Shown: positions 1-64,000 of the stretch, piece by piece | Layout of the letters: each line of letters begins with the position of its first letter | How positions within the stretch are numbered: the stretch's first letter is position 1 | From: Candidatus Poribacteria bacterium | GTDB taxonomy: Bacteria > Poribacteria > WGA-4E > WGA-3G | Direction: 5' to 3' | Assembly: GCA_026702755.1 (NCBI GenBank) | Contig: JAPPBX010000017.1 | Span: 13,743 to 77,742 of the forward strand | DNA: 64,000 bases | Notes under the pieces: generated by a model | The model's database searches: none | Seen by the model: the letters and a program-made list of their open reading frames with translations, nothing else | Told to the model about the DNA's origin: nothing | Made by a program: the position numbers and the translations under genes

Positions 1-2
1 TA

Positions 3-1802
3 GACAGCCGCTTCACACAGAAATCGGGAATTTATACATTACAGTTGAGCGGAGGCACTCTGTTTGCCGGAACCTCTCTGGGAATCTACCGCTTCAAGAC
101 GGGAACTTGGGAACACCTACAGTTGCCAGTGGACAATACTGTGGTAGTGCGTTCTTTGGCGGTGTCTGAAGACACTATCTATGTCGCCGTAGAGGTAAAT
201 ATAATGGAAGGTGACGGAACGCCAGATGAAAATTACCATAATTTGTGTGACATCAGTAAAGATTCGTGGTGGGTATTCCGATCAACCGATGCAGGCGATT
301 CTTGGACAGATGTAACGCCTACAGATGCCCGAAATTTGATAATGAAAACGTTGCCGTCGATTAAACTGGTCGCATCTGGGAAAACTGTTTTACTGATAGG
401 TGGAGAGGAAGGCGTTGTGGCTCGCTCAACGGACTTTGGAAACACTTGGCGTTCCACAGAATCTTCCGGTATTACATCTATGCAGTTTAGTGTGGGTTCT
501 GCTGTCGCTTTAGACGAAAACACCTTTTATACTGGTGGCATCCCTGGAATCCATCAATCAAAGGATGGCGGTGAAACGTGGCACCGATTCAATACAAGGT
601 TTGAGTGCCGTGTGGATAATTTAATCAGTTTAGAGACGAGTCCAAATTCAAAAGCATCTAAGGTGCTGTACGCGACGGTTGTTGGCGGTGTGGTCAAATC
701 AACAGACGCAGGTAGTTCCTGGACTGCTGTTGACATCGAACGGGCAAGGTATACCCTTACGGTACCAAAGTTCAATGCGAAACTCAAAGATAGGGAAGAC
801 ACGCCGCTAATTGGACAGATTTCCGAAGTCAATGGTGTCCTATATGCAAAAGGGATTCGACGTAATTGTGAGACGGCCTACTATCGTTTAGATCCAGACA
901 AAAATTGCTTATTTCCTGTAGAGGGTTATATTTTTAGAGAGGGAAAGACACCGCCTTCGCGAGATTCAGGAAGGCTCATGTGGACCGTGTTCAAGGGAAT
1001 AACACTCCCCTTTGATTCTTACCGGCTACCGAAACAAGAGGGCCAAATTACCTTTACCAGCTCTACAGATCCGGACGCTGATTCTGAGGATTTATCAACG
1101 CAGATAATACGCGAGAATCCGAGATTTGGCGCAGAATGCTTTTTAAAACTGTTGGATCAAAAACAAGACGAGCATCAACTAACTTACACATTGATGTTGG
1201 AAGGCTTATACGGCAACTTCGCGGTGAGTGGAGAAACGTACTATATGGAGTACAACTATAAACTCTTCCGATGGAAACCGGGTGACACAAGATGGTCGGA
1301 TACCGGTGTAGAGGAAACTTGTGAACTCACGCGTGAAAATATGGGTCGAGGTTTTAAACTTGCTACATCGGGTGAAACAGTATACGTCGGTAAGCGGGAT
1401 GGACATCTCGTCCAATCGCTTGATGGTGGAGATAGTTGGAACGACATTACATCAAACCTACCGCTACCTGTTGCGCACTTCAATCAAATTGTCTTTGCCG
1501 ATTCGACGGTTCATATCGCAACTGACAAAGGCGTTTTCAATTCAATAGATGGTGTTGTGTGGAATGCAATCACCGATAAAGCGGGGAAAGACGTAATCAT
1601 TAAGTCGTTAGCAACAGCAGGGGATACTGTTTATGGCGCGAATGATGACGGCATCTATCACTTAGAAAAGGAAACAGGGACTTGGCAACAAATTGTGCCT
1701 GAAATTCCGGATACTATAACTTCTCTCGTTGTTGATAGAGATGCCTTTTACGTTGGCACCGAACATCGTGGCGTGCTCCGTTTTGAACGTTCTGAGTCGT
1801 AG
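3..1802 (+). CDS. BNR/Asp-box repeat (sortilin/Vps10-like beta-propeller) protein, C-terminal portion; the reading frame is open to the window edge, so the 5' end is missing
   Basis: Repeated SxDxGxTW Asp-box motifs (STDAGDSWTDV, STDFGNTWRS, SKDGGETWHRF, STDAGSSWTAV, SLDGGDSWNDI). It aligns along its whole length with the C-terminal 580 aa of ORF 5352..8447 (e.g. GNFAVSGETYYMEYNYKLFRWKPGD vs GNFAVSDETFYMEYNYKLFRWKPGD). There is no in-frame stop codon between nt 3 and the ATG at 45. Confidence 0.7.
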   Translation, partial: DSRFTQKSGIYTLQLSGGTLFAGTSLGIYRFKTGTWEHLQLPVDNTVVVRSLAVSEDTIYVAVEVNIMEGDGTPDENYHNLCDISKDSWWVFRSTDAGDSWTDVTPTDARNLIMKTLPSIKLVASGKTVLLIGGEEGVVARSTDFGNTWRSTESSGITSMQFSVGSAVALDENTFYTGGIPGIHQSKDGGETWHRFNTRFECRVDNLISLETSPNSKASKVLYATVVGGVVKSTDAGSSWTAVDIERARYTLTVPKFNAKLKDREDTPLIGQISEVNGVLYAKGIRRNCETAYYRLDPDKNCLFPVEGYIFREGKTPPSRDSGRLMWTVFKGITLPFDSYRLPKQEGQITFTSSTDPDADSEDLSTQIIRENPRFGAECFLKLLDQKQDEHQLTYTLMLEGLYGNFAVSGETYYMEYNYKLFRWKPGDTRWSDTGVEETCELTRENMGRGFKLATSGETVYVGKRDGHLVQSLDGGDSWNDITSNLPLPVAHFNQIVFADSTVHIATDKGVFNSIDGVVWNAITDKAGKDVIIKSLATAGDTVYGANDDGIYHLEKETGTWQQIVPEIPDTITSLVVDRDAFYVGTEHRGVLRFERSES

Positions 1803-1869
1803 TACCCAACACACATCACCTTGTTTGTTAGATACATGTTTTGTAAGTGTGCACATTGGAGCGTAATTA

Positions 1870-3381
1870 ATGCTAACAACACTCATTCGCCGGGAACTCC
1901 TTGATAACCTGATGACGTTCCGATTTGCTGCAGCTGCCTTGATTATGCTGTTGCTTGTCGTCGCGAATACCTCGGTGCTCATCACGGATCACGAGCAACG
2001 CTTGGCAAGCCACAATGCTGCGGTCAAAATGCATCAGAGGCAGCTTCAGGCGGCGAAAACGTATTCCTCAGGGATAAGGAAATTAGTCGTCGACCGACCC
2101 CCGAACCCGTTAAGCATTTTCAATGTCGGGTTCGATAAGCAGCTCGGAAACGAGGTTCAGATATCCCATTCGTATGTTCCATCGTTGTGGGACACCGGGA
2201 TGCATGGGTCGGACAATCCGTTTATGGATATGTTCGCTTCGCTGGATATTGTTTTTATCTTTGAGGTGATTCTGAGTTTATTGGCACTGATTTTCGCCTA
2301 CGATACGCTCGCTGGAGAATATGAACGTGGCACATTACGTCTGGTCTTGACACATCCGGTCCGTCGCGGGCATATCCTGCTTGCCAAATATATCAGTGCG
2401 ATGCTTTGCTTACTTGTGCCGTTGCTAATGAGCCTGCTCCTTGCAGTCATCTTGCTGACGATGACCCCTTCCATTTCTCTGAACACCGGTGATTTTTTGC
2501 GGATCGGAGGGATTATTTTAACCACCGTTGTATACCTTTCCGTATTCTATCTCATCGGACTGTTGATTTCGGCGGCGACGCGTCGGACCAGAACTGCGTT
2601 GATGCTCTCCATGTTTGTGTGGGGATTTTTGGTTCTTGTCTATCCGAATATGATTCTTGCCGTGGTCCCGCAACCGGAGGCACCGCAAGCGCGCCGGGCA
2701 TCCGCTTTTAATCAAATCGAACAGATGTGGGAGGAATTTGACAGAGACCGGAAACGGTTCCTCGCCACCGACGCGCTCCCAGGGGAAGACTGGCATTTTA
2801 ACATTCTGGGCAGTGGCGGGTATAGTGAAGGTCTTTGGGGTGACCCTAGTCGCTTGTTGTATGCCTACAACAGCAGCATGTCGGCTGGCAGCCTTAACGA
2901 TGAAGCTGAACCTAAGATTCCGCACGCCCAGAATTATTTCGGTTTCCTCGGGACCCAGGTTATCGGGACAGCAGACCAAACATGGCTCATCCGAAAGCCC
3001 GCACTGGAAGGCATCTTCACTCAACCCGCAAACGTGGAGCGACTCTATCTGAAACTCTCGCCCGTGGGACTGTATGATGCCGCAACACAAGCCTGGGCTG
3101 GCACAGACCTGCGCGGTGTCAGAGATTTTCTTGACGCTGCGAGACGACACAGACAGCGCGTAATTGACTATCTCTATGATGAAGAGGTATTCAAGTCTCG
3201 ACAGTGGTTTTCTTCGGACAAAGGTGCCGCAGATTGGAGCAATCTACCGCAGTTCTCTTTTCAAAGGGTCGATGTGAACACAAATGCAAAGCGAGCCTTA
3301 CCGGATTTAAGCATACTACTCATGCTTAATGTCATTATTTTCATCGTGATATTTCTGATTTTCATCAAAAGTGAAGTGTAA
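1870..3381 (+). CDS. ABC-2-type permease-like membrane protein (family A) with a large C-terminal extracytoplasmic domain and a terminal TM helix
   Basis: N-terminal TM helix; ABC-2 hallmark E-x-E-x-GTL (YERGTLRLVL); five further hydrophobic segments; about 220 aa of hydrophilic domain; a final TM helix (ILLMLNVIIFIVIFLIFI). Paralog of 9452..10987 (shared NPLSIFNVG, SDNPF, WFSSD[KR]GAA). Confidence 0.6.
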   Translation: MLTTLIRRELLDNLMTFRFAAAALIMLLLVVANTSVLITDHEQRLASHNAAVKMHQRQLQAAKTYSSGIRKLVVDRPPNPLSIFNVGFDKQLGNEVQISHSYVPSLWDTGMHGSDNPFMDMFASLDIVFIFEVILSLLALIFAYDTLAGEYERGTLRLVLTHPVRRGHILLAKYISAMLCLLVPLLMSLLLAVILLTMTPSISLNTGDFLRIGGIILTTVVYLSVFYLIGLLISAATRRTRTALMLSMFVWGFLVLVYPNMILAVVPQPEAPQARRASAFNQIEQMWEEFDRDRKRFLATDALPGEDWHFNILGSGGYSEGLWGDPSRLLYAYNSSMSAGSLNDEAEPKIPHAQNYFGFLGTQVIGTADQTWLIRKPALEGIFTQPANVERLYLKLSPVGLYDAATQAWAGTDLRGVRDFLDAARRHRQRVIDYLYDEEVFKSRQWFSSDKGAADWSNLPQFSFQRVDVNTNAKRALPDLSILLMLNVIIFIVIFLIFIKSEV

Positions 3382-3553
3382 AATGGCTATCAGCGGTCAG
3401 GTCGCTGCGCTTTCAGCAATCAGTTAAGAAACCTATGTGACGGTTGCTCGTGTGCTCACTCCCACAAACTGCTGATTACCGACTGCACTTACTAATATAG
3501 CACAATCACTCTTTGCTGAAGGCTCATTGCTGACAGCCGACAACCATAAAAAA

Positions 3554-4978
3554 ATGTGGCATATTGCGAAACGCGAACTTTATGATAATCTCAATAGCCT
3601 CCGATTTGCCCTGGCAACGGTGTTGTTGCTCGGCTTGATGTTGACCAACGCGATTGTACATCTCCGAGAACATCCGAAACGCGTCCAGAACTCTCGCAAT
3701 TATGTCGTCGAATATCAGAATCGCTTAGCATTTCATGCTGGGGATAGTTTGTATAAACTCGCCGAGCAGGGACCCGGGGACCTCCATAAGCAGCCATCTG
3801 TCCTCCGTTTCTGTGCAGAAGGCGGTGAGGCGTTTCTACCAAATTATGCGATAGGTGGTGCCGACCGTTGGGGACACGGCGGCCAACCGCCCTTAGAAAG
3901 TTTCTGGATACTGAACTATCCATCGGCCACCCCTGACCTGCATAATGTTCGCACAAACGTCACCAAAGTGGATTGGGGTTTTATCATCGGTTACGTCTTA
4001 AGTCTCATCGCGCTCCTATTCACCTTCGATGCGATTTCCCACGAACGCGAACGAGGCACACTGCGATTGATGTTGGCGAACTCGATTCCGCGTCATACCG
4101 TCCTGATTGGTAAGTTTTTAGGAGCATTAATCAGTATAAACATTCCTTTCACGCTTGCCGTCTTGGTGAATCTCTTAATGATTTCTACGTCAAGCGATGT
4201 ACACCTTAGTGCGGAGGCGTGGGGGCGTTTAGGGCTCATTTTCTCTATTGCGCTTTTGTACATAAGTCTATTTCTGGCGTTGGGGCTGCTTGTGTCGGCA
4301 CGTGTACAACGGAGCGCGGTGAGTCTCGTGATACTCCTCTTGGCTTGGGTCACCTTTGTCGTTTTTATGCCCAGTACACTCGTTTCGATTGCAGGGCGTT
4401 CTGCCCCGTCAACGTCTACTCTCGGATTTTCTGAACGCAGTGCTCAACTTGAGGAGGAACTTCTGCGCGAATACTACACGCTCCAATATGGTTCAAATAA
4501 GCCTTTAACTCAAATCCAAATATTACAAGTGGCAGGCGAGTTCGTCACCAAAGACGCAGCGCAGCAGGAACGCCTGCATGAAGAACGCTTAAAACAGCAA
4601 ATTTCTCAGGTCCGTCGGGCGCGTGCGATCACCCAAATTTCACCCGTCACCATTTTCTATCACCTCCTTGAAGCCTTTGCTGGAACGGGGTTTGAGCGAC
4701 ATTTGCAATTTTTAGAGAACGTTAAATCCTATGCCCAACAATTTCGGGTTTTCATCGCTGACACCGATCAAACCGATCCGGAGAGTCTTCATATCTTTGG
4801 GGTTCGTGAAGGGATGTCGCAGAAGCCTGTCGCTTCAGAGGCGATTCCAAAATTTGAAGATACCTTGAGTCTCAATAAGGACTTCAACACAGCAGCAGTC
4901 GATCTGTTGTTGCTAACGTTGTTCGTTGTAGTTTTACTATCCGCGGCGTATCTCGCGTTTGTCCGTGTCGAGCTTTAA
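3554..4978 (+). CDS. ABC-2-type permease-like membrane protein (family B)
   Basis: ERGTLRLML motif, multiple TM segments and a C-terminal TM. Paralog of 11149..12603 (MWHIAKRELYDNL vs MIWHIAKKEIYHNL; DPESLHIFGVREGMSQKPV vs DPESLHIYPVREGLSQKPV). The ATG at 3554 is preferred over the upstream TTG at 3527 because the paralog starts at the equivalent Met. Confidence 0.6.
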   Translation: MWHIAKRELYDNLNSLRFALATVLLLGLMLTNAIVHLREHPKRVQNSRNYVVEYQNRLAFHAGDSLYKLAEQGPGDLHKQPSVLRFCAEGGEAFLPNYAIGGADRWGHGGQPPLESFWILNYPSATPDLHNVRTNVTKVDWGFIIGYVLSLIALLFTFDAISHERERGTLRLMLANSIPRHTVLIGKFLGALISINIPFTLAVLVNLLMISTSSDVHLSAEAWGRLGLIFSIALLYISLFLALGLLVSARVQRSAVSLVILLLAWVTFVVFMPSTLVSIAGRSAPSTSTLGFSERSAQLEEELLREYYTLQYGSNKPLTQIQILQVAGEFVTKDAAQQERLHEERLKQQISQVRRARAITQISPVTIFYHLLEAFAGTGFERHLQFLENVKSYAQQFRVFIADTDQTDPESLHIFGVREGMSQKPVASEAIPKFEDTLSLNKDFNTAAVDLLLLTLFVVVLLSAAYLAFVRVEL

Positions 4979-5351
4979 CGCAAGCAAATCTTTCTTGTCT
5001 ACATATTCTGAATTTTCTTTTTAAACCTTTTCGATGAAAACCCCCCTCTTTGTAATTACAGTAAAATATACAATCACTTGAACATTGCGGAAGCGAAGAT
5101 ACAATCACCTTGCAATTTCGGGAAATATGACAGTATGAAGTTGGATTTCACTATGTTCTTGAGGATCTATGATCCTCTGTTGGATTTAAGAGATATTTGG
5201 GGCACCCACATCTGTCTCTTCAGTTCCGTTCAACCCAACCTACAGAAGACCTTGAAAAATAAAGATTGCAGAATTACGAAACTTTTTTATTTAAAGTAGC
5301 ATCTTAAATGTTAATATGAATTGATGAACATACCCTTTTCAGAGGTGTCCG

Positions 5352-8300
5352 ATGAAAAACAACGATGCTCAACTCATCCAACGCGTGCTTGAAGGCGATG
5401 ATACTGCGTTCTCCGTGCTTGTGAGAAAATATCAGAAATCCGTTCACGCACTGGCGTGGCGGAAGATCGGGGATTTCCATATCGCCGAGGATATTACACA
5501 GGATACCTTCCTGCAAGCGTATCAAAAACTCTCAACACTGAGAAAACCGCAGCGTTTCGCGGGTTGGCTCTATGTGATAGCAGCGAACTACTGCAAAATG
5601 TGGCTGCGTCAGAAACGTTTATCAACCCAGTCGTTGGAAAACACAAGCAGCGCGCAATTAGAAAAAGCAACCTATTCTGGATATGTTATTGAGGAAAACG
5701 AGCGGACAACAGCAGAAGCACAGCGCGAGATCGTCAAAAAGTTGCTTGCGAAGTTACAAGAGAGCGAGCGTACAGTCATCACCCTTTACTACCTTGGGGG
5801 AATGAATTATGAACAGATAAGCGAGTTTCTGGGTATGTCGGTTAGCGCGATTAAGAGCCGACTCCACCGAGCAAGACAACGATTAAAGAAGGAGGAACCG
5901 ATGATTCGAGAGGCTTTAGGCAACTTCCAAATTACACCAAATCTATCAGAGAATATTATGCGGGAGATTTCGCGTATGAACCCAATTGCGCCATCTAGCA
6001 GTAAACCGTTGGTGCCGTGGGCAATCGGCGTTTCCACATTAGTCGTTGTCTTTTTGATGGTAGGCGTTGGCAGTCAATACCTGTCGCGTTTCCAGAAACC
6101 CTACAGTTTCGATGCGACTTCGGAGATGACAGTTGAACTCATTGAAGCACCTATCGTGCTGAGCCTTGAATCCAAACCTGATGTCCGGACGCAGCTCGGA
6201 AACGTCAATACGCCAAGTAAGAACAATGCCTCTCATCGACAGCCTAATAAGGAAAAGTCTGTGGTTCACGAAACCTTGAAAGATTTCCAACACTCAGACG
6301 ATCTCGTGGAGGACATCATGAAATGGACTCGGGTACGTGAACCGGGTATATTGGGCGAAGTAGGTACCCTGTCAGGGACTTCGGAAAATACGCTCTATAC
6401 CGTTATAGGCGACAGGAGTATCTATAAGCTGCCATCGGGTGAGGAGGCGTGGCAACTTGTCGATGACACCTTCCTATATCAAAACACCGGCGGTAATATA
6501 CCCATAGCAGAGCGGGATGGTACACTTTATATTATCTTATCCAATGAATTGTATGCTTCCACTGATGATGGCGAAACTTGGCACTTCGTCGGCACCTGCC
6601 CCCAAGGGTATGTTAGGGAATTGAGGGTTACAGAAGATGCGCTTTACCTTTGTCTCAGTGACGGTATCTTCCGATCCGATGACGCTGGAAATTCTTGGAA
6701 GGATATAAGCAATGGCTTAGATGATCGCTTGTCCGAACACTCAGGAATTCATTCGTTACAAATGAGTCAAGGCACGCTATTTGTGAAAACCGATCTCGGA
6801 CTCTATCGTCTTGAGGCGGACACTTGGCAACACTTACGATTACCAGTAGATGAAGCCGTGCATGTTGGTTCTTTAGCGATATATGAGGACGAAATTTATG
6901 TCATAGCATCAGTGAATATTTTGGATTTCTATGGGGCTCCGAAAGATATTTGGGAGCGATTGTGGAAAGGCGAGATGCGTTCGTGGTGGATTTTCCGATC
7001 AACCGATGGGGGTGACGCATGGAAAGACATAACACCCATGAACGCTTGGAATCTGACGGGCTTCCGTCCGGATATAACGTTGATTACGACACGGAATACA
7101 CTCTTGGCAATCGGGAATGATGACGGTATGGTAGCACGCTCGGTTGATAGTGGAGACACTTGGACATCTATAGCGTCTTCAGGGATTTCTCCCATACAGT
7201 TCAGTGTGCGATGCGCTGTAGCTTTAGATGGAAACACATTTTATACGGGTGGCAGCAGTGGGATTCACCGTTCAACTGATGGTGGTAAGACGTGGCACCG
7301 CTTTCATACCGGACTGGAAAGTCGTGTTGATAATTTAGTTAGTTTCGTGGCAGATCAGGCACCAGACAGGTCTGCAGCACTTTACGCCAGCGTGGGTAAA
7401 CATTTTGTCAAATCGAACGATGGCGGAACATCCTGGGAGGCTGTCAGCTTGGCAGTGAACCCCAGTGCCCGTTTATCCCAAAAGCAACAACCGGAAATTG
7501 TGCAGGTAGCAAAAACTAATGGGGTGCTCTATGCAAAAGGAATTCAAGAAATTTATGAGACTGCTATTTTTCAGTTGTCTTCCGATGGTAATACTCTCAT
7601 CCCCGTTACAGGAACACCCCCTTCTTTAAGTTCATCTGGACTGGTGCAAAAAGTACTGGCGGGCAAGCGTTTCACTTTCAGAGACGAAAGACGATCAGTG
7701 CCGGAACTTCGCGTTGGCTTTTCTGGTGTAGCTGATGCCTTATTGGATGATTTATCAAAGACCCCTGATTTTGGGGCAGACAGTTTCTTTGAAAGATTGG
7801 TAGAGAGGCAAATAGACCCTCGAGTGGTCTATGAGTTAATACGGGAAGGATTATGGGGTAACTTCGCAGTCAGCGATGAAACGTTCTACATGGAATACAA
7901 CTATAAACTCTTCCGATGGAAACCTGGTGACCCAGAATGGCACGACACCGGTTTGGAGGAGACCGGTGAACTCCGTCGCGAGACCTTGTGGAGAGGCTTT
8001 AAAATCGCTGCATCGGACGGAACCGTCTATGTCGGTAAGCGGGATGGACATCTCTTACAATCGCTTGATGGGGGAGACACTTGGAATGATGTCACACCAA
8101 ATCTGCCCTTCTCTATCGAGCATTTCAAAGAGATAGTCTTTGCAGATTCAACGGTCTGCGTCGCGACTGATAAAGGGGTTTTTTATTCAAAAGATGGCGT
8201 TGTCTGGAATGTCCTTGTCGATGAGACGGGAAAACCTGTTATCATCAAGTCGTTATCTACAATAGGGGATTCCGTTTACGGTGCCAACGATGAAGGCATC

Positions 8301-8447
8301 TATTATCTACAAGGTGAGACAGATACTTGGGAACAAATTGCCCCAGAAGTTTCAGGTGTCGTGACTTCTCTCGTTGTGGACGAAAATATGTTTTACGTCG
8401 GCACGGAACGACGAGGTGTCCTGCGTTTTGAACGTACCAGCAGATAA
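5352..8447 (+). CDS. ECF sigma-70 factor fused in-frame to a transmembrane helix and an extracytoplasmic BNR/Asp-box beta-propeller domain (one-polypeptide sigma/anti-sigma-like sensor)
   Basis: Sigma-70 region 2 (FSVLVRKYQKSVHALAWRKIGDFHIAEDITQDTFLQAY). Region 4 HTH (ERTVITLYYLGGMNYEQISEFLGMSVSAIKSRLHRARQRLKK). Then about 45 aa, then a TM helix (WAIGVSTLVVVFLMVGVGSQYL). Then about 750 aa carrying Asp-box motifs (STDDGETWHF, SDDAGNSWKDI, STDGGDAWKDI, SVDSGDTWTSI, STDGGKTWHRF, SNDGGTSWEAV, SLDGGDTWNDV). A GGGG/SD-like sequence and the ATG lie at 5340-5354. Confidence 0.75.
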   Translation: MKNNDAQLIQRVLEGDDTAFSVLVRKYQKSVHALAWRKIGDFHIAEDITQDTFLQAYQKLSTLRKPQRFAGWLYVIAANYCKMWLRQKRLSTQSLENTSSAQLEKATYSGYVIEENERTTAEAQREIVKKLLAKLQESERTVITLYYLGGMNYEQISEFLGMSVSAIKSRLHRARQRLKKEEPMIREALGNFQITPNLSENIMREISRMNPIAPSSSKPLVPWAIGVSTLVVVFLMVGVGSQYLSRFQKPYSFDATSEMTVELIEAPIVLSLESKPDVRTQLGNVNTPSKNNASHRQPNKEKSVVHETLKDFQHSDDLVEDIMKWTRVREPGILGEVGTLSGTSENTLYTVIGDRSIYKLPSGEEAWQLVDDTFLYQNTGGNIPIAERDGTLYIILSNELYASTDDGETWHFVGTCPQGYVRELRVTEDALYLCLSDGIFRSDDAGNSWKDISNGLDDRLSEHSGIHSLQMSQGTLFVKTDLGLYRLEADTWQHLRLPVDEAVHVGSLAIYEDEIYVIASVNILDFYGAPKDIWERLWKGEMRSWWIFRSTDGGDAWKDITPMNAWNLTGFRPDITLITTRNTLLAIGNDDGMVARSVDSGDTWTSIASSGISPIQFSVRCAVALDGNTFYTGGSSGIHRSTDGGKTWHRFHTGLESRVDNLVSFVADQAPDRSAALYASVGKHFVKSNDGGTSWEAVSLAVNPSARLSQKQQPEIVQVAKTNGVLYAKGIQEIYETAIFQLSSDGNTLIPVTGTPPSLSSSGLVQKVLAGKRFTFRDERRSVPELRVGFSGVADALLDDLSKTPDFGADSFFERLVERQIDPRVVYELIREGLWGNFAVSDETFYMEYNYKLFRWKPGDPEWHDTGLEETGELRRETLWRGFKIAASDGTVYVGKRDGHLLQSLDGGDTWNDVTPNLPFSIEHFKEIVFADSTVCVATDKGVFYSKDGVVWNVLVDETGKPVIIKSLSTIGDSVYGANDEGIYYLQGETDTWEQIAPEVSGVVTSLVVDENMFYVGTERRGVLRFERTSR

Positions 8448-8629
8448 GCATATCCCTCATACATAAAAACATAACTGATCCGAAAAACTTAAAACTATGG
8501 TGAATTGTAAAAATAAGTTTACATTTCGTCGGGGACCCGGTAGGCAGGGTTTCCTGACTGGGTCAGTAGAAAAAATGTCTGCTTATTTTTGGGATTCACC
8601 ATAAATGACCCTAACGAGAGGAAAATAGA

Positions 8630-9451
8630 ATGGAAAAACTATTTGATTACGCTGTGCTATTTAGTGCGTTGATGCTTATTGCAGCAGGCTACGCTGCGGC
8701 AGATATTGCTGATGGCCTTGCGGTTCACTTTACGTTCGATTCCGTCAAAGGCAAGCGAATTCTTGACGAGTCCGGCAACGGTCTGGATGCCGAAGTTATC
8801 AAAAACACTCAATTTGTCAAGGGCAAATACGGAAAAGCAATTCGTATCACTGGTGAAACTGAAGATTGCGTGAATATCCCGTCCTCGGATGCCTTAAAAA
8901 TCAGTGATGAAATTACGATGATGGCATGGGTGTATCACGAAGATTGGACGCGGAGTTCTTCCCAATGGTTTGATAAGGGGTGCTATTCTAAGCACACTGA
9001 ATCTTACGGTATGGTAGTCTGGGGTAAAAAGGATTTTCCGGAACTAGGAGCCCTTGAAACGGACTCAGTGGTCTCGATGCTTGTTGGGGGTGCAGACTTG
9101 CAGCAAAGCATTACTACACCGAACGAAATGAAGCATAGGACATGGCATCATGTCGTCGGAACCTACGGTGATAAAGCTTTAAAAATCTATCTTGATGGAA
9201 AAATAATTGCTAATTTACCTTCACAGGTTGATGACTTCTTCGGCACCAACGAGGAGGATTTGCGGGTTGGCTGTGCGAAAAATAAACCGCAGTACGCATT
9301 TGAAGGCGGTTCCATTGATGAAGTTGCGATATGGAGTCGTGTGCTCAGTGAAGATGAAGTCAGAACCGCGATGCAGGGCCCCTTGCTCGCAATCTCGCCG
9401 AAGGGTAAGGTCACTACGACGTGGGGCAATATGAAGCGGAAGGCGTTTTAG
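8630..9451 (+). CDS. Secreted LamG_3 / concanavalin A-like lectin-glucanase superfamily protein (paralog 1)
   Basis: Signal peptide MEKLFDYAVLFSALMLIAAGYAAA. LamG_3-type motifs (GLAVHFTFD; ITMMAWVY; C-terminal IDEVAIWSRVLSEDEV). GAGG RBS. The stop codon abuts the next ATG (TAGATG at 9449-9454). The C-terminal tail is GKVTTTWGNMKRKAF. Confidence 0.7.
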   Translation: MEKLFDYAVLFSALMLIAAGYAAADIADGLAVHFTFDSVKGKRILDESGNGLDAEVIKNTQFVKGKYGKAIRITGETEDCVNIPSSDALKISDEITMMAWVYHEDWTRSSSQWFDKGCYSKHTESYGMVVWGKKDFPELGALETDSVVSMLVGGADLQQSITTPNEMKHRTWHHVVGTYGDKALKIYLDGKIIANLPSQVDDFFGTNEEDLRVGCAKNKPQYAFEGGSIDEVAIWSRVLSEDEVRTAMQGPLLAISPKGKVTTTWGNMKRKAF

Positions 9452-10987
9452 ATGTCTGAATCGCGGAGGACTTGGTATAAATTTATGACAACACTTTGGC
9501 TAATTATCCAGCGAGAATTCGTCTCAAATGTTCTGACCTCCCGATTCATGATCGGTTTTGTGGTCTGTCTGATGTCGACAGCTGCTGCCGTTTTCGTTCA
9601 GGTTGCAGATTACGAAAAGCGATTGGGAACATATCACGTTGCTGTTCAGGAACATCACGAAGAGAAGCGAATGTGGGACCTCTACAGCCAAATTAATCCA
9701 AAGGCATATAGGAAACCGAATCCACTCAGCATCTTTAACGTCGGCATGGAAAAATCCGGTGCGGATATGGTGAGTATTAAATTGGCAACACCTATTTGGG
9801 AGAAAGAAGCACAGAAACAGGGATCAGACAACCCATTCCTTTCAATTTTCCTTTCTATTGATGTCATTTTCGTCTTCAAAATCGTGCTCAGTGCGTTGGC
9901 AATTTTGTTTGCTTACAACACAATTTCAGGGGAGAGGGAGGATGGTACCCTAAAACTGGTGTTATCCAATCCGGTTTCGAGGGACGCGCTCGTACTTGGG
10001 AAATACCTTGGTGGCGTGTTATCTCTGTTTCCGATTGTGGTGATGAGTTTCACTGTTGGCATCGTTATTGCTTACACCTCTCCTGCTACTGATTTTGATG
10101 CTGATGATCTGCTACGCCTCGTCATGGTGCTCGTTGTTTCGCTGTTGTATGTGTCAATCTGTTATCTTTTAGGGATGCTCTTATCTGTGTGGACAAAGGA
10201 AGCAGCGACTACGCTGATCCTTTCGATGTTTATTTGGGGAATTCTGACAATTGTCCATTCAAATATAGCAACGTTTGCAGTCGCGAAGTTCCCACCGCGT
10301 AAACCTCAACCCGAAAAAGAAGTGCTGCAACAGATTGATCAGATGTGGGAAAATTTCAAGGAAGAACGAAATGCCCAACTGAAAAAGTGGGGATATAAGT
10401 ATCCAACAAGCGCGCTTTCTTGGATAGCCGATGGTCCTCTGACACTGTCGATTGAAATGCGGTCGCCAGGGGAACTCGGGTTCCAAGAACTTTATGAAAT
10501 CAAACCTATTGACATCTTAGATGTTTCCAAATTTCAGGAAGTATTAGGCTACCAAGAACCGCTCCGTATTGATTATGTAAACAAAGCTGAGGAAATTTTC
10601 AAACGGAGGGAGGACATTCGCGAAAGGAACAGTCAACTCGCCAGAGATATTTCCCGGGTATCTTTCGCGGACACATATCGTTTTGCTGTCGGCGCAATTA
10701 TAGGCACGGACAGGAAGAGTTATAATGATTTTATCGGACAGGTGAGAAATTATAAGCGTCAAGTTGTGGACTACCTCGCCGGTAAGAATGCATTTTCCGC
10801 GCGAGCGTGGTTTTCGAGTGATAGGGGAGCTGCAGAACTCACAGATCTACCTGTTTTTCAGCACCGATATAACTCCCTTTCTGAGGGTCTCTCGCGTGCG
10901 TCGGGTGATATTTTTATTTTATTAGCGTGGAATGTTATTCTGTTCATGGGCGCATACGTATCGTTCCTCCGGTATGATATGAGTTGA
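9452..10987 (+). CDS. ABC-2-type permease-like membrane protein (family A, second copy)
   Basis: Paralog of 1870..3381. EREDGTLKLVL motif, TM segments, a large C-terminal hydrophilic domain and a terminal TM helix. The start is translationally coupled to the upstream LamG gene. An alternative start at Met12 (MTTLWLIIQREF) is possible. Confidence 0.6.
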   Translation: MSESRRTWYKFMTTLWLIIQREFVSNVLTSRFMIGFVVCLMSTAAAVFVQVADYEKRLGTYHVAVQEHHEEKRMWDLYSQINPKAYRKPNPLSIFNVGMEKSGADMVSIKLATPIWEKEAQKQGSDNPFLSIFLSIDVIFVFKIVLSALAILFAYNTISGEREDGTLKLVLSNPVSRDALVLGKYLGGVLSLFPIVVMSFTVGIVIAYTSPATDFDADDLLRLVMVLVVSLLYVSICYLLGMLLSVWTKEAATTLILSMFIWGILTIVHSNIATFAVAKFPPRKPQPEKEVLQQIDQMWENFKEERNAQLKKWGYKYPTSALSWIADGPLTLSIEMRSPGELGFQELYEIKPIDILDVSKFQEVLGYQEPLRIDYVNKAEEIFKRREDIRERNSQLARDISRVSFADTYRFAVGAIIGTDRKSYNDFIGQVRNYKRQVVDYLAGKNAFSARAWFSSDRGAAELTDLPVFQHRYNSLSEGLSRASGDIFILLAWNVILFMGAYVSFLRYDMS

Positions 10988-11148
10988 GGAGGAGGGTTAT
11001 CAGTTTTTTAGTTTTCAGTTTTCAGTTAAGATGCGCTTTGTAACAATCTTCCCACCATAGAATATTTTAGGGCGAGGTGAATTGTTACCAGAAACCTCTT
11101 GTGACTGATAACTGTTAACTGACCGCTGACAACTGACAACCATTAAAA

Positions 11149-12603
11149 ATGATTTGGCATATTGCGAAAAAAGAGATATATCATAACCTCATGACGCTGC
11201 GGTTCGTTTTGATGGTAATCCTGCTGCCTGCCCTAATGCTGGCGAACGCGCTCATATACGGCTTCGGCGATAGTGGATATAGAGAGGAAGTCGATGCGTA
11301 TAACCTCGCGATGGAAAGAAGATTGTCTCGCGTTAAGGACGATGCCGACGAGAGTTTAGGGAAACTCGCTATGCGGGGTCCCGGTGAGATTTACAAGCGT
11401 CTGAGTCGATTCAAATTTTGTGCTGATGGGGCTGCTGAACTCATCCCGAACTCTATCCCCATTGCAGCGCATGGAGGCGGTCGTGGAGGTAGTGGTGGTG
11501 TAGTAGAAGACTACAGTTGGCGAGAAATGTGGACTCTTGAATATCTACCGTCAAATCATGGAGGCGGCGCAACCACACTTATCAAAATCGACTGGGTGTT
11601 CATCGGTATCTTCATGGGTTTCTTTGTTATACTATTCACTTTCGATGCCATTGCCGGGGAACGGACAAAGGGAACACTGAGCCTCATGATGTCTAACCAG
11701 ATTTCCCGAGGACAGATGCTATTCGCGAAATATCTGGGCACGTTTTTTACACTCATGGTGCCGCTCACAATAGGTATCCTCATGAACCTACTGGTCATCT
11801 ATCTTTCAGGGAGTATTTCGTTTAGTTCGAGTGATTGGCTTAGAATTTTAGGGATGGTCGGACTTTTTACGCTGCATATCTCTATCTTTATTTTTCTCGG
11901 ACTGTTCTTCTCAAGTCGGGTATCAAACGCCATCACCAGTTTAGTGTGGTTGCTATTAACTTGGGTATGCTTGGCGTTTATCTTTCCGAGCTTACTCGGA
12001 CTTTTCGTTGGTACCCTCGACCCGATTCCGTCAATAGAGATCGTCTCCTCGCGAAAACGTGCACAATTAGCAAACATCGAGGATGAATTTCGTCCAATGG
12101 AGTTGTTGGAGGTAACCAAACTAAGCGAGGCACCTTCACCTGATAATCCATCAGCCACACGCCGATGGGCAACGTACTTCACGAGAAGGTACGAAACGAA
12201 AACCCGTATAGCCGACGAACACGTAGATCAGCAATTGAGGCAGGTGAAACTCGCCAGGGAACTCACCCAAATCTCTCCGATAGTTTGCTTCCAATATGCA
12301 ATGGAAGGGCTTGCAAACACTGGGATTGTTAGTTATATGGATTTTGTCAAGCAGGTTCGCCGTTACAGACAAACATTTATAGATTTCATCAAAACGGAGG
12401 ATCAAGGCGATCCGGAGAGTTTACATATCTATCCTGTGAGAGAAGGGTTGTCTCAGAAACCGGTGGACCCAAACGCTATACCAAGGTTTAAAGAGCGCAT
12501 TTCATATCAAAGTGTGATTTTTCCTGTCGGACTGTTAATCCTTTTTAATATCTTGTTCTTTACTGCAGCGCAGTTGTCCTTTCTGAAATGTGATCTGAAA
12601 TAA
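11149..12603 (+). CDS. ABC-2-type permease-like membrane protein (family B, second copy)
   Basis: Paralog of 3554..4978. ERTKGTLSLMM motif. Gly-rich loop GGGRGGSGG. It is preceded by the CTGACAACTGACAACC-ATTAAAA-ATG leader motif. Confidence 0.6.
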   Translation: MIWHIAKKEIYHNLMTLRFVLMVILLPALMLANALIYGFGDSGYREEVDAYNLAMERRLSRVKDDADESLGKLAMRGPGEIYKRLSRFKFCADGAAELIPNSIPIAAHGGGRGGSGGVVEDYSWREMWTLEYLPSNHGGGATTLIKIDWVFIGIFMGFFVILFTFDAIAGERTKGTLSLMMSNQISRGQMLFAKYLGTFFTLMVPLTIGILMNLLVIYLSGSISFSSSDWLRILGMVGLFTLHISIFIFLGLFFSSRVSNAITSLVWLLLTWVCLAFIFPSLLGLFVGTLDPIPSIEIVSSRKRAQLANIEDEFRPMELLEVTKLSEAPSPDNPSATRRWATYFTRRYETKTRIADEHVDQQLRQVKLARELTQISPIVCFQYAMEGLANTGIVSYMDFVKQVRRYRQTFIDFIKTEDQGDPESLHIYPVREGLSQKPVDPNAIPRFKERISYQSVIFPVGLLILFNILFFTAAQLSFLKCDLK

Positions 12604-12610
12604 GAACTTT

Positions 12611-12639
12611 TTGACTCTTTTCGTTAAATCTGCTATCAT
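12611..12639 (+). promoter_or_regulatory. Candidate sigma-70 promoter for LamG paralog 2 (TTGACT-17-TATCAT)
   Basis: ttgactcttttcgttaaatctgctatcat lies about 90 nt upstream of the ATG at 12732. Confidence 0.35.
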
Positions 12640-12731
12640 TTTTCCAATTGATGTGGTGGTACGCGGTTAAGCGTATTTTCACTGGTTCCGAGACCTTTTT
12701 ATTTTCTCTAACCTGTCAAAAGGAGTTTATC

Positions 12732-13526
12732 ATGAAAAGGGTTCTTGTGATTTTCGCGGTGATTGGGATACTCATCAGTTTTGCACCGTGTAGTAAAGCC
12801 AATCCGCCGGATGGATTAGTGCTACATCTGAGTTTCGATAAAAATAGCATTCAAGGCGATACCGCAAAAGATCTGTCTGAGGAAGGCAATGATGGGATCA
12901 TTAACGGTAACGCAACGATGGTCGCGGGAAAGCATGGCGACGCATTGGAGTTTGATGGCAAGGATGACTTTGTTGAAGTACCACTGGAAGATTCGATTAC
13001 CTTTTCCACTGGCGATTCACTAACAGTCCAAGTGTGGGTAAAAACAGACGATGAGCCACCAAAGAACGATGGGATTGTCGGAAACTATCGTCCGGGTACT
13101 GATGCGGTTTGGATACTCTCTGTCAGCGGCGATAACCCAGCGACTCGTGGCAAAATGGCTTTTAGTGTCCGGGACAAGGGACGTGCCAATAGTGCTGGGA
13201 TAACTTCTCCGGACTTCCTGAACGATGACAAATGGCATGTCCTTGCTGGTGTCCGAGACCAGAAAGCAAAAAAGATCAGATTCTACATAGACGGTAAGTT
13301 GATTGATGAAGTTGATGACAATACAAAGGACATCAACAGCGGGCAGTCAATTTGGGTAGGAGAGCATCTGAACCGGTATTACAAGGGACTCATTGATGAA
13401 GTGAAAGTGTGGAACCGTCCATTGACCGCCGCGGAACTTGAGCAATCAGGCCAACAACCGTCTGCTGTTGGTGCCTCCGGAAAGTTGACGACTGTATGGA
13501 GTGCGCTCAAAACAGCACACCGGTAG
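12732..13526 (+). CDS. Secreted LamG_3 / concanavalin A-like protein (paralog 2)
   Basis: AAGGAG RBS then ATG. Signal peptide MKRVLVIFAVIGILISFAPCSKA. LamG_3 motifs (GLVLHLSFD, LTVQVWV, C-terminal LIDEVKVWNRPLTAAELEQ). C-terminal tail GKLTTVWSALKTAHR. Confidence 0.7.
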   Translation: MKRVLVIFAVIGILISFAPCSKANPPDGLVLHLSFDKNSIQGDTAKDLSEEGNDGIINGNATMVAGKHGDALEFDGKDDFVEVPLEDSITFSTGDSLTVQVWVKTDDEPPKNDGIVGNYRPGTDAVWILSVSGDNPATRGKMAFSVRDKGRANSAGITSPDFLNDDKWHVLAGVRDQKAKKIRFYIDGKLIDEVDDNTKDINSGQSIWVGEHLNRYYKGLIDEVKVWNRPLTAAELEQSGQQPSAVGASGKLTTVWSALKTAHR

Positions 13527-13544
13527 TATTCTATCCAGTAGGGG

Positions 13545-13575
13545 CGAGGTGACCTCGCCCCTACTGCGAACTTAA
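13545..13575. terminator. Perfect 13-bp-stem hairpin between convergent genes (candidate bidirectional terminator)
   Basis: agtaggggcgaggt-ga-cctcgcccctact lies immediately after the LamG-2 stop and is flanked by A/T-rich sequence. Confidence 0.45.
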
Positions 13576-13687
13576 TCTAAAAATAAAAGCAGTATCTGAT
13601 TTGATCATAGGGGATATTTAGGCACCCCCCTCGGTTAAACAACTAAAATAAGAACTCGGGCAACTGGTTCCGTTTGAATGTTGAACC

Positions 13688-14743
13688 TTAACTTAGCGAA
13701 AAAACGCTCACCCCACCCGACTCGTCACCAACAGCAATATACTGGTCGTTCGGTGACCAAACGAGGCTTGTGACCCCCGCTGCCAGGGCGGCTTCATGAA
13801 CCGCCAGAGAACTCATTCTGCCTCGCAATTGCCAGACGTAGATCAGACCGTCAGCACCACCTGAGGCGAGCAGTTTTCCGCGATGTTGAAAACGCACAAC
13901 GCTGAGAAAATCCTGATGCCTGGAAAGCGTGATCGGGTTGGTCCCAGCCGGGCCGCGACCGGAACAATCCCACACCGTAACTTCCTGACTGCCTCCGGTA
14001 GCCAAGTATCGACTCGTGGCATCCCACGAGAGTTCTCGCACTTTCGTCGGATAGCCAGTCATTTGCAAGTCTTCACCGGTAGACATAATCCAGAAATGTA
14101 CGGTCGAATCTTGATCTCCGGTGGCGATGTGTTTGCCGTCAGGGCTCCACGCAATTACCAGTGATGAGCCTTTCCATTCCAATCGGCGGACGGCTTCCGA
14201 CTGTTGCGGGTCCCACAGCGTGACACCGCCGTAGGCAATCGAGGCAAGTTGTCTTACACGCGGTCTCCACTGGAGATCAGAAATCGTGCTCTGATGATCG
14301 GAATATTCGCGAACAAGATCGCCGACAGCGTTCCAGAGTTTCAGCTTACGCCCCGCGGCAGAGGCGAGTATCGGTTTCTTGCCGCCACTCCAAGATAGAT
14401 GCTCAACCCATGCAGCGCCCCCGTCAAGCGAATGGGTCGCTTCGCCACTCGCCATATCCCACAACCGAATTTTCCCATCTTGTCCTGCGCTTGCAAGCAC
14501 CTTGCTGTCTGGACGCCATGCGATTGACATTGTACCGAATTCATGCCCTTCAAAGGCATGGATAACCGTTCGACGACCACCTTCAAAAATTGTAACCGGA
14601 CCGAGAACCGACGCGGCAGCAATGTATCTCCCATCAGGGGACCACGCCAGATCAATGACGTGGTCGCTGATGGTTACGGTCCAATTTTCGCGCAGTTGAG
14701 AGGGCTGGAAAAAGCGGTTGCTCAGGTTGTTCAAGCGAGACAT
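13688..14743 (-). CDS. WD40-repeat beta-propeller protein
   Basis: Multiple WD-like blades (AWSPDGRYIAAASVLGPVTIFE; IAWRPDSKVLASAGQDGKIRLWD; AWSPDGKHIATGDQDSTVHFW; VWSPNDQYIAVGDESGGVSVFS). Its start overlaps the 3' end of the upstream COG0523 gene by 13 nt. Confidence 0.8.
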   Translation of the reverse strand: MSRLNNLSNRFFQPSQLRENWTVTISDHVIDLAWSPDGRYIAAASVLGPVTIFEGGRRTVIHAFEGHEFGTMSIAWRPDSKVLASAGQDGKIRLWDMASGEATHSLDGGAAWVEHLSWSGGKKPILASAAGRKLKLWNAVGDLVREYSDHQSTISDLQWRPRVRQLASIAYGGVTLWDPQQSEAVRRLEWKGSSLVIAWSPDGKHIATGDQDSTVHFWIMSTGEDLQMTGYPTKVRELSWDATSRYLATGGSQEVTVWDCSGRGPAGTNPITLSRHQDFLSVVRFQHRGKLLASGGADGLIYVWQLRGRMSSLAVHEAALAAGVTSLVWSPNDQYIAVGDESGGVSVFSLS

Positions 14744-16083
14744 GCTTCAAATCCTTCAGTCAATTCAGACCGGTCGAGGTTGCGCCCGATGAAGATAAGG
14801 CTATTGTAGCGCGGTTCACCACCCCACGGGCGGTCGGGGCGACCGTCGAAGAGCATATGAACCCCTTGGAAGACGAATCGTTCTGGCTGCCCCTTGATGC
14901 TCAGAATACCTTTCATGCGGAAGATGTCGGGACCTTTTGTCCGAAGCAGGTTGCCAATCCAATCGTTCAGCCGGTCAGGGTCGAGGTCGCCGGGGGTTGT
15001 GATGCCGACCGATGTGACTTCGTCATCATGTTCGTGGTCCGGCTTAAATTCGCGTTCAACAACTGGCTTGACAAGGGTACCGCTGCCAAAGAGTTGTGCT
15101 TGAAATTCGTCGGGGTGATGCTCGGTAAACAGCGCGTAAGCACCGGGGCGGCCGATCTGCACGTCAAAGCGTAATTCGTCCGCCGTGAGATTCAATGCAA
15201 TGAGGTGTCCACCCGGTTGAAGGGTGCCACCCGCCGAAAGTTCATGCTCATCATCGGAGAAAACCATAACGACTGGCTCAACAGCGGACTCCAAAGCTTC
15301 ATCGGTTGACGCACTTACGGGCACCAACGCGACTTTCATCGCCGGGTCAGGACCTTCTTGGAGAACCAGTTCATGCGTGCCTGCCGAAAGGTCATAAACA
15401 CCAGCCCATTCAAACGGATACTCCGGTTCCATAAACTGTGGGTCAATCTCCATCGCCCGGTCCAGATCGAATCCACCGACATTGAGAATCTTGTCCATTT
15501 CAACCACGGCGTCTTTCGTTCGATAAATCTTCGCTGCAGCGTTCATGCTGCGAATTCTGGCTTCCAGTTGCTCTAACTCTCCCTCGGTCACAAGGTCAAT
15601 CTTGTTCAACAAAATGACATCGGCAAAGGCAATCTGTTCACGCGCCTCGTCGCTGTCATCGATGTGCTGCCAGATGTGTTTGGCATCAACCAGTGTCGTG
15701 ACGGAATCCAGTTGCAGTTTCTCCTGCATTTCGGTGTCCATAAAGAACGTCTGAGCAACTGGCCCGGGGTCCGCAAGTCCTGTGGTTTCGACCATGATGT
15801 AGTCAAACTTATCGCGACGCTTCATCAGATTCCCCAAAATACGGATGAGATCACCGCGCACCGTGCAGCAAATGCAACCATTGTTCATCTCGAAAATCTC
15901 TTCTTCGGCACCGATGACCAAATCATTATCGACACCGATCTCGCCAAACTCGTTTTCGATGACGGCGATACGTTTGCCATGGTTTTCGGTGAGAATGCGG
16001 TTGAGAAGCGTGGTTTTACCAGATCCCAAAAAGCCCGTCAACACGGTGACAGGAACTTGATTGTTTAGCATGGCTGTGTTCAT
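14731..16083 (-). CDS. COG0523-family (CobW/ZigA/YciC-like) metallochaperone GTPase
   Basis: Walker A VLTGFLGSGKTTLL. Metal-binding GCICCTVRGDL (CxCC) motif. ETTGLADPGPV switch region. C-terminal CobW_C-like region. AAGGAGAG RBS. Confidence 0.85.
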   Translation of the reverse strand: MNTAMLNNQVPVTVLTGFLGSGKTTLLNRILTENHGKRIAVIENEFGEIGVDNDLVIGAEEEIFEMNNGCICCTVRGDLIRILGNLMKRRDKFDYIMVETTGLADPGPVAQTFFMDTEMQEKLQLDSVTTLVDAKHIWQHIDDSDEAREQIAFADVILLNKIDLVTEGELEQLEARIRSMNAAAKIYRTKDAVVEMDKILNVGGFDLDRAMEIDPQFMEPEYPFEWAGVYDLSAGTHELVLQEGPDPAMKVALVPVSASTDEALESAVEPVVMVFSDDEHELSAGGTLQPGGHLIALNLTADELRFDVQIGRPGAYALFTEHHPDEFQAQLFGSGTLVKPVVEREFKPDHEHDDEVTSVGITTPGDLDPDRLNDWIGNLLRTKGPDIFRMKGILSIKGQPERFVFQGVHMLFDGRPDRPWGGEPRYNSLIFIGRNLDRSELTEGFEACLA

Positions 16084-16102
16084 CTTTCTCTCCTTGTAGA
16101 AT

Positions 16103-16363
16103 TTAGTCAGCGGTCAAGCTAACGATGTCCGTCTGATCCACCTCCGCCAGCGGTTTGTGAATCTTGTATTGCCGGGGCTTTCCCGGCGTCTCCATGATTG
16201 CAATGACCGTTTCAATAGGCGGGCAGCCCTCTTCGGTGCATTGCAACTGAGTAATCATCACAGAAATATCTTCTGATAGGTCAAAGACTTCGGAGACCCA
16301 CGATTTGACTTGGACGAGTTGCTGTGGGTCACTCTCTTTTTGCGAATTAAAAAAATTCAGCAC
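16103..16363 (-). CDS. Small hypothetical protein (86 aa) with a CTEEGC motif, first gene of the COG0523 operon
   Basis: The ORF sits 19 nt upstream of the COG0523 gene on the same strand. I recognise no family. Confidence 0.35.
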   Translation of the reverse strand: MLNFFNSQKESDPQQLVQVKSWVSEVFDLSEDISVMITQLQCTEEGCPPIETVIAIMETPGKPRQYKIHKPLAEVDQTDIVSLTAD

Positions 16364-16483
16364 TATTGTATGTCCTCCTTTAAACCGTCTGTCATCAGGC
16401 TCGTATCAATGTAGCAACGTTGTACGACAGGAACCTGCCTGGCGAACGCTTGCCACTGTGAAGCCTTGTAACTCACGGTTTGC

Positions 16484-16921
16484 TTATTTTTTCTCAAACC
16501 CGAACGAGGGTGATCGAAACCGATCAAAACGGTGACTATCAAAGGCTGAAGGCAACGGAAGTAGTGCATCTGCTCGTGCCACGGCTTCCGCCCAATCTAC
16601 GAGTCGCGCATAGTGTAGATGGAGATCTATCCGTCCTAACCACACGACACCGTGCGGTGAGGTGATACAGATGACATTTGCGAGATCGCACGGACCGAGA
16701 CAGCCTTCGCTGATTGTCAATGTTATTGAAGCCGACAGCCGCTTGTTCCGCCACTCCTTGATGAGCCACTCGACGGGGACAGGCGGTTTTCGTTTCTCTG
16801 TCACGCCACAACAACAACCCTTACAAACCAGTATATGCACTAAGACACGCCGCTTTGATGCGAGTTTGGGCGACGATTCGATTCTATTTGCTCTCATACC
16901 TTTTTCCTGCATACTGTTCAA
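16484..16921 (-). CDS. Thioredoxin-like [2Fe-2S] ferredoxin-fold protein (DUF1636-like), a family often adjacent to cobW/COG0523 genes
   Basis: Cys cluster VHILVCKGCCCG ... EGCLGPCDLANV. Size about 130-145 aa. The true start may be an internal Met. Confidence 0.5.
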   Translation of the reverse strand: MNSMQEKGMRANRIESSPKLASKRRVLVHILVCKGCCCGVTEKRKPPVPVEWLIKEWRNKRLSASITLTISEGCLGPCDLANVICITSPHGVVWLGRIDLHLHYARLVDWAEAVARADALLPLPSAFDSHRFDRFRSPSFGFEKK

Positions 16922-16975
16922 ATCTCCGCTTGGCGTTGCTGATGATATTCCTCTATTATCTGAACTTGATGTTTA

Positions 16976-17569
16976 TCAATCGCTTCCACGCTGTGAAGGC
17001 AAGTATTCGACGAGTTCATACCACTTTGCAGCCATCTCGTGTGCAGGAATAGGTTTCTTCTTCCATGCATCAGTACACCGTTGGCGATAGTCAAGTCCGT
17101 ATTCAGAAATAATCCACCGCTCGTAGTCGCCTATCCATGCGATACCTTGAGTGAGCAAGCTGAAAACGCGACGCCACGCTTCCACATCACATGGATGCGT
17201 AAGCTCAGGGAGTTGCTCCGGTTTCCATATAGGCAACGAAAAATCGACCGCTGCTGTCTGTTTGGGCGCGAATTTGTAACGCTGCAAGAAAAGCCCTCCT
17301 CGGCCCCCATCGCCATAGAAAAACCCGAATCCCCATAAAATAACTCGGCTTCTGCCAGAGTCACGCCACTCATAAGCGGTACTTCCGTGCTTGCCTTCCG
17401 GCGGTCGATGTTTGGTAAAACCGTAGGCGAGCAAAGCATTTTCCTCTGCCCGGCGAATATCCTGTCCCCAACACCACAACTGTTGGTCCAACAGCGTCGT
17501 CCCGATCTTCCTGACCTTGTTCAATGCACCTGACCAAAGCGCTGATTCGTCGTCAGTTCTGTCAGACAT
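16976..17569 (-). CDS. Hypothetical protein (197 aa)
   Basis: Long ORF with no recognisable motifs. It is co-oriented with the neighbouring zinc-related genes. Confidence 0.35.
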   Translation of the reverse strand: MSDRTDDESALWSGALNKVRKIGTTLLDQQLWCWGQDIRRAEENALLAYGFTKHRPPEGKHGSTAYEWRDSGRSRVILWGFGFFYGDGGRGGLFLQRYKFAPKQTAAVDFSLPIWKPEQLPELTHPCDVEAWRRVFSLLTQGIAWIGDYERWIISEYGLDYRQRCTDAWKKKPIPAHEMAAKWYELVEYLPSQRGSD

Positions 17570-17611
17570 GACTTATTCCCCCATAAGAAGCCGCTTCTAC
17601 CTCTTCTCAAG

Positions 17612-17800
17612 GTCACTAAGCAATTCAAAAGCGGTGTCAAGAACTGTCGGTTTCTTTGCACTATTTCTTAACATGAGCCACTTTTCCTCTGTGTTACACA
17701 CGATTCATCACTACCCTATGACATTCAAGGGTAGTGATGAATCTTATCGGCACTTATTTCAAAATAACCATCCGCTTCATCTGATGGAAAGACGGCGTGG
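17612..17800. repeat. Copy 1 of a ~180-bp conserved 3'-end element containing a 13-bp perfect inverted repeat (ttcatcactaccc ... gggtagtgatgaa)
   Basis: It is near-identical to 21817..21990 (aaggtcac[tg]aagcaattcaaaagcggtgtcaagaact.tcggtttctttgcactatttcttaacatgagcc ... ttcatcactaccc-loop-gggtagtgatgaatcttatcggcactta.ttcaaaataaccatccgctt). It overlaps the last codons of the 1078-aa gene. Confidence 0.6.
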
Positions 17801-20800
17801 ACAATCGGTAGAAATAAACACCACTTGAAACCCGCTCACCCACATCATTTCGACCATCCCAATAGGCAGCACGTGATCGACCTTGATAGAAACCCGCTGG
17901 CTTGAAGCCAAGCGAAAGCGTTCGCACCAATCGCCCTGTCGTATCGTAAATTGATAGCGTCACAGGGGCTGACTCCGAAAGGTGATAAGGTATCCACGTT
18001 TCCGGATTGAACGGGTTGGGATAATTCTGCAACACCAGGCTCTGCTTAGGTACGCCAATCCCCTTAAGTGTAATAGGAAGAACAGCGTTTGCAAGCGCCT
18101 CTGGTGTCACGACGAAACTCAGCTTCTCCGAAGCAATCTCTCCGGTTGCATCCGCAACGGTGACTTCCAGAGTGTCGCCAACCTGGACGACGCTCTGGTA
18201 GGAGAGATCGGCAGTCGCTGCGGCAAAGTAACCGTCTCGCACACGATTCGTCATAATAGCGTTCGTCCGCAGGTTTCGTACAGTGACCAGATAGCCTTCA
18301 AGGTTCTGCACACCTTCTAATTGCCCACTGACAACGAATGCCCAAGTACTACTTGGCGTGTCAATTGATCTTGCAATCGGTGCCGCAGGAACTTGCGGTT
18401 GATTTGTCCACGGTGCCCCGACAAAGGCAACCTGTCGGGCGTGCGGCACGTTGACGATGTATCCCTTTGCCCCTTCAATCGGGAATCCGTTGTCTGGTGC
18501 ATCCGGTGTCCAACCAACGAACTTTTGGTTGACATCATCAAGCTTAATTACCGTCGTTGCGCCAACCATCTCCGCCAGCGACCGAGCGTTCATCGGCGTG
18601 CGAGGCTTCAACGGTGAGGAGATCATGTTCAAGCCTTTGGAGAGAGAGGCGTAGTAGACCTGGCTGAAGTCATCTCCGTCTGTAGGCATTGGGGTGGCAA
18701 TGAAGCCGTGAGTCTGCTCTTCGCCGTCTTCCGAATGAATTTCAAACCAACCGACAATGACACCATCATCGTTAATGGCTTGTGCAACGGTGGTTTCTGC
18801 GCCGGGAATCCCGAATAGGTGAAACTCGCCCTCTGGAGTCCGTAGAAATCCCTGTACTTCAGAGAAATCAAGCGGCGCAGTGTGACCAACAATCCTGCCA
18901 TGATTGTCGATGTCATCGGGGAGCGTATGCCGCTCTGCGTTAATAGACAAAGTTGTGAACTCGCCATCCTCGTAAATTAGCCCATCAATAAACTCTGTTG
19001 GTGTAAATCCTGATTCAGGTAGATTCCAGCCCGCCATCACACCGGCGTTATTGATACCACGAAAAACATTGCCGCCAACACCGCCCGAAGAGGGAACTTG
19101 CCCGAAAGTCCCGTCCGGTTCGCGAAGAAAACTGGTGATGACGATGTCGTTTTCTGTTGGGAAATCGAAATGATACGAAGTGAGCTGACCGAGGTCGTTA
19201 ATGCCCCACCCGAAGTTATCGGCTGCACCCGGATTGACTGTGATAAACATACCGTCCGGTTCTCTCAGGAATCCGTGCTGCACGCCATCCGCGTCTTTAT
19301 ATCGACCCGTGATTTGGCCGGATGCATTGATTCCGAATGCCCGTGTGTCTGTTGCCCCTTCTGGAGCAATCGTCTCGAAGACACCATTTTTGAGCCAGAA
19401 TCCTTTCCGAACAGCGTTTGCATCCGCATAGCTCCCGACGATGTCTCCAGCGTTGTTGATACCGAAAAGCTCTGTCTCCGACGCACCTGCGAACGGTATA
19501 TCGACGACCTCAATATGATACGGTACACCTATTGTCAGGTGTATACCATCTGTGGAGAGGTCGGCGACAGACTCATGGCTGTGGTCAGCGTCATGTGATG
19601 GCGCAGGTCCCAGCGGTGCAACCCAATCCAAGGCTGTCATGTTCACTGGCTGCCCCTCGACAGAAAATGTCCTGCTGACTGATACTGTGTCAAGGTCAAC
19701 CTCAAGAATCTCACCGGTATTGGGATTGCTGACATAGGCGAACCCACTACCGACAGTCAGCGCGGGGCGGAGACCGTCCGCACCACTGAAATCTGCAACC
19801 ACTTGTGTCGATCCGAGCAACGTCCAATCGCTTGGGTTGAACACCTGTAACAGACCGTCAACGGTCAGCACTGCTAACCTATCTCCATGTTTCTTGTCAA
19901 AATCGAAACCTCTGTAGTCTGTTGGGAGTTGCTGAATGTCGTTCGGATCAAGCTCGGTCGAAGTGGGGTGGATACGGACGAGGGCTTTGTAGCCTGGATC
20001 CGGGCGGCTACCGTAATTGCCGATGGCAAACGGCTGGGCGTGATGAGACCTGACGATGCTCGTTCGCAGACCATCAGGATAAGCAATCTTGTGTGCGGAG
20101 AACAGACCGGTTACCGGGTCGTGGGTCATCACAAAAACGCCACCATCCCCCGTGCCATCCTCACGTTTCTCATTACAACCAGCTATGAAATGTTCACCGA
20201 CTATCGTTTCACCGTGCATACCGAGGCAGGATGCTTGGAAATCTTCCTTGTCGTTGAACGTTTGAACAATATTTCCGTGTTCATCAACTACCGCAAAGCC
20301 ACTCGGAAGTGATCCGAACTCACGGTCAGGATCCGGGAGCGAGAAAATTATCTTTCCACCGTGCACCGGTGCTCCAGCACCGTGCTGCGGCGCCGAGGTC
20401 AATATGAGCGTGTCCGGGTTGGGTAAGAACAGGTCTTCCTCGCGCACGGTGACGTTCTTTGAATCTACACCCTCACCAAAGTTGCCATCGAAGTGGATGT
20501 TAACGCGCCCATCGTGTGAAACAAAGTGAATGGGTCTTTGCGAGTTTGCGAGTTCGCCGGTCAGGTTGAACGGCAGCAAGCTCGGTCTGCCTTTCTCCTT
20601 ATCGAAATGATCGCCGTGTGCTTCGAGGTACAGACCGGAGTCGATGAAATTAACGCGATTGGCACCCGCTTGAACAGCGACTGCGATGCGCCCGCTTTCG
20701 GTCGTGTAAACACGTGCAGACCCTTCCACCATGAAGGTTTCTATCACTTCTCCATTGTCAAGTTCAATAAGTTGGAGTAAACCGGTTTCGCCATCTGCGA

Positions 20801-20927
20801 CAAGTAACCGACCCAGCGGCTCAGCATGCTCATCATCATACTCTTGTGCGATGGCTTGCATTGAGAGGATCGAACAAGACATCAAAAACATAAGCAGAGC
20901 CAGGGTGGCTCTCATGCAAGTAACCAT
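17754..20927 (-). CDS. Large secreted surface protein: N-terminal beta-propeller-like region (possibly AztD-like zinc chaperone fold), central HAF-family repeats, and a T9SS-type C-terminal sorting domain
   Basis: The ORF is open from 20990 (TTG). The likely start is the Met right after the conserved leader element (MVTCMRATLALLMFLMSCSILSMQAIA signal peptide). HAF-like repeats (FGINNAGDIVG, AFGINASGQITG, GWGINDLGQLT, FRGINNAGVMAG, AQAINDDGVIVG). C-terminal VLQNYPNPFNPETWIPYHL...VTLSIYDTTGRLVRTL...WDGRNDVGERVSSGVYFYRL is typical of TIGR04183/FlgD-Ig-like CTDs. Confidence 0.7.
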   Translation of the reverse strand: MVTCMRATLALLMFLMSCSILSMQAIAQEYDDEHAEPLGRLLVADGETGLLQLIELDNGEVIETFMVEGSARVYTTESGRIAVAVQAGANRVNFIDSGLYLEAHGDHFDKEKGRPSLLPFNLTGELANSQRPIHFVSHDGRVNIHFDGNFGEGVDSKNVTVREEDLFLPNPDTLILTSAPQHGAGAPVHGGKIIFSLPDPDREFGSLPSGFAVVDEHGNIVQTFNDKEDFQASCLGMHGETIVGEHFIAGCNEKREDGTGDGGVFVMTHDPVTGLFSAHKIAYPDGLRTSIVRSHHAQPFAIGNYGSRPDPGYKALVRIHPTSTELDPNDIQQLPTDYRGFDFDKKHGDRLAVLTVDGLLQVFNPSDWTLLGSTQVVADFSGADGLRPALTVGSGFAYVSNPNTGEILEVDLDTVSVSRTFSVEGQPVNMTALDWVAPLGPAPSHDADHSHESVADLSTDGIHLTIGVPYHIEVVDIPFAGASETELFGINNAGDIVGSYADANAVRKGFWLKNGVFETIAPEGATDTRAFGINASGQITGRYKDADGVQHGFLREPDGMFITVNPGAADNFGWGINDLGQLTSYHFDFPTENDIVITSFLREPDGTFGQVPSSGGVGGNVFRGINNAGVMAGWNLPESGFTPTEFIDGLIYEDGEFTTLSINAERHTLPDDIDNHGRIVGHTAPLDFSEVQGFLRTPEGEFHLFGIPGAETTVAQAINDDGVIVGWFEIHSEDGEEQTHGFIATPMPTDGDDFSQVYYASLSKGLNMISSPLKPRTPMNARSLAEMVGATTVIKLDDVNQKFVGWTPDAPDNGFPIEGAKGYIVNVPHARQVAFVGAPWTNQPQVPAAPIARSIDTPSSTWAFVVSGQLEGVQNLEGYLVTVRNLRTNAIMTNRVRDGYFAAATADLSYQSVVQVGDTLEVTVADATGEIASEKLSFVVTPEALANAVLPITLKGIGVPKQSLVLQNYPNPFNPETWIPYHLSESAPVTLSIYDTTGRLVRTLSLGFKPAGFYQGRSRAAYWDGRNDVGERVSSGVYFYRLSTPSFHQMKRMVILK

Positions 20928-21000
20928 AAATCGTGAAATAGCGACAGAAAAGTCGCGCTGAAAAAAATACGTAAACAATGTATTCTCCAATTTTTTTATC
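20928..21000 (-). promoter_or_regulatory. Conserved 5'-UTR element (copy A) that abuts the start codon and contains the GCGAC-N6-GTCGC stem-loop
   Basis: mRNA sense is aaaaaaattggagaataca.tgtttac.tatttttttc.g.gcgacttttctgtcgctatttc.cgatt.ATG. It is shared almost base-for-base with 26254..26330. Confidence 0.55.
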
Positions 21001-21335
21001 TAATTAGGGCTTACGCAGATCGCTCTTTTGTAGCATAAACTCTCTAACGAAGCGTCATAGACTCAAAATTGCGTAAGTCCTGCTAAATGAAATTACACTT
21101 AACGGCGAACATGCCACGCGAAACATATAAAACGCGTGTTGACATGTAGCCAGTAACGGATGCTTTGCGTAATAGATGTGCTTATGGACATCCCGAAAGC
21201 CGACCACGCATGGGTCCACAATCAGATAGCGTCTACTACAGAGCAAAGCAGCGGTGTACAAAGCGCGGGGCGCGTCATAGGTAACCCCGCGATCTTCGTA
21301 CAATCAAGGATATAAAGGAAAAACAAAATCTGCCT

Positions 21336-21707
21336 TTAAAAGGCATAATTTGCGAGTTCAGTGGAGAATACAGGTGGGGCACGACTTCGGGTGTGGATGA
21401 CCAGTTTTAGAGGGATAGAAGTGTCTTCATAAAGTCGGAGTTCAGTATGAAAAAAGAAAGGTGCGTTGAGAGCAAAAGGTTCAACCTCGAAACTGACGTG
21501 CTGGCTGCAAAAGAAGCAGGCTGCACAGGTATTCTCGCGCTGCGAGTGTTCGCTAGGGCAATGCTGGCAATGCGAATGTTCGCTATGATCGTGTGTCAGT
21601 TCGATGAGACCCAGCAGCGCGACGTAGCAACATAAACCTGCTAAAACACAGATTTTCAAACTACGCCTAAATATTAACTTGTTGGGAAAAGTCGTACCGT
21701 TTCTCAT
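21336..21707 (-). CDS. Small membrane-anchored His/Cys-rich protein (copy A)
   Basis: MRNGTTFPNKLIFRRSLKICVLAGLCCYVALLGLIELTHDHSEHSHCQHCPSEHSQRENTCAACFFCSQHV. There is a paralog at 26873..27220 with many synonymous codon differences over the first ~50 codons (GGT/GGC, CCC/CCA, TGC/TGT, TAC/TAT, CAC/CAT), which argues for a real coding gene under purifying selection. A consensus promoter lies 45-50 nt upstream. Confidence 0.6.
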   Translation of the reverse strand: MRNGTTFPNKLIFRRSLKICVLAGLCCYVALLGLIELTHDHSEHSHCQHCPSEHSQRENTCAACFFCSQHVSFEVEPFALNAPFFFHTELRLYEDTSIPLKLVIHTRSRAPPVFSTELANYAF

Positions 21708-21783
21708 ACACCAGAACCTATGGTTATGATTAAAAAAAATGAATGCGAATAAACTTGACGTAAATTATAGCACGCGATTGTGT

Positions 21784-21812
21784 CAATGTCAAATAGAACT
21801 TAAAAAGTTGAT
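21784..21812 (-). promoter_or_regulatory. Perfect-consensus sigma-70 promoter (TTGACA-17-TATAAT) reading toward the small His/Cys ORF and leader A
   Basis: The minus strand reads tTTGACAttgacacaatcgcgtgcTATAATtta. The -35 hexamer is duplicated in tandem (TTGACATTGACA). Confidence 0.6.
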
Positions 21813-21816
21813 AAGG

Positions 21817-21990
21817 TCACGAAGCAATTCAAAAGCGGTGTCAAGAACTCTCGGTTTCTTTGCACTATTTCTTAACATGAGCCGTTACACTCCTGCGAAT
21901 ATACAGATTCATCACTACCCAATGACCTTCAAGGGTAGTGATGAATCTTATCGGCACTTACTTCAAAATAACCATCCGCTTGAACGGTTT
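21817..21990. repeat. Copy 2 of the ~180-bp conserved 3'-end element with a 13-bp hairpin (ttcatcactaccc aatgaccttca agggtagtgatgaa)
   Basis: See 17612..17800. It lies immediately 3' of the ZnuA-like gene (minus strand) and its last bases overlap that gene's stop. Confidence 0.6.
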
Positions 21991-22954
21991 ATAACTCCGA
22001 TTTCCCAATCAAAGCATGGACAATCGTATCAATATTATGTCGGATCATCCCGATGTAGGTACCTTCAGGAGTTCCCTCGTTTCCCATAGCATCTGTGAAG
22101 AGCACACCACCGATCTTCACATCAAATCCTTTTGACTTCACAGCGGCTTTCACGGCTTCGAGACTCCGTGGAGAGACGGATGACTCTACAAAAATAGCAG
22201 AGATACGCCGGTCCGCAATAAACGTCGCCAATTCCTGTACATCAGCGATACCGACTTCTGTCGCAGTGCTAACACCTTGTAATCCGCGCACCTCAAACCC
22301 GTACCCCTTTCCGAAGTAGTTAAAACAGTCGTGCGCCGTCACAAGGACGCGTTGCTGAGATGGCACGCGTTCCACTTGCGACTTTACGTATGCGTCGAGT
22401 TCCATGAGTTTCGTGAGGTAGCGTTCAGCATTGCTTCGGTATAGGACAGTATTATCCGGATCGAATTCACTCAGGGCATCGCGAACCTTTCCCGCCGCTA
22501 GCATCCAAAGTTTCACGTCAAACCATAGGTGCGGATCGTAGAGTCCCTCGTATTCTGCGGGTGTTAGCAGTAGACTCCGATCTACGGCATCTGTTACGGC
22601 GACCGTCAGCGTGTCCTCCGACATCTTCGCAAGGATGTCCACCATTTTTGCTTCAAGGTGCAGCCCGTTATAGAAGATGATGTGTGCTGAACTCAGTTTT
22701 TGAACATCTTTAGGTGTCAGGTTGTAAAAGTGTGGGTCTACGCCAGGTTCCACTATCCCGGTCACCTCAACGCGCGTACCGCCAACATTTTTAACAATAT
22801 CAGTAATCATACCGATCGTGGCAACAACGCGAAGTTTGTCGCCTGTGGCAGCACCCGGTTGTCCCTTCGGATCACAGCCAGCCCATACCAATATACCTAT
22901 CAAACACACTGAAATGTATATTCTCTGCATAATTTTATGCATTTTCTGCCTCAC
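21989..22954 (-). CDS. znuA: Periplasmic metal (Zn/Mn)-binding lipoprotein of an ABC uptake system, ZnuA/TroA family
   Basis: Lipoprotein signal (...LIGILVWAGC). TroA-fold signatures (LRVVATIGMITDIVKNVGG, VDPHFYNLTPKDV, DPHLWFDV, VTAHDCFNYFGKGYGFE). No znuB or znuC gene is adjacent. Confidence 0.75.
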   Translation of the reverse strand: MRQKMHKIMQRIYISVCLIGILVWAGCDPKGQPGAATGDKLRVVATIGMITDIVKNVGGTRVEVTGIVEPGVDPHFYNLTPKDVQKLSSAHIIFYNGLHLEAKMVDILAKMSEDTLTVAVTDAVDRSLLLTPAEYEGLYDPHLWFDVKLWMLAAGKVRDALSEFDPDNTVLYRSNAERYLTKLMELDAYVKSQVERVPSQQRVLVTAHDCFNYFGKGYGFEVRGLQGVSTATEVGIADVQELATFIADRRISAIFVESSVSPRSLEAVKAAVKSKGFDVKIGGVLFTDAMGNEGTPEGTYIGMIRHNIDTIVHALIGKSEL

Positions 22955-23408
22955 ATGTTAAACAGGTCTTACAGAGGTGCCGATTCACGAGATGCGCGGA
23001 GGCGATTAAAACGCCGCCGATACTGTAGAAGACCACTTCAAAAGTGCCTTCAACGGCTATCTGAGCGGTAGCGATGAATGCTAACGCCGCTATCAGTACC
23101 AAAAACGCTCGCCAGTTTCGGTGGCGTCGAACACCCCACGCTAAACTCCCGATTGCCAGTCCAATTGCGCTCGCAATAAGGATAAACTCAACACGCTCAT
23201 TCGCAAGGAAACTCAACCCAATCAAAGGTAAAACTGTTCCTAAAAGCGGCATCGCGAGGCAGTGGATCGCGCATGCGAAAGGGAGACACGCCGCGCACGC
23301 GACAGAGAGACACGCGCCAGTTGTATTCGCCAATTCGTGGTTAAAATATCTTTTCAATTTTATCTCCTTAGAAAATCGAGAACGGCGGGCGATGATAGAA
23401 ATCATCAT
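22935..23408 (-). CDS. MerC-family inner-membrane metal transport protein
   Basis: TM1 Cys motif GACLSVACAACLPFACAIHCLA (compare MerC GCAACFPALA). LIGLSFLANE. C-terminal CKTCLTCE. Four predicted TM helices. Confidence 0.55.
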   Translation of the reverse strand: MMISIIARRSRFSKEIKLKRYFNHELANTTGACLSVACAACLPFACAIHCLAMPLLGTVLPLIGLSFLANERVEFILIASAIGLAIGSLAWGVRRHRNWRAFLVLIAALAFIATAQIAVEGTFEVVFYSIGGVLIASAHLVNRHLCKTCLTCEAENA

Positions 23409-23423
23409 CCCCGTCCTACAATT

Positions 23424-25703
23424 TTAAAAATTAAGTTTATACAAGAGTTTCGCATTCCGTCCTGGTTCCGGCATCGCCGATTTGATGCGGGACAGATGTT
23501 CGCGATACGTTGTATCAAAGAGGTTTTCAATCTCGAAAACGACCATGTTCTCAAGCTGCCACCACGAAAAATTGAGATAGCTCCCGATATCATAGACGAG
23601 ATAGCCGTCTGTCGGTTCCTCAAATTCACCGAGTCGGGTCTGGCTGCCTGAAAAACGGGACGCGACATACAAATGCAACGGGGCAGGCGTGTAACTGATG
23701 ACGAATTTACCGTTGAGGGGTGGGACACGCTCCAGCGGTCGCCCATTGCTTTGAATCGTTCCGTTGACGTAACTCATATTGAGCTGAAGATGGACTTGCG
23801 GCAGGACCTCACTCCCTATTTGGATTTCAGCCCCATCCATCACAACGTCGTGTCCCATGTATTGATAAATCCACAACCATCCTGCTGCGCCGCTGCCCCA
23901 CTCTTTTTCACCGCTGTTCATCGGAACGAGATAGTTCTGTATCTGATTCCTGAAAAGCGCAAGATTGAGTCTGAATCTGTCGTCTGCGTATTTGACGAAG
24001 AGTTCAGTGCCGTATCCGTTTTCGGGTCCCAGTTCTGAATTGCCGATTTCGTAGGAATAGACAGCCAAGTGCGGACCATCGCTGAAAAGCTCCTCGATCC
24101 CCGGTGCGCGAAACGTTTTCATCAGGGTAGCCCCGGTACTTAGCCTATCCGTCCAATGATAAATTCCAGAGGCAGCCCCTGAGAAACCGTTGAAATCGCG
24201 GCGTTGGACGGCTCCGGCTCGGACAACTGCCCCAGGTCTAAACGGTTCCGAACGTCTAATGTCGTAGCGGATAGCCCCTTGTAAGGTGAGTTTGTCGAAG
24301 TTACGCTGGTTTAGATAAAATCCCGCCAACGCGAGCTCACGGGTGTGAGGAGTCCAGTAAAATCCGTCTGTGGCGTGGTCTCGGTATTCCCACGAAACAC
24401 CTGCAATCGCGTTGTCTAATAGATGCGCCATCGCTGAGACGTTGTAGGTTAACAGACCGAATTCGACACCAAGTCTCCCGTTGGATTCCCATTCCTGATG
24501 CTGATAACGCGTATAGGCAGTCTGGAGTTTTACCTTTTCAAGTATTGCTGTATTGAAGCGGTACTCCATCTGTCCTTCATAACGTTGCTTGTCGAGTTCG
24601 ATGTTGACCCCGCTAATATGTCCTTCTGGTGAGCCGGGAACGCCGTAATCTGAACGATAACTGCTTCCCGAGGCACCGATGAAACCCCACGGCTTAATCA
24701 GCGAAGCACCGCCTGAAAAATTAACATTTGAAAGGGCAGTGTTTTTGAGTACACCTACCGGCGTTTGTATGTCAGATGCAAGCCGCCGATTCCATTCTAT
24801 ATTTCCCGCAAAATCACCAATTGGGAACGTAAAACCTGTCGTTCCGGTCAAACCTGAGTTGACAGATTCACCTTGGAACGTTAGATGCATATCCAGCCGT
24901 CTCGGTAGAATTTGCGGTATGTGATTGCTTTTGACATTGATGACACCGCCCAACGTACTTGAGCCGTAAATGAGCGATGCGGGACCCCGCGTAATTTCAA
25001 CACCTTCAGCGATCGTCGGATCAATCGATACGGCATGGTCGGCACTGGATGCCGATTTATCGCCCGTTCGCTCGCCGTTTTCGAGAATAAGCAGCCTGTC
25101 ACCGCCCAATCCACGAATAACGGGACGCGCAATCGCCCGTCCCATCGTTCGTTGTGAAATGCCCGTCTCATCTGCCAATGTGTTCGCCAAGGTCATCCCT
25201 AACCGTCTTTGGAGTTCCGCTTCACCCAATGCTAAGTCGGTTGTTTCCTCAAACTGTGAAAGAGAGCGATTTGAACCGTATACCCTGATGGTTTGCAGTT
25301 GAAACGGCAACGTCTCCAGTTCAATTTTGAGATAAGGCGTGGAGGCATTGACATCAATTACCTGTTCAAACCGCTGATAACCGACCTTCAGAAACTGGAG
25401 CGTCTGTTGTCCTTCCGGCACTGCGTCAAATTTAAACCGACCGTTTGCATCGGTCCGGACGCTTCCCTCAAGTCCCGCAATCTGGACTCTCACTCCACCA
25501 AGTCGAGCATGCGTCCGTACTTCCGTAACTTCTCCTTCCAAGGATCGCATTGGGTTCTGTGCACTTTGGGAATCCCTGAGATAGCAAAATAGGCATACTA
25601 TTATCCCAGACACCAACACGAGTAGGTAGGGACGCTTTCTAAGAATCCCTACCGTGGGAGATCTATGCGGACAGGCACAAGTGCTTGAACAAGTGCTTAA
25701 CAT
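23424..25703 (-). CDS. TonB-dependent outer-membrane receptor with an N-terminal carboxypeptidase-regulatory-like domain (ZnuD-like role inferred from context)
   Basis: CarbopepD_reg-like segment (GEVTEVRTHARLGGVRVQIAGLEGSVRTDANGRFKFDAVPEGQQTL). Plug (ITRGPASLIYGSSTLGGVINV). Long beta-barrel. C-terminal aromatic residue (...LLYKLNF). Confidence 0.8.
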   Translation of the reverse strand: MLSTCSSTCACPHRSPTVGILRKRPYLLVLVSGIIVCLFCYLRDSQSAQNPMRSLEGEVTEVRTHARLGGVRVQIAGLEGSVRTDANGRFKFDAVPEGQQTLQFLKVGYQRFEQVIDVNASTPYLKIELETLPFQLQTIRVYGSNRSLSQFEETTDLALGEAELQRRLGMTLANTLADETGISQRTMGRAIARPVIRGLGGDRLLILENGERTGDKSASSADHAVSIDPTIAEGVEITRGPASLIYGSSTLGGVINVKSNHIPQILPRRLDMHLTFQGESVNSGLTGTTGFTFPIGDFAGNIEWNRRLASDIQTPVGVLKNTALSNVNFSGGASLIKPWGFIGASGSSYRSDYGVPGSPEGHISGVNIELDKQRYEGQMEYRFNTAILEKVKLQTAYTRYQHQEWESNGRLGVEFGLLTYNVSAMAHLLDNAIAGVSWEYRDHATDGFYWTPHTRELALAGFYLNQRNFDKLTLQGAIRYDIRRSEPFRPGAVVRAGAVQRRDFNGFSGAASGIYHWTDRLSTGATLMKTFRAPGIEELFSDGPHLAVYSYEIGNSELGPENGYGTELFVKYADDRFRLNLALFRNQIQNYLVPMNSGEKEWGSGAAGWLWIYQYMGHDVVMDGAEIQIGSEVLPQVHLQLNMSYVNGTIQSNGRPLERVPPLNGKFVISYTPAPLHLYVASRFSGSQTRLGEFEEPTDGYLVYDIGSYLNFSWWQLENMVVFEIENLFDTTYREHLSRIKSAMPEPGRNAKLLYKLNF

Positions 25704-25713
25704 GGGAGTCCCC

Positions 25714-26253
25714 TTATTGAACAGTTACCGGTATGAGAAGTGCTCCCGTGAAGTCTGGATGGTCCCCGTGAAGGAGTTGAAGTTTGATGCTCGTTTCGCC
25801 TGCCTTCAATCCCTCGAGTCCAAATCCTAATTCTTCACCATGTTCTTCTTCACCATGTTCTTCTTCACCGTGTTCGTGTTCATCTTCATGTTCCAGATGA
25901 ATCTCAATAATAGCGGAATCGTACTCCGACAAGCCCAAGTTGAAGACTTCCTCATGTCCATGCTCATCCACTGCCTCTACTTCATCGAGATGGACTTCCG
26001 CTTCGTTCGCGTCAATAAATACAACATGGACCTCAATCTCTTCACCAACGCCAACGGTGAGACCGCCTTCATGGGCACCTTGATGTTGATGATAGACCAC
26101 TTCTCCATTAACTTCCAGGTTAAAGCCGTCGGCATCGGCATGCATGGGGGCATCCGTTTCGTGGTCGTGGTCATGGTCATCTTCAACAATAGGGTTGTCA
26201 CTTTCGCCACAACCTCCCATGAGGGGAAGTACGGTGACAAAAGTTAGTAACAT
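25714..26253 (-). CDS. His/Asp/Glu-rich periplasmic lipoprotein (putative low-affinity zinc-binding protein)
   Basis: The likely start is the Met right after the conserved leader element (MLLTFVTVLPLMGGCG, lipobox LMGGC). His-rich tracts (EDDHDHDHETDAPMHADADG, HLEHEDEHEHGEEEHGEEEHGEE, LLHGDHPDF). The ORF as printed continues upstream to 26385 by translating the conserved leader. Confidence 0.65.
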   Translation of the reverse strand: MLLTFVTVLPLMGGCGESDNPIVEDDHDHDHETDAPMHADADGFNLEVNGEVVYHQHQGAHEGGLTVGVGEEIEVHVVFIDANEAEVHLDEVEAVDEHGHEEVFNLGLSEYDSAIIEIHLEHEDEHEHGEEEHGEEEHGEELGFGLEGLKAGETSIKLQLLHGDHPDFTGALLIPVTVQ

Positions 26254-26330
26254 TAATCGAGAAATAGCGACAGAAAAGTCGCACCGAAAAAAATAGGTAA
26301 ACATTTGTATTCTCCAATTTTTTTTAAACT
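26254..26330 (-). promoter_or_regulatory. Conserved 5'-UTR element (copy B) that abuts the start codon and contains the GCGAC-N6-GTCGC stem-loop
   Basis: Plus strand reads cgagaaatagcgacagaaaagtcgcaccgaaaaaaataggtaaacatttgtattctccaattttttt. Compare 20941-21000 gaaatagcgacagaaaagtcgcgctgaaaaaaatacgtaaacaatgtattctccaattttttt. Confidence 0.55.
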
Positions 26331-26872
26331 TTTTTAATCTGATGGTACACAGTATGTGCCCATTGCTTCTAAAATGGAATTGCACTTAACAACGAAAATG
26401 CCACGCGAAAGATATAAAACGCGCGGTGACATGCCGCGAGTATCTCATGCTTTGTTAAAATAATAGATGTACCTATAGACTTCCTAAAAGCGTACCATTC
26501 ATTGATACACAATTAGGTAGCATCTACTATAACCCAAGTTGCTACTAACAAATTTTGGTGTTTGTGCTTGGGTATTTCTGTGTGTTTCAACACCACTTTT
26601 CAAGTATTTCCTCACCCCAGATGAAGTTTAATAAAATATTTGGGTAATTCTATGTTCTCCAGACCCGGTAGGTGCGGTTTCCCAACCGCACCGGGCATCG
26701 GTAAAAATTACCCGATTAAATTCTTAATCTTCATGAGAGGCGATATATCTATAGAATATAGAAGAACACCACAATATGTTGCAAAGCAGAGATGTACAAA
26801 GCGCGGGACGCGTAAATAAGGACCCGCAATCTTTGGACAATAAGAGATATAAAGGAAAAACAAAATCTGCCT

Positions 26873-27220
26873 TTAAATGGCATAATTTGCGAGTTCAGTG
26901 GAAGGTATAGGCGGGGCACGACTCCAAGCGGTCGTGGTAAATCTTAAAGGAAGAAAAACGATTTCATACAGCGGAAGCGTCGTACTTGGAAGAAACGGAG
27001 AGGTGAGTACTACCACCTCAATTTCCTCTCCGACGTGTTGGCTGTTGTAGACACAGGCTGTACAAGTTTCCTCAGAATGCGCGTGTTCACAATGATCGTG
27101 ATCATGCGTGAGTGCTATGACACTCAGCAACGCAACATAACAAAATAAACCTATTAAAATGCCGGTTTTCAAACTACGCCTAAAGACAAGCGTGTTTGGA
27201 AAAGCGATGCCGTTTCTCAT
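26873..27220 (-). CDS. Small membrane-anchored His/Cys-rich protein (copy B)
   Basis: MRNGIAFPNTLVFRRSLKTGILIGLFCYVALLSVIALTHDHDHCEHAHSEETCTACVYNSQHV. See the paralog at 21336..21707. Confidence 0.6.
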   Translation of the reverse strand: MRNGIAFPNTLVFRRSLKTGILIGLFCYVALLSVIALTHDHDHCEHAHSEETCTACVYNSQHVGEEIEVVVLTSPFLPSTTLPLYEIVFLPLRFTTTAWSRAPPIPSTELANYAI

Positions 27221-27273
27221 AACCTATGCCTGTGTTATTATCAAAGCTCAGATTGCCAACAAACTTGCGATAT

Positions 27274-27302
27274 ATTATATCATACGATTATGTCAATGTC
27301 AA
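27274..27302 (-). promoter_or_regulatory. Perfect-consensus sigma-70 promoter (TTGACA-17-TATAAT) for the small His/Cys ORF and leader B
   Basis: The minus strand reads tTTGACAttgacataatcgtatgaTATAATatatcgc. The -10 is embedded in the palindrome GATATA-A-TATATC. Confidence 0.6.
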
Positions 27303-27459
27303 ATAAAAGTGGAAATCATACCAGAACCATTTAGTTTTCTTGTAGGAGGGATCCCCGAATTCCGACTGCTGACACCCTCTCAGAAAAGATAGGCTTGCAC
27401 TTATCGGCGCGATGCTTTATCATATTCACCATGAGATTACCCAAAGGAGACATAATTAG

Positions 27460-28662
27460 ATGCTAAGTGTTAAAGAAGCCCGCCAACAAATGCTAAATAC
27501 CATTCCGGTTTTACCCACAGAAAAACGGGAAATTCTAAGTTGTGCGAACTACGTTCTCGCTGAGACACTGCATGCCGAAGAAAACATTCCGCCGTTCGAC
27601 AATTCAGCGATGGATGGGTATGCGGTTCACGCAGCAGATGTTCAAAACGCTTCCGAAGCGAAACCTGCTGTTCTTTCGGTTGTAGAAACCATAGCCGCCG
27701 GATATGCCCCAACACAACAGGTCGCAGCCGGGCAAGCGTCGCGCATCATGACAGGTGCCATGATGCCGGAAGGTGCCGACGCGGTTGTGATGCAAGAGGT
27801 GACCCAGCGGGACGGGGATACAGTCAAAATTTTTGAGAGTATTGACAAAACTGGAAACGTCCGTTTCACGGGTGAAAGTGTCGCGGAGGGACAGCAGGTC
27901 ATGGGAAAAGGGAAATACCTACGTCCACCGGAAATTTCAATGCTCGCCTCTCTTAATCGCCCAGAGGTTACAGTCTATCGCAAGCCCACCGTTGCGATTG
28001 TTTCGACGGGTGACGAACTCCTGCTACTCGGTGACCGGCTTGAACCAGGAAAAATTCGAGAAAGCAACCGTTACGGTCTCTATGCACAGGTCGAGGAAGC
28101 GGGCGGCATACCGATTGATATGGGTATCGCGCCTGACGATGAAGCAGAAATAGAGCGAATTTTTCGGGACGCGCTTGCAAAGGCTGATGCCCTCATTACA
28201 AGTGGTGGCGTTTCGGTAGGGGAGCACGACTTTGTGAAAAGTGTATTGGAGAGATTAGGCGAAGTTAACTTCTGGCGCGTCGCCATGAAACCCGGAAAAC
28301 CGCAGGCTTACGGTATCTCGGACGGAAAACCTATTTTTGGATTGCCCGGCAATCCGGTCTCTTCGCTCGTTGTGTTTGAACTTTTTGTCCGACCCGCGCT
28401 CCTCAAAATGGCAGGACGTACAGAATTATTGCGTCCAACCTTCAAAGCTACTTTGGCAGAATCCATTACCAATAGAGATGGACGCGTTAATTATATGCGC
28501 GCAATTCTCAAAGAGTCTGATGGTCAATATACTGCTGAAACAACGGGTCCCCAGGGTTCTGGTATTTTGCACTCGCTTGTATTGGCGAACGGCTTAATCA
28601 CGATTCCATCCGGTGTAACGTTACAGGCTGGAGAAACGGTCGATGCCCAGTTCCTATTTTAG
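27460..28662 (+). CDS. moeA: Molybdopterin molybdotransferase MoeA
   Basis: MoeA motifs: NIPPFDNSAMDGYAV, ITSGGVSVGEHDF, FGLPGNPVSSLVVFELFVRPAL. AAAGGAGA RBS. Confidence 0.85.
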   Translation: MLSVKEARQQMLNTIPVLPTEKREILSCANYVLAETLHAEENIPPFDNSAMDGYAVHAADVQNASEAKPAVLSVVETIAAGYAPTQQVAAGQASRIMTGAMMPEGADAVVMQEVTQRDGDTVKIFESIDKTGNVRFTGESVAEGQQVMGKGKYLRPPEISMLASLNRPEVTVYRKPTVAIVSTGDELLLLGDRLEPGKIRESNRYGLYAQVEEAGGIPIDMGIAPDDEAEIERIFRDALAKADALITSGGVSVGEHDFVKSVLERLGEVNFWRVAMKPGKPQAYGISDGKPIFGLPGNPVSSLVVFELFVRPALLKMAGRTELLRPTFKATLAESITNRDGRVNYMRAILKESDGQYTAETTGPQGSGILHSLVLANGLITIPSGVTLQAGETVDAQFLF

Positions 28663-28850
28663 ATATAGACAAGACTTACGCAGCACAAAATAAGAATAGG
28701 ACTTACGTACACGTGGATATTGAACGGTGGAAGGACGGAAGGAAGGGAAGGATGGAAGACCTGCCTCCACGCTTCCACCCTTCCAATCTGCCGATCCCGC
28801 AAGAAACGAAGGGATTTTGCGTAAGTCCTAATAGCATTGAGGAGTTTTCC

Positions 28851-29696
28851 ATGGTTGTAGACACGCATGTTCATGTTTGGGAAATAGATCCCCCGAAATA
28901 TCCTGTCGGTCCCACTGCGCCGAGTTGGAATTCCTATCCAGATGAACCCGGTACCGCTGATGAACTCTTGGCAGAGATGAACGAGCACGGTGTTGACTGG
29001 ACAGTGCTGGTTCAAACGAGTTGGTCTACTTGGGATAATGGTTATATTGCGGATTCGGTAGCGCGTTTTCCAGACCGGTTCATTGGGCACGGCTTAATCG
29101 ATCCCCAGGACCCAGACAACGCTGATCACGTCCGTTATTGGATAAAAGACCGAGGCTTGGCAGGCTTTCGCTTCCATCCGATGTACTATCCCGATGAAAA
29201 GATATTGCTCACCCAGCAGAACGCACCGATGTGGGAAGAGATTGCGGCACTAGACGCAGTCATCCAGTTTCATCTGCGTGCTGAGTTTGCCGATCAGGTC
29301 GCTGTTATCGCGCAACAGTACCCACATCTGACCCTGATTCTTGACCACATGGGTTACCCGCAGGTGGGTTCCGAGGAAGCAGCGTTTCAACCAATTGTGG
29401 ACCTCGCTCGATACGATAATGTCCACTTCAAACTGTCAGATGTTGCAGGACGTTCTCACCAAGATTTCCCGTACACGGATGTACATCCGTTCATTGAAAA
29501 ATTGCTTTCGGTTTTCGGGGCAGCGCGGACGGTCTGGGGCACAGGCTACCCCGGACACCATCGGCAAAAGCACAACTGGCCATCTTTAGAACAGGAACTT
29601 CGTCTCATTCGGGAAGGCTTACCGTTCCTGACAGAAGCCGACAAGGAACAGATTCTGGGAGGCACAGCCGCGCACATCTGGAATTTGGCGGTGTAG
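28851..29696 (+). CDS. Amidohydrolase-2 family (TIM-barrel metal-dependent hydrolase) protein
   Basis: GAGGAG RBS 7 nt upstream of the ATG. MVVDTHVHVWE metal-binding HxH motif. The ORF track's longer N-terminal extension from 28713 is probably untranslated. Confidence 0.65.
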   Translation: MVVDTHVHVWEIDPPKYPVGPTAPSWNSYPDEPGTADELLAEMNEHGVDWTVLVQTSWSTWDNGYIADSVARFPDRFIGHGLIDPQDPDNADHVRYWIKDRGLAGFRFHPMYYPDEKILLTQQNAPMWEEIAALDAVIQFHLRAEFADQVAVIAQQYPHLTLILDHMGYPQVGSEEAAFQPIVDLARYDNVHFKLSDVAGRSHQDFPYTDVHPFIEKLLSVFGAARTVWGTGYPGHHRQKHNWPSLEQELRLIREGLPFLTEADKEQILGGTAAHIWNLAV

Positions 29697-29795
29697 GAGG
29701 GGTTCCAATTTCTATGCGGATGTTGATTGATTCGTCAGTTAAAAGTCGGGATTCGGAAATCCCTCCTACACAAGAATTAGAGTACAGGTTCTGTT

Positions 29796-30518
29796 ATGAC
29801 AACAATCGCAATGAATTGGGGTGAGATGGCTTATCTTGATTCAGGTGATTCGGGATGTCCGCTGCTGTTCTTGCATGGGACTGGCTGTGATGCCTCCGAT
29901 TGGATGCCAGTGATTGAAAGATTGCCGAGTGCGCAGCGTTGTATTGCTCCCGATTTTCGCGGACATGGACAGAGTGCTGTGCCTACCCAACCATTTACAT
30001 TGGCGGATCTTGCTGGTGATGTATTGTGCCTTGCAGACTTTTTGGGAATTCAGGAATTGGTGATTGTTGGGCACAGTCTTGGCGGCATGGTGGCGATGGA
30101 GGTCGCGCAGCATTCCTCCTGTGTTGTTGGGCTTATTTTGCTGGAGGGATGGACAAGTCTTTCATCTGCGGGCAGTGCTTTCGACCCCGGACGGTTTTAC
30201 GGTTCACTGTCCGAAACCGTGGTTGCACAGATTCAGCGGAAGTCTGAGAGGACTCGAAATCGTTTTCAATCCGAAGTCTGGCACGATTTCTGGGAGTCTG
30301 TCAAGAAATTTGATGCCTATACCTACTTGCAGCGCGCCTCTATTCCTATCTACGAGGTCTTTGGCGGTATGGGACGGAATGATTTAACTGAAGATAAGTT
30401 ACGCATTCCGTCCAATCCGCATATTCGATGGGTATGGATACCCAACGCCGGACATTACCTACCGCATGAATGTCCGACTGAAATCGCCAAGGTAATAAGC
30501 ACACTCTGTGTGCCTTAA
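29796..30518 (+). CDS. Alpha/beta-hydrolase fold protein
   Basis: LLFLHGTGCDASDW. Nucleophile elbow VIVGHSLGGMVAM. C-terminal His (NAGHYLPHE). Confidence 0.7.
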   Translation: MTTIAMNWGEMAYLDSGDSGCPLLFLHGTGCDASDWMPVIERLPSAQRCIAPDFRGHGQSAVPTQPFTLADLAGDVLCLADFLGIQELVIVGHSLGGMVAMEVAQHSSCVVGLILLEGWTSLSSAGSAFDPGRFYGSLSETVVAQIQRKSERTRNRFQSEVWHDFWESVKKFDAYTYLQRASIPIYEVFGGMGRNDLTEDKLRIPSNPHIRWVWIPNAGHYLPHECPTEIAKVISTLCVP

Positions 30519-30579
30519 CTTCAAGGTAGTGGGCACACGCCGTGAGTTCCTGTAATCTCACACCGTGTGTCGTAATACG

Positions 30580-31416
30580 CTAAGCTTCCGGAATTTCGAC
30601 CGGCAGATCCAGCCGGTCACCCCACTCTTTCCACGAACCTATGTAGTTGCTTACTTTTGGATAGCCCAAGAGTCGCAACGCCAAATAGGCTTGTGAAGAG
30701 CGGTAACCACCCTGTCAGTAGCACATGACCTGTTTTTCCGGTGTGATACCGACATTTTCGTACATCTGCCGGAGTTCGTCAGCCGGTTTAAAAGCCCCTG
30801 CTTCATCGAGATTATTGAGCCACTCAATATGGATCGAACCCGGAATCGCACCTGGGCGTTCGGCGCGAGCGACCCTGCCGTAGTGTTCATCATCTGTGCG
30901 CGTATCGAGAGGAACAAAATCAGTTCGGTTTAAGAGGACGCGGATCACATCAGCATCCATGTGTATATCGTGTTTTGGATTTATTGGGAAGGGTGGCACC
31001 TCTGGTGGCTCAACACCGACCGTACTCACAGGTCCATCTGCTGCTAACCACGCCTTGAAGCCGCCATCCAATAGACGGGTTTCAGGGTGTCCTAAGTACT
31101 CGCAGAACCAAAACCCTCGCGAGGCGCGCGTTCCTGAGATGTCTTCATACCATACAATCGGCTTGCTCGGATCGAGTCCGCGTTGCTGAAATAGGTATGC
31201 TATCATCCACATAAAGGTATCGAAAGTCTCTTTTCGAGTATCAATAAGACTCAACCCAAACAAATCTAAATGAAGTGCACCAGGGATGTGTCCTTGGATA
31301 TATTCATAGGTTGGTCGGGTATCGACAAGGCAGTACGTCTGATCGTCAAGTGTGCCTTTCAATTCCTCAGCAGAGATAACCAGTTGTGGATTTTCATAAC
31401 CTTTATAGGTTTCCAT
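30580..31416 (-). CDS. Two-domain rhodanese-like sulfurtransferase with an in-frame TGA (30715-30717) at the catalytic-cysteine position: candidate selenocysteine-containing rhodanese
   Basis: ORF 30715..31416 ends ...[13 protein letters not shown]. The same frame continues [47 protein letters not shown] (stop 30580-30582; 837 nt total, divisible by 3). In the alignment y-C-q-s-G-g-R-S-a-q-a / [11 protein letters not shown] the TGA takes the place of the CX5R catalytic Cys. The N-terminal domain has [22 protein letters not shown]. Confidence 0.6.
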
Positions 31417-31567
31417 CTTTAGTTATAACTCCTTTAGGACTTACGCAATTTTCTTACGAACAACGGCTACCACACGCCGCTGGCGAGGTTTTAAACCTCG
31501 CCAGCGATGAAGCTGCGCAAGTCCTGTCCTTCTAATTTTTTATAAGACGCGTCGTCCTGTCTGCGTC

Positions 31568-32944
31568 CTACGCCGTTTTCGGCTTCTTTTTGTTAACAAG
31601 TTTTATTGCTTTCCATTTTCCAGTACGATACCAGAACCACATGGCGATCCCCTGGACGACATTAGAAAGGGCGATGCCCAACCAAACGCCGTTAAGCCCG
31701 ATGAAGTGTGAAAGTAGGATCACGAGTCCCAAACCAACGCCTACCTGTGCTGCGAGCGTAATCACCATCGGAGAGAAGGTGTCTCCAGCACCGTTGAGTG
31801 CTCTTCCTAAGATGAGCGAAAAAGCAATGAATCCAAACGTTGGTGCGAGAAATTGTAGATAAACGATGCCGATTTCGGTAACATCCGTCTCCGTAGTAAA
31901 GATCCGAATGAAGATTTGTGGAAAGACGAAAAAGACTGCGCCGATACCTGCCATAATTGCGGCACCTACAAGGTTTGCCACTCGTGTCGATTCTTCGGCG
32001 CGTTCTATCTGATTCGCTCCCAAATTCTGTCCGACCAATGGCACGACGGCGTTTGCGATCCCGAAGCCGGGATTCATTACCAGAATCCTGAGTCGCATAC
32101 AGATTGTATATGCTGCGACGACCGTCTTACCGTAGGGTCCGATAACCCATAAAAAACCGAGTCTCGAAATATGCCGCCAAAACCCTTGCATCGAACTATA
32201 AACACCGAGCCTTAAAATATCAAGCATTTCCACCGGGTCCACCTGATACCGAACGCGCCGTAATGAAACAGGTGCACGTCCACTCCAACAGAGATAAAGT
32301 AGGATAATCACACCCGCGCCACGCCCGATAAGCGTCGCATACGCTGAACCTGCTACCCCAAGTTTCGGAAACCCCCACAACCCAAAAATCAGCAACGGAT
32401 CAAGTCCGATGTTAATCAACGTTGAGAAGATCAGGACCATCATTGGTGTAACCGTGTCGCCACCTGCACGGAAGATAGAGCCGAGTGTCATCGACACGAA
32501 CATTGTGCTAATACCAGCGAGAATGATGTGCATGTAAGTGGTGCCGAGCCTTAGCACCTCTGGGTCCACCATTCGGACAGCGAGCAAGCCCTGTTCCGCC
32601 AAGGGATAACCAACGAGCGTGACACCGATTGAAAAAAAAACGGCTAACAGGATTGACTGCATGGCGATGTGTTCGGCTTGCGCGAGGTTCCTCGCTCCGA
32701 GGTTCTGTGCCACCATAATCCCAGCACCCGTTGAGACACCGAGCGAGAAAACCCCGATTAACCGAATTAGATTTCCGCTCACACCAACAGCTGCTATCGC
32801 GCCAGCCCCCAATCTGCCAACGAAAATCATATCAACGATATTGAATGCTTCTTGGAGAATGTAGCTGAGTGTTATGGGACCCGCAAGCTGCAGAAGGTGT
32901 CTCAGAAGGCTCCCTCGGGTTAAATCGCCCCGTGTTTTTTTCAT
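31568..32944 (-). CDS. MATE-family efflux transporter
   Basis: 458 aa with 12 predicted TM helices. Typical MATE N-terminus (GSLLRHLLQLAGPITLSYILQEAFNIVDMIFVGRLG) and internal repeat. Confidence 0.8.
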   Translation of the reverse strand: MKKTRGDLTRGSLLRHLLQLAGPITLSYILQEAFNIVDMIFVGRLGAGAIAAVGVSGNLIRLIGVFSLGVSTGAGIMVAQNLGARNLAQAEHIAMQSILLAVFFSIGVTLVGYPLAEQGLLAVRMVDPEVLRLGTTYMHIILAGISTMFVSMTLGSIFRAGGDTVTPMMVLIFSTLINIGLDPLLIFGLWGFPKLGVAGSAYATLIGRGAGVIILLYLCWSGRAPVSLRRVRYQVDPVEMLDILRLGVYSSMQGFWRHISRLGFLWVIGPYGKTVVAAYTICMRLRILVMNPGFGIANAVVPLVGQNLGANQIERAEESTRVANLVGAAIMAGIGAVFFVFPQIFIRIFTTETDVTEIGIVYLQFLAPTFGFIAFSLILGRALNGAGDTFSPMVITLAAQVGVGLGLVILLSHFIGLNGVWLGIALSNVVQGIAMWFWYRTGKWKAIKLVNKKKPKTA

Positions 32945-33108
32945 ATTTTCGGCTTTTCGTGAGTCCTGCTTGTTCTCTCTGAGTTTTGATCCCCTTACCG
33001 AATAGAAATCTGATAACTACGACTTTCGGATACGGTGTTTCTGGGCTTCACTATAGCAGAATTTTGTTTGGATGTCAAGAGAAAAATAGGGCTTAAAAGT
33101 ATTTTTCT

Positions 33109-33138
33109 TTGACAGAATCTTTAGAAACCTGTTATAAT
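33109..33138 (+). promoter_or_regulatory. Consensus sigma-70 promoter (TTGACA-18-TATAAT) for LamG paralog 3
   Basis: tttcTTGACAgaatctttagaaacctgtTATAATgt, followed by an AGGAGG RBS and the ATG at 33165. Confidence 0.5.
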
Positions 33139-33164
33139 GTTCTATATTTTTTAGGAGGCAGAAT

Positions 33165-33953
33165 ATGAAGAATGCAGTATTGACTTACAAGTTCTCCCCT
33201 TACGGGGTCGTGTGTTTCTTGGTAGCGTTGTCTATGATCCTCGCGCCGTTTGTTTCGGCTAACTTTGAAGAGGGACTTGTCCTGAATCACCATTACGATG
33301 AGGGGCAAGGCACACTTGCTGCAGATGCCAGCGGACATGGGCACGATGGCGAAATTTCCAATCCAGAGTGGGTCGATGGTAAATTCGGGAAGGCACTCAG
33401 ATTTGGTGGTGAAGGCAGCGACGTTTTCGTTACCGTTGAGAGTACGGCTGCCTTGAATGTAAACGAGTGTACGTTTATGGCGTGGATTAACGCCGATCAT
33501 TGGAATGGGGTACGCCAAATTGTTGGCAAATCCGTCCACGGTGGTTGCGCCGGTAGAACGCAATACGGCCTGTTTAGTGAAGGTGGTGTTTTCAAAGTCC
33601 GCTTTGAAACTGAAAACGGCAGAGCCGACATTTCAACGGATCTTCCACCAACCGGTGAATGGGTTCACGTCGCTTTTACCAACGATGGTGCAATGGCGAA
33701 AATCTATATTAATGGCAGCTCAGTTGTTGAAGGCGCGGTCCCGGGTCCACTGAGAGCGAACGACGATCCCTGGCGGATCGGACAGGACTGTGAACGTCTC
33801 AACTACGTCTTCGCAGGTGCTATAGACGAAGTTCGTCTCTGGAACCGTGCGTTGACGACTGCTGATATTGGTGAGTTAATGCCTTCAGCCGTTGCTGTTG
33901 ACGCTCGCGGAAAATTGGCGACCACTTGGGGCAGTATCAAAACTGCTCATTAA
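33165..33953 (+). CDS. Secreted LamG_3 / concanavalin A-like protein (paralog 3)
   Basis: Signal peptide. GLVLNHHYDEG, CTFMAWIN, NDDPWRIGQDCERLNYVFAGAIDEVRLWNRALTTADIGELM. C-terminal tail GKLATTWGSIKTAH. About 75% identical to paralog 4. Confidence 0.75.
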   Translation: MKNAVLTYKFSPYGVVCFLVALSMILAPFVSANFEEGLVLNHHYDEGQGTLAADASGHGHDGEISNPEWVDGKFGKALRFGGEGSDVFVTVESTAALNVNECTFMAWINADHWNGVRQIVGKSVHGGCAGRTQYGLFSEGGVFKVRFETENGRADISTDLPPTGEWVHVAFTNDGAMAKIYINGSSVVEGAVPGPLRANDDPWRIGQDCERLNYVFAGAIDEVRLWNRALTTADIGELMPSAVAVDARGKLATTWGSIKTAH

Positions 33954-34062
33954 AACATTGTAGGTGCTTTCAGGCGCGCTTTCAGGCGCGCCCGCCTCTT
34001 TCTCTGCCATCACTTAGGATCACATCTGCTGAGAAAAAATACACTGGACAGCGGAGAAAAAA

Positions 34063-35973
34063 ATGTTTTGGGAAGAAGTAAAAAAACACTATCAAGCCGG
34101 GTCTGCACATCAATTTCTACTCCATTTTAATGTGCAAGACTTGTTACACGACGATGTCTACGGATACTTGCCTACCTCTGAATATCTCTCGGAGCAACTC
34201 AATGTGTTGGGGTGCGACCTTGTCCTCGGCTATAATACGTCGGAAGGTATTCATTTCCCCAATATTGGGCGATGGCGTGCCACCCAAAGAATGTTAGATG
34301 TAATTCCAAAGTATGAAAAAACCGGCACTTTCCATTTCCAGAGTATAGCGACATGGATTGAGACATTTCGGCGTTTACGGGAAGTGGAAGACCCACATCT
34401 TGCTGATCAGGAAGTAGATCCACAAGTGGCACGCCGAAGAATCAATGCCACTTTAGCATTTGACAAACCCCATGAAGACCCATTCGTCAGTCTTGATCCT
34501 GCGCCTTCGGATGAGTTGCAAGAGAAACTTAATCATCTATTGCATCAAGACAGAGCGAGGGTTGGATTAATTATCAACTTTCTGGAGCAGCTCGCGCCGA
34601 ACGATCCTTCCTTGAGCAGTGCCTCTAACGATGACCTGCAACGCTTTTTCAATCAGATGCAGAATTGGGCATCCGACCTGGAGGTACGAAAACGGAAACA
34701 CATCATCTTGCTCCTGACCCATAATACGTTTGACATACATTCAAATCTTACCACGAATCCTGAAATTCCTCTCATAGAAATTCCGTTCCCCGACTATGAC
34801 CAGCGCCACCATTTTATTCAGTACCTCCACACCATTTCGGATGTTTCGTCACAAATGCGGAGGAGTCTCGGAGATGCACGGGACAGGGAAACTTTGGCAC
34901 GTGAGACAATAGGATTGAACCTCTTCGGTATCCACGATGTTGTTCAACAGGCGGAATCTACAGAGCAGAAAGCAGGTGGTGAACCGATTGTGCATTACCG
35001 TCGTGAGAGTCTCAAGGCTTTCAGCCATGGGGTCCTTGAACTCGGCGAAACCCATACAAACCCCTCTGGTGATGGTTGGTATGTAACGCGGATAATTCGG
35101 GATATAGCGGACGGTATGAGACACCGAGATCTGCGGCGTGTGCCACGAGGTATGCTTCTTCTTGGACCCCCTGGGACCAGTAAGGATTACGCCGCAAGGG
35201 TGCTCGCTGGTGAGGCAAACATGACGCTCGTCCAACTCCGCTACGCGAGTCAGGTGGGTGAGGTGACGATAAACATCAACGAAAATGGGAACACTTACGA
35301 TCGGAATCTTAATGCCGCCATTAATTTTATCCGAGGTATTTCACCGACGGTTGTCTTTATGGATGGGATTGAGCAGGTATCGCCACGTACGACAATGAAT
35401 CCCGACGACTATGAACAAGCGTTTCCTCAAGCCCTCATGAATGCTATGAATGATGCGTCCTTACACGGCAGAGTGATATGGGTCGGGGCATCGCAACGCC
35501 CAGACTTAATACCGCCAATCTTTCGACGGTATGGCGTTTTTGACACCAAATTAATCATGCTACCTCCTATCGGTGCAGGCAGAGCGGAAATTCTACGAAT
35601 ATTCTGCCAAGGACAAACATCAGGCAACATCAATTTTCAGGCACTCGTCGGTGGCTCAGAAACAGATGGGTTGACTTGGCGGGACCTGTTCTTAATTGTC
35701 CAACGTGCAAGTAACCTCGCAAAACGCGACAGACGCGATACCTTCACTGAAGCCGAACTCCGTCAAACACTCAACGACTTCATCCCTGACTATTCACGGG
35801 AGATGCAAATCTTCATGGGGTTATTAGCATTGCGAGAAGCGAATTCACGTATCATGGTTCCAGACGGCTTGTTACCAGAGTACCAAGAATTTGTCGATGA
35901 CAATCGGATTGATAAAACAGGGATTAATAGGCGTTTGATGGAACTGAGCAGCCAACTTGGCTTGAATACTTGA
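34063..35973 (+). CDS. AAA+ ATPase-domain protein (636 aa) with non-canonical Walker motifs and a large N-terminal region of unknown function
   Basis: Walker A-like LLLGPPGTSKDYAARVLAGE (GPPGTSKD instead of GPPGTGKT). Walker B-like VVFMDGIEQV (DG instead of DE). It lies between LamG paralogs 3 and 4. Confidence 0.55.
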   Translation: MFWEEVKKHYQAGSAHQFLLHFNVQDLLHDDVYGYLPTSEYLSEQLNVLGCDLVLGYNTSEGIHFPNIGRWRATQRMLDVIPKYEKTGTFHFQSIATWIETFRRLREVEDPHLADQEVDPQVARRRINATLAFDKPHEDPFVSLDPAPSDELQEKLNHLLHQDRARVGLIINFLEQLAPNDPSLSSASNDDLQRFFNQMQNWASDLEVRKRKHIILLLTHNTFDIHSNLTTNPEIPLIEIPFPDYDQRHHFIQYLHTISDVSSQMRRSLGDARDRETLARETIGLNLFGIHDVVQQAESTEQKAGGEPIVHYRRESLKAFSHGVLELGETHTNPSGDGWYVTRIIRDIADGMRHRDLRRVPRGMLLLGPPGTSKDYAARVLAGEANMTLVQLRYASQVGEVTININENGNTYDRNLNAAINFIRGISPTVVFMDGIEQVSPRTTMNPDDYEQAFPQALMNAMNDASLHGRVIWVGASQRPDLIPPIFRRYGVFDTKLIMLPPIGAGRAEILRIFCQGQTSGNINFQALVGGSETDGLTWRDLFLIVQRASNLAKRDRRDTFTEAELRQTLNDFIPDYSREMQIFMGLLALREANSRIMVPDGLLPEYQEFVDDNRIDKTGINRRLMELSSQLGLNT

Positions 35974-36055
35974 TACCCAACAATCCTCTTATTCTCCTTC
36001 CGTAAGCCTTCTAAAACTGACCGCTGATGGCTGACAACTATTCTTCTATTTTTTC

Positions 36056-36084
36056 TTGACAGGTATTTTTTTGTTTGCTATAAT
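36056..36084 (+). promoter_or_regulatory. Perfect-consensus sigma-70 promoter (TTGACA-17-TATAAT) for LamG paralog 4
   Basis: tTTGACAggtatttttttgtttgcTATAATgcc, then an AAGGAGGG RBS and the ATG at 36120. Confidence 0.55.
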
Positions 36085-36119
36085 GCCTTATCTTTACCTA
36101 TAAGGAGGGAATTCTAACG

Positions 36120-36896
36120 ATGAAATTGGCTATTTGTTTATCTATCGCCTTGCTTTTGATGGTGACACCCTTCGCTATGTCTATTGGTCCAGGAGAATTT
36201 CTGGACGGTTTAGTGCTATACCATCCCTATGATGAAGGGAAAGGGGCCAAAGCCGAAGATTTTAGCGAAAATGAACACGAGGGTGTAATTGACAACCCGA
36301 AGTGGGTTAACGGAAAATTCGGAAAGGCATTGGAATTTGGTGGTCCAGGCAGCGACGTTTTTGTCACAGTTGAGAGCACTCCAAAACTGAACGTGGATGA
36401 ATTCTCGTTTATGGCGTGGATCAACTCCGAGGAATGGAATGGTGTCCGTCAAATCGTCGGCAAATCCGTTCATGGTGGATGCGGCGGTAGGGTCCAATAC
36501 GGCGTGTTCAGTGAAGGAGGGGTCTTCAAAATCCGTCTCGAAACCGAATCGGGGCGCGCCGATATTGCAACCGATCTACCTGAGACTGGGGAATTTGTGC
36601 ATATCGCTTTCACCAACGATACCAAGAAAACCAAAATCTACTATGATGGCAAAGAGGTACAGGAGGGAGATACGCCCGGGAAACTCAAAGCCAACGATGA
36701 TCCCTGGCGGGTTGGACAGGATTGCGACCGTCTCCAGTATGTTTTTGCAGGGATTATTGACGAAGTTCGTCTCTGGAATCGCGCATTGAGCGAGGAGGAA
36801 ATCAATACGTTTATGGATCAGGGCGTAGAGGCACTCGCGGTTGAAGCAACTGGGAAACTCTCCACAACCTGGAGCCGTCTTAAAGCAGGACTTTAA
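36120..36896 (+). CDS. Secreted LamG_3 / concanavalin A-like protein (paralog 4)
   Basis: Signal peptide MKLAICLSIALLLMVTPFAMS. GLVLYHPYDEG. NDDPWRVGQDCDRLQYVFAGIIDEVRLWNRALSEEEI. C-terminal tail GKLSTTWSRLKAGL. Confidence 0.75.
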   Translation: MKLAICLSIALLLMVTPFAMSIGPGEFLDGLVLYHPYDEGKGAKAEDFSENEHEGVIDNPKWVNGKFGKALEFGGPGSDVFVTVESTPKLNVDEFSFMAWINSEEWNGVRQIVGKSVHGGCGGRVQYGVFSEGGVFKIRLETESGRADIATDLPETGEFVHIAFTNDTKKTKIYYDGKEVQEGDTPGKLKANDDPWRVGQDCDRLQYVFAGIIDEVRLWNRALSEEEINTFMDQGVEALAVEATGKLSTTWSRLKAGL

Positions 36897-36940
36897 GGTA
36901 GGCTTAAAGTCGGAATTCGTAAGATAATTTGTTTTGCTGG

Positions 36941-36996
36941 CGAGGTTTATAACCTCGCCTCTTTTCAAGCGGCGCGCTTTCTTAGCGCGCCCTACC
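36941..36996 (+). terminator. Tandem hairpins after LamG-4: GGCGAGGTTtataAACCTCGCC then a T-run then GGCGCGCtttcttaGCGCGCC
   Basis: gctggcgaggtttataacctcgcctcttttcaagcggcgcgctttcttagcgcgccc. A similar GGCGCGC-tttcag-GCGCGCC hairpin follows LamG-3 at 33975-33999. Confidence 0.5.
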
Positions 36997-37009
36997 AATT
37001 AGAGAAAAA

Positions 37010-37783
37010 ATGTCCCAAACTTCAAAAAAAGTGTCATGTAGAAATTGCGATGCACAGATTACGGAAAAAGTATTCGCTAAAAATCTTAAAGTTTGTCCGC
37101 ACTGCGACCACCATCACTATATGAGTGCTTATGAGCGGCTTGATCTCATTGTAGATGCGGACAGTTTTGAGGAATACGATGCGGACCTTTACTCGGTTGA
37201 TTCGCTGGAGTTCCCAGAATATCCGGAGAAATTGGAGAGAGATGTCGCCAGAACAGGGCTCAGATCCGAGATGCTTTCCGGCATAGCCAATATTGGTGGT
37301 TATTCAACTGCTATTGCGATTGGCGATGTTGGATTTATAGGCGGCACGTGCGGTTCTGTCATCGGTGAAAAGGTTACCCGATGTATTGAGCGCGCCCTTG
37401 AGAATCAATTACCGTTGGTGATCGTCTCTGTAAGTGGTGGAATGCGGATGCAGGAGGGGACGCTCGCCTTGATGCAGATGGCGAAAACCGCTGCCGCTTG
37501 TGCTGCGTATGCGAAATCGGGGCTTTTTTATATCTCCGTTGTCACCGATCCGACGTTTGGGGGGGCGACTGCCAGTTATACTTCACTCGGTGATGTGATT
37601 GTCGCTGAAGCGGGTGCGCGAATCGGCTTCGCAGGTCCGTTAGCCATTGCCAGCCTTCGTGAAGAATTGCCCGAAAACTTTCAGAAAGCGGAGTCGTTAC
37701 TGGAACATGGGTTTGTTGATGCTGTTGTCCACCGCTCAGAGATGCGGCAAATGCTTACAGATCTGATTGCCTTCGCTTCCTAA
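37010..37783 (+). CDS. accD: Acetyl-CoA carboxylase carboxyltransferase beta subunit
   Basis: N-terminal zinc ribbon CRNCDAQ...CPHCDHHHYMSAYERL. Carboxyltransferase core IGGYSTAIAIGDVGFIGGTCGSVIGEK...SGGMRMQEG. Confidence 0.85.
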   Translation: MSQTSKKVSCRNCDAQITEKVFAKNLKVCPHCDHHHYMSAYERLDLIVDADSFEEYDADLYSVDSLEFPEYPEKLERDVARTGLRSEMLSGIANIGGYSTAIAIGDVGFIGGTCGSVIGEKVTRCIERALENQLPLVIVSVSGGMRMQEGTLALMQMAKTAAACAAYAKSGLFYISVVTDPTFGGATASYTSLGDVIVAEAGARIGFAGPLAIASLREELPENFQKAESLLEHGFVDAVVHRSEMRQMLTDLIAFAS

Positions 37784-38200
37784 TAATGGAACCATCTTTT
37801 CTTTTTCGTCCCCGTCTGAAAATAGAATGTGTTTTGTATCATATAACCTAAGTTGCCACGTAAAGCGTTGTATACATCATTTCTGCTTGAAAACCCACAC
37901 GAATTTCAGTTACTATACTATATACCTATCGCTTCTACGAGTCTGTTAAAGCTGCTTAAAGCTGCTATATAGGTGGGGTGCCGCCGCGGTTAGAAACCCT
38001 GCCAGTGAAACCATTATCAACATGAAACGTTATTAGAGGTGTGTAGTTAGGCAATATTGCGTGCTTAAATACTGAGTGCCTCTGGCATTACACGCTACAC
38101 ACTTCGCTTTTGGACGCGAACTGCTACTATCAAATCGGACACCGAAGTGCACGAAACGGGTGCGCCTCGCAATGCAAATACAGAAAAATAAGGATAAAAC

Positions 38201-40483
38201 ATGCCAAAGTCACTCGTCGTTGTTGAATCGCCGGCGAAAGCGAAAACTATCAAAAAGATTTTAGGTAAGGATTACATCGTTGAATCCTCCGTTGGACATA
38301 TCCGGGATCTCCCAAAGAAGGACCTTGGAGTTGACATTGAGAATGCCTTTGCACCGAAGTATGTCTTAATTCGAGGGAAAGGGAAGGTCGTGAAGTCCCT
38401 CCAGAGCGAGGCACGTAAGGTTGATAATATCTATCTTGCTGCGGATCCCGATCGCGAAGGGGAAGCTATTTGTTGGCATCTTGCTGAAGAACTCAAGAAG
38501 GCAAAGAAACCGATCTATCGGATAACCTACAACGAAGTCACCAAAAACGCAATTTTAGAAGCAATCGAAGATCCGGGTGATATTGATATGGCGCTCGTTG
38601 ATGCGCAACAGGCGCGTCGTGTACTGGACAGGCTCGTCGGATACCTGATCTGCCCTCTTTTGTGGCGGAGCGTTAAACCGGGATTAAGTGCAGGCAGAGT
38701 CCAATCCGTCGCAGTGCGTCTTATCTGTGAGCGTGAGGCTGAAATTGAGGCGTTTAAACCCGAAGAATACTGGACACTCACAGCGACATTGACCCCAACT
38801 GAGGTTGAGCATCCCTTCCCAGCAAAGTTACATAAAATCGGGACAAAGAAGGGCGAAATCAATAACTACGGGTTTCGCATAGATGAAGCGCGCGCCAAGG
38901 AACTCGCCGCGGACGCAAAGACACAGACATATCTCGTTGAAAAAGTCCAAAAACGCGAGCGGAAACAGAATCCAGTCCCACCCTTTATCACGAGTACTCT
39001 ACAACAGGAAGCGTCTCGGAAACTCCGTTTTGTTGCTAAAAAAACGATGCTTATCGCCCAACAACTCTATGAAGGCCTGGAGATTCACGGCGAAGGTTCA
39101 ATCGGGTTGATCACCTACATGCGGACCGACTCAACGCGTGTTGCCCAAGAGGCACTTCAAGCGGCACGATCATATATCGAAACGACGTATGGCGGAGAAT
39201 ATTTGCCGAACCGTGCTGTTAACTATCGAAGCAAAAGAGGGGCACAAGATGCACACGAGGCGATCCGCCCTACATTGCCGTTGCGAACACCTACAGAATT
39301 GAAACCCCATCTGAATGATGACCAGTACCGGCTCTATGAACTGATCTGGATGCGGTTCATAGCAAGTCAGATGAAGCCTACTGTTCTTGATGCGACAACA
39401 ATTGACATCAAAGCAGGGACCTATCTCTTCCGAGCCACCGGTTCAATTGTCAAGTTTGATGGGTTCAGGCGTATCTACATGGAGGGTAAAGATGACCCGG
39501 TTGCTAATGCGCCTGAATCGGAAGAAGAGAATCTCAACTTACCTGTTGTCAAAGAGGGTGATCCGCTGGATCTGCGCAAGTTAGAGCCGAAACAGCATTT
39601 TACGCAACCGCCACCGCGCTACAACGAAGCAACACTCGTCAAGATGCTGGAAGCAAAAGAGATCGGACGACCAAGTACCTATGCTTCTATCCTGTCAACG
39701 ATTCAGAAAGAGTATGTCACCAAGGAGCGTGGTAGACTCTTGCCTACAGATGTTGGTAGACTCGTTAATGAACTCCTGATACACGGATTTCCCGCGATCC
39801 TCGACGTTGAATTCACAGCGAAAATGGAAGATCAACTTGATACTATTGCTGATGGAAAAGTTGCGTGGGTACAGACGTTAGCGGAATTTTATCCTGACTT
39901 CCAAACCGCACTCAGTGAAGCCCCTGATAAGATGTATGAAGCCCGAAAAGCGATGGAAGAGCAGTCGGACGAAACGTGTGAAAAATGTGGAGGCAATATG
40001 ATCGTGAAGTGGGGCAGATATGGGCGGTTCCTGGGTTGTGCTAATTATCCAGAGTGTCAGAATATCAAGCGTTTAACCGCCGACGATACCCCCACCGCGG
40101 AACCCGAACTGACCGATACAGTGTGTGATAAGTGTGGTGAACCGATGGTTATTAGGGTGAGCCGCGCCGGCGCGAAATTTTTGTCGTGTAGTGGATACCC
40201 AAAATGCAAAAACGCCAAGCCGGTCCCAATGGGCATCGACTGTCCAGAGGCTGGTTGCGACGGTTACCTCGGTGAACGTCGCAGTCGCCGTGGAAAAATT
40301 TTTTACGGTTGTAGCAACTATCCCAAGTGTGAATTCTCTACATGGGATAAACCTATACCGGAACCTTGCCCAAAATGTAACGCACCCTTTCTTGTTGAAA
40401 AAACCAGAAAACCGAAAGGCAGTGAGACTGTAACCGTGTCACTGAGTTGTCAATCACCGGATTGTGACTATACAAAGGAATAG
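38201..40483 (+). CDS. topA: DNA topoisomerase I
   Basis: Toprim LVVVESPAKAKTI and AADPDREGEAI. Active-site Tyr context LITYMRTDS. Multiple C-terminal C4 zinc ribbons (CEKCGGNM...CANYPEC; CDKCGEPM...CSGYPKC; CPKCNAPF). Confidence 0.9.
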   Translation: MPKSLVVVESPAKAKTIKKILGKDYIVESSVGHIRDLPKKDLGVDIENAFAPKYVLIRGKGKVVKSLQSEARKVDNIYLAADPDREGEAICWHLAEELKKAKKPIYRITYNEVTKNAILEAIEDPGDIDMALVDAQQARRVLDRLVGYLICPLLWRSVKPGLSAGRVQSVAVRLICEREAEIEAFKPEEYWTLTATLTPTEVEHPFPAKLHKIGTKKGEINNYGFRIDEARAKELAADAKTQTYLVEKVQKRERKQNPVPPFITSTLQQEASRKLRFVAKKTMLIAQQLYEGLEIHGEGSIGLITYMRTDSTRVAQEALQAARSYIETTYGGEYLPNRAVNYRSKRGAQDAHEAIRPTLPLRTPTELKPHLNDDQYRLYELIWMRFIASQMKPTVLDATTIDIKAGTYLFRATGSIVKFDGFRRIYMEGKDDPVANAPESEEENLNLPVVKEGDPLDLRKLEPKQHFTQPPPRYNEATLVKMLEAKEIGRPSTYASILSTIQKEYVTKERGRLLPTDVGRLVNELLIHGFPAILDVEFTAKMEDQLDTIADGKVAWVQTLAEFYPDFQTALSEAPDKMYEARKAMEEQSDETCEKCGGNMIVKWGRYGRFLGCANYPECQNIKRLTADDTPTAEPELTDTVCDKCGEPMVIRVSRAGAKFLSCSGYPKCKNAKPVPMGIDCPEAGCDGYLGERRSRRGKIFYGCSNYPKCEFSTWDKPIPEPCPKCNAPFLVEKTRKPKGSETVTVSLSCQSPDCDYTKE

Positions 40484-40565
40484 TTATCGGTTATCAGTTA
40501 CCTTGTTGTGGCACCAAAAGTTTTGTGGACATTACAGCATATCTGAACACCATAGCACATTAACT

Positions 40566-40619
40566 TTAACCATCAACTCGTCTACAGATACTTTTGCTAA
40601 GGCGCAAGTTGATGGTTAA
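40566..40619 (+). ncRNA. Hairpin RNA-like motif, copy 1: variable 8-11-bp stem enclosing the conserved loop TCTACAGATACTTTTGCTAAGGCGC
   Basis: ttaaCCATCAACTCGtctacagatacttttgctaaggcgCAAGTTGATGGttaa. Strand is inferred from the flanking genes. Confidence 0.45.
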
Positions 40620-40650
40620 AACTGAAGACTGATAACCGACAACCCTAAAA

Positions 40651-41298
40651 ATGATACAGTTGCACCAGGTTAGTTTCAGTTATGGCGATCTTAGTGTGCT
40701 CGAGAAGGTGAGCTTTCGCGTGGAACGCGGCGAATTTGTGTTTCTCCTCGGTCCAAGTGGCTCAGGGAAGACAACACTGTTGCGATTGTTATATGCTGAT
40801 TTAGAGCCGATTGGTGGTGATTTGAGTGTCGTTGGGCAACCCCTTGCACGGTTGGACAAAGTCAGTCTACCCTACTTTCGACAGAAGATAGGGATTGTTT
40901 TTCAAGATCTTAAGTTCTTGGCAGATAAAACGGTCCAGGATAATCTGGCACTGCCGCAGCGATTGGTAGGAACACCACCGCAGACAATCAAAGAAAACGT
41001 ACACAAGCTCCTGAATCAGATGGGATTGCTTCACCATCAAAATGCACTTCCAGCAGAAATATCTGGCAACGAGAGGCGACGGCTTGCTATAGCAAGAGCC
41101 GTTATCAACAATCCTCTGTTATTACTTGCGGATGCACCCACAGAGGGCTTAGATTTGCGCCTTTCGCTTGAGGTAATGGCACTTCTTGATGCACTTAATT
41201 TTCAAGGTATGACTATCTTTGTGGCGACGAGTGATCGACAACTCGCTGAGAAATGTAATAAGCGGATTATTGAGCTACGGGATGGTGGTATCCATTGA
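40651..41298 (+). CDS. FtsE-like ABC transporter ATP-binding protein with substituted catalytic residues
   Basis: Walker A LLGPSGSGKTTLL. Q-loop IVFQD. Signature ISGNERRR (canonical LSGGEQQR). Walker B LLLADAPTEGLD (canonical ADEPTGNLD; catalytic Glu replaced by Ala). H-loop VATSD (canonical ATHD). Confidence 0.75.
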   Translation: MIQLHQVSFSYGDLSVLEKVSFRVERGEFVFLLGPSGSGKTTLLRLLYADLEPIGGDLSVVGQPLARLDKVSLPYFRQKIGIVFQDLKFLADKTVQDNLALPQRLVGTPPQTIKENVHKLLNQMGLLHHQNALPAEISGNERRRLAIARAVINNPLLLLADAPTEGLDLRLSLEVMALLDALNFQGMTIFVATSDRQLAEKCNKRIIELRDGGIH

Positions 41299-41352
41299 AT
41301 CGTCATCGGTTATCAGTTAAGGGGTGCCCTGTTTAACCAAAAACCTCTTTTA

Positions 41353-41490
41353 ACCGGCAACTTTGACCAAGAACTCGCCTACAGATACTTTTGCTAAGGC
41401 GCGAGTTCGCATTAAACCAGAGCCTCTCAAACCGGCAACTTTGACCAAGAACTCGTCTACAGATACTTTTGCTAAGATGCAAGTTCTTAG
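41353..41490 (+). ncRNA. Hairpin RNA-like motif, copies 2 and 3 (tandem ~80-bp direct repeat, each with a stem enclosing the CTACAGATACTTTTGCTAAG loop)
   Basis: accggcaactttgaccaaGAACTCGCctacagatacttttgctaaggcGCGAGTTC and accggcaactttgaccaAGAACTcgtctacagatacttttgctaagatgcAAGTTCTTag. The stems differ between copies but stay complementary. Confidence 0.45.
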
Positions 41491-41512
41491 TCAAAACCGA
41501 CAACTATAAAAA

Positions 41513-42370
41513 ATGCGTTACTACTTCAAGAATGCCATATCCCATATAGCCTATGCTGGCAGTACGAGTATGATGAGTTTCATTGGAATCGGTTTCGTTA
41601 CTGTCTTACTTGCCACCTTACTATTAAACCACTCGTTTATATTACAACAATCTGAGTTTAAAAGCCACGCGCCTACCCTTGTTGCGTTTCTAAAAGATAC
41701 TGTCAATGAGTCAAAAGGTCGCGCCTTAGTCAGCCAGATCGAGAAAAGCGGGCAGGTGCTTGCTGTCAATTATGCTTCAAAGGCAGAGAGTCTCGCTCGT
41801 GGTGAAACCCAGTTTCAGGATTTAGGCATCCTCATTAAGGAGGCGTTTGCGGGGACAAGGGGTGTAAACCCGTTTCCGGCATCCCTCAAAATCTATGTAG
41901 ATGAAGAATTGATAACACGTAAAGCGTTAGAACAGATTTCTTTGAATATTAAAGCACACGACGAAATCGAGGACGTGTTATTGACTGGACAGGGACAACT
42001 GAAGGACCGCATACGCGATTCAGAACGCACAACTTTCATCGCTATTGGAGCGGCGGTCATTGCGATCTGGTTTATTATCGGTTCTGTTATTAAAAAAACA
42101 ACGATTGCTCGCGCTGAGGAGATAGCCCTCATGAAACTCCTCGGTATGGTCGGCCGTTATCTCCTCGTTCCTTTTATGGTCCATGGACTTTTCCTCGGCG
42201 GGCTTGGCGCGCTGTGTGGACTCGGCTGCTTCTATGGGATGTTTTATGTATTCAAACCTCAATTAGGGGCGGTCAGTTTCCTAAGCATTTATCAGTCTAT
42301 CTTGATCGTTGTAGCTGGAATGGTAATTGGATTTCTCGTGGGGCTTACCGCACACCGGAAATTTGTGTAG
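41513..42370 (+). CDS. FtsX-like ABC transporter permease
   Basis: 285 aa. N-terminal TM, a periplasmic domain of about 100 aa, then three C-terminal TM helices (FIAIGAAVIAIWFIIGSV; LVPFMVHGLFLGGLGALCG; ILIVVAGMVIGFLVGL). It follows the FtsE-like gene. Confidence 0.7.
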   Translation: MRYYFKNAISHIAYAGSTSMMSFIGIGFVTVLLATLLLNHSFILQQSEFKSHAPTLVAFLKDTVNESKGRALVSQIEKSGQVLAVNYASKAESLARGETQFQDLGILIKEAFAGTRGVNPFPASLKIYVDEELITRKALEQISLNIKAHDEIEDVLLTGQGQLKDRIRDSERTTFIAIGAAVIAIWFIIGSVIKKTTIARAEEIALMKLLGMVGRYLLVPFMVHGLFLGGLGALCGLGCFYGMFYVFKPQLGAVSFLSIYQSILIVVAGMVIGFLVGLTAHRKFV

Positions 42371-42501
42371 CAGTCATACCTATGCACATGCAAGCGCAAG
42401 CGACCCCACCCGTTAATGGAAATGGACGGGCGCGCTGGATAAACGGAACGGATCGTTCTTGACACAACCTACCTAACTAAACCACAAGGAAAAATAAAAA
42501 T

Positions 42502-44400
42502 ATGACAAACCGAGACATCAGTGTTGTGTTTCGAGCCATCGGATCCCTCTTACAGATCCGAGGTGAAAACGCATTTCGCTCGCGAATTTATGAACGGGCA
42601 GCCGATATAATTGAGGAATTCCCCGATGAACTGGCTTCTGAAGATTCCGAAGCGAGCACACTGCATTACAATAAGGAAGCGGTAGAAAAACTTCGAGCGA
42701 CACCCGGCATTGGGAAGGCGATTGAGGACAAAACCGTTGAGATGTTGGAAACTGGACGCTGCAAATTCTACGACGAACTCACAGCAGAGATGGGGACGGA
42801 AATACTCGAATTGCTTGCCCTCCGGGGCGTTGGTGTAAAAACCGTAGAGAGATTCTATCAAGAATTCGATGTCAGAAACCTTGAAGACCTCCGTGAATTG
42901 ATTGAGAGTGGACGGATTAGAAACATAAAGGGTATCGGACGGAAAACCCTTCAGATGATAACTGAGAGTTTGGCATTCCACACGGAACAGAGAAAGATGC
43001 GTCCGTTCTGGAGTATTTCGCCCACCGCCCAAGACATCTTGGATCACCTCACAGCGTTAGTAGATGACGGATGGATAAAACGCTGCCAATTCACAGGAGA
43101 TTTACGGCGGCGTGAGGAGGTCTGTCAAAGTATCGAATTGATTGTTGAATGTCAGGACGAAACAGCCTTTCAATTTGAGCATAATGCTCTGCCACCTGTG
43201 CTACAGTCAATCCTCGCGCGCCTTTCACAAGCCCGATTTAGTCTAACGGTTCTGCAACAAACATCGGACAATCTTGGTTCGCTGATACTTTTCAGAACGA
43301 AAAATAGGATTCAGTACGTGTATGACAGCGAACGCGAGGCTCTCGTTAAAAAAGAACAAGATGAGTCAACAGATGATGTACGCCACACGCTTCCTGTAAT
43401 TCAATTCTATATTGATAAAAATTTTCCTGTATCTCTCTATTTATGCACTGCTGCCACCTACGACGCCACGCTCTTCTTAACAACAGCGACTGATGCCCAC
43501 TTCAAAGCACTTCTTGACGCGGTTTCCCTGGAGTCGCCTGACTTTTGGCATGTAACACGTGATATAACAGAAGCGGGGATTTATGAGAAGTTCGGAATCT
43601 CCTATATTTTGCCGGAACTTCGACAGGACGGTGCTTCAGTCACAGCCGCTGCGGAAGGCACTTTACCAACTCTCATTGAATTCACGGATTTGCGAGGCGA
43701 CTTGCACGCACATACTGACTGGAGTGATGGACGAAATACGCTTCAAGAGATGGTGGCGGCAGCAAAAGCAGAAGGTCTCGAATACTTCGCTATTACGGAT
43801 CACTCTGTCTCTTCTATTGTTGCAAACGGTTTGGATCAGAAACGACTCCTTGAACAAGTAGAGCGAGTTCGCGAATTCGATGCGGAGGTCGAGGGTATCA
43901 CAGTGCTTGCGGGTTCTGAGGTGGATATTAGGCGATCTGGGAAACTTGATTTCCCAGATGAGATTTTAGCGCAGCTCGATATTGTCGTCGCAAGCGTTCA
44001 CAGCAATTTCACGCTCACCGAAGCAGAGATGACAAAGCGTATCATTCGTGCGATTGAGAATCCGTTCGTCAATATCATTGGTCATCCAACAGGTAGGATG
44101 CTCGGACGTAGACCGATGTATCCACTCAATCTTCAGGAAGTTATTGCGGCAGCTGCAGAAAATAAAACAGTCTTAGAGATTAACGGCTCACCAAATCGAT
44201 TGGATCTCAACCCTGAATTTGTTCAGATGGCGAAAAGCGCAGGCGTGCTATTGGCTGTCAATACCGATGCACACGGTATTCAACAGTTAGCACACCGTCA
44301 ATCTGGGTTGAATGTTGCGCGTCGCGGGTGGTTGACAAAAGACGAGGTCATCAACACTTATGCTTTAGAGGAATTGCGCGAGAAATGCGGTATTGGCTAA
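42502..44400 (+). CDS. DNA polymerase X family protein with a C-terminal PHP phosphoesterase domain
   Basis: N-terminal Pol-beta-like HhH region (FRAIGSLLQIRGENAFRSRIYERAA; LRGVGVKTVERFY). C-terminal PHP domain (DLHAHTDWSDGRNTLQEM; AITDHS; VASVHSNF; NTDAH). Confidence 0.8.
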   Translation: MTNRDISVVFRAIGSLLQIRGENAFRSRIYERAADIIEEFPDELASEDSEASTLHYNKEAVEKLRATPGIGKAIEDKTVEMLETGRCKFYDELTAEMGTEILELLALRGVGVKTVERFYQEFDVRNLEDLRELIESGRIRNIKGIGRKTLQMITESLAFHTEQRKMRPFWSISPTAQDILDHLTALVDDGWIKRCQFTGDLRRREEVCQSIELIVECQDETAFQFEHNALPPVLQSILARLSQARFSLTVLQQTSDNLGSLILFRTKNRIQYVYDSEREALVKKEQDESTDDVRHTLPVIQFYIDKNFPVSLYLCTAATYDATLFLTTATDAHFKALLDAVSLESPDFWHVTRDITEAGIYEKFGISYILPELRQDGASVTAAAEGTLPTLIEFTDLRGDLHAHTDWSDGRNTLQEMVAAAKAEGLEYFAITDHSVSSIVANGLDQKRLLEQVERVREFDAEVEGITVLAGSEVDIRRSGKLDFPDEILAQLDIVVASVHSNFTLTEAEMTKRIIRAIENPFVNIIGHPTGRMLGRRPMYPLNLQEVIAAAAENKTVLEINGSPNRLDLNPEFVQMAKSAGVLLAVNTDAHGIQQLAHRQSGLNVARRGWLTKDEVINTYALEELREKCGIG

Positions 44401-44499
44401 GCGTGGCTTTCGACTTTCAGTCTTCAGCGGTCAGTAAAGAAAATCCTGTGGTGGTTATGTTGATATACCTGCCCCAAGGCTCTGACTGACAACTGATAG

Positions 44500-46455
44500 C
44501 TACATACCTGCAAGTTGGGTCAAATGCCAATTCGGATCCACTAATGCCTCATAAACGACTCCACCTTCTACATTGTTAGGCATCGGTAATCCCAAGAGAT
44601 AACAGAGCGTCGGTGCGACATCAACGACACGAACCTGCCGCTGCAATGCAACTCCTTGCCGAACCCCTGCACCCGATAGGATAAATGTAGAGTGTTGTCC
44701 ACCGATACCGAAACTCACGGAGGGCAACTGCTTGCCGTGGGCACCGTCAAACTCAGGACGCAGCGCATAGACGACATCGCCGACTAAGTCGCCGTGTAAA
44801 TTGAACATCTCTGCATCTGCTCGCGTTACCGCTAAAGTAAAGGGGTGCCGTCCGGTTTTTTCGTCCTTGTAAGTATGCAGTGCTGCGATAAGTTCACGTT
44901 GTGTTGCTTCGTAGTCCTCAGGTGCGACGATTCCATCCGGTTCGCGTCCGGCTAAGTTAATGAAGATATGCACCAATCCGACATTGACGGCGCGGGTTTT
45001 CGTCCAATCTATCGCTCCGTTTGCATCTTTAACGATGAACCCTGTTTCCTCCAGCACGTCTTCAATGTCTACGGCACGAAATTGGTTTGGCGTGCCGCCG
45101 TGATCAGAGCAGACGAGAACGACGGTCTCTTCATCCGCCTGTTCCATCAGTCTCCCAATCATCCGATCCACAGATTTGTATGTCCGCCGCAAGCCCTCGC
45201 GACACCGGTGAATCGTCTCAGGAGCTGCGCCACTGATTTCATCTGCTTGACTCAGGAAGAAATGACTGGCGTAATCCGGTGCATGGCTCTCCACCATTAG
45301 GATGTCCCAATCGTTGTTTGTTGCGAGGTGTGTTGCCACATCCGCGAGGCGTTGGTGGTGGTAGTCTAACACCTCGAAGTAGGTATCGTCGTCCATCTGT
45401 CCAAGTGCATCGCGCGCCGGATTTTGCAGGAACGAACCGATTTCTGTGTCAATCGTGGTGGCGGCTGTATCTGGTGCTGTATATCCTTTTCTCGGCCAAA
45501 TCTGTGGTACAAAGAGTTCAAAAGCGTCCGCTGTCGGCGTGAGCGTCACGAGTTTCATTCGGACATAGCCTTCCACTTCAGCCTTATCAATTTCAAACGT
45601 ATCCAGCCACCATTCGCTCCATTCACCGACACCTAAGTCTGCAACGGAATCGTCTCCAGACCGACTTCGACAGATTCGCACTCGGTCATAACCGTTATCA
45701 CCGGAGGCATAAATCAACCCATAAAAGGGTTTTGGGACGCGTGTCTCATCGGAGGCTTCACCTTTTGCGTAGACTGAAGGCATTACATCTTCTCTACCGC
45801 GTGCTAAAGGTTGGATCGTCAGCTGAACCTCTCGCACCGGTTCTGTGGAATCAGGCACGGCTTCCCATTCACCGCTCTCAATCGGTTCAATAGTGACAGG
45901 GTCAATGTGGCGGACTCTCTGTAATGCGCTTGGATCAAGTGTCTCAGGATCGCGCTGTCCACCGATAGGACGCGCTGCCCATTTCCCTGCGACAAAGAGG
46001 TGGTAGCCAGCAACCTGATGATGGTTCGAGACCCCCGGTCCCGTTCCTTCTACCTGAATGCCGGTTTTGACGGTGGGGGGCCAGGACATTTCCCACTTCA
46101 CCAGAATCGGTTTTCCACCTACCCGTTCCACGAGATTCCAGAGATATTCGGATTGACATAAACCCGTGTTGATGCCCCACGTTGTTTTATCAAGGCGTTC
46201 TCCCAGTGCGCGGATGTTAAAGTCCATCACCCGATGTGTACCGGGCCATGAACCGGTAGAGAGTGCCGTCCACCCCGGCGGTGTCAAGGTCGGAAATACA
46301 CCGATCATCGGACGATAGACCCCTGTCTGAACCAATTTCGCCATAGAGGGTGCATGTCCCCAATCAATCATATTTTTAACCAGTTCCATGCTTGCCCCAT
46401 CCATTCCGATAACAATTGCGCGTTTTGCTGGGGCGAGCTGCGTACGTTTTGTCAT
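44500..46455 (-). CDS. Alkaline-phosphatase-superfamily enzyme (type I phosphodiesterase / nucleotide pyrophosphatase-like)
   Basis: GAAGGAG RBS then ATG (MTKRTQ). Metal-ligand motifs IVIGMDGASMELV and VLVCSDHGGTPNQ. Confidence 0.65.
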   Translation of the reverse strand: MTKRTQLAPAKRAIVIGMDGASMELVKNMIDWGHAPSMAKLVQTGVYRPMIGVFPTLTPPGWTALSTGSWPGTHRVMDFNIRALGERLDKTTWGINTGLCQSEYLWNLVERVGGKPILVKWEMSWPPTVKTGIQVEGTGPGVSNHHQVAGYHLFVAGKWAARPIGGQRDPETLDPSALQRVRHIDPVTIEPIESGEWEAVPDSTEPVREVQLTIQPLARGREDVMPSVYAKGEASDETRVPKPFYGLIYASGDNGYDRVRICRSRSGDDSVADLGVGEWSEWWLDTFEIDKAEVEGYVRMKLVTLTPTADAFELFVPQIWPRKGYTAPDTAATTIDTEIGSFLQNPARDALGQMDDDTYFEVLDYHHQRLADVATHLATNNDWDILMVESHAPDYASHFFLSQADEISGAAPETIHRCREGLRRTYKSVDRMIGRLMEQADEETVVLVCSDHGGTPNQFRAVDIEDVLEETGFIVKDANGAIDWTKTRAVNVGLVHIFINLAGREPDGIVAPEDYEATQRELIAALHTYKDEKTGRHPFTLAVTRADAEMFNLHGDLVGDVVYALRPEFDGAHGKQLPSVSFGIGGQHSTFILSGAGVRQGVALQRQVRVVDVAPTLCYLLGLPMPNNVEGGVVYEALVDPNWHLTQLAGM

Positions 46456-46693
46456 AAAAACTCCTTCTATATTGAACAACTTTAGGTATTAAAGTTCAAG
46501 TTTTGCGTCCGCAATTGGGGTGGAAAGTTGGAAGATAGGAAGGTTGGAAGATAGAGGATACGGGGTTGCCGCCAGCCTTCCTCAAAACCTGATATTGATT
46601 TCTTAATGTTGCTTAGGGCCAAAACGACTTAATCAACGATACGATCGCTGCAAGTGCCGATCCCAATGCTATCCAGATGGTAGTCTTTACGTC

Positions 46694-46914
46694 TTAGTTT
46701 GATGTCGCTTCCTGTCTTCCCTCTAATTTACCCCGAATCCATCTAACGTCCCCGTGAAGATTAGTTACATCTTTTTCTACGGCTGCTAACCTACTATTTA
46801 GTTTCTCGTTCACTTGTTCTATTCTGCCTTCTACGCGTTCTATTTTGTCTTCCACGCGTTCGGTGGTGCGCTTGAGGTCTGCAATAGCACTTAATACCCG
46901 TTCTCTGAAATCTT
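46694..46914 (-). CDS. Small coiled-coil protein (73 aa)
   Basis: AAGGAGGTG RBS then ATG (MSDQDFRERVLSAIADLKRTTERVEDKIERVEGRIEQVNEKLNSRLAAVEKDV...). Heptad-like charged pattern. Confidence 0.5.
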
Positions 46915-46987
46915 GATCTGACATGTTTTCCACCTCCTTTGCTGTATCTATTATGACATAGAAAAGAGAAAAAGTCAAATCTATCGG

Positions 46988-48481
46988 TTATGGAACACGT
47001 TGAATGTAGATGTCGTAATCTTGTCCGCGGGCATCACTCCAGACGATGATTGCTGCGTCACCATCCGTAGATACAGCTTGCGGTGTGATTTGTTCTTTTG
47101 GTGCGTGACAGACAGGGATGCCATTGATTTCCCAAAGCGGTTTCCCATCGTCATCAAGCCGTTGCGCGTAGATTGCATCTTCAGTTGAATCCCCGAAATC
47201 CTCGCGATAATCCAGCCAATAGACGATGGCTCCCCCTACCTCACTCGTGGCAACGAGTTGAGGGAGACGTTGAACGCCGGCTCCGGTACAGACAGGGACC
47301 CCGCTGTTTTGCAAAGGTGCGTTTTCTTCGTTCCACAACGCCTCACCGTTTTTGTTAATACGTTGTGCGTAGATGTCAGCGAAAATATCACGTTCATCCC
47401 ACCATGTAACGATGAAGCCACCACTCCCGTCGGGAATACAGAAGGGTTGTTGTTGATTGACGCGCAATTTGCAGATAGGGATACCGTCTTTTTCCCATAA
47501 AGCGTTCCCTTCAGGGGTTATGTGTTGTGCGTATAGCTGCGCACTTGTATAAAAGTTTGGATCATTACGATAATCCGACCAGATGAAAAACACACCACCG
47601 TTCTCGTCGCTAACGGCAGCCGGCGCGCCTTGGTTCCCGATTGCTGTGCAGATAGGAATAGGAGCGTTTTCTGTGTCGTCGGTTGAATTCCACATCAGGT
47701 TACCGTCTGCTGACAGCCGTTGTGCAAAGATATTCCAATCCGGCGTGCTGATGTCCCACCATGCGAAAATAGCACCGCCTTGTCCATCTGCGATTAGAAC
47801 CGGATCGTACTGGTCACCGTCGCCACTATAGACGGGAACACCGTTCGCTTCCCATAACGGTTTTCCAGTGCTGTCGATTCTTTGGGCATAGATATCCTGA
47901 TTGCCGTTTCGCCAATCCTCCCATGCGATAATTACGCCACCTTTACCGTCAGCAATAGCATTCAGATCGTCTTGCAGCGTTGGGTGCGTGCAGACAGGTA
48001 TACCTTCGGGATCCCACAATTTGTTGCCGTTTGCATCGATGCGCTGTGCGTAACTGTCCTGATTGCCGTGGCGGGTGTCGCCCCAAACGAGAATCGCTCC
48101 GCCCTCTGTATCTTCAACGATCAGGGGCCAACTTTGTGATGAGGGTAGGTCGCAGATCGGGATGCCGTTCGCGTTCCAATGGATATCACCTGTCGCGCTA
48201 ATCCGCTGTGCGAAAATATCGCGGTTCGCGTGTCGTGCGTCACTCCACGCCACGATAGCCCCACCTTGTGCGTCAGGGATGAGAACAGGGAAGTGTTGTT
48301 CGTTCTGTGCTGTGCATAACGCAAGGTTTTGTGTCGCTGAAGGGGACCATTCCGCCCTTGAGATTTCTACTATTAAGGTAAGCACAGAAAGGATAGTGAG
48401 AGCGAGGCATATCCAGGGCTGTAGAAGAGAAGTGTGATTTGACTTTCCGGTGTGGCACCAGGTGCTGACAGTCTCCCGCAT
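46988..48481 (-). CDS. Secreted/membrane-anchored protein with eight tandem ~54-aa repeats (consensus ...GGAIV.W.D.R.GNQDIYAQRID..G..LW..NGIPVC...)
   Basis: The likely start is the internal Met (MRETVSTW...ICLALTILSVLTLIV signal/anchor). Repeats DIFAQRISATGDIHWNANGIPIC, DSYAQRIDANGNKLWDPEGIPVC, DIYAQRIDSTGKPLWEANGVPVY, NIFAQRLSADGNLMWN, LYAQHITPEGNALWEKDGIPIC, DIYAQRINKNGEALWNEEN, AIYAQRLDDDGKPLWEINGIPVC, DIYIQRVP. Confidence 0.6.
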   Translation of the reverse strand: MRETVSTWCHTGKSNHTSLLQPWICLALTILSVLTLIVEISRAEWSPSATQNLALCTAQNEQHFPVLIPDAQGGAIVAWSDARHANRDIFAQRISATGDIHWNANGIPICDLPSSQSWPLIVEDTEGGAILVWGDTRHGNQDSYAQRIDANGNKLWDPEGIPVCTHPTLQDDLNAIADGKGGVIIAWEDWRNGNQDIYAQRIDSTGKPLWEANGVPVYSGDGDQYDPVLIADGQGGAIFAWWDISTPDWNIFAQRLSADGNLMWNSTDDTENAPIPICTAIGNQGAPAAVSDENGGVFFIWSDYRNDPNFYTSAQLYAQHITPEGNALWEKDGIPICKLRVNQQQPFCIPDGSGGFIVTWWDERDIFADIYAQRINKNGEALWNEENAPLQNSGVPVCTGAGVQRLPQLVATSEVGGAIVYWLDYREDFGDSTEDAIYAQRLDDDGKPLWEINGIPVCHAPKEQITPQAVSTDGDAAIIVWSDARGQDYDIYIQRVP

Positions 48482-48521
48482 AAACTGAAGGAGGACTGAC
48501 AACTGATGACCGACAACTATT

Positions 48522-50114
48522 TCAGATGAGCAGTTCGTCTCCAATTGGGTAGAACTGGTCTGCGATCTGTTGTAAATCCATAGAGGTGTTGTGTTCAAAA
48601 GCGACAACCTCCACCCGTTTACTCTGTTGTTTGATGAGTTCGGCAAGTGGGCAGAAATCACCATCACCACTCGCTAAGATGACGACATCCAATGAACTGA
48701 GCATTGAAACGACATCCACTGCGATACCGACATCCCAATCACCCTTTGCGGAACCGTCGCCGCGTAAGCGTAAATCTTTGCTCTTAATGGTATATCCGTT
48801 GTGTTGAAGAAGTGACAGAAAGGGAGCCTGGTCGATTTCCGGTATCTGGACAACATAAGCATAAGCACCCATAAGGTAGCGCGGACCGACGATCAGATCA
48901 AGTAGTTTGATGTAATCGACTCTTCTTCCGTACCGATCTTTGGCAGCGTAAAACATGTTTTGGACATCAACGAAGACACCAACGCGAGGTTGTTCAGTCG
49001 TTAGACTGTAGGGACTCTCACCTTCAGTGAGTTGCTGTGTATCATCTAAATAAGTGAGGGTTTGGCGAATTTGGTTCAGTGCGCTTCGCGCCCCTTGATG
49101 ACAATTTTCCAAAATGTCGAAGTGATTATCTAAAGTGGTCTGAAAGTCTTCAAGTTCTTGGTGCCCTTTATAGATTGCCTCCTCAACCAGCTTGAGGTCT
49201 GTCGTGAATGTTTCCTTGGCGGACTTAATTTGTTCGTACTCTTTCAGTTGTTCTGCCATCCGTTCCTTTTCAGCAAGGAGATGGTCGCGTTCGTTGGCAA
49301 GTTGCTGTAACTCAGTGGCATCTTCAATATACTGTGCTACCTTTTCGCGGAGTATTTGATTCTCTTGTTCGAGCGTCTTTAGCCGTTTCTCGTTTCCATT
49401 ATGCGCTTCTGCTCTCGTTTTTAGCCCTTTGTTTTCCTCTAATAGAAACGCGCGCTGTTGATTTAAGCGGTTATGCTTCTGCTCAAGCGAGGTATAGTCC
49501 GCTTTAGAGTCGGCTAACTGCTGTTCAAGGTGCCCGATCTCTGGGTCAGGTGCCTCGCTTTGTTGCTGTTCATCTTCTAAGTTGTGGGCGTACTGAGAGC
49601 CTATTTCTTCTAATTGCTCTATGCTTGAGAGGTCCACTCGTCCGTTGGTATGTACGACTTCTACAGATTCGTATGTTGTGTTGAGGAGTTTGTAGCCGTG
49701 TTCAACGACTGCGGAACGTTCATCGCTGAGAAGTGCCCAGACGACTTCGCCAAAGTCGCCGCCCTCTATGAGGACATCGGACGTTTTGAAGAACGTTTCG
49801 ATTTCGGAAATTTCCATATAGCCGACTCGTGAGATTGCATCCTGCGCCTTTTCGGTAAGGAATTGGCTGACTTGCACTTCAATTGAGACTTCGGAATTTT
49901 TTATCTCAGGTTCCGCTGTGCCAACGACGCCCAAAAATACGTCAGTTAGGTTTACAAGTAGTTCTCGTCTAGATAGCGCATACAGGCGATCCACATCAAG
50001 GACAATACCGGTAGAAGCACTTAATTGGAAGATTTCCTTTTCGTCCAGAAGTAGGTCTAAAAACCACGTAAGTTGGTCCCGCTGTATATGCAATTTTAGA
50101 TTTGGATTTGACAT
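48522..50114 (-). CDS. NYN (LabA-like) nuclease-domain protein with a long central coiled coil and an N-terminal domain of unknown function
   Basis: C-terminal NYN motifs VGVFVDVQNMFYAAKDRYGRRVDY ... GDWDVGIAVD ... VVILASGDGDFCPL. Central region rich in E/Q/L heptads (about 200 aa). Confidence 0.65.
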   Translation of the reverse strand: MSNPNLKLHIQRDQLTWFLDLLLDEKEIFQLSASTGIVLDVDRLYALSRRELLVNLTDVFLGVVGTAEPEIKNSEVSIEVQVSQFLTEKAQDAISRVGYMEISEIETFFKTSDVLIEGGDFGEVVWALLSDERSAVVEHGYKLLNTTYESVEVVHTNGRVDLSSIEQLEEIGSQYAHNLEDEQQQSEAPDPEIGHLEQQLADSKADYTSLEQKHNRLNQQRAFLLEENKGLKTRAEAHNGNEKRLKTLEQENQILREKVAQYIEDATELQQLANERDHLLAEKERMAEQLKEYEQIKSAKETFTTDLKLVEEAIYKGHQELEDFQTTLDNHFDILENCHQGARSALNQIRQTLTYLDDTQQLTEGESPYSLTTEQPRVGVFVDVQNMFYAAKDRYGRRVDYIKLLDLIVGPRYLMGAYAYVVQIPEIDQAPFLSLLQHNGYTIKSKDLRLRGDGSAKGDWDVGIAVDVVSMLSSLDVVILASGDGDFCPLAELIKQQSKRVEVVAFEHNTSMDLQQIADQFYPIGDELLI

Positions 50115-50200
50115 TGTTATGCTCCGATTTTTTACAGCAAGTTGGCCCTTTCCAGTAAAGGATAGGGACCCCGGCGTTGCGAGTTACGCCGAAATAAGAA

Positions 50201-51526
50201 TTAAATTTTAATAATTTTTTCCTGTCCTTTCTTCACACTACGCGTCGCGTTGCGCGCGTCAACAACTAATTGAGCATGTTCCACGAGCCAGCAGTAGTCT
50301 ATGACATCGTGGTCGGTTAAGATGACAACGCAATCGGCATTTTCTACCAGATCCGCTGTCAAGGGCTCCGAGTGATAGATGTTTCTGTCATCAAGAGACA
50401 GGTCTTTTACATACGGGTCATGATATAGAAAATCCGCTTTTTTGTCAAGAATTAAACGAATTACGTCAAGGGCAGGCGATTCGCGAATGTCACCGATGTC
50501 CTTTTTATAGGCGATACCTAAGATTAATAATTGTGCGCCATTCAATGGTTTGTGCTGAAGATTCAGCGCATGGATGATTTTGTCTACCACATATTTTGGC
50601 ATCTCGCTATTGATTTCAGTGGCGAGTTCGATGAATCGAGCGTGGTACTGATACATCTGTGCTTTCCAAGAGAGGTAGTGCGGATCGATCGGGATGCAGT
50701 GTCCGCCAAGCCCGGGGCCTGGGTAAAACGGCATAAATCCGAAAGGCTTCGTGGCAGCAGCGTCAACGATTTCCCAGACATCCAGATTCATCCGGTCGCA
50801 GATAAGCGCGACCTCATTGATTAAGCCGATATTGACGCTCCGGAATGTGTTTTCAAGGAGTTTCACCATTTCTGCCGTTCGGGGTGAGGATACTGTATGG
50901 GTTTTATTGATGAACTGCGCATAGAAGGTTTCAGCGACATGCGTACATTGCGGGGTAACACCGCCTATAATTTTGGGGGTGTTTGTCATGGAGTATGTAC
51001 TATTTCCCGGCTCAATACGCTCCGGCGAGAAAGCGAGATAGAAATCGCGTCCGACTTGTGTGGTGTCAGGAGATGTATCTTTACTAAAATAGGCGTTGAG
51101 TTCTGGTAGGATAATTTCTTCGGTTGTGCCGGGGTAGGTGGTGCTTTCGAGGATGACCAGTTGTTCGGGGTGCAGGTGTAGCGCGACCTGCTTTACTGCT
51201 GCAGTAATAAACTGCATATCGGGTGTTCGGTTTTCACGCAAAGGGGTCGGTACGCAGATATTGACCGTATCCAGTTCCCCAAGCACACTGAAATCTGTTG
51301 TTACCTGAATCTGTCCGGACCGAATAAGCGGCGCGAGGACTTCATTGGTGACATCAGGCACATCGGAGATGCCCTGTTTCAATCGTTCTATTTTTTCTGA
51401 ACAGATGTCAATACCTGTAGCTCGGAACCCCGCGCGTGCAATAGCAACCGTAAGTGGCAGTCCGACATATCCAAGTCCGATAACGCCAGCGCGAGCTGTC
51501 CGGGTTTCTATCTTTTCAAGAATCAT
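50201..51526 (-). CDS. Nucleotide-sugar dehydrogenase (UDP-glucose / UDP-N-acetyl-mannosamine dehydrogenase family)
   Basis: N-terminal Rossmann motif AGVIGLGYVGLPLTVAIA. Three-domain length of 441 aa. Catalytic Cys region (GGHCIPIDP). Confidence 0.8.
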   Translation of the reverse strand: MILEKIETRTARAGVIGLGYVGLPLTVAIARAGFRATGIDICSEKIERLKQGISDVPDVTNEVLAPLIRSGQIQVTTDFSVLGELDTVNICVPTPLRENRTPDMQFITAAVKQVALHLHPEQLVILESTTYPGTTEEIILPELNAYFSKDTSPDTTQVGRDFYLAFSPERIEPGNSTYSMTNTPKIIGGVTPQCTHVAETFYAQFINKTHTVSSPRTAEMVKLLENTFRSVNIGLINEVALICDRMNLDVWEIVDAAATKPFGFMPFYPGPGLGGHCIPIDPHYLSWKAQMYQYHARFIELATEINSEMPKYVVDKIIHALNLQHKPLNGAQLLILGIAYKKDIGDIRESPALDVIRLILDKKADFLYHDPYVKDLSLDDRNIYHSEPLTADLVENADCVVILTDHDVIDYCWLVEHAQLVVDARNATRSVKKGQEKIIKI

Positions 51527-52082
51527 TTTTTAGTAGCCAGCACGTTGCTGCGTAAACATTTGTGAAAATTTTTTCGGGGCGGTCCCCATTCTGATCCGTC
51601 CGTCTAATATAGTGGTAATAACTCTCCTGTCCAAGTCCAGTTAAAACGAGAAATGTTGTGGCTCCGACGCTTTGCCCTGCTTCAATATCTGTCGTTGTAT
51701 CGCCGATCAAGTAAGCATCTGACAGTTTGATATTGTGTTCGCGTGCAGCGCGTGTTAGCATACCGGGCTTCGGTTTTCGGCACTCACACCCCGCCTCAGG
51801 GTGGTGTGGACAATAATAAACAGCACTAACTATTCCACCTGCCTTGTTAATTTCAGCGAGCATCCGTGTGTGAATATCTGTCAAATCCTCTTCTGAGTAG
51901 AGACCTCTTCCAATTCCTGATTGATTCGTTACCACGATGATGCGATAACCGCTTTCTGTTAATTCTCGGATCGCTTTCCGGGCGTTCGGAATAAAGGTGA
52001 ATTCTGTCCATTTTCGGACGTAACCTTTATTCGCGGGGTTCCGATTGATAACGCCGTCCCGATCCAGAAAGACAGTTTTCAT
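51516..52082 (-). CDS. gmhB: D-glycero-beta-D-manno-heptose-1,7-bisphosphate 7-phosphatase (HAD family)
   Basis: VFLDRDGVIN and YYCPHHPEAGCECRKPKPGML signatures. Overlaps the upstream dehydrogenase gene by 11 nt. Confidence 0.8.
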   Translation of the reverse strand: MKTVFLDRDGVINRNPANKGYVRKWTEFTFIPNARKAIRELTESGYRIIVVTNQSGIGRGLYSEEDLTDIHTRMLAEINKAGGIVSAVYYCPHHPEAGCECRKPKPGMLTRAAREHNIKLSDAYLIGDTTTDIEAGQSVGATTFLVLTGLGQESYYHYIRRTDQNGDRPEKIFTNVYAATCWLLKNDS

Positions 52083-52219
52083 TTTTTAATTTTACCTTGC
52101 GGAGAAACGACGTAACTTTGAACCTTTGACGCGCATTCCTTAAATCTGAAGAAACACCGGATTTAGTCTGGGGATAGACTAAATCCATTCCTTAGTATTA
52201 CATTGCAAAAACCTCTCCA

Positions 52220-53257
52220 TTACATTTCAGAAACAGATTCCACGGTCTCAATTGCACTTAGCAGTTCCTTTGGTGTAACGGTCGCACATCCCATCTTACC
52301 GACGGCAATTCCACCGGCGAGGCTGGACAATAGCGCAGCACTCCGAAATTCTGCATCTGCCGCGAGTGCAAGCGTGAAAACAGCAACGACAGTGTCCCCT
52401 GCACCTGTTACATCCGTCACGACACTTGAATTCGGGGGTAAATGCTCCACTTTGACTGCGCCATCCGACTTGCGCTGGAAAAGGGACATCCCCTTTGCAT
52501 CGCGCGTAATTAACAATGCTTTGAGCGATAACTGATTTAAGATCTTCTCACCGACAGCAACAAGATGTGGCACATCCGTGATTTCTTCATGGACCGCGGT
52601 ACCCGCTTCCTCGTGATTCGGCGTGACGGCAGTTATCCCTTCATAGTGCCAAAAGTTGTTTTGCTTCGGATCGGCTATAATCGGTATACCATACGACTGG
52701 GCATGTTTCATCACACCTTTGATGAGTTGGGCATTCACAACTCCCTTGTCGTAGTCCGCGAAGATAATTGCATCACTCGTTGGCAATTGAGAAACGACTG
52801 TGTCCAATAGACGCTCTTGCATCCGGGAAGAGATTTCCTGTTTGGATTCCCTGTCAATGCGCAGCAGATGGTGTCCCGAATCCGACGCGCAATCTGTAAG
52901 AGGCAGCGTGGCACGGGCAATCACACGCGTTTTCGTGCTTGTCGGTCGGTCGGCATCAATACAGACCTTGGTGGTAACGAGATTCGTTTCGGTTAGCATC
53001 TGGACCAACTTTTCGCCTTCTGTGTCCTTACCGATGACACCGACCAAGATGGCGTTGCCGCCTAAACTTGCGACGTTCTTTGCGACATTCGCAGCACCAC
53101 CACATCCGGTCTCTTCTGTCTTCGTTTCAAACACTGGCACAGGGGCTTCGGGCGAAATCCGCTGCACATCGCCCCAGATATATTTGTCCACGATGACATC
53201 GCCGATGATCATTACCCGTTGGTCTTGAAGTTGTTTAAAAACGGCTTTTAAATTCAC
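52220..53257 (-). CDS. rfaE: PfkB-family sugar kinase, RfaE/HldE domain-I type (D-glycero-beta-D-manno-heptose-7-phosphate kinase)
   Basis: VMIIGDVIVDKYIWGDVQRISPEAPVPV N-terminus and VTDVTGAGDTVVAV (DTxGAGD) motif. Kinase domain only (345 aa). Confidence 0.7.
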   Translation of the reverse strand: MNLKAVFKQLQDQRVMIIGDVIVDKYIWGDVQRISPEAPVPVFETKTEETGCGGAANVAKNVASLGGNAILVGVIGKDTEGEKLVQMLTETNLVTTKVCIDADRPTSTKTRVIARATLPLTDCASDSGHHLLRIDRESKQEISSRMQERLLDTVVSQLPTSDAIIFADYDKGVVNAQLIKGVMKHAQSYGIPIIADPKQNNFWHYEGITAVTPNHEEAGTAVHEEITDVPHLVAVGEKILNQLSLKALLITRDAKGMSLFQRKSDGAVKVEHLPPNSSVVTDVTGAGDTVVAVFTLALAADAEFRSAALLSSLAGGIAVGKMGCATVTPKELLSAIETVESVSEM

Positions 53258-53433
53258 AACACTATATTAGCACAAATCCGAGAGTTAAGGCAACAAACAT
53301 TCTTGGGAATACATTCGGTTTTTTGAAAATACCGTTCTACCCTTATTTGATTTTCAGTAGACCCTGATATTTTTTGAAGAGAACCGAAACGATTCACAAC
53401 AAATGTAGTATAATAGGAGGATACTTAATTATT

Positions 53434-53994
53434 ATGTTCAGAGTTGTTGCAAAAATTATCAGTTTCCTTATCTTACTCATAGGCTTTATGGGGTGTGGGA
53501 ACGCTGAAAGATATGATCAGGCTCCACCTAAAGTACTGCTTGAAATTAATAAAGTCTTAGACCAATGGCGGCAGGGGTATGAGACAGAGGATGTTAACGC
53601 TTACATCGGGACCTTCTGGGAAGAAGGGTTCCTTTATGTTTCCGATTGGGGAACAGATGGGGACAAGACAGACGATTTAGAGTTTGATGACATCCGACAG
53701 GAACGGGATGCCGCTATCCGAGTCTTTAAGAAGTATCAGGATATTGAGATAGAACTCTCTGTTCCACCGGAGATTTCTATGAACGAGGACGGAACACAGG
53801 TGGAAGTTCGGAATCACTATAGGATCCAACTTTTTATATCGGATGGACACTCGCTTGAGGGTGGATTTAGCGGTGTGTATGCTGAAGGGGACAACCTCTT
53901 TATCTTTGAAAAAAGAAACGATGAATGGCGCATAGCTGAGTGGCATGACGAAGCCTATAATGAAGAAGAGATTCGTATCGCCAATAGCCTATAA
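53434..53994 (+). CDS. Small lipoprotein of unknown function (NTF2/SnoaL-like fold suspected)
   Basis: AGGAGG RBS then ATG. Lipoprotein signal MFRVVAKIISFLILLIGFMGCGN. Confidence 0.45.
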   Translation: MFRVVAKIISFLILLIGFMGCGNAERYDQAPPKVLLEINKVLDQWRQGYETEDVNAYIGTFWEEGFLYVSDWGTDGDKTDDLEFDDIRQERDAAIRVFKKYQDIEIELSVPPEISMNEDGTQVEVRNHYRIQLFISDGHSLEGGFSGVYAEGDNLFIFEKRNDEWRIAEWHDEAYNEEEIRIANSL

Positions 53995-54142
53995 ATGCCT
54001 TATGTCAGTACGATTTTTCCCTTGTATTTCGGGTAAATATCTGTTAAAATATTCGGCGGTGTTAAGAATTAATTAAAGGACTTGCTTCCGAGAACCAACA
54101 AAAAGACAAAATCTTCAGAAAAAAGGTTAGCAGTGAATTTCC

Positions 54143-55390
54143 ATGAGCATATTTTCTTTACGAAAACGATTTTTTGGCGGCGTTTGCGAGTTTCCAAAGT
54201 TTTCTATTAAAAGTTTTTTACTATTTTTCCTGGGTGTATTACTCCTCAGTCTTTCCATCCCCGTTTCAGCCGTAGATTCCCCTGCCGAAAATCCAACGAC
54301 TGGCACAGAAGTTACGTCAGAAACTACAAAGACCCCAGAATTCTCTACATATAGACTGCAAGTTGGTGATAGTTTTGTTGTCACCGTGGATGGCTATCCC
54401 GAATATAGTAAAGAGCGGATCCCTGTGCCGGTTCAACAAGACGGTTATGTCTCCTATCCGCTCATTGGACTCATCAAGGCAACGAATCTCACCGTTTCTG
54501 AGTTGGAAGCACAGATGCAGTCGGCTTTCTCAAAACATCTTCCGACAGCACGCGTATTTGTAACGCTCATGCAACCAAAACGGACGATTCTCGTGTTCGG
54601 CGCGGTTGAACCGCGACCACGCGGAAACTTTCATATCTTTGAAGTCGGACAGGTTTATCTCCTTCAGGCACTCGCCTCCGCTGGAATCAATTATGAAGCT
54701 GCGGATCTTACGGACATCTCTATCTGGCGCGATGGGAAACTGTATAAAAAGGTTGATTACCTTCAGCTCATGAGTTCAGGAGGACCGGATATTCCATTGA
54801 AAGATCACGATACGATCTTTGTTCCGTCTATCTTTCAACAGCGCCCCGTGCGTGTTATAGGGGCAGTGGTGGCTCCGGGTGTTTATCCCATAACCACACC
54901 GCAGGTACCAGCAACCCAAGTGTTGAAAATTGCAGGGGGGTCGAGAACTGATTTCGCGGACTTGCACAAATCAGAAATTCTCACGAGCAAAGAACGCATT
55001 TTAGTGAATCTCGCTGCGGAGAACGTTAATGCGATGTTGGGACCGGGAGACACGTTGTATGTCCCTTTGGCGGAAGCGAAAATAAGTGTTACGGGTGCTG
55101 TAGAAAAGCCAGGACAATATGTGATCACCGAGCCAATACTTCTGGGGCAAGCCATTGCGATGGCGGGTGGATTCAACGAGGAAAGGGCAAACCCAAAGAA
55201 ATGCTTACTGACACGCGCAGATGGGACAGAGGAAGAACTGAACTTTGACCAGGTACACTCGGAAGTTTATTTGAATCCGAAAGATCAACTCCGAATTCGT
55301 GAACGAACACGTTTAGATTGGCGGGTCATTACCTTCGGAACATCATTTGTGAATCTACTTGTCACTGTTCTGTTTAGGTACAGGAATTAA
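54143..55390 (+). CDS. Polysaccharide export outer-membrane protein (Wza / Poly_export + SLBB family)
   Basis: Signal peptide. Poly_export-like YRLQVGDSFVVTVDGYPEYS...YVSYPLIGLIKATNLTVSELE. Repeated SLBB-like segments (GAVEPRPRGNF; IGAVVAPGVYPI; TGAVEKPGQYVI). Confidence 0.7.
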   Translation: MSIFSLRKRFFGGVCEFPKFSIKSFLLFFLGVLLLSLSIPVSAVDSPAENPTTGTEVTSETTKTPEFSTYRLQVGDSFVVTVDGYPEYSKERIPVPVQQDGYVSYPLIGLIKATNLTVSELEAQMQSAFSKHLPTARVFVTLMQPKRTILVFGAVEPRPRGNFHIFEVGQVYLLQALASAGINYEAADLTDISIWRDGKLYKKVDYLQLMSSGGPDIPLKDHDTIFVPSIFQQRPVRVIGAVVAPGVYPITTPQVPATQVLKIAGGSRTDFADLHKSEILTSKERILVNLAAENVNAMLGPGDTLYVPLAEAKISVTGAVEKPGQYVITEPILLGQAIAMAGGFNEERANPKKCLLTRADGTEEELNFDQVHSEVYLNPKDQLRIRERTRLDWRVITFGTSFVNLLVTVLFRYRN

Positions 55391-55530
55391 TTGCGGGATA
55401 TACGCACGCGGATCAGTTATCGGTTTTCAGTTTTCAGTTTTCAGCGACAAGAGGTGTTGTGGCTGCCACAAGAAACCTCTTAACTGATGACTGACCACTG
55501 ATGACTGATAACTATTAAACGAGGTTAGAA

Positions 55531-57885
55531 ATGCCAGAGACAGCCGATAGGCAGCTTGAGGAAGTTAGAGAAATTCGATTGTCAGACTATTTTTGGATTC
55601 TCTTTCGGAATAAGTGGAGTGTCCTTCTCATTTTTTTGCTTTCCATTTTCGTTGCGTTCCTCATTACCGATCTCACGCCACAAGTTTATCAATCTGAAAC
55701 AACACTTCGCACTTTAGATGGTCAACCCACTCCTTCTTTACTCTCACAGTTGCCTATATCAGGATTATTGGGTAGCACATCGTTGGGGGCTTACGCTGCA
55801 CAGATACAATCGCGCGACCTTGTGATCGCGCCTGCGGTCCGTGAGCTTAGAGAAGAAGGGCTGCTCGATCCCTTACCTGTACATCGTGGGCGAACTGTTG
55901 TGTGGCTCGCAAACTTGTTAAATATTAAACTTGATCCCGACGCGACGGAGCAAGGCGATCTTACCCTCACGGAGTGGGAAGATTTCTTTGTGAAAACCCT
56001 TATTGACGAACAACTGAAAATCGAAGAAACGCCGGATGGAAGCGTAATCACCGTTACCGTGCAACAACCGACTCCAGAACGAGCACAGAATTTAGCCAAC
56101 AGGATCGCTGCAGTGTTTCAAGAGGCTGTTGAAGCAGAAGCCGTTGAAAGAATGGAGTGGTGGGAAAAGCCCCTCCCACAGATGATGCTGACGCAGACAA
56201 GGGATGACCTCACAAAGGCTGATGAGGCGTTCTTTAAATTTCAACAGGAGTACCCGGAGATAACTTTAAACGCGGAGGGGGCAATACAAGCGCAAATCAT
56301 TTTAGCACTTCAGGTCAAAGAAAACGAATTGATAGATCTCTTGGCAGGTGCTGAATTGAGACTGGCAACCTATCAAGCGGAGTTAGAAAAGTCGTCAGAA
56401 GAGGTCATCTCAGAAACGATCGCTCGAAATCCTTCACATTCCAAATTACAAGATAATTTAAACGAATATGAAATTGAGAGGGCGGAACTGCTTGGCAAAT
56501 ACGATGAAACGCATCCTGAAGTGACGGCGAAAGATAAAAAAATTAAGGAGACAGAAGCGCGTCTCGCCAGAGAGGAGAAGGACATAAAAAGCACCACTTC
56601 CTCTTACAATCCGCTTCATCAAGCACTCACGGAGAAAGTAAATGAGACCCAGGCATCTATTACGAGTCTCAAGCAACAGCAAGCGAATGTCGCTGCCCAA
56701 ATTGACGAACATCACGCGAAGCTTGGTGGTTGGTCAGACGAGCAGTTACAGTTCTATCGCCTCAAACGAGATGTTGAGATTAACAACGCCCAAGTAGTCG
56801 CTTTGGAAACGAGAATGCGGGAAGCAGAAATTTTTGCCCAAGCGCGATCAGAAAGTATCAAGGTTTTAGATAAAGCACGAGCACCCGAAGAACCATTGAA
56901 ACCACGCCTGAAACTCAATCTCGCTTTAGGTGCTATGGTGGGTATGCTACTTGCCATGACGTTTGCTGTCGCCAAAAATTACTTCAAAGATACATATCTC
57001 CGGTTAGAAGAGGCTGTGCGTCAATTAGGCGCGCTGCCGGAGTCACCGAGTTTCCTCGGTGTGCTTCCATCTATTAAAAAACGTAGTGCCTACCGACTTC
57101 CGCTGGTTGTTCACGATGCTCCTAAATCGAGGTCAGCCGAAGCATTTCGCGTCCTACAAGCGAAATTGCCGTTTCTGAATCCAGGCGCACCCGTGCAAAC
57201 AATTCTCGTCACAAGTGCGACGCGCGGGGAAGGGAAAAGCACGATCTCCTCTAATCTTGCTGTCGCACTTGCGGAAAGAGGAAATCGAGTTTTGTTGATA
57301 GATGCCGATATGCGCCGTCCTTCGCAACACAACACTTTTCCGGGAGAGCAACCGCCTCAAGTAGAGAACACGGCAGAGACATCTGACTCTGAATTCCCGA
57401 TTGCGCGCGTTGATGCTCGTAAACCCGGTTTGAGTGAAGCCCTTATCCATTTAAACTCCGAAAACGGAGTCGATGTACTCCATGAAACAGTTAAGCAGAC
57501 CGACATCCCCAATTTACATCTGGTGCCGAGTGGGACAGTGCCACCGAATCCAATTGAACTTCTGAACTCAGAAATGATGACAGAATGGTTGGAACTCGCA
57601 AAATCGGAGTATAATGTGATTGTGATCGACTCACCACCTGTGCGTGCTGTCGCCGATCCAATGATTTTGGCGAATATCGTTGATGCTATCGTTTACGTAT
57701 TTGACATCACAAAAACCCGCCGCTTTGATATCCTTACGGGTGTACGGCATTTGACAGAGGCTTTCCCAATGAAAGGTATCGGCGTGCTTTGCAATATGAT
57801 CAATCCGAGACATGCAAAATCTTATGGATACTACAGCCGCCATGGTAATTACGCCGATCTTGCCGATGAAGAGGGTGAGAGTTGA
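55531..57885 (+). CDS. Polysaccharide co-polymerase / BY-kinase (Wzc/GumC family): Wzz-like N-terminal domain, periplasmic coiled coil, C-terminal P-loop kinase
   Basis: Wzz motif DYFWILFRNKWSVLLIFLLSIFVAF. Second TM LALGAMVGMLLAMTFAVAK. Walker A VTSATRGEGKSTISSNLAVALA. VLLIDADMRRP. VIVIDSPP. Confidence 0.8.
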   Translation: MPETADRQLEEVREIRLSDYFWILFRNKWSVLLIFLLSIFVAFLITDLTPQVYQSETTLRTLDGQPTPSLLSQLPISGLLGSTSLGAYAAQIQSRDLVIAPAVRELREEGLLDPLPVHRGRTVVWLANLLNIKLDPDATEQGDLTLTEWEDFFVKTLIDEQLKIEETPDGSVITVTVQQPTPERAQNLANRIAAVFQEAVEAEAVERMEWWEKPLPQMMLTQTRDDLTKADEAFFKFQQEYPEITLNAEGAIQAQIILALQVKENELIDLLAGAELRLATYQAELEKSSEEVISETIARNPSHSKLQDNLNEYEIERAELLGKYDETHPEVTAKDKKIKETEARLAREEKDIKSTTSSYNPLHQALTEKVNETQASITSLKQQQANVAAQIDEHHAKLGGWSDEQLQFYRLKRDVEINNAQVVALETRMREAEIFAQARSESIKVLDKARAPEEPLKPRLKLNLALGAMVGMLLAMTFAVAKNYFKDTYLRLEEAVRQLGALPESPSFLGVLPSIKKRSAYRLPLVVHDAPKSRSAEAFRVLQAKLPFLNPGAPVQTILVTSATRGEGKSTISSNLAVALAERGNRVLLIDADMRRPSQHNTFPGEQPPQVENTAETSDSEFPIARVDARKPGLSEALIHLNSENGVDVLHETVKQTDIPNLHLVPSGTVPPNPIELLNSEMMTEWLELAKSEYNVIVIDSPPVRAVADPMILANIVDAIVYVFDITKTRRFDILTGVRHLTEAFPMKGIGVLCNMINPRHAKSYGYYSRHGNYADLADEEGES

Positions 57886-57959
57886 TTAATGGAAAGTCTA
57901 TGTATGGAAGATTGGAAAGTTGGGACTCTGCCTCCCGCCTTCCTCCTTTCAATCCTTTT

Positions 57960-58799
57960 TCATTTCATTTTCCCTAAACTCGCGGGTGGACGCGATGTGC
58001 CTACCAATCCAGCGAGGACGATCATTGTTAAGATATATGGTAAACTATTCAACAGTTGTCCCGGAATGTTCCATCGGTTCGCGAGTTCTAAAGCAGTAGC
58101 AAATCCGAAAAGGAAGCATGCTGCTACGCCACTCAACGGACGCCAATTCCCAAAGATAACAGCTGCGAGCGCGAGATAGCCCCGCCCTGCCGTCATCCCT
58201 TTTGTGAAATAGTGAACTTCAGATGCCAGAAAACAACCGCCGGTTGCCGCCAAGATGCCGCTGAACAGAACCCCAAAATATTGCCATTTTACTCGACTCA
58301 GACTGAGTGCTTCGAGTGCTTCTGTTGATTCACCCGCGGCACGCAATCGCAAGCCCCACGGTGTTTTAAACAGGAAGATATGACTTATTACCATCAGGAC
58401 GGGTAGTAAATAGACGATAAAACCGTAGGAACCAATAAGTGGTAGCTGCCAATGTGGAAGACCGCTGACCTGTTCAGAAGTGGGCAAAAGGTATTCTGTA
58501 ATCCCTAACGCGAGAATATTAATGCCAACCCCCGTGACGATCTGTTCTGCCTGAAAGGTAATCGTTGCAACCGCGTGGAGTAGTGCCAACGCTAACCCGA
58601 AACTTATCGCTACAAGTAACCCGATCCATACTGACCCCGAAGCCTGTGTCCCGATAACATAACCGAAAGCCCCTATGAGCATCATACCTTCTAAGGCAAG
58701 GTTGATTACACCGGCGCGCTCCGAATAAATTCCGCCCAGTGCAGCGAATCCTAACGGGGTTGCCATTCGTAAAGTGCTTGGAATCAATTCAAAAATCAT
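57960..58799 (-). CDS. ABC transporter permease, BPD_transp_2 family (BMP/nucleoside-type, COG1079-like)
   Basis: MIFELIPSTLRMATPLGFAALGGIYSERAGVINLALEGMMLIGAF is typical of this permease family. Eight TM segments. Confidence 0.75.
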   Translation of the reverse strand: MIFELIPSTLRMATPLGFAALGGIYSERAGVINLALEGMMLIGAFGYVIGTQASGSVWIGLLVAISFGLALALLHAVATITFQAEQIVTGVGINILALGITEYLLPTSEQVSGLPHWQLPLIGSYGFIVYLLPVLMVISHIFLFKTPWGLRLRAAGESTEALEALSLSRVKWQYFGVLFSGILAATGGCFLASEVHYFTKGMTAGRGYLALAAVIFGNWRPLSGVAACFLFGFATALELANRWNIPGQLLNSLPYILTMIVLAGLVGTSRPPASLGKMK

Positions 58800-59010
58800 A
58801 TTTTTAATTTACCTTGCGGTTCGGTATAGCAGGTTTAGACTTTGGCGTGCCTTTCTGTAGAGTTGAAGAAATCCGCAGAAACACCCAAGCAAAAACCCCA
58901 AGCAAAACCCCTCCACTTCGTTTCGGGCTTAGTCTTCTTTTTTTAACAAGAAAGTTTCTTAGCTGGACATCACACACCGGCGCGGCTTATGGAAATTTCA
59001 AGACCCACCG

Positions 59011-60111
59011 CTACCGAAGGAGGAAAGCATCTATTTTTCCTGAAATGCGTTCCATGCTAACTAACCAGATAATTAGCATGCCCTGACCTGCAAGGAATAA
59101 ACCGCGCCGAACCTCCAACAAGATTTCGATGTCCAAAGCGACTTTGTTCAATAATCCGAACAGGATGGCTGCAGCAAAGATGCCGAACGGATTGTTTCTA
59201 CCCAAAAGCGCGACTGCAATTCCGGTGAACCCCCATCCCGATGAGAAGTTATCCAAAAACCGATAGCGGTATCCCATCACGTCAGCGACACCTGCTAACC
59301 CTGCGACGGCACCGCTCAACGCCATTACCCATATCGTTACAGCGTAAGGATTTATCCCACCATAGGATGCAGCATCTCGCGCGTTTCCTACCAAACGGAG
59401 TTCATATCCCCAACGCGTGTAGGTTAAGAAAATGTAGGAGAGTACCACACCTCCACAGGCGAGCAAGAAACTCATGTTTAACGGATTGCTTTGTGGAAGA
59501 CCGGGGAGCAAAGATGCTAATCGTGGGAATTGCGCTGCTTCGTAAATTTGCCGTGTATGTGGGATCATCTGGCTGGGTTCTTGGTAGACAGACGTAACAA
59601 GGTAGTTCATGAGAGCAAAGGCGATAAAGTTCATCATAATCGTATTGATAACTTCATGTGCGCCGTATCTTGCCTTTAGAAACCCCGGAATCGCGCCCCA
59701 TCCAGCACCGGCAACCATTGCCCCACCCACACAGAAAGGGGCCAACAGGAAAGCGGGAAGGTTCAGGTGTATACCTATCCATGCAGCGGTGAACGCAGCA
59801 ATGTAGAGTTGTCCTTCGCAGCCGATGTTAAACAGTCCACTCTTATAGGCAATAGCAACGGCGAGTCCTGTAAACACAAGCGGCGTTGCGTTAAATAGAA
59901 CGTAGCCGAAGTCGTCAAAACTTGCGAACCCACTGACGAAGATGATGCTATAGAATTCCAGTGGATCCTGTCCACGGACATAGAGGACAAACCCACATAG
60001 AAGAAAGAATCCAGAAAGCGCGAGCAGCGTAGGTATACAATTAACGAATAGGCGTTTGACTTGGGGAACACTGTCCCGGAACAGCGAGATGGACACTTTT
60101 CGGATATTCAA
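59011..60111 (-). CDS. ABC transporter permease, BPD_transp_2 family (COG4603-like partner)
   Basis: ATPLVFTGLAVAIAYKSGLFNIGCEGQLYIAAF signature and multiple TM segments. The start is uncertain: the ORF is open to 60255 but the N-terminal ~50 aa look non-coding, and a TTG/GTG start near 60111/60096 is more likely. Confidence 0.6.
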   Translation of the reverse strand: MNIRKVSISLFRDSVPQVKRLFVNCIPTLLALSGFFLLCGFVLYVRGQDPLEFYSIIFVSGFASFDDFGYVLFNATPLVFTGLAVAIAYKSGLFNIGCEGQLYIAAFTAAWIGIHLNLPAFLLAPFCVGGAMVAGAGWGAIPGFLKARYGAHEVINTIMMNFIAFALMNYLVTSVYQEPSQMIPHTRQIYEAAQFPRLASLLPGLPQSNPLNMSFLLACGGVVLSYIFLTYTRWGYELRLVGNARDAASYGGINPYAVTIWVMALSGAVAGLAGVADVMGYRYRFLDNFSSGWGFTGIAVALLGRNNPFGIFAAAILFGLLNKVALDIEILLEVRRGLFLAGQGMLIIWLVSMERISGKIDAFLLR

Positions 60112-60265
60112 GATGTTCTCAATCTTCCCACTAAAATTTGACAAAGGTTCTCGAAACGTGTTATTATGGATAGTGCTGAATCTATGTGGAACACCCCTTG
60201 AGTATAGCACAAGTGTCGGATTAAAACAATTTACCGGTTGAGAGAAAAACCGCAAGGAGATCGAG

Positions 60266-61675
60266 ATGGAGAGAAACAGTGCAAAGTTGTCTCATGTTAA
60301 AAATGAGGCTACCCCAACAAATCTTCCTGCTCTTTTAGGAGGAACGACAGTCTTTGAAAAGACACCTGATGTGCCTTTTCCGAAACTGGAGCAGTGGACT
60401 CAGGTGACAGAGGAAGAGGCACAGGTTGTTTATGAGATGACCCTTCGGAACGAACTCTCTGGTATATCTCCCACCGTTCAGGAATTTGAAAAAACTTGGC
60501 GTGAACGTCACCAAACCGAATATGCATTGAGCCTTACCAACGGGACAGCAGCACTACATAGCGCAATGTTTGGGCTTGGTGTCGGTCCCGGTGATGAGGT
60601 CATCTGTCCGACATATACATGGATGGGTTCAATTACGCCAGCGTTGACATTGATGGCGAAACCGGTTTTTTGTGAAGTTGATCCGAAGACATTATTGATC
60701 GATGTGGCTGACGTGCGGCGGCGCATTACATCACGAACCAAAGCAATTATAGCAGTACATCTGTGGGGTAATGTGTGTGACATGGATGCACTAATGGCAC
60801 TTAGCGAGGAGACCGGTGTGCCGGTCATAGAGGACTGCTCTCACGCCCACGGGGCATCTTACAAAGGTGTGCCGTGTGGAAGTATCGGGCAGGTCGGCGC
60901 GTGGAGTTTGCAAGGCAGTAAACCCGTTAGCGGTGGTGAAGGTGGGATGTTGGCTACGAACGACGTAGCCGTTTTTGAGCGAGCATGTTTACTTGGACAG
61001 GTTAACCGTCCGCTCGGTACTACAGATGAAACGGCGGTATTGCGCTATGCACATCTTCCACCGATGGGGCTTGGCGTTAAATTTCGAGCACATCCACTGG
61101 CTATCGGCATCGCTTCGGTGCAGCTCAAGAAACTTGATAAACTCAATGCCGGTCGCCGTGCCTATATCCGAGCGATCTCCGATGGATTACAGGAGATTCC
61201 GGGCGTTTCACCTATTGAAATCTATAAAGGTGCTGAGCCAGCCGGATTTTTTGGCTTCCCCATCCACTATCACGAAGAAGAGATGCACGGACTTCCTGCG
61301 CCGATTTTTGCAGAGGCACTTCGACAAGAAGGCGTTTTAGCAAATAATAATCCTTATCCGCTCCTTGTGGGTGATGGCGTGCCTGTGTTTTCAGGGGGTC
61401 TACCGACAAATAGCAATCCATATCCACTCCTACATACTTTACCGCTTTTCATGCAAGGGCTTGATATGTACATGGACGGTCGAGGTGTCCTCTGTACCAC
61501 CGATATGGGTGGGGAGTTTGAACCCTATACAGCAGGAGACTTTCCTGTGACTGAAAAGGTGTGTTCGCAGCTCATATTTTTGCCGCTGTTGGCGGAACCG
61601 GTGGCGGGTGCTGTGTCAGGAATTTTGGATGCTATTCGTAAGGTCTCTTTACATAGCCATTTAATGAATGGTTAG
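60266..61675 (+). CDS. DegT/DnrJ/EryC1/StrS-family PLP-dependent sugar aminotransferase with an extended C-terminus
   Basis: LTNGTAALHSAMFGLGVGPGDEVICP, DCSHAHGASYKG, and the PLP-Lys motif SLQGSKPVSGGEGGMLATND. AAGGAGA RBS. Confidence 0.75.
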   Translation: MERNSAKLSHVKNEATPTNLPALLGGTTVFEKTPDVPFPKLEQWTQVTEEEAQVVYEMTLRNELSGISPTVQEFEKTWRERHQTEYALSLTNGTAALHSAMFGLGVGPGDEVICPTYTWMGSITPALTLMAKPVFCEVDPKTLLIDVADVRRRITSRTKAIIAVHLWGNVCDMDALMALSEETGVPVIEDCSHAHGASYKGVPCGSIGQVGAWSLQGSKPVSGGEGGMLATNDVAVFERACLLGQVNRPLGTTDETAVLRYAHLPPMGLGVKFRAHPLAIGIASVQLKKLDKLNAGRRAYIRAISDGLQEIPGVSPIEIYKGAEPAGFFGFPIHYHEEEMHGLPAPIFAEALRQEGVLANNNPYPLLVGDGVPVFSGGLPTNSNPYPLLHTLPLFMQGLDMYMDGRGVLCTTDMGGEFEPYTAGDFPVTEKVCSQLIFLPLLAEPVAGAVSGILDAIRKVSLHSHLMNG

Positions 61676-61684
61676 ACGAACAAA

Positions 61685-63343
61685 ATGCCGATAGAATTTT
61701 CAGCCCGAACTCGCGCACAGAATATAGAAACTTTCAAGACGGAACCTTTGGATGTTTTGGTTATCGGTGGCGGCATCGTCGGGGCGGGTTTAATCCGTGA
61801 CCTTGCGCGCAACGGGGGCATCAAAGCAGGCTTGATTGAACAAGGCGATTTCGCGAGTGGCACAAGTAGTGCTACCTCCCAACTTGTACACGGTGGGTTT
61901 CGCTACCTACTTAAACGCGATATTGACCTCGTCAAGAATTCCCGCAAGGAACGTGAAATTCTGCGACGCATTGCACCGAATCTTGTCAAACCGATGCCAA
62001 TAGCAGTGCTCAGCTACAAAGGCGATCCGTACCCGTTGACGGGGATACAACTCGCTGCACATTACTACAATCGTCTCTTTAAAGCAGATGAAGCGGAGAA
62101 AACGGTCGTCATTCGTGATAGGCAAAAAGTGCAGCGTTTGGTAGGACCTATCACCGCGGATACGCTAAAAGGATGCGTCCTATTATGGGATAGCACTGTT
62201 GATGACGCAAGGTTGACCCTCGCAACACTCCAGGATGCACACCGACACGGTGCTATCATCGCAAACTATGTCCGTTTCCTCGATTTTGTCAGGCAATCAG
62301 ATACCGGTGGAAATCGGGTGTCCGGAATAATTGCTGAAGATGTTATTTCTGGGCAACGTTTCGAGATCACTGCCCGGAAAATTGTGGCAGCTACAGGTCC
62401 TTGGAGCGACAAGGTGTGGTCTAAAGATCCAAGTTACGACGGGGTACCACGCTTGGTGACGAAAAACGCGAAAGGTATTCATCTTGTCCTACCGCGCTGC
62501 GGAAAAGAAGATGACTCCGAAGCGTACGGTTTGATTGTTTGTACACGCTCGGAAAAACAACGCAAACGTAATCCGCGTGTTATTTTTATTTTACCGGGTG
62601 CCCATAATACTTCTATTGTCGGTACCACTGAAACAACACCGCAGGAAGAACTCGCATCAGTCCGTCCGTCAGTGGATGAAGTAAGTTATCTACTTTCGGA
62701 AACGCAGCGAATTTTCCCAGAAAAAACACTCAACAAAAATACTATCATTGCTGCGTATGCTGGAACCCGACCCCTCATCGCAGCGAAGAGACATGAGCGA
62801 GGATTTACAAGAGCAGGTTTTGTTTCAAGGGAGCACTTAATCACAGAGAGTCCGAGCGGGGTAATGTATCTCTATGGCGGAAAACTTACCACACACCGAC
62901 AGATGGCGGAGGAGACTGTAAACTGGCTTGCGAAGTTTTTAGACGTTCCTCGTAACTGTAAAACCGCCATGTATCCTTTACCTAATGCAATCGGGGAGAC
63001 ACCGGACGTTGACACAGAACGCCTTGCCAAACGATATGGTGAAGGATATAAAATTATTCAGCAGTTCATTGCCGAAGATAAAACACTTGCGGAGCCAATG
63101 ACATCATCTCTCCCTTTCACAAAAGCTGAAATCCTCTACGCCTGTTGGGGCGAGATGGTGATGACTCTTGAGGATCTTCTCTGGCGACGGACCCGAATCG
63201 GTTGGACCCCCGGTCAAGGTGTGGATATAGCACCTCAAATTGCGCAGTTTTTGGGGGAGAAGAACAATTGGAGTGATGCCAGAATCACAGCAGAGGTCAA
63301 GACATACCGCGAACGTATTGAATGGCTGAATTTTAATGTGTAA
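61685..63343 (+). CDS. FAD-dependent oxidoreductase of the glycerol-3-phosphate dehydrogenase (GlpD/GlpA) family
   Basis: DVLVIGGGIVGAGLIRDLARNG dinucleotide-binding motif. SGTSSATSQLVHGGFRYL. 552 aa with a C-terminal helical domain. Confidence 0.65.
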   Translation: MPIEFSARTRAQNIETFKTEPLDVLVIGGGIVGAGLIRDLARNGGIKAGLIEQGDFASGTSSATSQLVHGGFRYLLKRDIDLVKNSRKEREILRRIAPNLVKPMPIAVLSYKGDPYPLTGIQLAAHYYNRLFKADEAEKTVVIRDRQKVQRLVGPITADTLKGCVLLWDSTVDDARLTLATLQDAHRHGAIIANYVRFLDFVRQSDTGGNRVSGIIAEDVISGQRFEITARKIVAATGPWSDKVWSKDPSYDGVPRLVTKNAKGIHLVLPRCGKEDDSEAYGLIVCTRSEKQRKRNPRVIFILPGAHNTSIVGTTETTPQEELASVRPSVDEVSYLLSETQRIFPEKTLNKNTIIAAYAGTRPLIAAKRHERGFTRAGFVSREHLITESPSGVMYLYGGKLTTHRQMAEETVNWLAKFLDVPRNCKTAMYPLPNAIGETPDVDTERLAKRYGEGYKIIQQFIAEDKTLAEPMTSSLPFTKAEILYACWGEMVMTLEDLLWRRTRIGWTPGQGVDIAPQIAQFLGEKNNWSDARITAEVKTYRERIEWLNFNV

Positions 63344-63420
63344 GCGCAACCAACGGGCGCGCTGATATACGGAAAGGACACTTCACACACCCATCTGAAC
63401 GAACCGCAAGGAAAAGTAAA

Positions 63421-64000
63421 ATGGAAGTTTACCGTTGGGAAGACCGGAAATTTGGGAAACTTGAACCTTTACGCTTTGGCGAGGAACGCGACTTCGAGGA
63501 TCTGCTTGAAAAGGATGCAACACTCGTCCTTGGTGAACCTCTCTGTGTTATCAGCAGGCAACCGCCCCTTAGCACATCAAAACAGAAAATTGACCTACTC
63601 GCACTTGATCGGCAGGGCAATTGTGTGATTATTGAGCTGAAACGGGGAAAACCTTCTCGGACAGCAATCACACAGATTTTAGAGTACGCCGCCGGAGTTT
63701 CTCAACTCGCTTTCATTGAATTGGAACAACTCGCGTATCGTTGGTGCCAACAGCAAGGTAAGGAGTTTTCCTCTCTGACGCTTCTCCACAGTGAGTTTTT
63801 TGGGTATGAACCTGGCGATATTCGGCAATCTGCGTTCAATCAACGCCAGCGGCTGGTGCTTGTTTCGGAGGGCGTGGATACGCGCGTCTTAGAGGTCGCC
63901 GAATATCTGCGAGCCTTAGGACTTGACCTCACCTATATCTCTTATTTTTCCTACCACGCCCCTGATGAAATCTTGGTCGCAACCGAAACCGTCTTGGGTG
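63421..64000 (+). CDS. NucS/DUF91-like PD-(D/E)XK nuclease-fold protein, 3'-truncated by the window edge
   Basis: AAGGAAAAG RBS then ATG. KIDLLALDRQGNCVIIELKRGKPSRTAITQILEYAAGV resembles the NucS/DUF91 catalytic core (D...E.K). Confidence 0.5.
   Translation, partial: MEVYRWEDRKFGKLEPLRFGEERDFEDLLEKDATLVLGEPLCVISRQPPLSTSKQKIDLLALDRQGNCVIIELKRGKPSRTAITQILEYAAGVSQLAFIELEQLAYRWCQQQGKEFSSLTLLHSEFFGYEPGDIRQSAFNQRQRLVLVSEGVDTRVLEVAEYLRALGLDLTYISYFSYHAPDEILVATETVLG

Follow-up and report, generated by a model that had tools for sequence, protein, structure and literature searches.

Several described systems resemble parts of the locus analysed here. The NosDFY(L) machinery matures nitrous oxide reductase (PDB 7o0y and related); its NosY has 276 aa, forms a homodimer, and lacks large periplasmic inserts, whereas the permeases described below are A/B heteropairs of 480-510 aa with a DUF3526 insert, their ATPase is not adjacent, and no nosD, nosZ, or nosL genes are present. 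E. coli YbhGFSR is similar in combining two different ABC-2 permeases (YbhS and YbhR) with one ATPase and a periplasmic accessory protein. YbhGFSR and KpsMT-KpsE-KpsD are outer-membrane-linked ABC-2 systems (PMC7190983; PDB 8tsh), and their envelope-spanning export logic matches that of the Poribacteria system. They differ in that each ATPase has a single permease pair, with all components encoded in one operon, and in that the accessory protein is of the HlyD or PCP type, whereas the one found here has Ig/NEW3 repeats and a C-terminal anchor and lacks an MFP signature. GldA/GldF/GldG also brings together an ABC-2 permease and a large-periplasmic-loop protein with terminal TM segments, and its ATPase falls, like the present one, in the broad DrrA/GldA-like subfamily, but in the present locus the permease itself carries the large loop, inserted between TM5 and TM6. 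With regard to regulation, ECF52 and ECF220 are ECF sigma factors with transmembrane C-terminal extensions, and ECF258 is linked to ABC transporters (PMC7826278, PMC5826349). The sigma factors of this locus share with these groups the sigma2/sigma4 core joined to a TM segment and a domain on the outside, -35/-10 motifs of ECF type with putative autoregulatory function, and the linkage to transporters; they differ in the sensor, a BNR/Sortilin propeller region of ~790 aa, and in the occurrence of many paralogous fusions, each with its own permease pair. One ATPase module serving many scattered substrate-specific membrane components is known from group II ECF (energy-coupling factor) importers and from the MsiK/MsmK sugar-importer ATPases, which resemble the present case in their common energiser but are importers of other folds. 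No description of ATPase sharing by many type V exporter heterodimers was found in the literature on DUF3526, ABC2_membrane_2, and Poribacteria, and such multi-permease sharing is apparently undescribed.

The window, which is the whole 64-kb stretch of DNA that was analysed, belongs to a sponge-symbiont Poribacteria and contains two extra A-B permease pairs of an ABC exporter, each beside its own tethered sigma-factor sensor. The gene order and coordinates of an earlier note on this DNA were reproduced when the sequence was re-read, and all features listed in this paragraph lie on the plus strand. The window begins inside a gene for a 935-aa ECF-sigma/TM/BNR-propeller fusion, of which the C-terminal 599 codons (3..1802; Pfam Sortilin-Vps10 and PSII_BNR) are included; the frame is open to base 3, and the fragment shares 54% identity with the second, complete fusion (at 5352) over residues 457-1029 of the latter. 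The full gene and another, 913-aa paralog upstream were both read in the window's own scaffold (L001), so the BNR propeller gene of the earlier note is present, not as a free-standing gene but as the C-terminal part of this fusion. Only 67 nt separate its stop codon from the start of A1 (1870..3381), an ABC-2 (type V) permease of 503 aa with six TM segments and periplasmic inserts at residues 39-124 and 267-480, the latter being DUF3526. Its partner B1 (3527..4978, 483 aa; Pfam 1e-31 plus DUF3526) has the same architecture. Between B1 and the next sigma-BNR gene lie a terminator-like hairpin (5161..5177), for which the evidence is weak, and an ECF-type promoter-like motif, CGAAAC-N17-CATC (5277..5303), read from the sequence about 50-75 nt 5' of the start codon. 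The fusion encoded at 5352..8447 consists of sigma residues 1-185, one TM segment at 221-239, and a periplasmic BNR/Sortilin-type propeller region. It is followed by LamG1 (8630..9451), a secreted Laminin_G_3 protein (Pfam 2e-20) with an N-terminal hydrophobic signal, whose TAG (9449-9451) directly abuts the ATG of A2 (9452..10987, 511 aa) in the TAGATG junction noted previously. B2 (11149..12603, 484 aa) and a second secreted Laminin_G_3 protein, LamG2 (12732..13526; Pfam 5e-23), complete the module; the LamG2 frame is open from a TTG at 12648, and its start is most likely the ATG at 12732, which gives the 264 aa of the gene call.

In Pfam searches all four permeases matched ABC2_membrane_2 (E 1e-25 to 1e-31), and DUF3526 scored about 35 bits in A1, B1, and B2, above its cut-off of 25 bits, whereas A2, with 16.6 bits, fell short of it. 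The proposed paralogy of A1 with A2 and of B1 with B2 was supported by blastp identities of 31.5% and 35%, respectively, with 22-26% for A versus B. At the DNA level the two modules share only short stretches of 71-77% likeness, and the duplication is therefore old. The permeases had been described as having six or more TM segments, a large hydrophilic domain, and a terminal TM; the TM scan agreed with this layout and set the count at exactly six, five preceding the large domain and one following it. Of the two affiliations suggested earlier, NosY-like ABC-2 pairs and GldF/GldG, the former was retained: NosY was matched in a PDB sequence search (E 1.3e-11, with the motif aligned), and KpsM was among the fold matches. 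GldF membership was rejected (TIGR03518, 26-31 bits against a cut-off of 288.5), and a profile search of the window permeases gave no GldG match. The E.E.GTL motif ascribed to all four proteins is present except in B2, which has the variant E-R-T-K-G-T-L. Among the Poribacteria loci that were fetched, 173 of the 187 A genes have a B gene as their immediate 3' neighbour, and E-x3-G-T occurs in 184/187 A, 176/177 B, and 9/9 C proteins. In a family alignment of 119 sequences (mean identity 23%), E150, E152, G154, and L156 hardly vary. Pairwise comparisons gave mean identities of 0.76-0.83 for the coupling loop and 0.77 for the N-terminal segment including TM1, compared with 0.50-0.59 for the periplasmic inserts.

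The complete fusion at 5352 matched Pfam Sigma70_r2, Sigma70_r4_2, Sortilin-Vps10, and PSII_BNR, and scored 100 bits with TIGR02937 (cut-off 42.9). The BNR proteins, previously taken for free secreted propellers, form the outer part of ECF sigma factors that are tethered to the membrane; a regulatory role is therefore most likely for them, rather than one as cargo or as structural partners. No anti-sigma domain and no similarity to the ZAS anti-sigma factor was detected in this fusion. Paralogous sigma fusions can bear WD40 or other domains in place of BNR. Of the 71 sigma or sigma-fusion genes in the fetched loci, 59 are immediate neighbours of a permease gene with the same orientation, and 37 of these lie directly 5' of an A gene. 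The motif before the gene at 5352 is kept in orthologs as GTGA(A/G)AC-N17-GC(A/G)TC, a pattern with 15 matches in 3 Mb, 8 of which are just upstream of sigma genes. A further motif, TGCAACC-N17-TGTCAC, is located at a fixed -69 before 19/69 sigma genes (reverse-complement control, 1), and 17 of its 22 matches in 3 Mb precede sigma-BNR genes. Generic promoter and terminator scans were not above chance, and the terminator scan as a whole was not enriched over shuffles.

The order sigma-BNR, A, B, sigma-BNR, [LamG], A, B, [LamG], where brackets denote optional genes, is kept in orthologous loci of about 20 Poribacteria species, and the association of permeases with propeller and LamG genes pointed out in the earlier note is thus conserved in relatives. 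The LamG1-A2 abutment recurs in two other loci (L010 and L019), and a LamG gene lies 3' of B2 in many. LamG_3 is common in this genome, with two further genes in the window (33165 and 36120), and in the fetched loci only 17 of 28 LamG genes touch a permease gene, following a B gene in 12 cases and preceding an A gene in 5. The association also extends to other bacteria as LamG_3-permease fusion proteins, which form 9 Planctomycetota-type protein clusters (36-69% identity). In the two fusions that were scanned, P0310 and P0391, an extra TM segment keeps the topology consistent, and among the window proteins A2 comes nearest to the permease half of P0310 (31%).

No ABC-2-type ATPase is encoded in the 64 kb of the window or in the 8 kb upstream, nor within 10 kb on either side of A1 in roughly 20 orthologous loci. 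A phmmer search of all six-frame ORFs recovered a single ABC ATPase from the window, the FtsE-like protein at 40651, and reading of its residues verified the reported loss of canonical catalytic positions (no Walker-B glutamate in LLLLADAPT, no H-loop histidine in ATSD). Its gene sits next to FtsX and is irrelevant to the locus, and it was rejected as a partner of the permeases. An ordinary ATPase is encoded elsewhere: a 244-aa protein (P0121) is encoded on scaffold_1361 of the window's own assembly and is 93% identical to a sister Poribacteria ATPase that is intact in Walker A, the FSKGMRQR signature, Walker B with its Glu, and the H-loop His. Because this is a metagenome assembly, membership of scaffold_1361 and the window in one genome is judged from the presence of the exact P0121 sequence in 3/3 assemblies carrying the window strain and from composition (GC 0.481 versus 0.480, tetranucleotide r 0.915). 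The claim of a module without an ATPase thus stands for the locus, across species, but not for the system, which has an intact ATPase in a conserved operon elsewhere. In sister genomes the ATPase gene is 210-270 bp 3' of the last B gene (L035, L042, L044, L051, L052, and L076) or comes after two C-type permease genes (L062). On scaffold_1361 it is followed by genes for a 787-aa anchored periplasmic protein (p787) and a TolC-like protein, and ATPase, p787, and OEP genes are adjacent in L042, L044, L051, L052, L076, L085, and L087; in other phyla NPCBM_assoc and OEP genes occur within the same operon. p787 has an N-terminal coiled coil, Ig-like/NEW3 repeats, and a C-terminal TM anchor, and no HlyD/MFP signature was found in it; its gene neighbourhood suggests an analogy with tripartite systems. 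The core locus of the window lineage looks partly decayed, with a C permease cut to residues 94-398 in L083 (same layout in L084) and an A gene reduced to a frameshifted remnant, which could fit either an engine dependent on permeases encoded elsewhere or a decaying system.

In the 80 Poribacteria loci (1.5 Mb), 187 A, 178 B, and 8 C genes stand against 7 genes for the cognate ATPase. Each cassette might nevertheless be a conventional ABC-2 exporter with its own dedicated ATPase encoded elsewhere, the core-operon ATPase serving only the adjacent permeases. These counts cover fetched loci, L102 has two ATPase copies (98% identical to each other), and other ABC genes are near some sigma-A-B loci (L024, L070, L073, L081, and L056). 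The latter, however, are 600-aa fused TMD-NBD half-transporters or a distant opposite-strand gene. Only 6 of the 74 permease runs with a visible 3' end terminate in the cognate ATPase, and no second stand-alone ATPase type was seen next to these ends. Just 2-3 fetched loci already reveal at least 8 A genes per chromosome, and no two of the 120 best ATPase matches seem to come from one chromosome-sized contig, whereas A homologs do. Operons of other phyla, with ATPases 55-75% identical to that of Poribacteria, have 2 (L093, L100), 6 (L101), or 10 (L103) permeases per ATPase, and L104 has 8 permease genes, namely seven called ABC-2 permeases and a 284-aa gene without a family match; the larger of these indicate that the family does share, and the excess of permease genes is carried further in Poribacteria. 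In L102 the permeases preceding the ATPases are each ~25-34% identical to the window A, B, and C types, with differing best matches. Dedicated ATPases are accordingly considered unlikely.

The lack of an ATPase at the locus would also be explained if the satellite A/B pairs worked independently of one, as signalling or anchoring partners that hold or release the sigma-TM-BNR protein like an anti-sigma factor, with LamG as co-sensor. ABC transporters acting as sensors for regulators are known (e.g., the Bce type), and the fusions carry no anti-sigma domain of their own and mostly lie directly beside permease genes. Yet in all A/B copies, also those of the satellites, conservation is highest in the motif and loop that face the ATPase, long (A-B)n arrays without any sigma gene exist, and the outgroup sigma factor has an ordinary ZAS anti-sigma partner, which makes this role rather improbable. 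Still less credible is the surface-assembly module of the earlier note, in which the neighbouring LamG and BNR proteins would be cargo that ATPase-free permeases export or assemble. It accords with the conserved adjacency and with the signal sequences of the LamG proteins, but those same signals would bring them to the periplasm without a pump, LamG is a fixed domain of the permease in relatives and hence a subunit rather than cargo, the BNR domains belong to sigma-factor fusions, and an ATPase exists. That the cassettes are decaying duplicates without present function, as the truncated and frameshifted remnants in the core locus of this lineage might suggest, is very improbable: all four window ORFs are full length, their orthologs in about 20 species are full length and 82-95% identical, array paralogs (58-64% identical) are kept as distinct lineages, and the motifs are intact.

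The best reading, which we hold to be reasonably probable, is that of sigma-gated satellite permease cassettes borrowing a shared ATPase and outer-membrane module. The window would then contain two satellite cassettes belonging to an ABC-2 (type V, NosY-like) export system with multiple permeases, greatly expanded in Poribacteria, and in each cassette A and B would form a heterodimeric membrane unit. On its cytoplasmic side this unit is conserved (N-terminal helix and the E-x-E-x-G-T-L loop that follows TM2), and on its periplasmic side it is diversified (loop 1 and the helical DUF3526 insert). The core operon elsewhere comprises a C-type permease, (A-B)n, the 244-aa DrrA-like ATPase, the 787-aa periplasmic protein, and the TolC-like outer-membrane factor, and the cassettes would lack an ATPase because the family uses one ATPase type encoded there. 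The window A/B pairs are predicted to dock on the core-operon ATPase dimer, and they probably use the same periplasmic protein and outer-membrane channel in moving substrate out of the envelope, with the LamG_3 proteins as putative periplasmic accessory or specificity subunits of particular pairs. A single ATPase thus probably powers many alternative pairs. At the head of each cassette, and probably transcribed together with it, stands the gene for a tethered ECF sigma factor whose periplasmic BNR propeller probably acts as the sensor and whose gene may be autoregulated through its own ECF-type promoter motif, so that each permease pair would be turned on by its particular signal from outside.

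All genes in positions 1-13526 lie on the + strand. The first ORF, which is open to window base 3, shares 54% identity with the last 575 residues of the 1031-aa product of the gene at 5352-8447 (+), an ECF sigma/TM/BNR fusion with Sigma70_r2, r4, and Sortilin/BNR propeller signatures. In the source contig (ENA ERZ23496730, scaffold_116, 120.5 kb, sponge metagenome) this first gene encodes a 935-aa fusion of an ECF sigma factor, a TM segment, and a BNR propeller (hereafter sigma-BNR), preceded by a 913-aa fusion of the same kind; still further upstream lie NTP-transferase, M28 peptidase, and sulfatase genes. This gives the order sigma-BNR, sigma-BNR, A1, B1, sigma-BNR, LamG1, A2, B2, LamG2, where A1 to B2 are ABC-2 permeases and LamG1 and LamG2 are Laminin_G_3 proteins; the pairing of permeases with BNR and LamG genes described in the earlier note was confirmed, and the interpretation given there was supported in part. 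The TAG of LamG1 abuts the ATG of A2, and this abutment is kept in orthologs. A1 and A2 are 31.5% identical, B1 and B2 35%, and A and B types 22-26%; the A1B1/A2B2 duplication is old, since DNA similarity is left only as short stretches of 71-77%. No Rfam family was detected in window positions 1-14000. On the opposite strand, 13688-25703 holds a zinc-supply-like cluster encoding a TonB-dependent receptor, a MerC-like protein, ZnuA, a 1078-aa protein with a FlgD_ig/Por_Secre_tail C-terminus, a CobW-family GTPase, and a WD40 protein; the start of the WD40 gene and the stop of the CobW gene overlap by 13 nt.

All four permeases matched ABC2_membrane_2 (PF12679) with 90-110 bits (cut-off 27.2; E 1e-25 to 1e-31), and A1, B1, and B2 exceeded the 25-bit cut-off of DUF3526 (PF12040) with 35.2, 35.0, and 35.3 bits, A2 falling below it with 16.6. 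They are 483-511 aa long with six hydrophobic segments each, and the positive-charge distribution fits a cytoplasmic N-terminus, a periplasmic loop 1 of 86-112 aa, and a cytoplasmic loop of 25-34 aa after TM2. The insert of 172-214 aa that forms the DUF3526 region is periplasmic by virtue of its position between TM5 and TM6. An AlphaFold2 permease model built from 21 close homologs was discarded (pLDDT about 46), and a 119-sequence family alignment gave pLDDT 92 and pTM 0.90. The resulting six-TM fold with an N-terminal amphipathic helix was superposable on solved type V permeases; its periplasmic part consists mostly of long helices (a TM1 extension, 272-300, 344-394, 414-437) and a beta-hairpin. 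The loop after TM2 carries E-x-E-x-G-T-L in A1, B1, and A2 and ERTKGTL in B2, and its position suggests that it contacts the ATPase. The motif residues are nearly invariant in the 119-sequence alignment, in which mean identity is 23%, and E-x3-G-T was found in 184 of 187 A, 176 of 177 B, and all nine C proteins, C being the third permease type. Clustered at 50% identity, the family counts 4013 representatives at E <=1e-3 and 582 at E <=1e-30. One match, P0308 (7950 aa), was considered as a giant permease array and rejected as a repetitive eukaryote-like artefact, its 63 A1-matching stretches covering a TM1-like segment only.

The sole solid PDB sequence match was NosY (E 1.3e-11), whose GEDEGGTL aligns with GEYERGTL of A1. 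The membrane core resembles NosY of the NosDFY system in the way it works, but the window permeases are not NosY orthologs: NosY has about 270 aa, lacks the large periplasmic inserts, and is encoded with nosD, nosF, nosL, and nosZ, whereas no nos genes were found in the window. The GldF/GldG-like topology proposed earlier was not upheld, as TIGR03518 scored 26-31 bits against a cut-off of 288.5, GldG gave no match, and no ATPase is adjacent.

The earlier note had regarded the locus as a module without an ATPase of its own. Within the locus this stood: no ATPase adjoins the window permeases, and none is encoded in the 8 kb of source contig upstream of the window. A single ABC ATPase ORF was detected across the 64 kb, the FtsE-like gene at 40651, with FtsX behind it (region 40651-42370), and its reported degeneracy was verified. 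Walker A is intact, but the catalytic Glu of Walker B is replaced by Ala (LLLLADAPT) and the His of the H-loop by Ser (ATSD), and the signature reads ISGNE; FtsE of this lineage may be catalytically dead. As partner ATPase it was rejected, being paired with FtsX and only 26-30% identical to the family ATPases. A different, shorter contig found through the last window gene carries Liv-type importer genes and no relevant ATPase.

Loci of relatives (80 loci, 1.52 Mb) were annotated by phmmer with probes from the window proteins. A1 homologs in Candidatus Poribacteria genomes are 62-95% identical, and 173 of the 187 full-length A genes have B directly 3'. Orthologous loci from about 20 species (A1 at least 82% identical) retain the order sigma-BNR, A, B, sigma-BNR, [LamG], A, B, [LamG], with no ATPase within 10 kb on either side of A1. 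Paralogous loci are tandem (A-B)n arrays of up to nine permease genes in 21 kb, with a within-array identity of 58-64%. The 1.52 Mb contain 187 A and 178 B genes against 7 stand-alone ATPase genes of about 244 aa, which lie 210-270 bp after the last B in six loci and after two C-type permease genes in L062. The 244-aa ATPase belongs to a DrrA-like subfamily, with Walker A, signature, Walker B, and H-loop all intact. On its 3' side, wherever the locus reaches far enough, follow a homolog of p787, a 787-aa anchored periplasmic protein, and then a TolC-like outer-membrane gene (OEP).

P0121, a homolog with 93% identity to this ATPase, has its gene on scaffold_1361 in the assembly that contains the window, and the exact P0121 protein was present in all three assemblies where exact window proteins occur. 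The GC contents of scaffold_1361 and the window are 0.481 and 0.480, and their tetranucleotide correlation is 0.915, compared with 0.948 between the window halves and less than 0.3 for other phyla. In the window lineage this core locus comprises a C-type permease, a frameshifted A remnant, p224, the ATPase, p787, and OEP. Across this locus (L083, 7627-10000; L085, 360-3345), the C-type permease is cut to residues 94-398 in L083, whose gene layout L084 shares, and is intact in L085, with a gene call of equal length (479 aa) in L086; of the A gene only frameshifted pieces (residues 1-175) are left. These permease remnants leave the engine locus (ATPase, p787, and OEP) short of permeases, the mirror image of the window locus with its permeases and no ATPase. 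Here p224 is encoded separately, whereas in other Poribacteria the domain forms part of an ECF sigma fusion. A system lacking an ATPase was therefore not borne out: the seemingly missing component would be supplied by a conserved, family-specific ATPase with intact catalytic motifs, which is encoded in trans in a conserved operon of the same assembly and is adjacent to paralogous permeases in sister genomes.

By gene counts, several distinct membrane units correspond to each ATPase gene. Mean pairwise identity among permeases is 0.77 in the N-terminal segment with TM1, 0.75-0.79 in TM2, and 0.76-0.83 in the coupling loop, compared with 0.50-0.59 in the periplasmic inserts, and no stand-alone ATPase of any other type was seen beside any permease array in the 80 loci. 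Because the ATPase-facing parts are the most conserved, the motif is near-universal, and arrays have no other ATPase beside them, the best reading is that one ATPase would be common to many permease pairs. Should sharing prove false, what is left is a well-conserved, sigma-controlled ABC-2 cassette of an ordinary kind.

Operons outside Poribacteria make the association of one ATPase type with several different permease pairs a family trait. In the Latescibacteria-type loci L093-L095, a p787-like NPCBM_assoc protein, OEP, an ATPase (65% identical), and two permeases adjoin a divergent ECF sigma/ZAS anti-sigma pair, and L100 has two permeases, an ATPase, and a p787-like protein. L101 encodes a p787-like protein, OEP, two permeases, the ATPase, and four further permeases (ATPase to permease 1:6). 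L103 (GC 0.60; 420-17782) has one ATPase followed by ten consecutive permease genes on the same strand (1:10). L104 (1-14988; NCBI name Sedimentisphaerales; about 60% GC) contains two permeases, an ATPase, a LamG-permease fusion, a 284-aa gene, and five permeases, so that seven of eight further same-strand genes encode ABC-2 permeases. The 6.8-Mb chromosome of L102 holds two family ATPase copies, 98% identical (5315-6049 and 10001-10735), each following different permeases that are only about 25-34% identical to the window A, B, and C types and differ in their best matches; the pair would reflect either recent duplication or gene conversion. All permeases of these operons keep E-x3-G-T. One-to-one correspondence of A and B with two outgroup permeases was rejected, similarity being about equal in all directions. 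Poribacteria, with their pairs scattered, would be the furthest extension of the shared-ATPase trait.

The link to the outer membrane runs through the core locus, where OEP (PF02321, 2e-35) follows the ATPase and p787; in L093 and L101 it likewise belongs to the operon, and a scan of ORFs found no such gene in the 64 kb of the window. In Pfam p787 matched NPCBM_assoc/CARDB only, in NCBIfam it matched nothing, and it carries no HlyD/MFP adaptor signature; an N-terminal coiled coil, a C-terminal TM segment, and the operon position suggest that it may serve as an adaptor. The operon logic is like that of YbhGFSR (PMC7190983) or KpsMTED, from which p787 without an MFP signature differs.

The window LamG proteins scored 73.7 and 82.4 bits for Laminin_G_3 (PF13385; cut-off 27.6) and have an N-terminal hydrophobic segment. 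In the loci, 17 of 28 LamG genes touch a permease gene, although this adjacency alone is weak because LamG_3 genes are frequent in this genome, with further ones at 33165 and 36120 in the window. The latter two (33165-36896) are secreted, 64% identical, and flank a 636-aa AAA-family ATPase with no linked permease gene. Nine protein clusters (36-69% identity; one NCBI-named Sedimentisphaerales) fuse a signal peptide, one or more LamG_3 domains, and a family permease, an extra TM segment linking the parts in P0310 and P0391, the two fusions scanned. One such fusion per run occurs in the multi-permease operons of L103 and L104. Together these fusions are good evidence that LamG would act on the periplasmic side as a subunit of certain pairs rather than as their cargo.

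The 1031-aa protein scored 100 bits for TIGR02937 (cut-off 42.9), with Sigma70_r2 at 5e-14 and Sigma70_r4_2 at 6e-16, and has one TM segment (221-239) with about 790 residues beyond the membrane. The sigma core is fused directly to the TM and propeller region, with no separate cognate anti-sigma factor; no anti-sigma domain was found, and sigma-BNR showed no similarity to the outgroup's ZAS anti-sigma factor. ECF factors with a C-terminal extension are a known non-canonical class (PMC7826278), and transmembrane C-terminal extensions and ABC-transporter-linked ECF groups have both been described (PMC7826278, PMC5826349). The linker before the TM segment of sigma-BNR 5352-8447 (residues 186-220) contains LSENIMREI, which resembles DFTERVMAQV after the ZAS domain (L094, 4872-5450); this likeness may point to a sigma gene once fused to an anti-sigma gene, with the anti-sigma domain lost later. 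Of the 71 sigma or sigma-fusion genes in the loci, 59 are immediate same-strand neighbours of a permease gene, 37 of them directly 5' of A, and sigma-fusion paralogs carry other C-terminal domains, e.g. WD40 or p224-like.

TGCAACC-N17-TGTCAC was found at a fixed -69 before 19 of 69 sigma genes, against one in the reverse-complement control. Its carriers form one sigma-BNR class, including both genes upstream of A1, and 17 of its 22 matches in 3 Mb precede sigma-BNR genes. A second conserved ECF-type motif, (G/C)(T/G)GA(A/G)AC-N17-GC(A/G)TC, precedes the complete sigma-BNR gene of the window (5277-5303). Each of the two motifs has the look of a classic ECF -35/-10 pair, which suggests autoregulation. 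The stop of the upstream sigma-BNR gene and the A1 start are 67 nt apart, and the two cassettes may be set apart by a hairpin at 5161-5177; scans for generic sigma-70 promoters and for terminators did not rise above shuffles. A further conserved, ECF-like motif, G(G/C)CAAC-N18-CGTCAC, lies about 206-248 nt upstream of the first visible A in the sigma-less arrays L033, L034, L041, L047, L049, L057, and L082 (7 of 188 A upstream regions), and these arrays may also be ECF-controlled.

Read together, the gene content permits a combinatorial exporter, a model that we regard as a serious candidate while leaning slightly against it: one engine of ATPase, p787, and TolC-like protein would be common to at least eight diversified TMD heterodimers per genome, encoded as dispersed, sigma-gated cassettes, some with LamG specificity subunits. 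ABC exporters are usually pictured as fixed complexes of one ATPase and one membrane unit, and the sharing principle resembles that of group II ECF importers and of the MsiK/MsmK ATPases. In the paper library searched, DUF3526 gave no paper, and searches on ABC2_membrane_2, Poribacteria ABC-2 systems, Poribacteria ECF sigma factors, and the NosY/NosF coupling helix found no description of such a system; an ATPase with many diversified permease pairs under sigma control, together with LamG proteins and an outer-membrane module, would apparently be an undescribed ABC-2 exporter variant.

If true, this would carry the principle of group II ECF importers over to exporters and would give a sponge symbiont efflux or secretion programmable signal by signal. 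One ATPase gene with up to ten membrane-subunit genes per operon would be a new type V ABC design principle, and the ratio in Poribacteria would be higher still, the extra pairs being scattered, each with a sensor-sigma fusion. It would also place DUF3526 (about 4,000 clusters at 50% identity) in a functional context, would account for some of the heavy load of ECF-sigma, LamG, and propeller genes in sponge symbionts, and offers a testable model of how an uncultured symbiont may tune envelope export to host signals.

Follow-up and report, generated by a model that had tools for sequence, protein, structure and literature searches.

A predicted membrane-anchored ECF sigma factor with a tandem Asp-box propeller in Poribacteria appears to be a recombinant of two paralogous genes

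The window, i.e. the whole 64-kb stretch of DNA that was analysed, derives from a sponge-associated Poribacteria bacterium and carries one uninterrupted frame in which an ECF sigma factor (residues 1 to ~190), a short linker helix, a transmembrane (TM) helix, a second linker and a propeller follow each other. The features at this locus are as follows:

3..1802, plus strand: 3' part of a 935-aa TM-less sigma-propeller paralog (whole gene, L001 3644-6451)
1870..4978, plus strand: ABC-2 permease pair (503 and 483 aa; ABC2_membrane_2 and DUF3526) that follows the TM-less paralog
5256..6252, plus strand: putative recombination tract, comprising the promoter region and the 5' 900 nt (sigma and TM module), defined by blastn
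5278..5306, plus strand: ECF-type promoter-like element GAAACTT-N17-TCTTA (-35 GAAAC), recognised by upstream conservation
5352..8447, plus strand: CDS of the sigma-TM-tandem-propeller protein, 1031 aa, stop codon included
5418..5618, plus strand: sigma region 2, residues 23-89 (Pfam PF04542, Sigma70_r2, 52 bits)
5727..5891, plus strand: sigma region 4, residues 126-180 (PF08281, Sigma70_r4_2, matching 126-178 with 58 bits, and PF04545)
5889..5903, plus strand: in-frame internal Shine-Dalgarno (SD) sequence AAGGAGG (5889-5895), 5-nt spacer and ATG of Met184 (5901-5903)
5907..5981, plus strand: cytoplasmic linker helix motif, copy 1, residues 186-210, REALGNFQITPNLSENIMREISRMN, with nearly invariant columns in 108 head sequences
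6018..6083, plus strand: TM helix predicted from hydropathy, residues 223-244, WAIGVSTLVVVFLMVGVGSQYL
6084..6197, plus strand: extracytoplasmic juxtamembrane segment, residues 245-282, SRFQKPYSFDATSEMTVELIEAPIVL..KPDVRTQ, a candidate stub or processing region
6252..6258, plus strand: putative recombination breakpoint at about residue 301 (QPNKE/KSVVHETL), where DNA homology ends
6258..6344, plus strand: linker helix motif, copy 2, residues 303-331, VVHETLKDFQHSDDLVEDIMKWTRVREPG, found by alignment with TM-less homologues
6354..8435, plus strand: tandem Asp-box beta-propeller, residues 335-1028, from a confident AF2 model and Foldseek
8630..13526, plus strand: cassette of a secreted Laminin_G_3 protein (signal peptide), an ABC-2 permease pair and a second Laminin_G_3 protein, assigned by domain matches

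The original prediction placed a complete ECF sigma factor at the N-terminus and read sigma domain, TM anchor and Asp-box propeller as one polypeptide, and the single 1031-aa ORF bears out both statements. Sigma regions 2 and 4, the architecture of ECF (group 4) factors, were found, with the Sigma70_ECF Pfam model spanning residues 6-181 and the NCBIfam model TIGR02937 (sigma70-ECF) scoring 100 bits (cutoff 42.9), and a Pfam scan of the 1031-aa protein returned no region 3 or region 1 match. In a PDB sequence search, the sigma domain aligned over its full length to AlgU (or AlgU-like), SigW and RpoE, the closest solved sigma factors; the equivalog-level NCBIfam sigma models all scored under their cutoffs (RpoE, 111 of 236; SigW, 108 of 209). 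In the case of AlgU, SigW and RpoE alike, the anti-sigma factor undergoes regulated intramembrane proteolysis, which sets the sigma free.

The distance between sigma domain and TM helix is approximately 35 aa, rather than the ~45 aa first estimated, and helices are predicted by AF2 at residues 182-190 and 198-208. This linker gave neither a Pfam match at E<=10 nor a PDB sequence match, no anti-sigma domain (FecR-N, ZAS/zf-HC2, RskA or class I ASD) was recognisable between sigma and TM, and a class I anti-sigma domain would not fit into so short a cytoplasmic stretch. The TM helix forms one hydrophobic stretch (Kyte-Doolittle mean 2.27 over 19 aa), in which W223, S228 and G238 show little or no variation across the family of related heads described below. 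Additionally, the juxtamembrane segment, which has no Pfam or PDB match, is kept among paralogs regardless of the type of sensor downstream. Linker, TM helix and juxtamembrane region lack a confident AF2 model. A search for a protease site and for site-1 and site-2 proteases found none, and the 64-kb window encodes no such protease.

The propeller, which had been predicted as an Asp-box propeller of ~750 aa, was indeed found to be of this type, but it is preceded by a linker of ~90 residues, which would be flexible beyond the ~40-residue juxtamembrane segment, and consists of a tandem (double) fold of ~695 aa. Seven BNR/Asp-box repeats (S-x-D-x-G-x-x-W), with conserved columns, are located at residues 403, 442, 550, 597, 641, 688 and 904, and the Pfam models PF15902 (Sortilin-Vps10, 53 bits, cutoff 33) and PF14870 (PSII_BNR, 36.5 bits, cutoff 27) both match. 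The top Foldseek matches in the PDB are GH74 xyloglucanases (2cn3, 6p2o and 5fkt, E about 1e-20), in alignments that cover both propellers; sensor domains from Bacteroides hybrid two-component systems, themselves tandem propellers, are also among the best matches. GH74 xyloglucanases (e.g. Clostridium thermocellum Xgh74A, PDB 2cn3) likewise possess two tandem beta-propellers with Asp-box repeats, seven-bladed in these enzymes, but their identity to the present propeller is only 13-15%. A PDB sequence search with the propeller yielded no GH74 match, the NCBIfam model F510_1955, a glycosylhydrolase model not restricted to GH74, scored 109 bits, below its cutoff of 175, and these comparisons give no indication of enzyme activity.

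Over 597 aa, ORF 3..1802 shares 54% identity with residues 457-1029 of the 1031-aa protein and is a paralog of its propeller part, as proposed. The further expectation that this paralog repeats the complete architecture was correct with respect to the sigma-propeller fusion (935 aa, as seen from the upstream sequence in L001), but not the TM helix, which is missing; a third copy farther upstream is also a TM-less sigma-propeller protein (913 aa). The ABC-2 permease pairs (genes 1870-3381/3527-4978 and 9452-10987/11149-12603), noted previously beside each copy, show a linkage that is conserved across loci. Approximately 100 nt upstream of position 5352 are conserved with the orthologous gene and with a sigma-TM-WD40 gene in locus L003. 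The family promoter motif, TG[ACT][AG]AC-N16-19-[CT]GTCA[CT], has 84 matches in 1.09 Mb of loci, about 80 of them 35-75 nt upstream of sigma-fusion starts, and in the form TG[AC][AG]AC-N16-19-CGTCA[CT] the consensus precedes nearly every sigma-fusion gene; possession of an own ECF-type promoter (-35 AAC, -10 CGT) would imply autoregulation. Autoregulation of 5352..8447 itself is nevertheless uncertain, since it retains GAAAC but its -10 departs from the family consensus (GCATCTTA in place of GCGTCAC), with CATC replacing CGTC as it does in L003, L004, L008 and L026. As the motif was not found before ABC2 or LamG genes in the 1.09 Mb of loci, the cassette at 8630..13526 is probably co-transcribed with the sigma fusion.

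An identical protein in NCBI is a sigma factor of a Candidatus Poribacteria MAG, and in each of the best 120 homologues (57-88% identity) a single chain has both the sigma and the propeller Pfam domains (120/120). A conserved head of ~300 aa, consisting of sigma domain, linker, TM helix and juxtamembrane segment, is joined in these bacteria to interchangeable sensors, namely BNR tandem propellers, WD40 propellers (the C-terminal domain in 27 of the 53 members scanned) and others. The full 300-aa head was found in at least 130 clusters (50% identity) with total lengths of 400-1377 aa, and among 76 loci in species-representative genomes every named one is Poribacteria. By sequence, 5352..8447 belongs to a large, Poribacteria-restricted sigma-TM-sensor family.

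Comparison of paralogs indicates that the gene is a recombinant, in which the 5' part is of sigma-TM-WD40 type and the 3' 2.2 kb stem from a sigma-propeller gene of the TM-less kind. This conclusion is drawn because the identities of the two parts are discordant, the sigma part being 81-95% identical to TM-head proteins versus 50-56% to every TM-less member, while the propeller shares 84% identity with its counterpart in P0012, a TM-less protein that occupies the same syntenic slot. Furthermore, the breakpoints could be mapped in the DNA: tract 5256..6252 is 90.4% identical (blastn) to L003 3385-4382, the 5' part of a 974-aa sigma-TM-WD40 gene, and this homology stops at 6252, while homology to the TM-less P0012 gene (L002 10547-12722, 87.7%) starts at 6258. 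A donor-type sigma-TM-WD40 gene adjoins the orthologue of the chimera in L003. In this event, a sigma-TM-WD40-type gene would have supplied promoter and head, displacing the head that the TM-less sigma-propeller gene in the syntenic slot had carried, and the second copy of the linker motif appears to be inherited from the TM-less parent and would now lie on the outer side of the membrane. The orthologue in L023 is cut down to 601 aa.

The explanation that we consider likely, if by no means assured, is that of a chimeric, single-chain membrane-anchored ECF sigma factor with an external tandem-propeller sensor, which is freed by proteolysis and accompanied by a second isoform. The sigma domain would be inactive while tethered to the membrane; a signal perceived by the propeller, for which a glycan or a partner protein is the likeliest candidate, would trigger a cut in the extracytoplasmic linker, upon which a site-2 protease would cleave inside the TM helix and liberate the sigma domain. 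The freed sigma would drive its own ECF-type promoter and hence the downstream LamG/ABC-2 cassette. The original prediction had named proteolytic release or action while tethered as the two options, which is reasonable, and release has a precedent in the single-chain factor IutY (PMC5411451), the sigma of which is activated by sequential proteolysis through Prc and then RseP (PMC5411451; PMC8999054). Regulated release by analogy with IutY is most likely, supported by this precedent together with the relatedness to AlgU, SigW and RpoE, the conserved small TM residues S228 and G238 and the conserved juxtamembrane segment.

Simple sensing of an external ligand is, however, hard to reconcile with a propeller that is 84% identical to one predicted to be cytoplasmic in TM-less relatives. 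A joint reading, which is conceivable though on balance improbable, holds that the propeller is toggled between cytoplasm and periplasm: sigma heads with or without the TM module would be exchanged among tandem paralogs, the TM-less sigma-propellers would be controlled by their dedicated ABC-2 pair (near which no ATPase is encoded), with the sigma sequestered in the manner of Mlc-PtsG and MalT-MalK, and in the TM genes a sigma-free sensor from an internal start would regulate the sigma-fused form. If this holds true, many of the WD40 and BNR proteins that sponge symbionts encode, the "eukaryote-like repeat proteins", would represent input domains of a large one-component sigma network rather than host-manipulation factors.

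It is unlikely that the sigma works while still anchored, as do ToxR and CadC, with RNA polymerase recruited at the membrane and the propeller acting allosterically or by oligomerisation. Given that the ~35-aa linker holds no recognisable anti-sigma domain, tethering alone may not be inhibitory, and the linker between sigma regions 2 and 4 (residues 88-125), which is long and of low confidence in AF2, might together with the 35-aa tether provide some reach. This reading is opposed by the proteolytic release of all three of the closest relatives, AlgU, SigW and RpoE, and by the conservation of the small TM residues and the juxtamembrane stub, which would fit a shared processing machinery. Additionally, while the IutY sigma domain is reported to be tightly membrane-associated (PMC5411451), IutY requires RseP cleavage for activity (PMC5411451; PMC8999054).

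The second isoform in the favoured explanation derives from the SD and ATG at the sigma/TM junction. The ATG of Met184 is kept in 129 of 129 TM-head genes, and the synonymous sites of the element are fixed (AAG 95 versus AAA 3, background 35%; GAG 114 versus GAA 5, background 43%; GAA 117/117, background 57%), while adjoining codons vary freely. Met184 is probably a second translation start that yields an 848-aa sigma-less TM-sensor isoform from the same mRNA, since the in-frame AAGGAGG-N5-ATG is held by selection at synonymous sites. Such an isoform could serve as a partner, a decoy or a trans-acting, anti-sigma-like modulator. SD-like pause sites have been proposed to help membrane-protein targeting, and the element is situated about 40 codons 5' of the TM helix; we nonetheless doubt that it merely causes a translational pause for co-translational TM targeting, or reflects codon-level constraint, with the full-length protein as the only product. 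An invariant ATG is not needed for pausing, and in TM-less relatives both ATG (18/38) and SD (14/38) decay. Moreover, sigma-less genes begin exactly at the SD and ATG in three distinct loci, closely preceded by stop codons, and in two cases the ORF is complete (L024 3439, 799 aa; L017 9408, 782 aa).

It appears very unlikely that the gene is an evolutionary accident, in which a cytoplasmic propeller was moved outside, where it senses nothing, leaving a sigma that is either constitutively tethered, and so silent, or misregulated, and that is about to be lost. The 84% identity of the propeller to that of TM-less P0012, the off-consensus -10 and the short L023 orthologue could be read in this manner; however, the same chimeric junction is present in orthologues from at least seven other genomes, and the dN/dS ratio of the propeller versus the L003 orthologue (0.26; sigma 0.11, TM module 0.13) is near that of TM-less paralogs (0.20-0.22) and far from neutral. 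Purifying selection appears to have maintained the chimera in at least seven or eight species, and the deeper clade B shows that sigma, TM and BNR propeller in this order are a normal, widespread layout. Finally, the concern that an error hides a stop or frameshift between separate sigma and anti-sigma genes (about nt 5890-5960) is practically eliminated, for although the junction resembles a gene boundary (strong SD and ATG) and frameshifts break many database fragments, all 129 junctions from Poribacteria loci (mostly species-representative genomes) are in frame and close homologues keep the fusion in more than 100 independent Candidatus Poribacteria assemblies, complete long-read chromosomes included, at 45-95% identity.

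The design is known but little studied, as single-chain sigma/anti-sigma hybrids and WD40-extended ECF sigmas have already been described. To our knowledge, IutY of Pseudomonas putida (ECF243) is the only single-chain membrane-anchored ECF sigma to have been dissected experimentally. It likewise consists of one chain with an ECF sigma at the N-terminus, a single TM helix and a C-terminal domain in the periplasm, an arrangement that is found within one ORF in 5352..8447. IutY, however, has 374 aa, is of FecI/FecR type with a recognisable anti-sigma domain and signals via a TonB-dependent transducer, whereas the present protein has an RpoE/SigW-like sigma, a ~35-aa linker devoid of a known anti-sigma domain and an extracytoplasmic part of ~790 residues that includes the tandem propeller, and is not adjoined by a cell-surface-signalling receptor.

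In the actinobacterial groups ECF48, ECF52 and ECF53 (e.g. SCO4117 of Streptomyces coelicolor), an ECF sigma is joined via TM helices to an extracytoplasmic region of carbohydrate-binding type; unlike 5352..8447, these proteins have proline-rich regions and an anti-sigma domain of the zinc-finger (ZAS) type, belong to another phylum and lack a propeller, and an internal start has not been reported for them. Proteolytic activation has been proposed for these groups (PMC8999054). The Bacteroides hybrid two-component proteins BT4663, BT4673 and BT3049 similarly are transmembrane regulators made of one polypeptide, whose input domain, a tandem propeller of ~700-750 aa, lies beyond the cytoplasmic membrane, and the PDB entry for BT4663 names a heparin/heparan-sulphate sensor. 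Their output is a histidine kinase/response regulator rather than a sigma factor, their identity is 10-12%, and their propeller repeats are Reg_prop rather than Asp-box. RsgI/SigI of Clostridium thermocellum comprises an alternative sigma under a single-pass membrane protein that has an outer carbohydrate-binding or glycoside-hydrolase-like module and a conserved juxtamembrane processing site, but here sigma and anti-sigma are separate, SigI is non-ECF and the organisms are Firmicutes.

The ECF01-Gob/ECF57 factors of Planctomycetes carry very long C-terminal WD40 propeller extensions, have been strongly expanded by duplication and have swapped these extensions among paralogs (PMC7671368; PMC8999054; PMC8567305; PMC5766207). 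The sigma-TM-WD40 genes of the Poribacteria loci studied here resemble counterparts of these factors, while 5352..8447 has a BNR/GH74-like tandem propeller, and the mechanism proposed for ECF57 is protein interaction and not release. This bears on sponge-symbiont genomics, where Poribacteria WD40 repeats were catalogued as eukaryote-like proteins in a paper in which the word "sigma" is absent, while WD40 propellers are found here attached to sigma-TM heads (27/53 sampled). Single-chain anchored ECF sigmas can be regarded as the sigma-factor counterpart of one-component transmembrane regulators, and the head family offers dozens of natural variants, with varied sensors, presence or absence of the TM module, sigma-less internal-ATG versions and a datable syntenic head swap, close to a ready-made domain-swap series for tethered-sigma silencing, the juxtamembrane role and the second isoform in the circuit.

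The gene at 5352-8447 (+) of the window was read as a single uninterrupted frame of 1031 codons, the product of which carries the following features:

Residues 6-181: Sigma70_ECF (Pfam)
Residues 23-89: Sigma70_r2 (Pfam)
Residues 126-178: Sigma70_r4_2 (Pfam)
Residues 223-244: transmembrane (TM) helix WAIGVSTLVVVFLMVGVGSQYL, the only hydrophobic stretch (mean hydropathy 2.27)

The protein scored 100 bits with the NCBIfam ECF superfamily model (cutoff 42.9), the solved sigma factors AlgU, SigW and RpoE aligned end to end with its sigma part, and C-terminal to the TM helix seven Asp-boxes were found together with Sortilin-Vps10 and PSII_BNR matches. The original prediction of a sigma factor, a TM helix and a propeller in one polypeptide was borne out by the open frame, the Pfam and NCBIfam matches, the hydropathy and the Asp-boxes; however, the spacer between sigma and helix comprises ~35 rather than ~45 residues, and the propeller, while present, is a tandem propeller starting ~90 residues past the helix. 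Residues 335-1028 of the full-length AF2 model were confident (overall pLDDT 71.9, pTM 0.62), and residues 190-334 fell under pLDDT 50. A model of the shared N-terminal head alone (residues 1-333, 108-sequence alignment) reached a pLDDT of 48.7 and a pTM of 0.28, too low to judge whether the linker helix docks on sigma2/sigma4.

An artefactual fusion was rejected, as sigma and propeller domains occur in one chain in all 120 best database homologues (57-88% identity) and the junction is in frame across Poribacteria loci. These loci come from a scan in which a single genome represented each bacterial species and which returned 181 relatives; 76 loci were kept, all from Poribacteria but one (labelled 'uncultured bacterium') and many from complete chromosomes. 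Since 129 sigma/TM junctions in them read in frame, a hidden stop or frameshift between sigma and a downstream gene, named at the outset as the refuting outcome, is ruled out. Furthermore, the database contains an identical protein, annotated as belonging to the sigma-70 family and derived from a MAG of Candidatus Poribacteria. In the database, many gene calls of the family (P0121-P0181, P0345-P0464) are short (75-545 aa), disrupted by frameshifts or truncated, and this holds for Mb-scale contigs too; the cause would be indel errors in the long-read MAGs or else frequent decay of these paralogs into pseudogenes.

The membrane anchor is confined to a minority of the best homologues. In the N-terminal alignment ~107 of the 120 homologues (~910 aa) lack a TM helix, and pass from sigma region 4 through a short motif (V.ETLG.FQ.SDDLMEDIMNW.Q.NEPG) to the propeller; only ~12 (~1030 aa), the window protein included, carry a ~120-residue insert with the helix. 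The contig was fetched past the window edge (locus L001, nt 4650 of which is window nt 1), where two further copies are located:

L001 790-3531: third sigma-propeller copy, 913 aa, TM-less, upstream of the window
L001 3644-6451: paralog cut by the window edge, 935-aa sigma-propeller fusion, TM-less, overlapping window 1-1802

The truncated ORF of the latter (window 3..1802, open to the edge) is 54% identical to residues 457-1029 of the window protein, and the whole architecture had been expected to occur twice. The upstream sequence, which the original prediction had proposed to obtain, revealed that this paralog does possess a sigma domain beside its propeller but not a TM helix. As the 913-aa copy also lacks the helix, the contig carries three tandem sigma-propeller fusions, of which one is membrane-anchored; the two upstream copies, having no TM module, are predicted to lie wholly in the cytoplasm, as sigma factors extended by a ~720-aa propeller. 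Comparison of the two motif versions suggests that the TM-less form may have arisen via in-frame loss between ..NLTENIM and WIQ... (..DLMEDIM-N-WIQ..).

Searches with the TM insert alone, and then with residues 1-313, identified the head as one conserved unit composed of sigma, a linker helix (consensus MIREALxNFQITPNLTENIMREISRLKP), the TM helix and an extracytoplasmic juxtamembrane segment (consensus RFQKPYSLDAxSEMTVELIDAPIVxNL..KPDxRNQ). At 50% identity, no fewer than 130 clusters contain the entire unit, in proteins of 400-1377 aa, and 2432 clusters at 90% identity match the head at E<=1e-30, all named ones being from Poribacteria. Both sigma regions (r2 and r4) were detected in 53/53 scanned members and WD40 propellers in 27 of them, and the TM module returned no match in Pfam (E<=10) or PDB sequence searches. 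In the loci, 73 proteins of at least 880 aa have a BNR-type propeller joined to the TM head (window-type chimeras counted in), the majority only 45-53% identical to the window protein, and their genes often stand in tandem arrays of up to four. These 73 proteins, together with the head clusters, thus indicate that sigma-TM-propeller is a common design in Poribacteria.

Four concurring lines of sequence evidence indicate that the window gene is a recombinant of a sigma-TM-WD40-type head and a TM-less sigma-propeller gene. The sigma part shares 81-95% identity with TM-head proteins and only 50-56% with any TM-less member, whereas the propeller shares 84% with its counterpart in the TM-less homologue P0012, on a par with its own orthologues (78-84%). 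The gene order of another genome (NTP_transf_3, sigma-propeller, ABC2, ABC2, P0012, ABC2, ABC2) has P0012 at the position syntenic with the window gene. On a 5.4-Mb chromosome bearing an 88% orthologue, the preceding cassette contains a 974-aa sigma-TM-WD40 gene, the product of which is nearly identical to the window protein over the first ~300 residues. In nucleotide comparisons, window 5256-6252 aligned at 90.4% with the sigma-TM-WD40 gene, from upstream of it into its 5' end, and window 6258-8433 aligned at 87.7% with the P0012 gene. The breakpoint (QPNKE|KSVVHETL, residue ~301) is common to all orthologues, so recombination happened once; no direct repeats flank the inserted module at the DNA level. 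Because of the graft, the protein contains two copies of the linker motif:

Residues 186-210: linker motif copy 1, cytoplasmic
Residues 303-331: linker motif copy 2, from the TM-less parent, now outside the membrane

In a neighbour-joining tree of the last 700 residues (midpoint-rooted, without an outgroup), the chimeras nest within the TM-less clade, the other clade consisting of deep, diverse sigma-TM-BNR proteins. The propeller of TM-less P0012 (L002 10001-12733) falls among the TM-containing chimeras, which may reflect tree noise at that depth or a second exchange in which the head was swapped back. At least seven further genomes carry the chimera (the L023 orthologue being truncated). Against the orthologue in locus L003, the dN/dS values of the sigma part, TM module and propeller were 0.11, 0.13 and 0.26, and the propellers of TM-less paralogs gave 0.20-0.22. 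These low values imply that the recombinant is kept by selection and is not decaying.

The head also carries a conserved signal at the sigma/TM junction, at which several genes of other loci begin:

5889-5903 (+): internal Shine-Dalgarno (SD) and putative start, AAGGAGG-AACCG-ATG, in frame (K-E-E-P-M184)
L024 3439-5838: sigma-less TM-sensor ORF, WD40, complete, 799 aa (same sequence at L016 13009)
L017 9408: sigma-less TM-sensor ORF, WD40, complete, 782 aa
L038 10221: sigma-less TM-sensor ORF, complete, 384 aa

The Met184 ATG is invariant in 129/129 TM-head genes, and the three codons before it are fixed at their synonymous sites: the junction Lys codon is AAG in 95 against AAA in 3 (35% AAG in the Lys background), the first Glu codon GAG in 114 against GAA in 5 (43% GAG in the background) and the second GAA in 117/117 (background 57%), with codons -5, -1 and +1 beside the SD free to vary. 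Outside this position, SD-like hexamers are nearly absent from the 300-codon head, and GGAG/GAGG-type SDs also precede the ordinary starts of these genes. At the three distinct loci the sigma-less genes begin at exactly this SD and ATG, with stop codons ~15 codons upstream; such genes would effectively be orphan anti-sigma-like sensors. The internal signal is best read as a second initiation site, from which an 848-aa TM-sensor without sigma would be produced, and the peptide tied to the predicted Met184 start is MIREALGNFQITPNLSENIMR. TM-less genes retain the ATG in 18/38 and a 5-mer SD in 14/38, a decay in the same direction as the in-frame-loss origin proposed for them.

A family promoter motif, TG[ACT][AG]AC-N16-19-[CT]GTCA[CT], gave 84 matches in 1.09 Mb of loci, ~80 of which lie 35-75 nt upstream of sigma-fusion starts; no ECF-type motif was found in front of ABC-2 or LamG genes in the same loci. 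TM heads use the form ..TGAAAC/TGCAAC..GCGTCAC and TM-less genes TGCAACC..TGTCAC, the spacer of which (L002 9938-9967, TGCAACC..CTATAAT..TGTCAC) includes a perfect sigma-70 -10 hexamer, TATAAT, hinting at dual promoter use. The TM-head promoter of the window gene came along with the graft, and has CATC replacing CGTC, a variant common to the subgroup of loci L003, L004, L008 and L026. For the family, then, there is good support for autoregulation, whereas for the window copy it is uncertain. A search of the window for more copies of the motif returned the gene's own site and one chance-level match, and the strict motif had no match there, so that no regulon beyond the putative operon emerged. 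Scans for sigma-70 promoters and terminators gave background level only, and no Rfam families were detected anywhere in the window. The neighbourhood comprises:

5278-5306: putative promoter of the window gene, GAAACTT-N17-TCTTA
1870-4978 and 9452-12603: ABC-2 permease pairs, ~500 aa per permease, also in 66 of the fetched loci
8630-9451, 12648-13526, 33165-33953 and 36120-36896: four Laminin_G_3 paralogs (concanavalin-like lectin, ~260-290 aa)

As predicted, ABC-2 pairs flank both the window gene and the 3..1802 paralog. TM-less and chimeric genes almost always precede two such permeases (ABC2_membrane_2 and DUF3526), often accompanied by a signal-peptide Laminin_G_3 protein, and the gaps within the cassette are short or the genes overlap; we read sigma fusion, ABC-2 pair and LamG as one putative operon. 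No ABC ATPase gene was found near the pairs in the loci surveyed. A signal peptide is clear in the Laminin_G_3 protein encoded at 8630; two copies lie in the sigma/ABC-2 cassette and the other two 20 kb off, flanking an AAA ATPase gene. The block at 13688-26385 (-) looks like a metal (zinc) homeostasis cluster, and encodes a stand-alone 351-aa WD40 protein, a CobW/COG0523-type GTPase, ZnuA, MerC, a TonB-dependent receptor with CarboxypepD_reg and a 1078-aa protein with a Por_Secre_tail/FlgD_ig C-terminus.

The top PDB fold matches of the propeller were GH74 xyloglucanases (E about 1e-20) and periplasmic tandem-propeller input domains of Bacteroides hybrid two-component systems, among them BT4663, a heparin/heparan-sulphate sensor according to its PDB entry. 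A single large sortilin-like propeller was rejected, as the fold matches favour tandem propellers. A PDB sequence search with the propeller returned only designed 'Cake' propellers, a BNR hydrolase and Ycf48, and not GH74. Since identity to the fold matches is only 10-15% and the glycosylhydrolase model scored under its cutoff, we regard the domain as non-enzymatic and as serving in binding, with glycans as possible ligands.

RpoE, AlgU and SigW each become free when their anti-sigma factor undergoes intramembrane proteolysis. A proteolytic-release model is suggested for the window protein because its sigma part is closest to these three, because the TM helix has invariant small residues and because the juxtamembrane stub is conserved among paralogs with unrelated sensors. 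The tether would keep sigma silent until a site-1 cut in the variable linker and then a site-2 cut in the TM helix set it free, the template being IutY of Pseudomonas putida, in which sigma is activated by successive action of Prc and RseP. It is possible, alternatively, that sigma acts while still tethered; no protease, cleavage site or ligand was identified for the window protein in the analyses run. The chimera and its TM-less relatives have near-identical propellers, the predicted location of which is outside the membrane in the former and cytoplasmic in the latter, a placement difficult to square with a simple sensor of external ligands.

Single-chain sigma/anti-sigma hybrids have been described before, namely IutY and ECF48/52/53 (PMC5411451, PMC8999054), as have Planctomycetes ECF sigmas with WD40 extensions (ECF01-Gob, ECF57) and the exchange of C-terminal extensions among duplicated ECFs (PMC7671368, PMC8999054, PMC8567305, PMC5766207). 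The searchable Poribacteria literature treats WD40 repeats as eukaryote-like proteins and leaves sigma fusions unmentioned. New with respect to these systems are a BNR tandem-propeller sensor on a conserved head without a recognisable anti-sigma domain, a probable internal start under selection in sigma-TM head genes, a TM-less sister clade tied to ABC-2 cassettes and a mapped head swap between sigma-fusion paralogs.

What the first reader, a model, noticed from the sequence alone, without database searches (positions are those of the whole stretch)
8630..9451. Conserved C-terminal tail GK(L/V)xTTW(G/S)x(I/L/M)K shared by all four otherwise diverged LamG paralogs
The four secreted LamG_3 proteins (8630, 12732, 33165, 36120) end in ...GKVTTTWGNMKRKAF, ...GKLTTVWSALKTAHR, ...GKLATTWGSIKTAH and ...GKLSTTWSRLKAGL. 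Paralogs 1 and 2 are only distantly related to 3 and 4 over the LamG domain. This 12-15-aa hydrophilic tail at the extreme C-terminus is nevertheless retained. That pattern fits a sorting, secretion or recognition signal, for example for the adjacent permease module, a protease or an outer-membrane partner. It is unlike LPXTG, PEP-CTERM or T9SS domains. I do not recognise it as a described sorting motif.
Basis: seen in the sequence. Interest (0 to 1): 0.65.

Follow-up and report, generated by a model that had tools for sequence, protein, structure and literature searches.

The report
Poribacteria-specific C-terminal protein sorting tag
The short conserved tail on these four secreted lectin-like proteins is not part of their fold but a roughly 20-residue C-terminal tag that Poribacteria (mostly sponge-associated bacteria) attach to hundreds of unrelated exported proteins, which points to an undescribed protein-sorting or surface-anchoring signal.

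Summary
All four Laminin_G_3 ORFs end in GK[LV]xT[TV]W[GS]x[ILM]K, 3-4 residues before the stop. The motif occurs nowhere else in the six-frame translation (expected by chance 4e-6). Pfam's LamG match ends about 28 aa earlier. AlphaFold2 models of two paralogs give pLDDT below 50 for the tail. The same tail, extended consensus [LTF]-[AP]-V-[ED]-[PA]-x-x-K-L-[ATS]-T-T-W-G-x-[LI]-K-x(1-5)-COOH, also ends unrelated proteins: DUF1080, F5/8-C, CBM9, PA14, Kelch and PD40 propellers, an ankyrin protein and 850-2240-aa lamin-tail-domain giants. The tail is strictly C-terminal (152 terminal versus 2 internal occurrences). It is selected at the peptide level, since all synonymous codons are used. It accompanies an N-terminal signal-peptide-like segment (124/126). 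It is essentially confined to Candidatus Poribacteria (108/120 genome hits). A tail profile finds 889 protein clusters. It has no transmembrane helix and matches no sorting-domain model, while a genuine T9SS C-terminal domain in the same window does. The link to the adjacent ABC-2 permeases is not supported (2/120 loci). I found no literature on the motif. The best reading is a new phylum-specific C-terminal sorting or anchoring tag whose recognition machinery is unknown.

The parts
8630..9451 (+). LamG paralog 1 (273 aa): signal-like N-terminus (aa 1-24), Laminin_G_3 domain (aa 78-244, nt 8861-9361), linker, C-terminal tag
   Evidence: AF2 model m0a6d7c800871: jelly roll confident to about aa 250, aa 255-273 pLDDT 37-48. 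Foldseek best matches are lectin-like jelly rolls.
9386..9448 (+). C-terminal tag of paralog 1: LAISPKGKVTTTWGNMKRKAF (subfamily variant with I at -10, V at -4, an RKAF ending)
   Evidence: 99 of 120 subfamily homologs match the relaxed tail regex, and the 21 that do not carry close variants with the W kept.
12729..13526 (+). LamG paralog 2 (265 aa from the ATG at 12729): signal-like N-terminus, Laminin_G_3 domain (aa 76-237, nt 12954-13439), C-terminal tag
   Evidence: The ATG start is supported by the homolog in L047, which starts MKRVFVIFAVIG.
13461..13523 (+). C-terminal tag of paralog 2: SAVGASGKLTTVWSALKTAHR
33165..33953 (+). LamG paralog 3 (262 aa): signal-like N-terminus, Laminin_G_3 domain (aa 86-235, nt 33420-33869), C-terminal tag
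   Evidence: AF2 model mb0b8030dbdbe: aa 246-262 pLDDT below 50.
33891..33950 (+). C-terminal tag of paralog 3: VAVDARGKLATTWGSIKTAH
36120..36896 (+). LamG paralog 4 (258 aa): signal-like N-terminus, Laminin_G_3 domain (aa 79-229, nt 36354-36806), C-terminal tag
36834..36893 (+). C-terminal tag of paralog 4: LAVEATGKLSTTWSRLKAGL

Best explanation
The tail is a modular C-terminal tag of about 20 residues, restricted to one lineage. Its consensus is [LTF]-[AP]-V-[ED]-[PA]-x-x-K-L-[ATS]-T-T-W-G-x-[LI]-K followed by 1-5 variable, often basic residues and then the stop. Candidatus Poribacteria append it, through a flexible linker, to many unrelated Sec-exported proteins. These are mainly lectin-like or carbohydrate-binding modules, beta-propellers and giant adhesin-like proteins. 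Proposed mechanism: the N-terminal signal peptide takes the protein across the inner membrane. The exposed, unstructured, positively charged tag is then read by a dedicated and still unidentified periplasmic or outer-membrane factor. That factor exports the protein to the cell surface and/or tethers it there, possibly with processing near the conserved V-[ED]-P. In logic this is like T9SS C-terminal domains or PEP-CTERM/exosortase tags, but the signal is physically different: it has no transmembrane helix and no folded domain. Shown here: modularity, strict C-terminal position, peptide-level selection, co-occurrence with signal-peptide-like N-termini, restriction to Poribacteria, and lack of any match to known sorting signals. 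Inferred: that the tag's role is sorting or anchoring, where the proteins end up, and that a dedicated reader exists.
For: (1) The tag is not part of the fold. The Pfam LamG match ends about 28 aa before the C-terminus. AF2 gives pLDDT above 90 for the jelly roll and below 50 for the tail in two paralogs that are 34% identical.
(2) The tag is modular. The tagged proteins fall into a LamG cluster (71 of 122) plus 18 other clusters. Those clusters include 3keto-disac_hyd/DUF1080, F5/8 type C, CBM9, lamin tail domain, ankyrin, DUF3108-like, PA14, PD40 and Kelch proteins, plus several families with no Pfam match.
(3) The position is fixed. The relaxed motif lies in the last 22 aa of 152 ORFs and is internal in 2, among 5351 ORFs. 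Between 1 and 5 residues follow the final K in 149 of 156 tails.
(4) Conservation extends beyond the search pattern. V at -10 (96%), P/A at -8 (92%) and A/P/S at -11 (91%) are conserved although the pattern did not specify them.
(5) Selection acts on the peptide. All synonymous codons are used at the invariant V, K, L, T, G and K positions.
(6) The tag accompanies export. 124 of 126 tagged proteins against 238 of 414 untagged ORFs have a hydrophobic N-terminal segment by a lenient heuristic (odds ratio 46, p = 9e-23).
(7) Scale. A tail profile finds 889 representatives of 50%-identity clusters at E <= 1e-3. In 137 of 141 newly returned top hits the motif ends within 6 aa of the C-terminus, and 61 of these are at least 800 aa long.
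(8) Lineage. 108 of 120 loci are titled Poribacteria.
(9) Distinct from known signals. There is no NCBIfam or Pfam sorting-domain hit even at E <= 10, while a protein in the same window passes TIGR04183 as a positive control. No transmembrane-like hydropathy occurs in the last 30 aa.
(10) In this window the tag occurs only on the four LamG proteins, not on the periplasmic ZnuA homolog or the TonB-dependent outer-membrane receptor. It therefore marks a subset of exported proteins.
Against: No reader, processing enzyme or transporter was identified, and neighbourhood analysis gave no universal partner. There is no experimental or proteomic evidence on localisation, cleavage or attachment. The signal-peptide test is a crude hydrophobicity heuristic with a 57% background rate. 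Near-invariant sequence (TTWG) fits a specific protein-protein contact, but that contact need not serve sorting.
Confidence: 0.55

Rival explanations
1. Docking peptide rather than sorting signal. The tag is a short linear motif that non-covalently plugs many different secreted modules into one shared extracellular scaffold or partner, in the manner of cohesin-dockerin binding or beta-strand augmentation. Export itself would be tag-independent.
For: The core is near-invariant (K-L-x-T-T-W-G-x-[LI]-K), which is typical of a specific peptide-protein interface. The tag sits on a flexible linker. The passengers are mostly binding modules. Tail genes often sit in apparent operons with secreted TPR and FG-GAP/ASPIC proteins (18 and 14 of 120 loci), and TPR domains are classical binders of C-terminal peptides (established knowledge, for example PEX5-PTS1).
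Against: No common scaffold was identified. The TPR and FG-GAP neighbours occur in only a minority of loci and appear to be multi-copy. A docking role and a surface-anchoring role overlap and cannot be separated in silico.
Confidence: 0.2
2. In-plane amphipathic membrane anchor. The last roughly 13 residues form a short amphipathic helix (L at -4, W at 0, L/I at +3 on one face, flanking lysines). This helix would tether the exported protein peripherally to a membrane leaflet, as the C-terminal helices of E. coli PBP5 and PBP6 do.
For: The hydrophobic residues have i, i+4, i+7 spacing and are flanked by conserved K at -5 and +4, with net charge about +3. AF2 draws a low-confidence helix over aa 249-261 and 265-272.
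Against: Only three hydrophobic positions are available. Thr-Thr-Trp-Gly is a poor helix former. Generic membrane anchors do not need a near-invariant sequence or the conserved upstream V-[ED]-P. pLDDT is below 50, so the drawn helix is not evidence.
Confidence: 0.1
3. A degenerate or minimal form of a known C-terminal signal, handled by known machinery: PEP-CTERM/exosortase (via the V-E-P element) or T9SS.
For: [AP]-V-E-P followed about 15 residues later by basic residues loosely recalls VPEP...RR of PEP-CTERM (plus my own knowledge of TIGR02595). The same genome encodes a protein that passes the T9SS type A sorting-domain model. Kamke et al. 2014 noted Por_Secre_tail-like domains in Poribacteria without T9SS structural genes (PMC3909097).
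Against: There is no transmembrane helix between the VEP element and the basic end (maximum 15-aa hydropathy: median 0.37, highest 1.47). The tag is about 20 aa, against 70-100 aa for a folded T9SS C-terminal domain. No HMM hit to any sorting model appears even at E <= 10. In the giant proteins the E and P of VEP are replaced by S/T/N and A.
Confidence: 0.08
4. The tail is simply the conserved last beta-strand or structural element of this LamG subfamily.
For: All four carriers in this window are LamG proteins. LamG proteins are the largest single class of carriers (71 of 122).
Against: The tail lies outside the Pfam domain. It is modelled with pLDDT below 50 in two models. It is present on at least 10 unrelated folds, including beta-propellers and ankyrin repeats.
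Confidence: 0.02
5. The conservation reflects a nucleotide-level element at gene 3' ends (a terminator, REP-like repeat or regulatory RNA), or a degron or propeptide with no targeting role.
For: The position next to the stop codon is fixed. A C-terminal extension removed by a tail-specific protease would also be position-locked.
Against: Every synonymous codon is used at the conserved positions, including all 6 Leu, 4 Val, 4 Thr and 4 Gly codons, and all three stop codons occur. This excludes a DNA or RNA element. A universal degron on hundreds of exported lectins and adhesins has no precedent. The last 1-5 residues, which PDZ-type proteases read, are the variable part.
Confidence: 0.04

Closest known systems
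T9SS type A C-terminal sorting domain (TIGR04183 / PF18962)
   Same: It is a C-terminal signal on Sec-exported, signal-peptide-bearing proteins with many unrelated passenger domains (lectins, propellers, giant adhesins). It is lineage-restricted and multi-copy per genome. It ends in a hydrophobic-Lys motif.
   Different: The T9SS domain is a folded beta-sandwich of 70-100 aa. The tag here is about 20 aa and modelled as unstructured. It gets no HMM hit, while a true T9SS domain in the same window (17754-20990, minus strand) scores 30.8 bits against a cutoff of 23.
PEP-CTERM / exosortase sorting signal (TIGR02595)
   Same: It is a short C-terminal tag on secreted proteins and often sits on LamG or DUF1080-type passengers in other phyla (my own knowledge). 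It has a conserved Pro/Glu-containing motif (V-E-P here) and a basic end.
   Different: PEP-CTERM needs a transmembrane helix of about 20 residues between the motif and the Arg cluster. Here that interval is the hydrophilic K-L-x-T-T-W-G-x-L-K, with no transmembrane-like hydropathy. There is no HMM hit.
C-terminal amphipathic-helix anchors of low-molecular-weight PBPs (E. coli PBP5/PBP6)
   Same: It is a C-terminal segment without a transmembrane helix on a Sec-exported soluble domain. The spacing of its hydrophobic residues is compatible with an amphipathic helix.
   Different: PBP anchors are poorly conserved in sequence and are confined to one enzyme family. This tag is near-invariant and spread over unrelated families.
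PTS1 / PEX5 and other short C-terminal linear targeting motifs
   Same: It is a short, position-locked C-terminal peptide that is independent of the passenger fold. It would be read by a receptor rather than inserted into a membrane.
   Different: PTS1 is the extreme C-terminal tripeptide of cytosolic proteins. Here the conserved core is followed by 1-5 variable residues and the carriers are exported bacterial proteins.

Membership tests
Laminin_G_3 fold element (the tail as the last strand of the jelly roll) | The residues lie inside the domain model and pack into the fold | tested here: not met
   The Pfam match ends at aa 244/273, 237/265, 235/262 and 229/258. AF2 pLDDT is below 50 for aa 246-262 and 255-273.
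Laminin_G_3 fold element (the tail as the last strand of the jelly roll) | The tail is present only on LamG proteins | tested here: not met
   The same tail occurs on DUF1080, F5/8-C, CBM9, LTD, ankyrin, PA14, PD40, Kelch and DUF3108-like proteins and on families with no Pfam match.
T9SS type A C-terminal sorting domain | Match to TIGR04183 / PF18962 and a folded domain of about 70-100 aa | tested here: not met
   No hit at E <= 10 (NCBIfam), E <= 1 or E <= 0.01 (Pfam). The positive control in the same window passes. The tag is about 20 aa.
T9SS type A C-terminal sorting domain | T9SS machinery (PorU, PorV, SprA and others) in the genome | not testable with these tools
   Only a 64-kb window is available. 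Kamke et al. 2014 reported no Por structural genes in Poribacterial single-cell genomes (PMC3909097).
PEP-CTERM / exosortase | PEP motif, then a transmembrane helix, then an Arg-rich cluster at the C-terminus | tested here: not met
   V-[ED]-[PA] is present but no transmembrane helix follows. Maximum 15-aa Kyte-Doolittle hydropathy in the last 30 aa: median 0.37, highest 1.47. No TIGR02595 hit.
PEP-CTERM / exosortase | Exosortase (EpsH/XrtA) encoded in the genome | not tested
   None of the annotated ORFs of the window is an exosortase. A whole genome was not available.
LPXTG / sortase | LPXTG-like pentapeptide, then a transmembrane helix, then a basic tail | tested here: not met
   No LPXTG motif and no transmembrane helix. 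No NCBIfam hit.
Outer-membrane protein beta-signal | Aromatic residue (F, W or Y) at the extreme C-terminal position of a beta-barrel protein | tested here: not met
   The last residue is R, Q, K, N or D in most tails, F in 14 of 156 and W or Y in 8 of 156. The passengers are soluble jelly rolls and propellers.
Generic class: modular C-terminal protein-sorting tag | Fixed position at the C-terminus | tested here: met
   152 terminal versus 2 internal occurrences. 1-5 residues follow the core in 149 of 156 tails.
Generic class: modular C-terminal protein-sorting tag | Carried by unrelated passenger domains and conserved independently of them | tested here: met
   19 sequence clusters and at least 10 Pfam families. 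Selection is at the peptide level.
Generic class: modular C-terminal protein-sorting tag | Co-occurs with an N-terminal signal peptide | tested here: met
   124 of 126 tagged versus 238 of 414 untagged ORFs by a hydrophobicity heuristic. This is a heuristic, not SignalP.
Generic class: modular C-terminal protein-sorting tag | Lineage-restricted and multi-copy | tested here: met
   108 of 120 hits are titled Poribacteria. There are 4 copies in this 64-kb window, up to 3 tandem copies in one locus (L057), and 889 clusters at 50% identity.
Generic class: modular C-terminal protein-sorting tag | A dedicated reader or processing enzyme, and demonstrated cleavage, attachment or localisation | not testable with these tools
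   No universal neighbour was found. Comparative whole-genome profiling or experiments are needed.
Encapsulin / microcompartment cargo-targeting peptide | C-terminal peptide on cytoplasmic cargo that lacks a signal peptide | tested here: not met
   The carriers have signal-like N-termini.

The most novel reading that the evidence does not exclude
The tag is the substrate signal of a previously unrecognised, Poribacteria-specific secretion or surface-attachment pathway. A dedicated and still unknown reader or transpeptidase would display hundreds of lectin-like and giant adhesin-like proteins on the symbiont surface. That would make it a new entry alongside T9SS C-terminal domains, PEP-CTERM/exosortase and LPXTG/sortase, and the first such tag with neither a transmembrane helix nor a folded domain.
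Probability: 0.35. Interest if true: 0.8.

Novelty: new variant of a known kind. Interest (0 to 1): 0.62.

Why it matters
Poribacteria are dominant, uncultivated sponge symbionts, and relatives now appear as complete MAGs. How they expose their large repertoire of lectin-like and eukaryote-like repeat proteins is unknown. Earlier work noted T9SS-like tails without a T9SS. A single, easily searchable 20-residue tag that marks hundreds of exported protein clusters, including 1-2-kilo-residue adhesin-like giants, gives three things. It gives a direct way to enumerate the likely surface or secreted proteome of any Poribacterial genome. It gives a handle for finding the cognate machinery, through phylogenetic profiling or peptide pull-downs. 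It may also give a new type of bacterial sorting signal. For annotation, an HMM of the tag would improve on the current uninformative name 'LamG domain-containing protein'.

Tried and rejected
(1) Searching the 5.8-billion protein set with the tail alone failed. A 42-aa tail alignment returned only 42 short ORF fragments of 33-74 aa.
(2) I looked for a universal neighbour or partner. tblastn of all window ORFs against the 120 tail loci and all-against-all clustering of locus ORFs found recurrent TPR, FG-GAP/ASPIC, PhyH, Gfo/Idh/MocA and ECF-sigma genes. None is present in more than 15% of loci. ABC-2 permeases are present in 2 of 120.
(3) The permease link within the 8630 subfamily is conserved at 88% identity (L121) but lost at about 60% (L123 and L124).
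(4) NCBIfam, Pfam and TIGRFAM sorting-signal models gave no hit.
(5) Literature searches for Poribacteria plus sorting, secretion, LamG or T9SS, and for the peptide strings TTWG, TTTWG, ATTWG and STTWG found nothing that describes the motif.
(6) A nucleotide-level element was rejected on codon usage.
(7) An encapsulin or microcompartment targeting peptide was rejected because the carriers have signal-like N-termini.
(8) I did not use the metagenome or viral scans. They would add neither taxonomy nor per-genome counts.
Full report
OBSERVATION. Each has a hydrophobic, signal-peptide-like N-terminus. Each has one Laminin_G_3 domain (PF13385, E 2e-20 to 4e-27) that ends 28-29 residues before the C-terminus. 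Each ends with GK[LV]xT[TV]W[GS]x[ILM]K followed by 3-4 residues and a stop. In the six-frame translation of the 64-kb window the motif occurs exactly four times, all at these C-termini. The number expected from the window's own amino-acid composition is 4e-6. One correction applies. Paralogs 3 and 4 are 70% identical over the mature body, whereas all other pairs are 31-40% identical.

ORGANISM AND CONSERVATION WITHIN LamG. Homologs of the 33165 and 8630 proteins are 'LamG domain-containing protein [Candidatus Poribacteria bacterium]' wherever a source names them. Of the 120 best homologs of paralog 3, 114 keep T-x-W-x-x-x-K in the last 25 residues, and the other six carry one-residue variants. 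Of the 120 best homologs of paralog 1, 99 match a relaxed regex, and the other 21 are close variants with the W kept (for example KVTMTWGNIK). That subfamily has its own flavour, [AS]-V-S-P-K-[GD]-K-V-[AT]-T-T-W-G-[ND]-I-K-R-K-A-F.

IS IT JUST THE LAST STRAND OF THE FOLD? No. Three independent lines show this.
- The tail lies outside the Pfam domain match.
- AlphaFold2 with 56- and 58-sequence alignments models the jelly roll at pLDDT above 90 up to about residue 240-250. It gives pLDDT 37-49 for residues 246-262 (paralog 3) and 255-273 (paralog 1). The folded part resembles lectin-like jelly rolls: clostridial neurotoxin Hc-N, the trans-sialidase lectin domain and the GH43 AbnA binding domain.
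- The tail is not confined to LamG proteins. I scanned one genome per GTDB species with a degenerate DNA pattern for K-L-[SATP]-T-T-W-G-x-[ILMVF]-K, where about 26 chance hits are expected from the pattern's information content (my calculation). Of these, 130 lie 1-5 residues before a stop. Clustering the protein bodies without their last 24 residues gave a LamG cluster (71 of 122) plus 18 other clusters. Pfam on representatives identified 3-keto-disaccharide hydrolase/DUF1080, F5/8 type C, CBM9, lamin tail domain (968 aa), ankyrin repeats in a 622-aa protein that also contains an HExxH sequence, DUF3108-like, tandem PA14-like, PD40 and Kelch beta-propellers. Several families had no Pfam match.

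ANATOMY OF THE TAG. Aligning 156 tails on the invariant Trp gives [LTF](-12)-[AP](-11)-V(-10, 96%)-[ED](-9)-[PA](-8)-x-x-K(-5)-L(-4)-[ATS]-T-T-W(0)-G-x-[LI](+3)-K(+4), followed by 1-5 variable residues (mode 3), often ending in R. Positions -12 to -8 were not part of the search pattern, so their conservation is independent evidence for a real module. A variable, Gly-enriched linker precedes the tag. The tag is about 20 residues long and carries net charge about +3 from K(-5) onward. It has no transmembrane-like hydropathy: the maximum 15-residue Kyte-Doolittle value in the last 30 aa has a median of 0.37 and a highest value of 1.47. Among 5351 ORFs of at least 60 aa in the 917 kb of fetched loci, a relaxed motif sits in the last 22 residues 152 times and elsewhere only twice. 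All synonymous codons are used at the invariant positions, and all three stop codons follow the tag. Selection therefore acts on the peptide, not on a DNA or RNA element.

ASSOCIATION WITH EXPORT AND SCALE. By a lenient hydrophobicity heuristic, 124 of 126 complete tagged proteins have a signal-like N-terminus, against 238 of 414 untagged ORFs of at least 200 aa in the same loci (odds ratio 46, p = 9e-23). I built a profile from the window's four tails plus short ORF fragments returned (alignment A4). Searched against 1.84 billion 50%-identity cluster representatives, it found 889 proteins at E <= 1e-3. Of 141 newly returned top hits, 137 carry the motif within 6 residues of the C-terminus. 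Sixty-one of them are at least 800 aa long (up to 2242 aa), and 80 of the 93 that are at least 200 aa have signal-like N-termini. The giants sampled contain lamin-tail domains, with weaker matches to fn3, He_PIG Ig-like and chitobiase C-terminal domains. This is the make-up of surface adhesin-like proteins. Within this window the tag occurs only on the four LamG proteins, not on the ZnuA homolog or the TonB-dependent receptor. It therefore marks a subset of exported proteins, not all of them.

TAXONOMIC RANGE. Of the 120 genome loci, 108 are titled Poribacteria. Nine are unnamed 'uncultured bacterium' MAGs. One is a sponge MAG labelled Pseudomonadota, from the same sample as a Poribacterial bin. 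Two (Synechococcus, Bacteroidaceae) are non-C-terminal chance matches. One unnamed MAG (L117) has 64.6% GC, outside the 35-57% range of the named loci, yet carries two Kelch proteins with perfect tags. Its taxonomy is unresolved.

THE PERMEASE IDEA. In the window, the stop codon of paralog 1 abuts the ATG of an ABC-2-type permease (TAGATG). Two such permease pairs (1870-4978 and 9452-12603) flank an ECF-sigma/BNR fusion gene. This arrangement is kept in an 88%-identical relative (L121). However, permease homologs occur in only 2 of 120 tail-bearing loci. Members of the same LamG subfamily at about 60% identity have different neighbours. The tag is therefore not tied to this module. The most frequent neighbours of tail genes are secreted TPR proteins (18 loci) and FG-GAP/ASPIC (CRTAC1-like) proteins (14 loci). 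These often sit directly adjacent on the same strand, next to tail genes of at least five families. They lack the tag and are not universal.

COMPARISON WITH KNOWN SIGNALS. No NCBIfam (release 20.0) or Pfam model hits the tail, even at E <= 10. This covers TIGR04183, PEP-CTERM, LPXTG and the other -CTERM models that NCBIfam carries (by my knowledge of that library). As a positive control, the 1078-aa protein at 17754-20990 (minus strand) in this same window passes the T9SS type A sorting-domain model (30.8 bits against a cutoff of 23). Its C-terminus reads ...SGVYFYRLSTPSFHQMKRMVILK. So this genome carries two distinct C-terminal modules. The V-E-P element loosely recalls PEP-CTERM, but the obligatory transmembrane helix is absent. 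Full-text searches for the peptide strings, and for Poribacteria with sorting, secretion, LamG or T9SS, found no description of the motif. The nearest remark is in Kamke et al. 2014, who saw Por_Secre_tail-like domains in Poribacteria without T9SS structural genes and left the pathway open (PMC3909097).

INTERPRETATION. The following points are shown: the tail is a modular, flexibly linked tag; it is locked to the C-terminus; it is selected at the peptide level; it is essentially confined to Poribacteria; it sits on hundreds of unrelated proteins with signal-like N-termini; and it is distinct from all modelled sorting signals. What follows is inferred, at about 0.55. The tag is read after Sec export by a dedicated, unidentified factor that directs surface export and/or tethering, analogous in logic to T9SS domains or PEP-CTERM tags. 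The rivals are as follows:
- A pure docking peptide for a shared extracellular scaffold (about 0.2). This overlaps with anchoring.
- A PBP5-like amphipathic in-plane anchor (about 0.1). The L(-4)/W(0)/[LI](+3) spacing fits, but the near-invariance and the Thr/Gly content do not.
- A degenerate substrate of exosortase or T9SS (about 0.08).
- A degron, propeptide or nucleotide element (about 0.04). The nucleotide version is excluded.
- The last strand of the LamG fold (about 0.02). This is excluded.

VERDICT. The specific permease partner does not hold up. I classify the tag as a new variant of a known kind, a C-terminal sorting or recognition tag, with an unknown reader. Interest is 0.62. It is a clean, large-scale and apparently undescribed feature of an ecologically important uncultivated phylum, and it is immediately usable for annotation and for hunting the cognate machinery. 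Its function is still inferred.

Noticed in passing
window 17754-20990 (-): This 1078-aa protein has an AztD-like zinc-metallochaperone region and HAF repeats. Its C-terminal domain passes the NCBIfam T9SS type A sorting-domain cutoff (TIGR04183, 30.8 bits against 23) and ends ...KRMVILK. Poribacteria have been reported to lack T9SS structural genes (PMC3909097), so a second, different C-terminal sorting module coexists with the short tag.
   Followed up: partly
window 13688-25703 (-): Apparent zinc-acquisition cluster: CobW/ZigA-like GTPase (14731-16083), the AztD-like T9SS-tailed protein, ZnuA (21989-22954), a MerC-like membrane protein (22935-23408) and a TonB-dependent receptor with a CarboxypepD_reg domain (23424-25703). 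A eukaryote-like WD40 protein (13688-14743) sits beside it.
   Followed up: no
window 5352-8447 (+) and 45-1802 (+): An ECF sigma factor (regions 2 and 4) is fused to a region of about 850 aa containing BNR/Sortilin-like beta-propeller repeats. The ORF at 45-1802 resembles its C-terminal part and is probably a second such fusion cut by the window edge. The same sigma-BNR / ABC-2 x2 / sigma-BNR / LamG / ABC-2 x2 order is kept in L121. Homologs of the sigma-BNR fusion recur in 9 of 120 tail loci.
   Followed up: partly
window 1870-4978 (+) and 9452-12603 (+): Two tandem pairs of ABC-2-type permeases (ABC2_membrane_2 plus DUF3526, about 480-510 aa each) have no adjacent ABC ATPase gene. The stop codon of LamG paralog 1 abuts the first permease's ATG (TAGATG).
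   Followed up: partly
window 33165-36896 (+); L110, L009: LamG paralogs 3 and 4 flank a 636-aa AAA+ ATPase (34063-35973). The LamG / AAA / LamG order is conserved at 74-82% identity in L110 and, from the spacing of the two tails, in L009.
   Followed up: no
L004, L013, L019, L063, L074, L100, L102, L109, L114, L115 and others: Secreted TPR proteins (18 of 120 loci) and FG-GAP/ASPIC (CRTAC1-like) proteins (14 of 120) lie immediately beside tail-bearing genes of at least five different families, often as TPR / FG-GAP / tagged-lectin runs on one strand. They carry no tag themselves.
   Followed up: partly
L117 (CAYYPK010000012.1): An unnamed MAG contig with 64.6% GC, outside the 35-57% range of the named Poribacterial loci, encodes two Kelch-propeller proteins with perfect tags (...EKLTTTWGAMKRR). 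Either the tag extends beyond typical Poribacteria or this is a high-GC Poribacterial lineage.
   Followed up: no
L026, L055, L085; P0168-P0303 (many): Giant tagged proteins (850-2240 aa, lamin tail domain with weaker fn3 and He_PIG matches) share a conserved, Pfam-unassigned segment just before the tag (in L026 starting about 120 aa from the C-terminus: ...VELSHF...YYYQI[EQ]DVS[LF]DG...[HR]L[RK]G.V.AAGKLTTTWG). In these proteins the V-E-P of the tag is replaced by V-[STN]-A.
   Followed up: no
L007 (-), PD40 cluster: Some PD40 (TolB-like) propeller proteins carry a degenerate tag without the Lys at -5 (...LPVEPTASSLTTTWGEVKHR). Counts based on the K-L-x-T-T-W pattern therefore underestimate the family.
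   Followed up: no
window 50201-57885: Polysaccharide-export genes: UDP-glucose/GDP-mannose dehydrogenase, a HAD phosphatase, a PfkB kinase, Wza-like Poly_export/SLBB (54143-55390) and a Wzc-like Wzz/GNVR/P-loop tyrosine-kinase-type protein (55531-57885). None of the annotated ORFs in the window is an exosortase.
   Followed up: no
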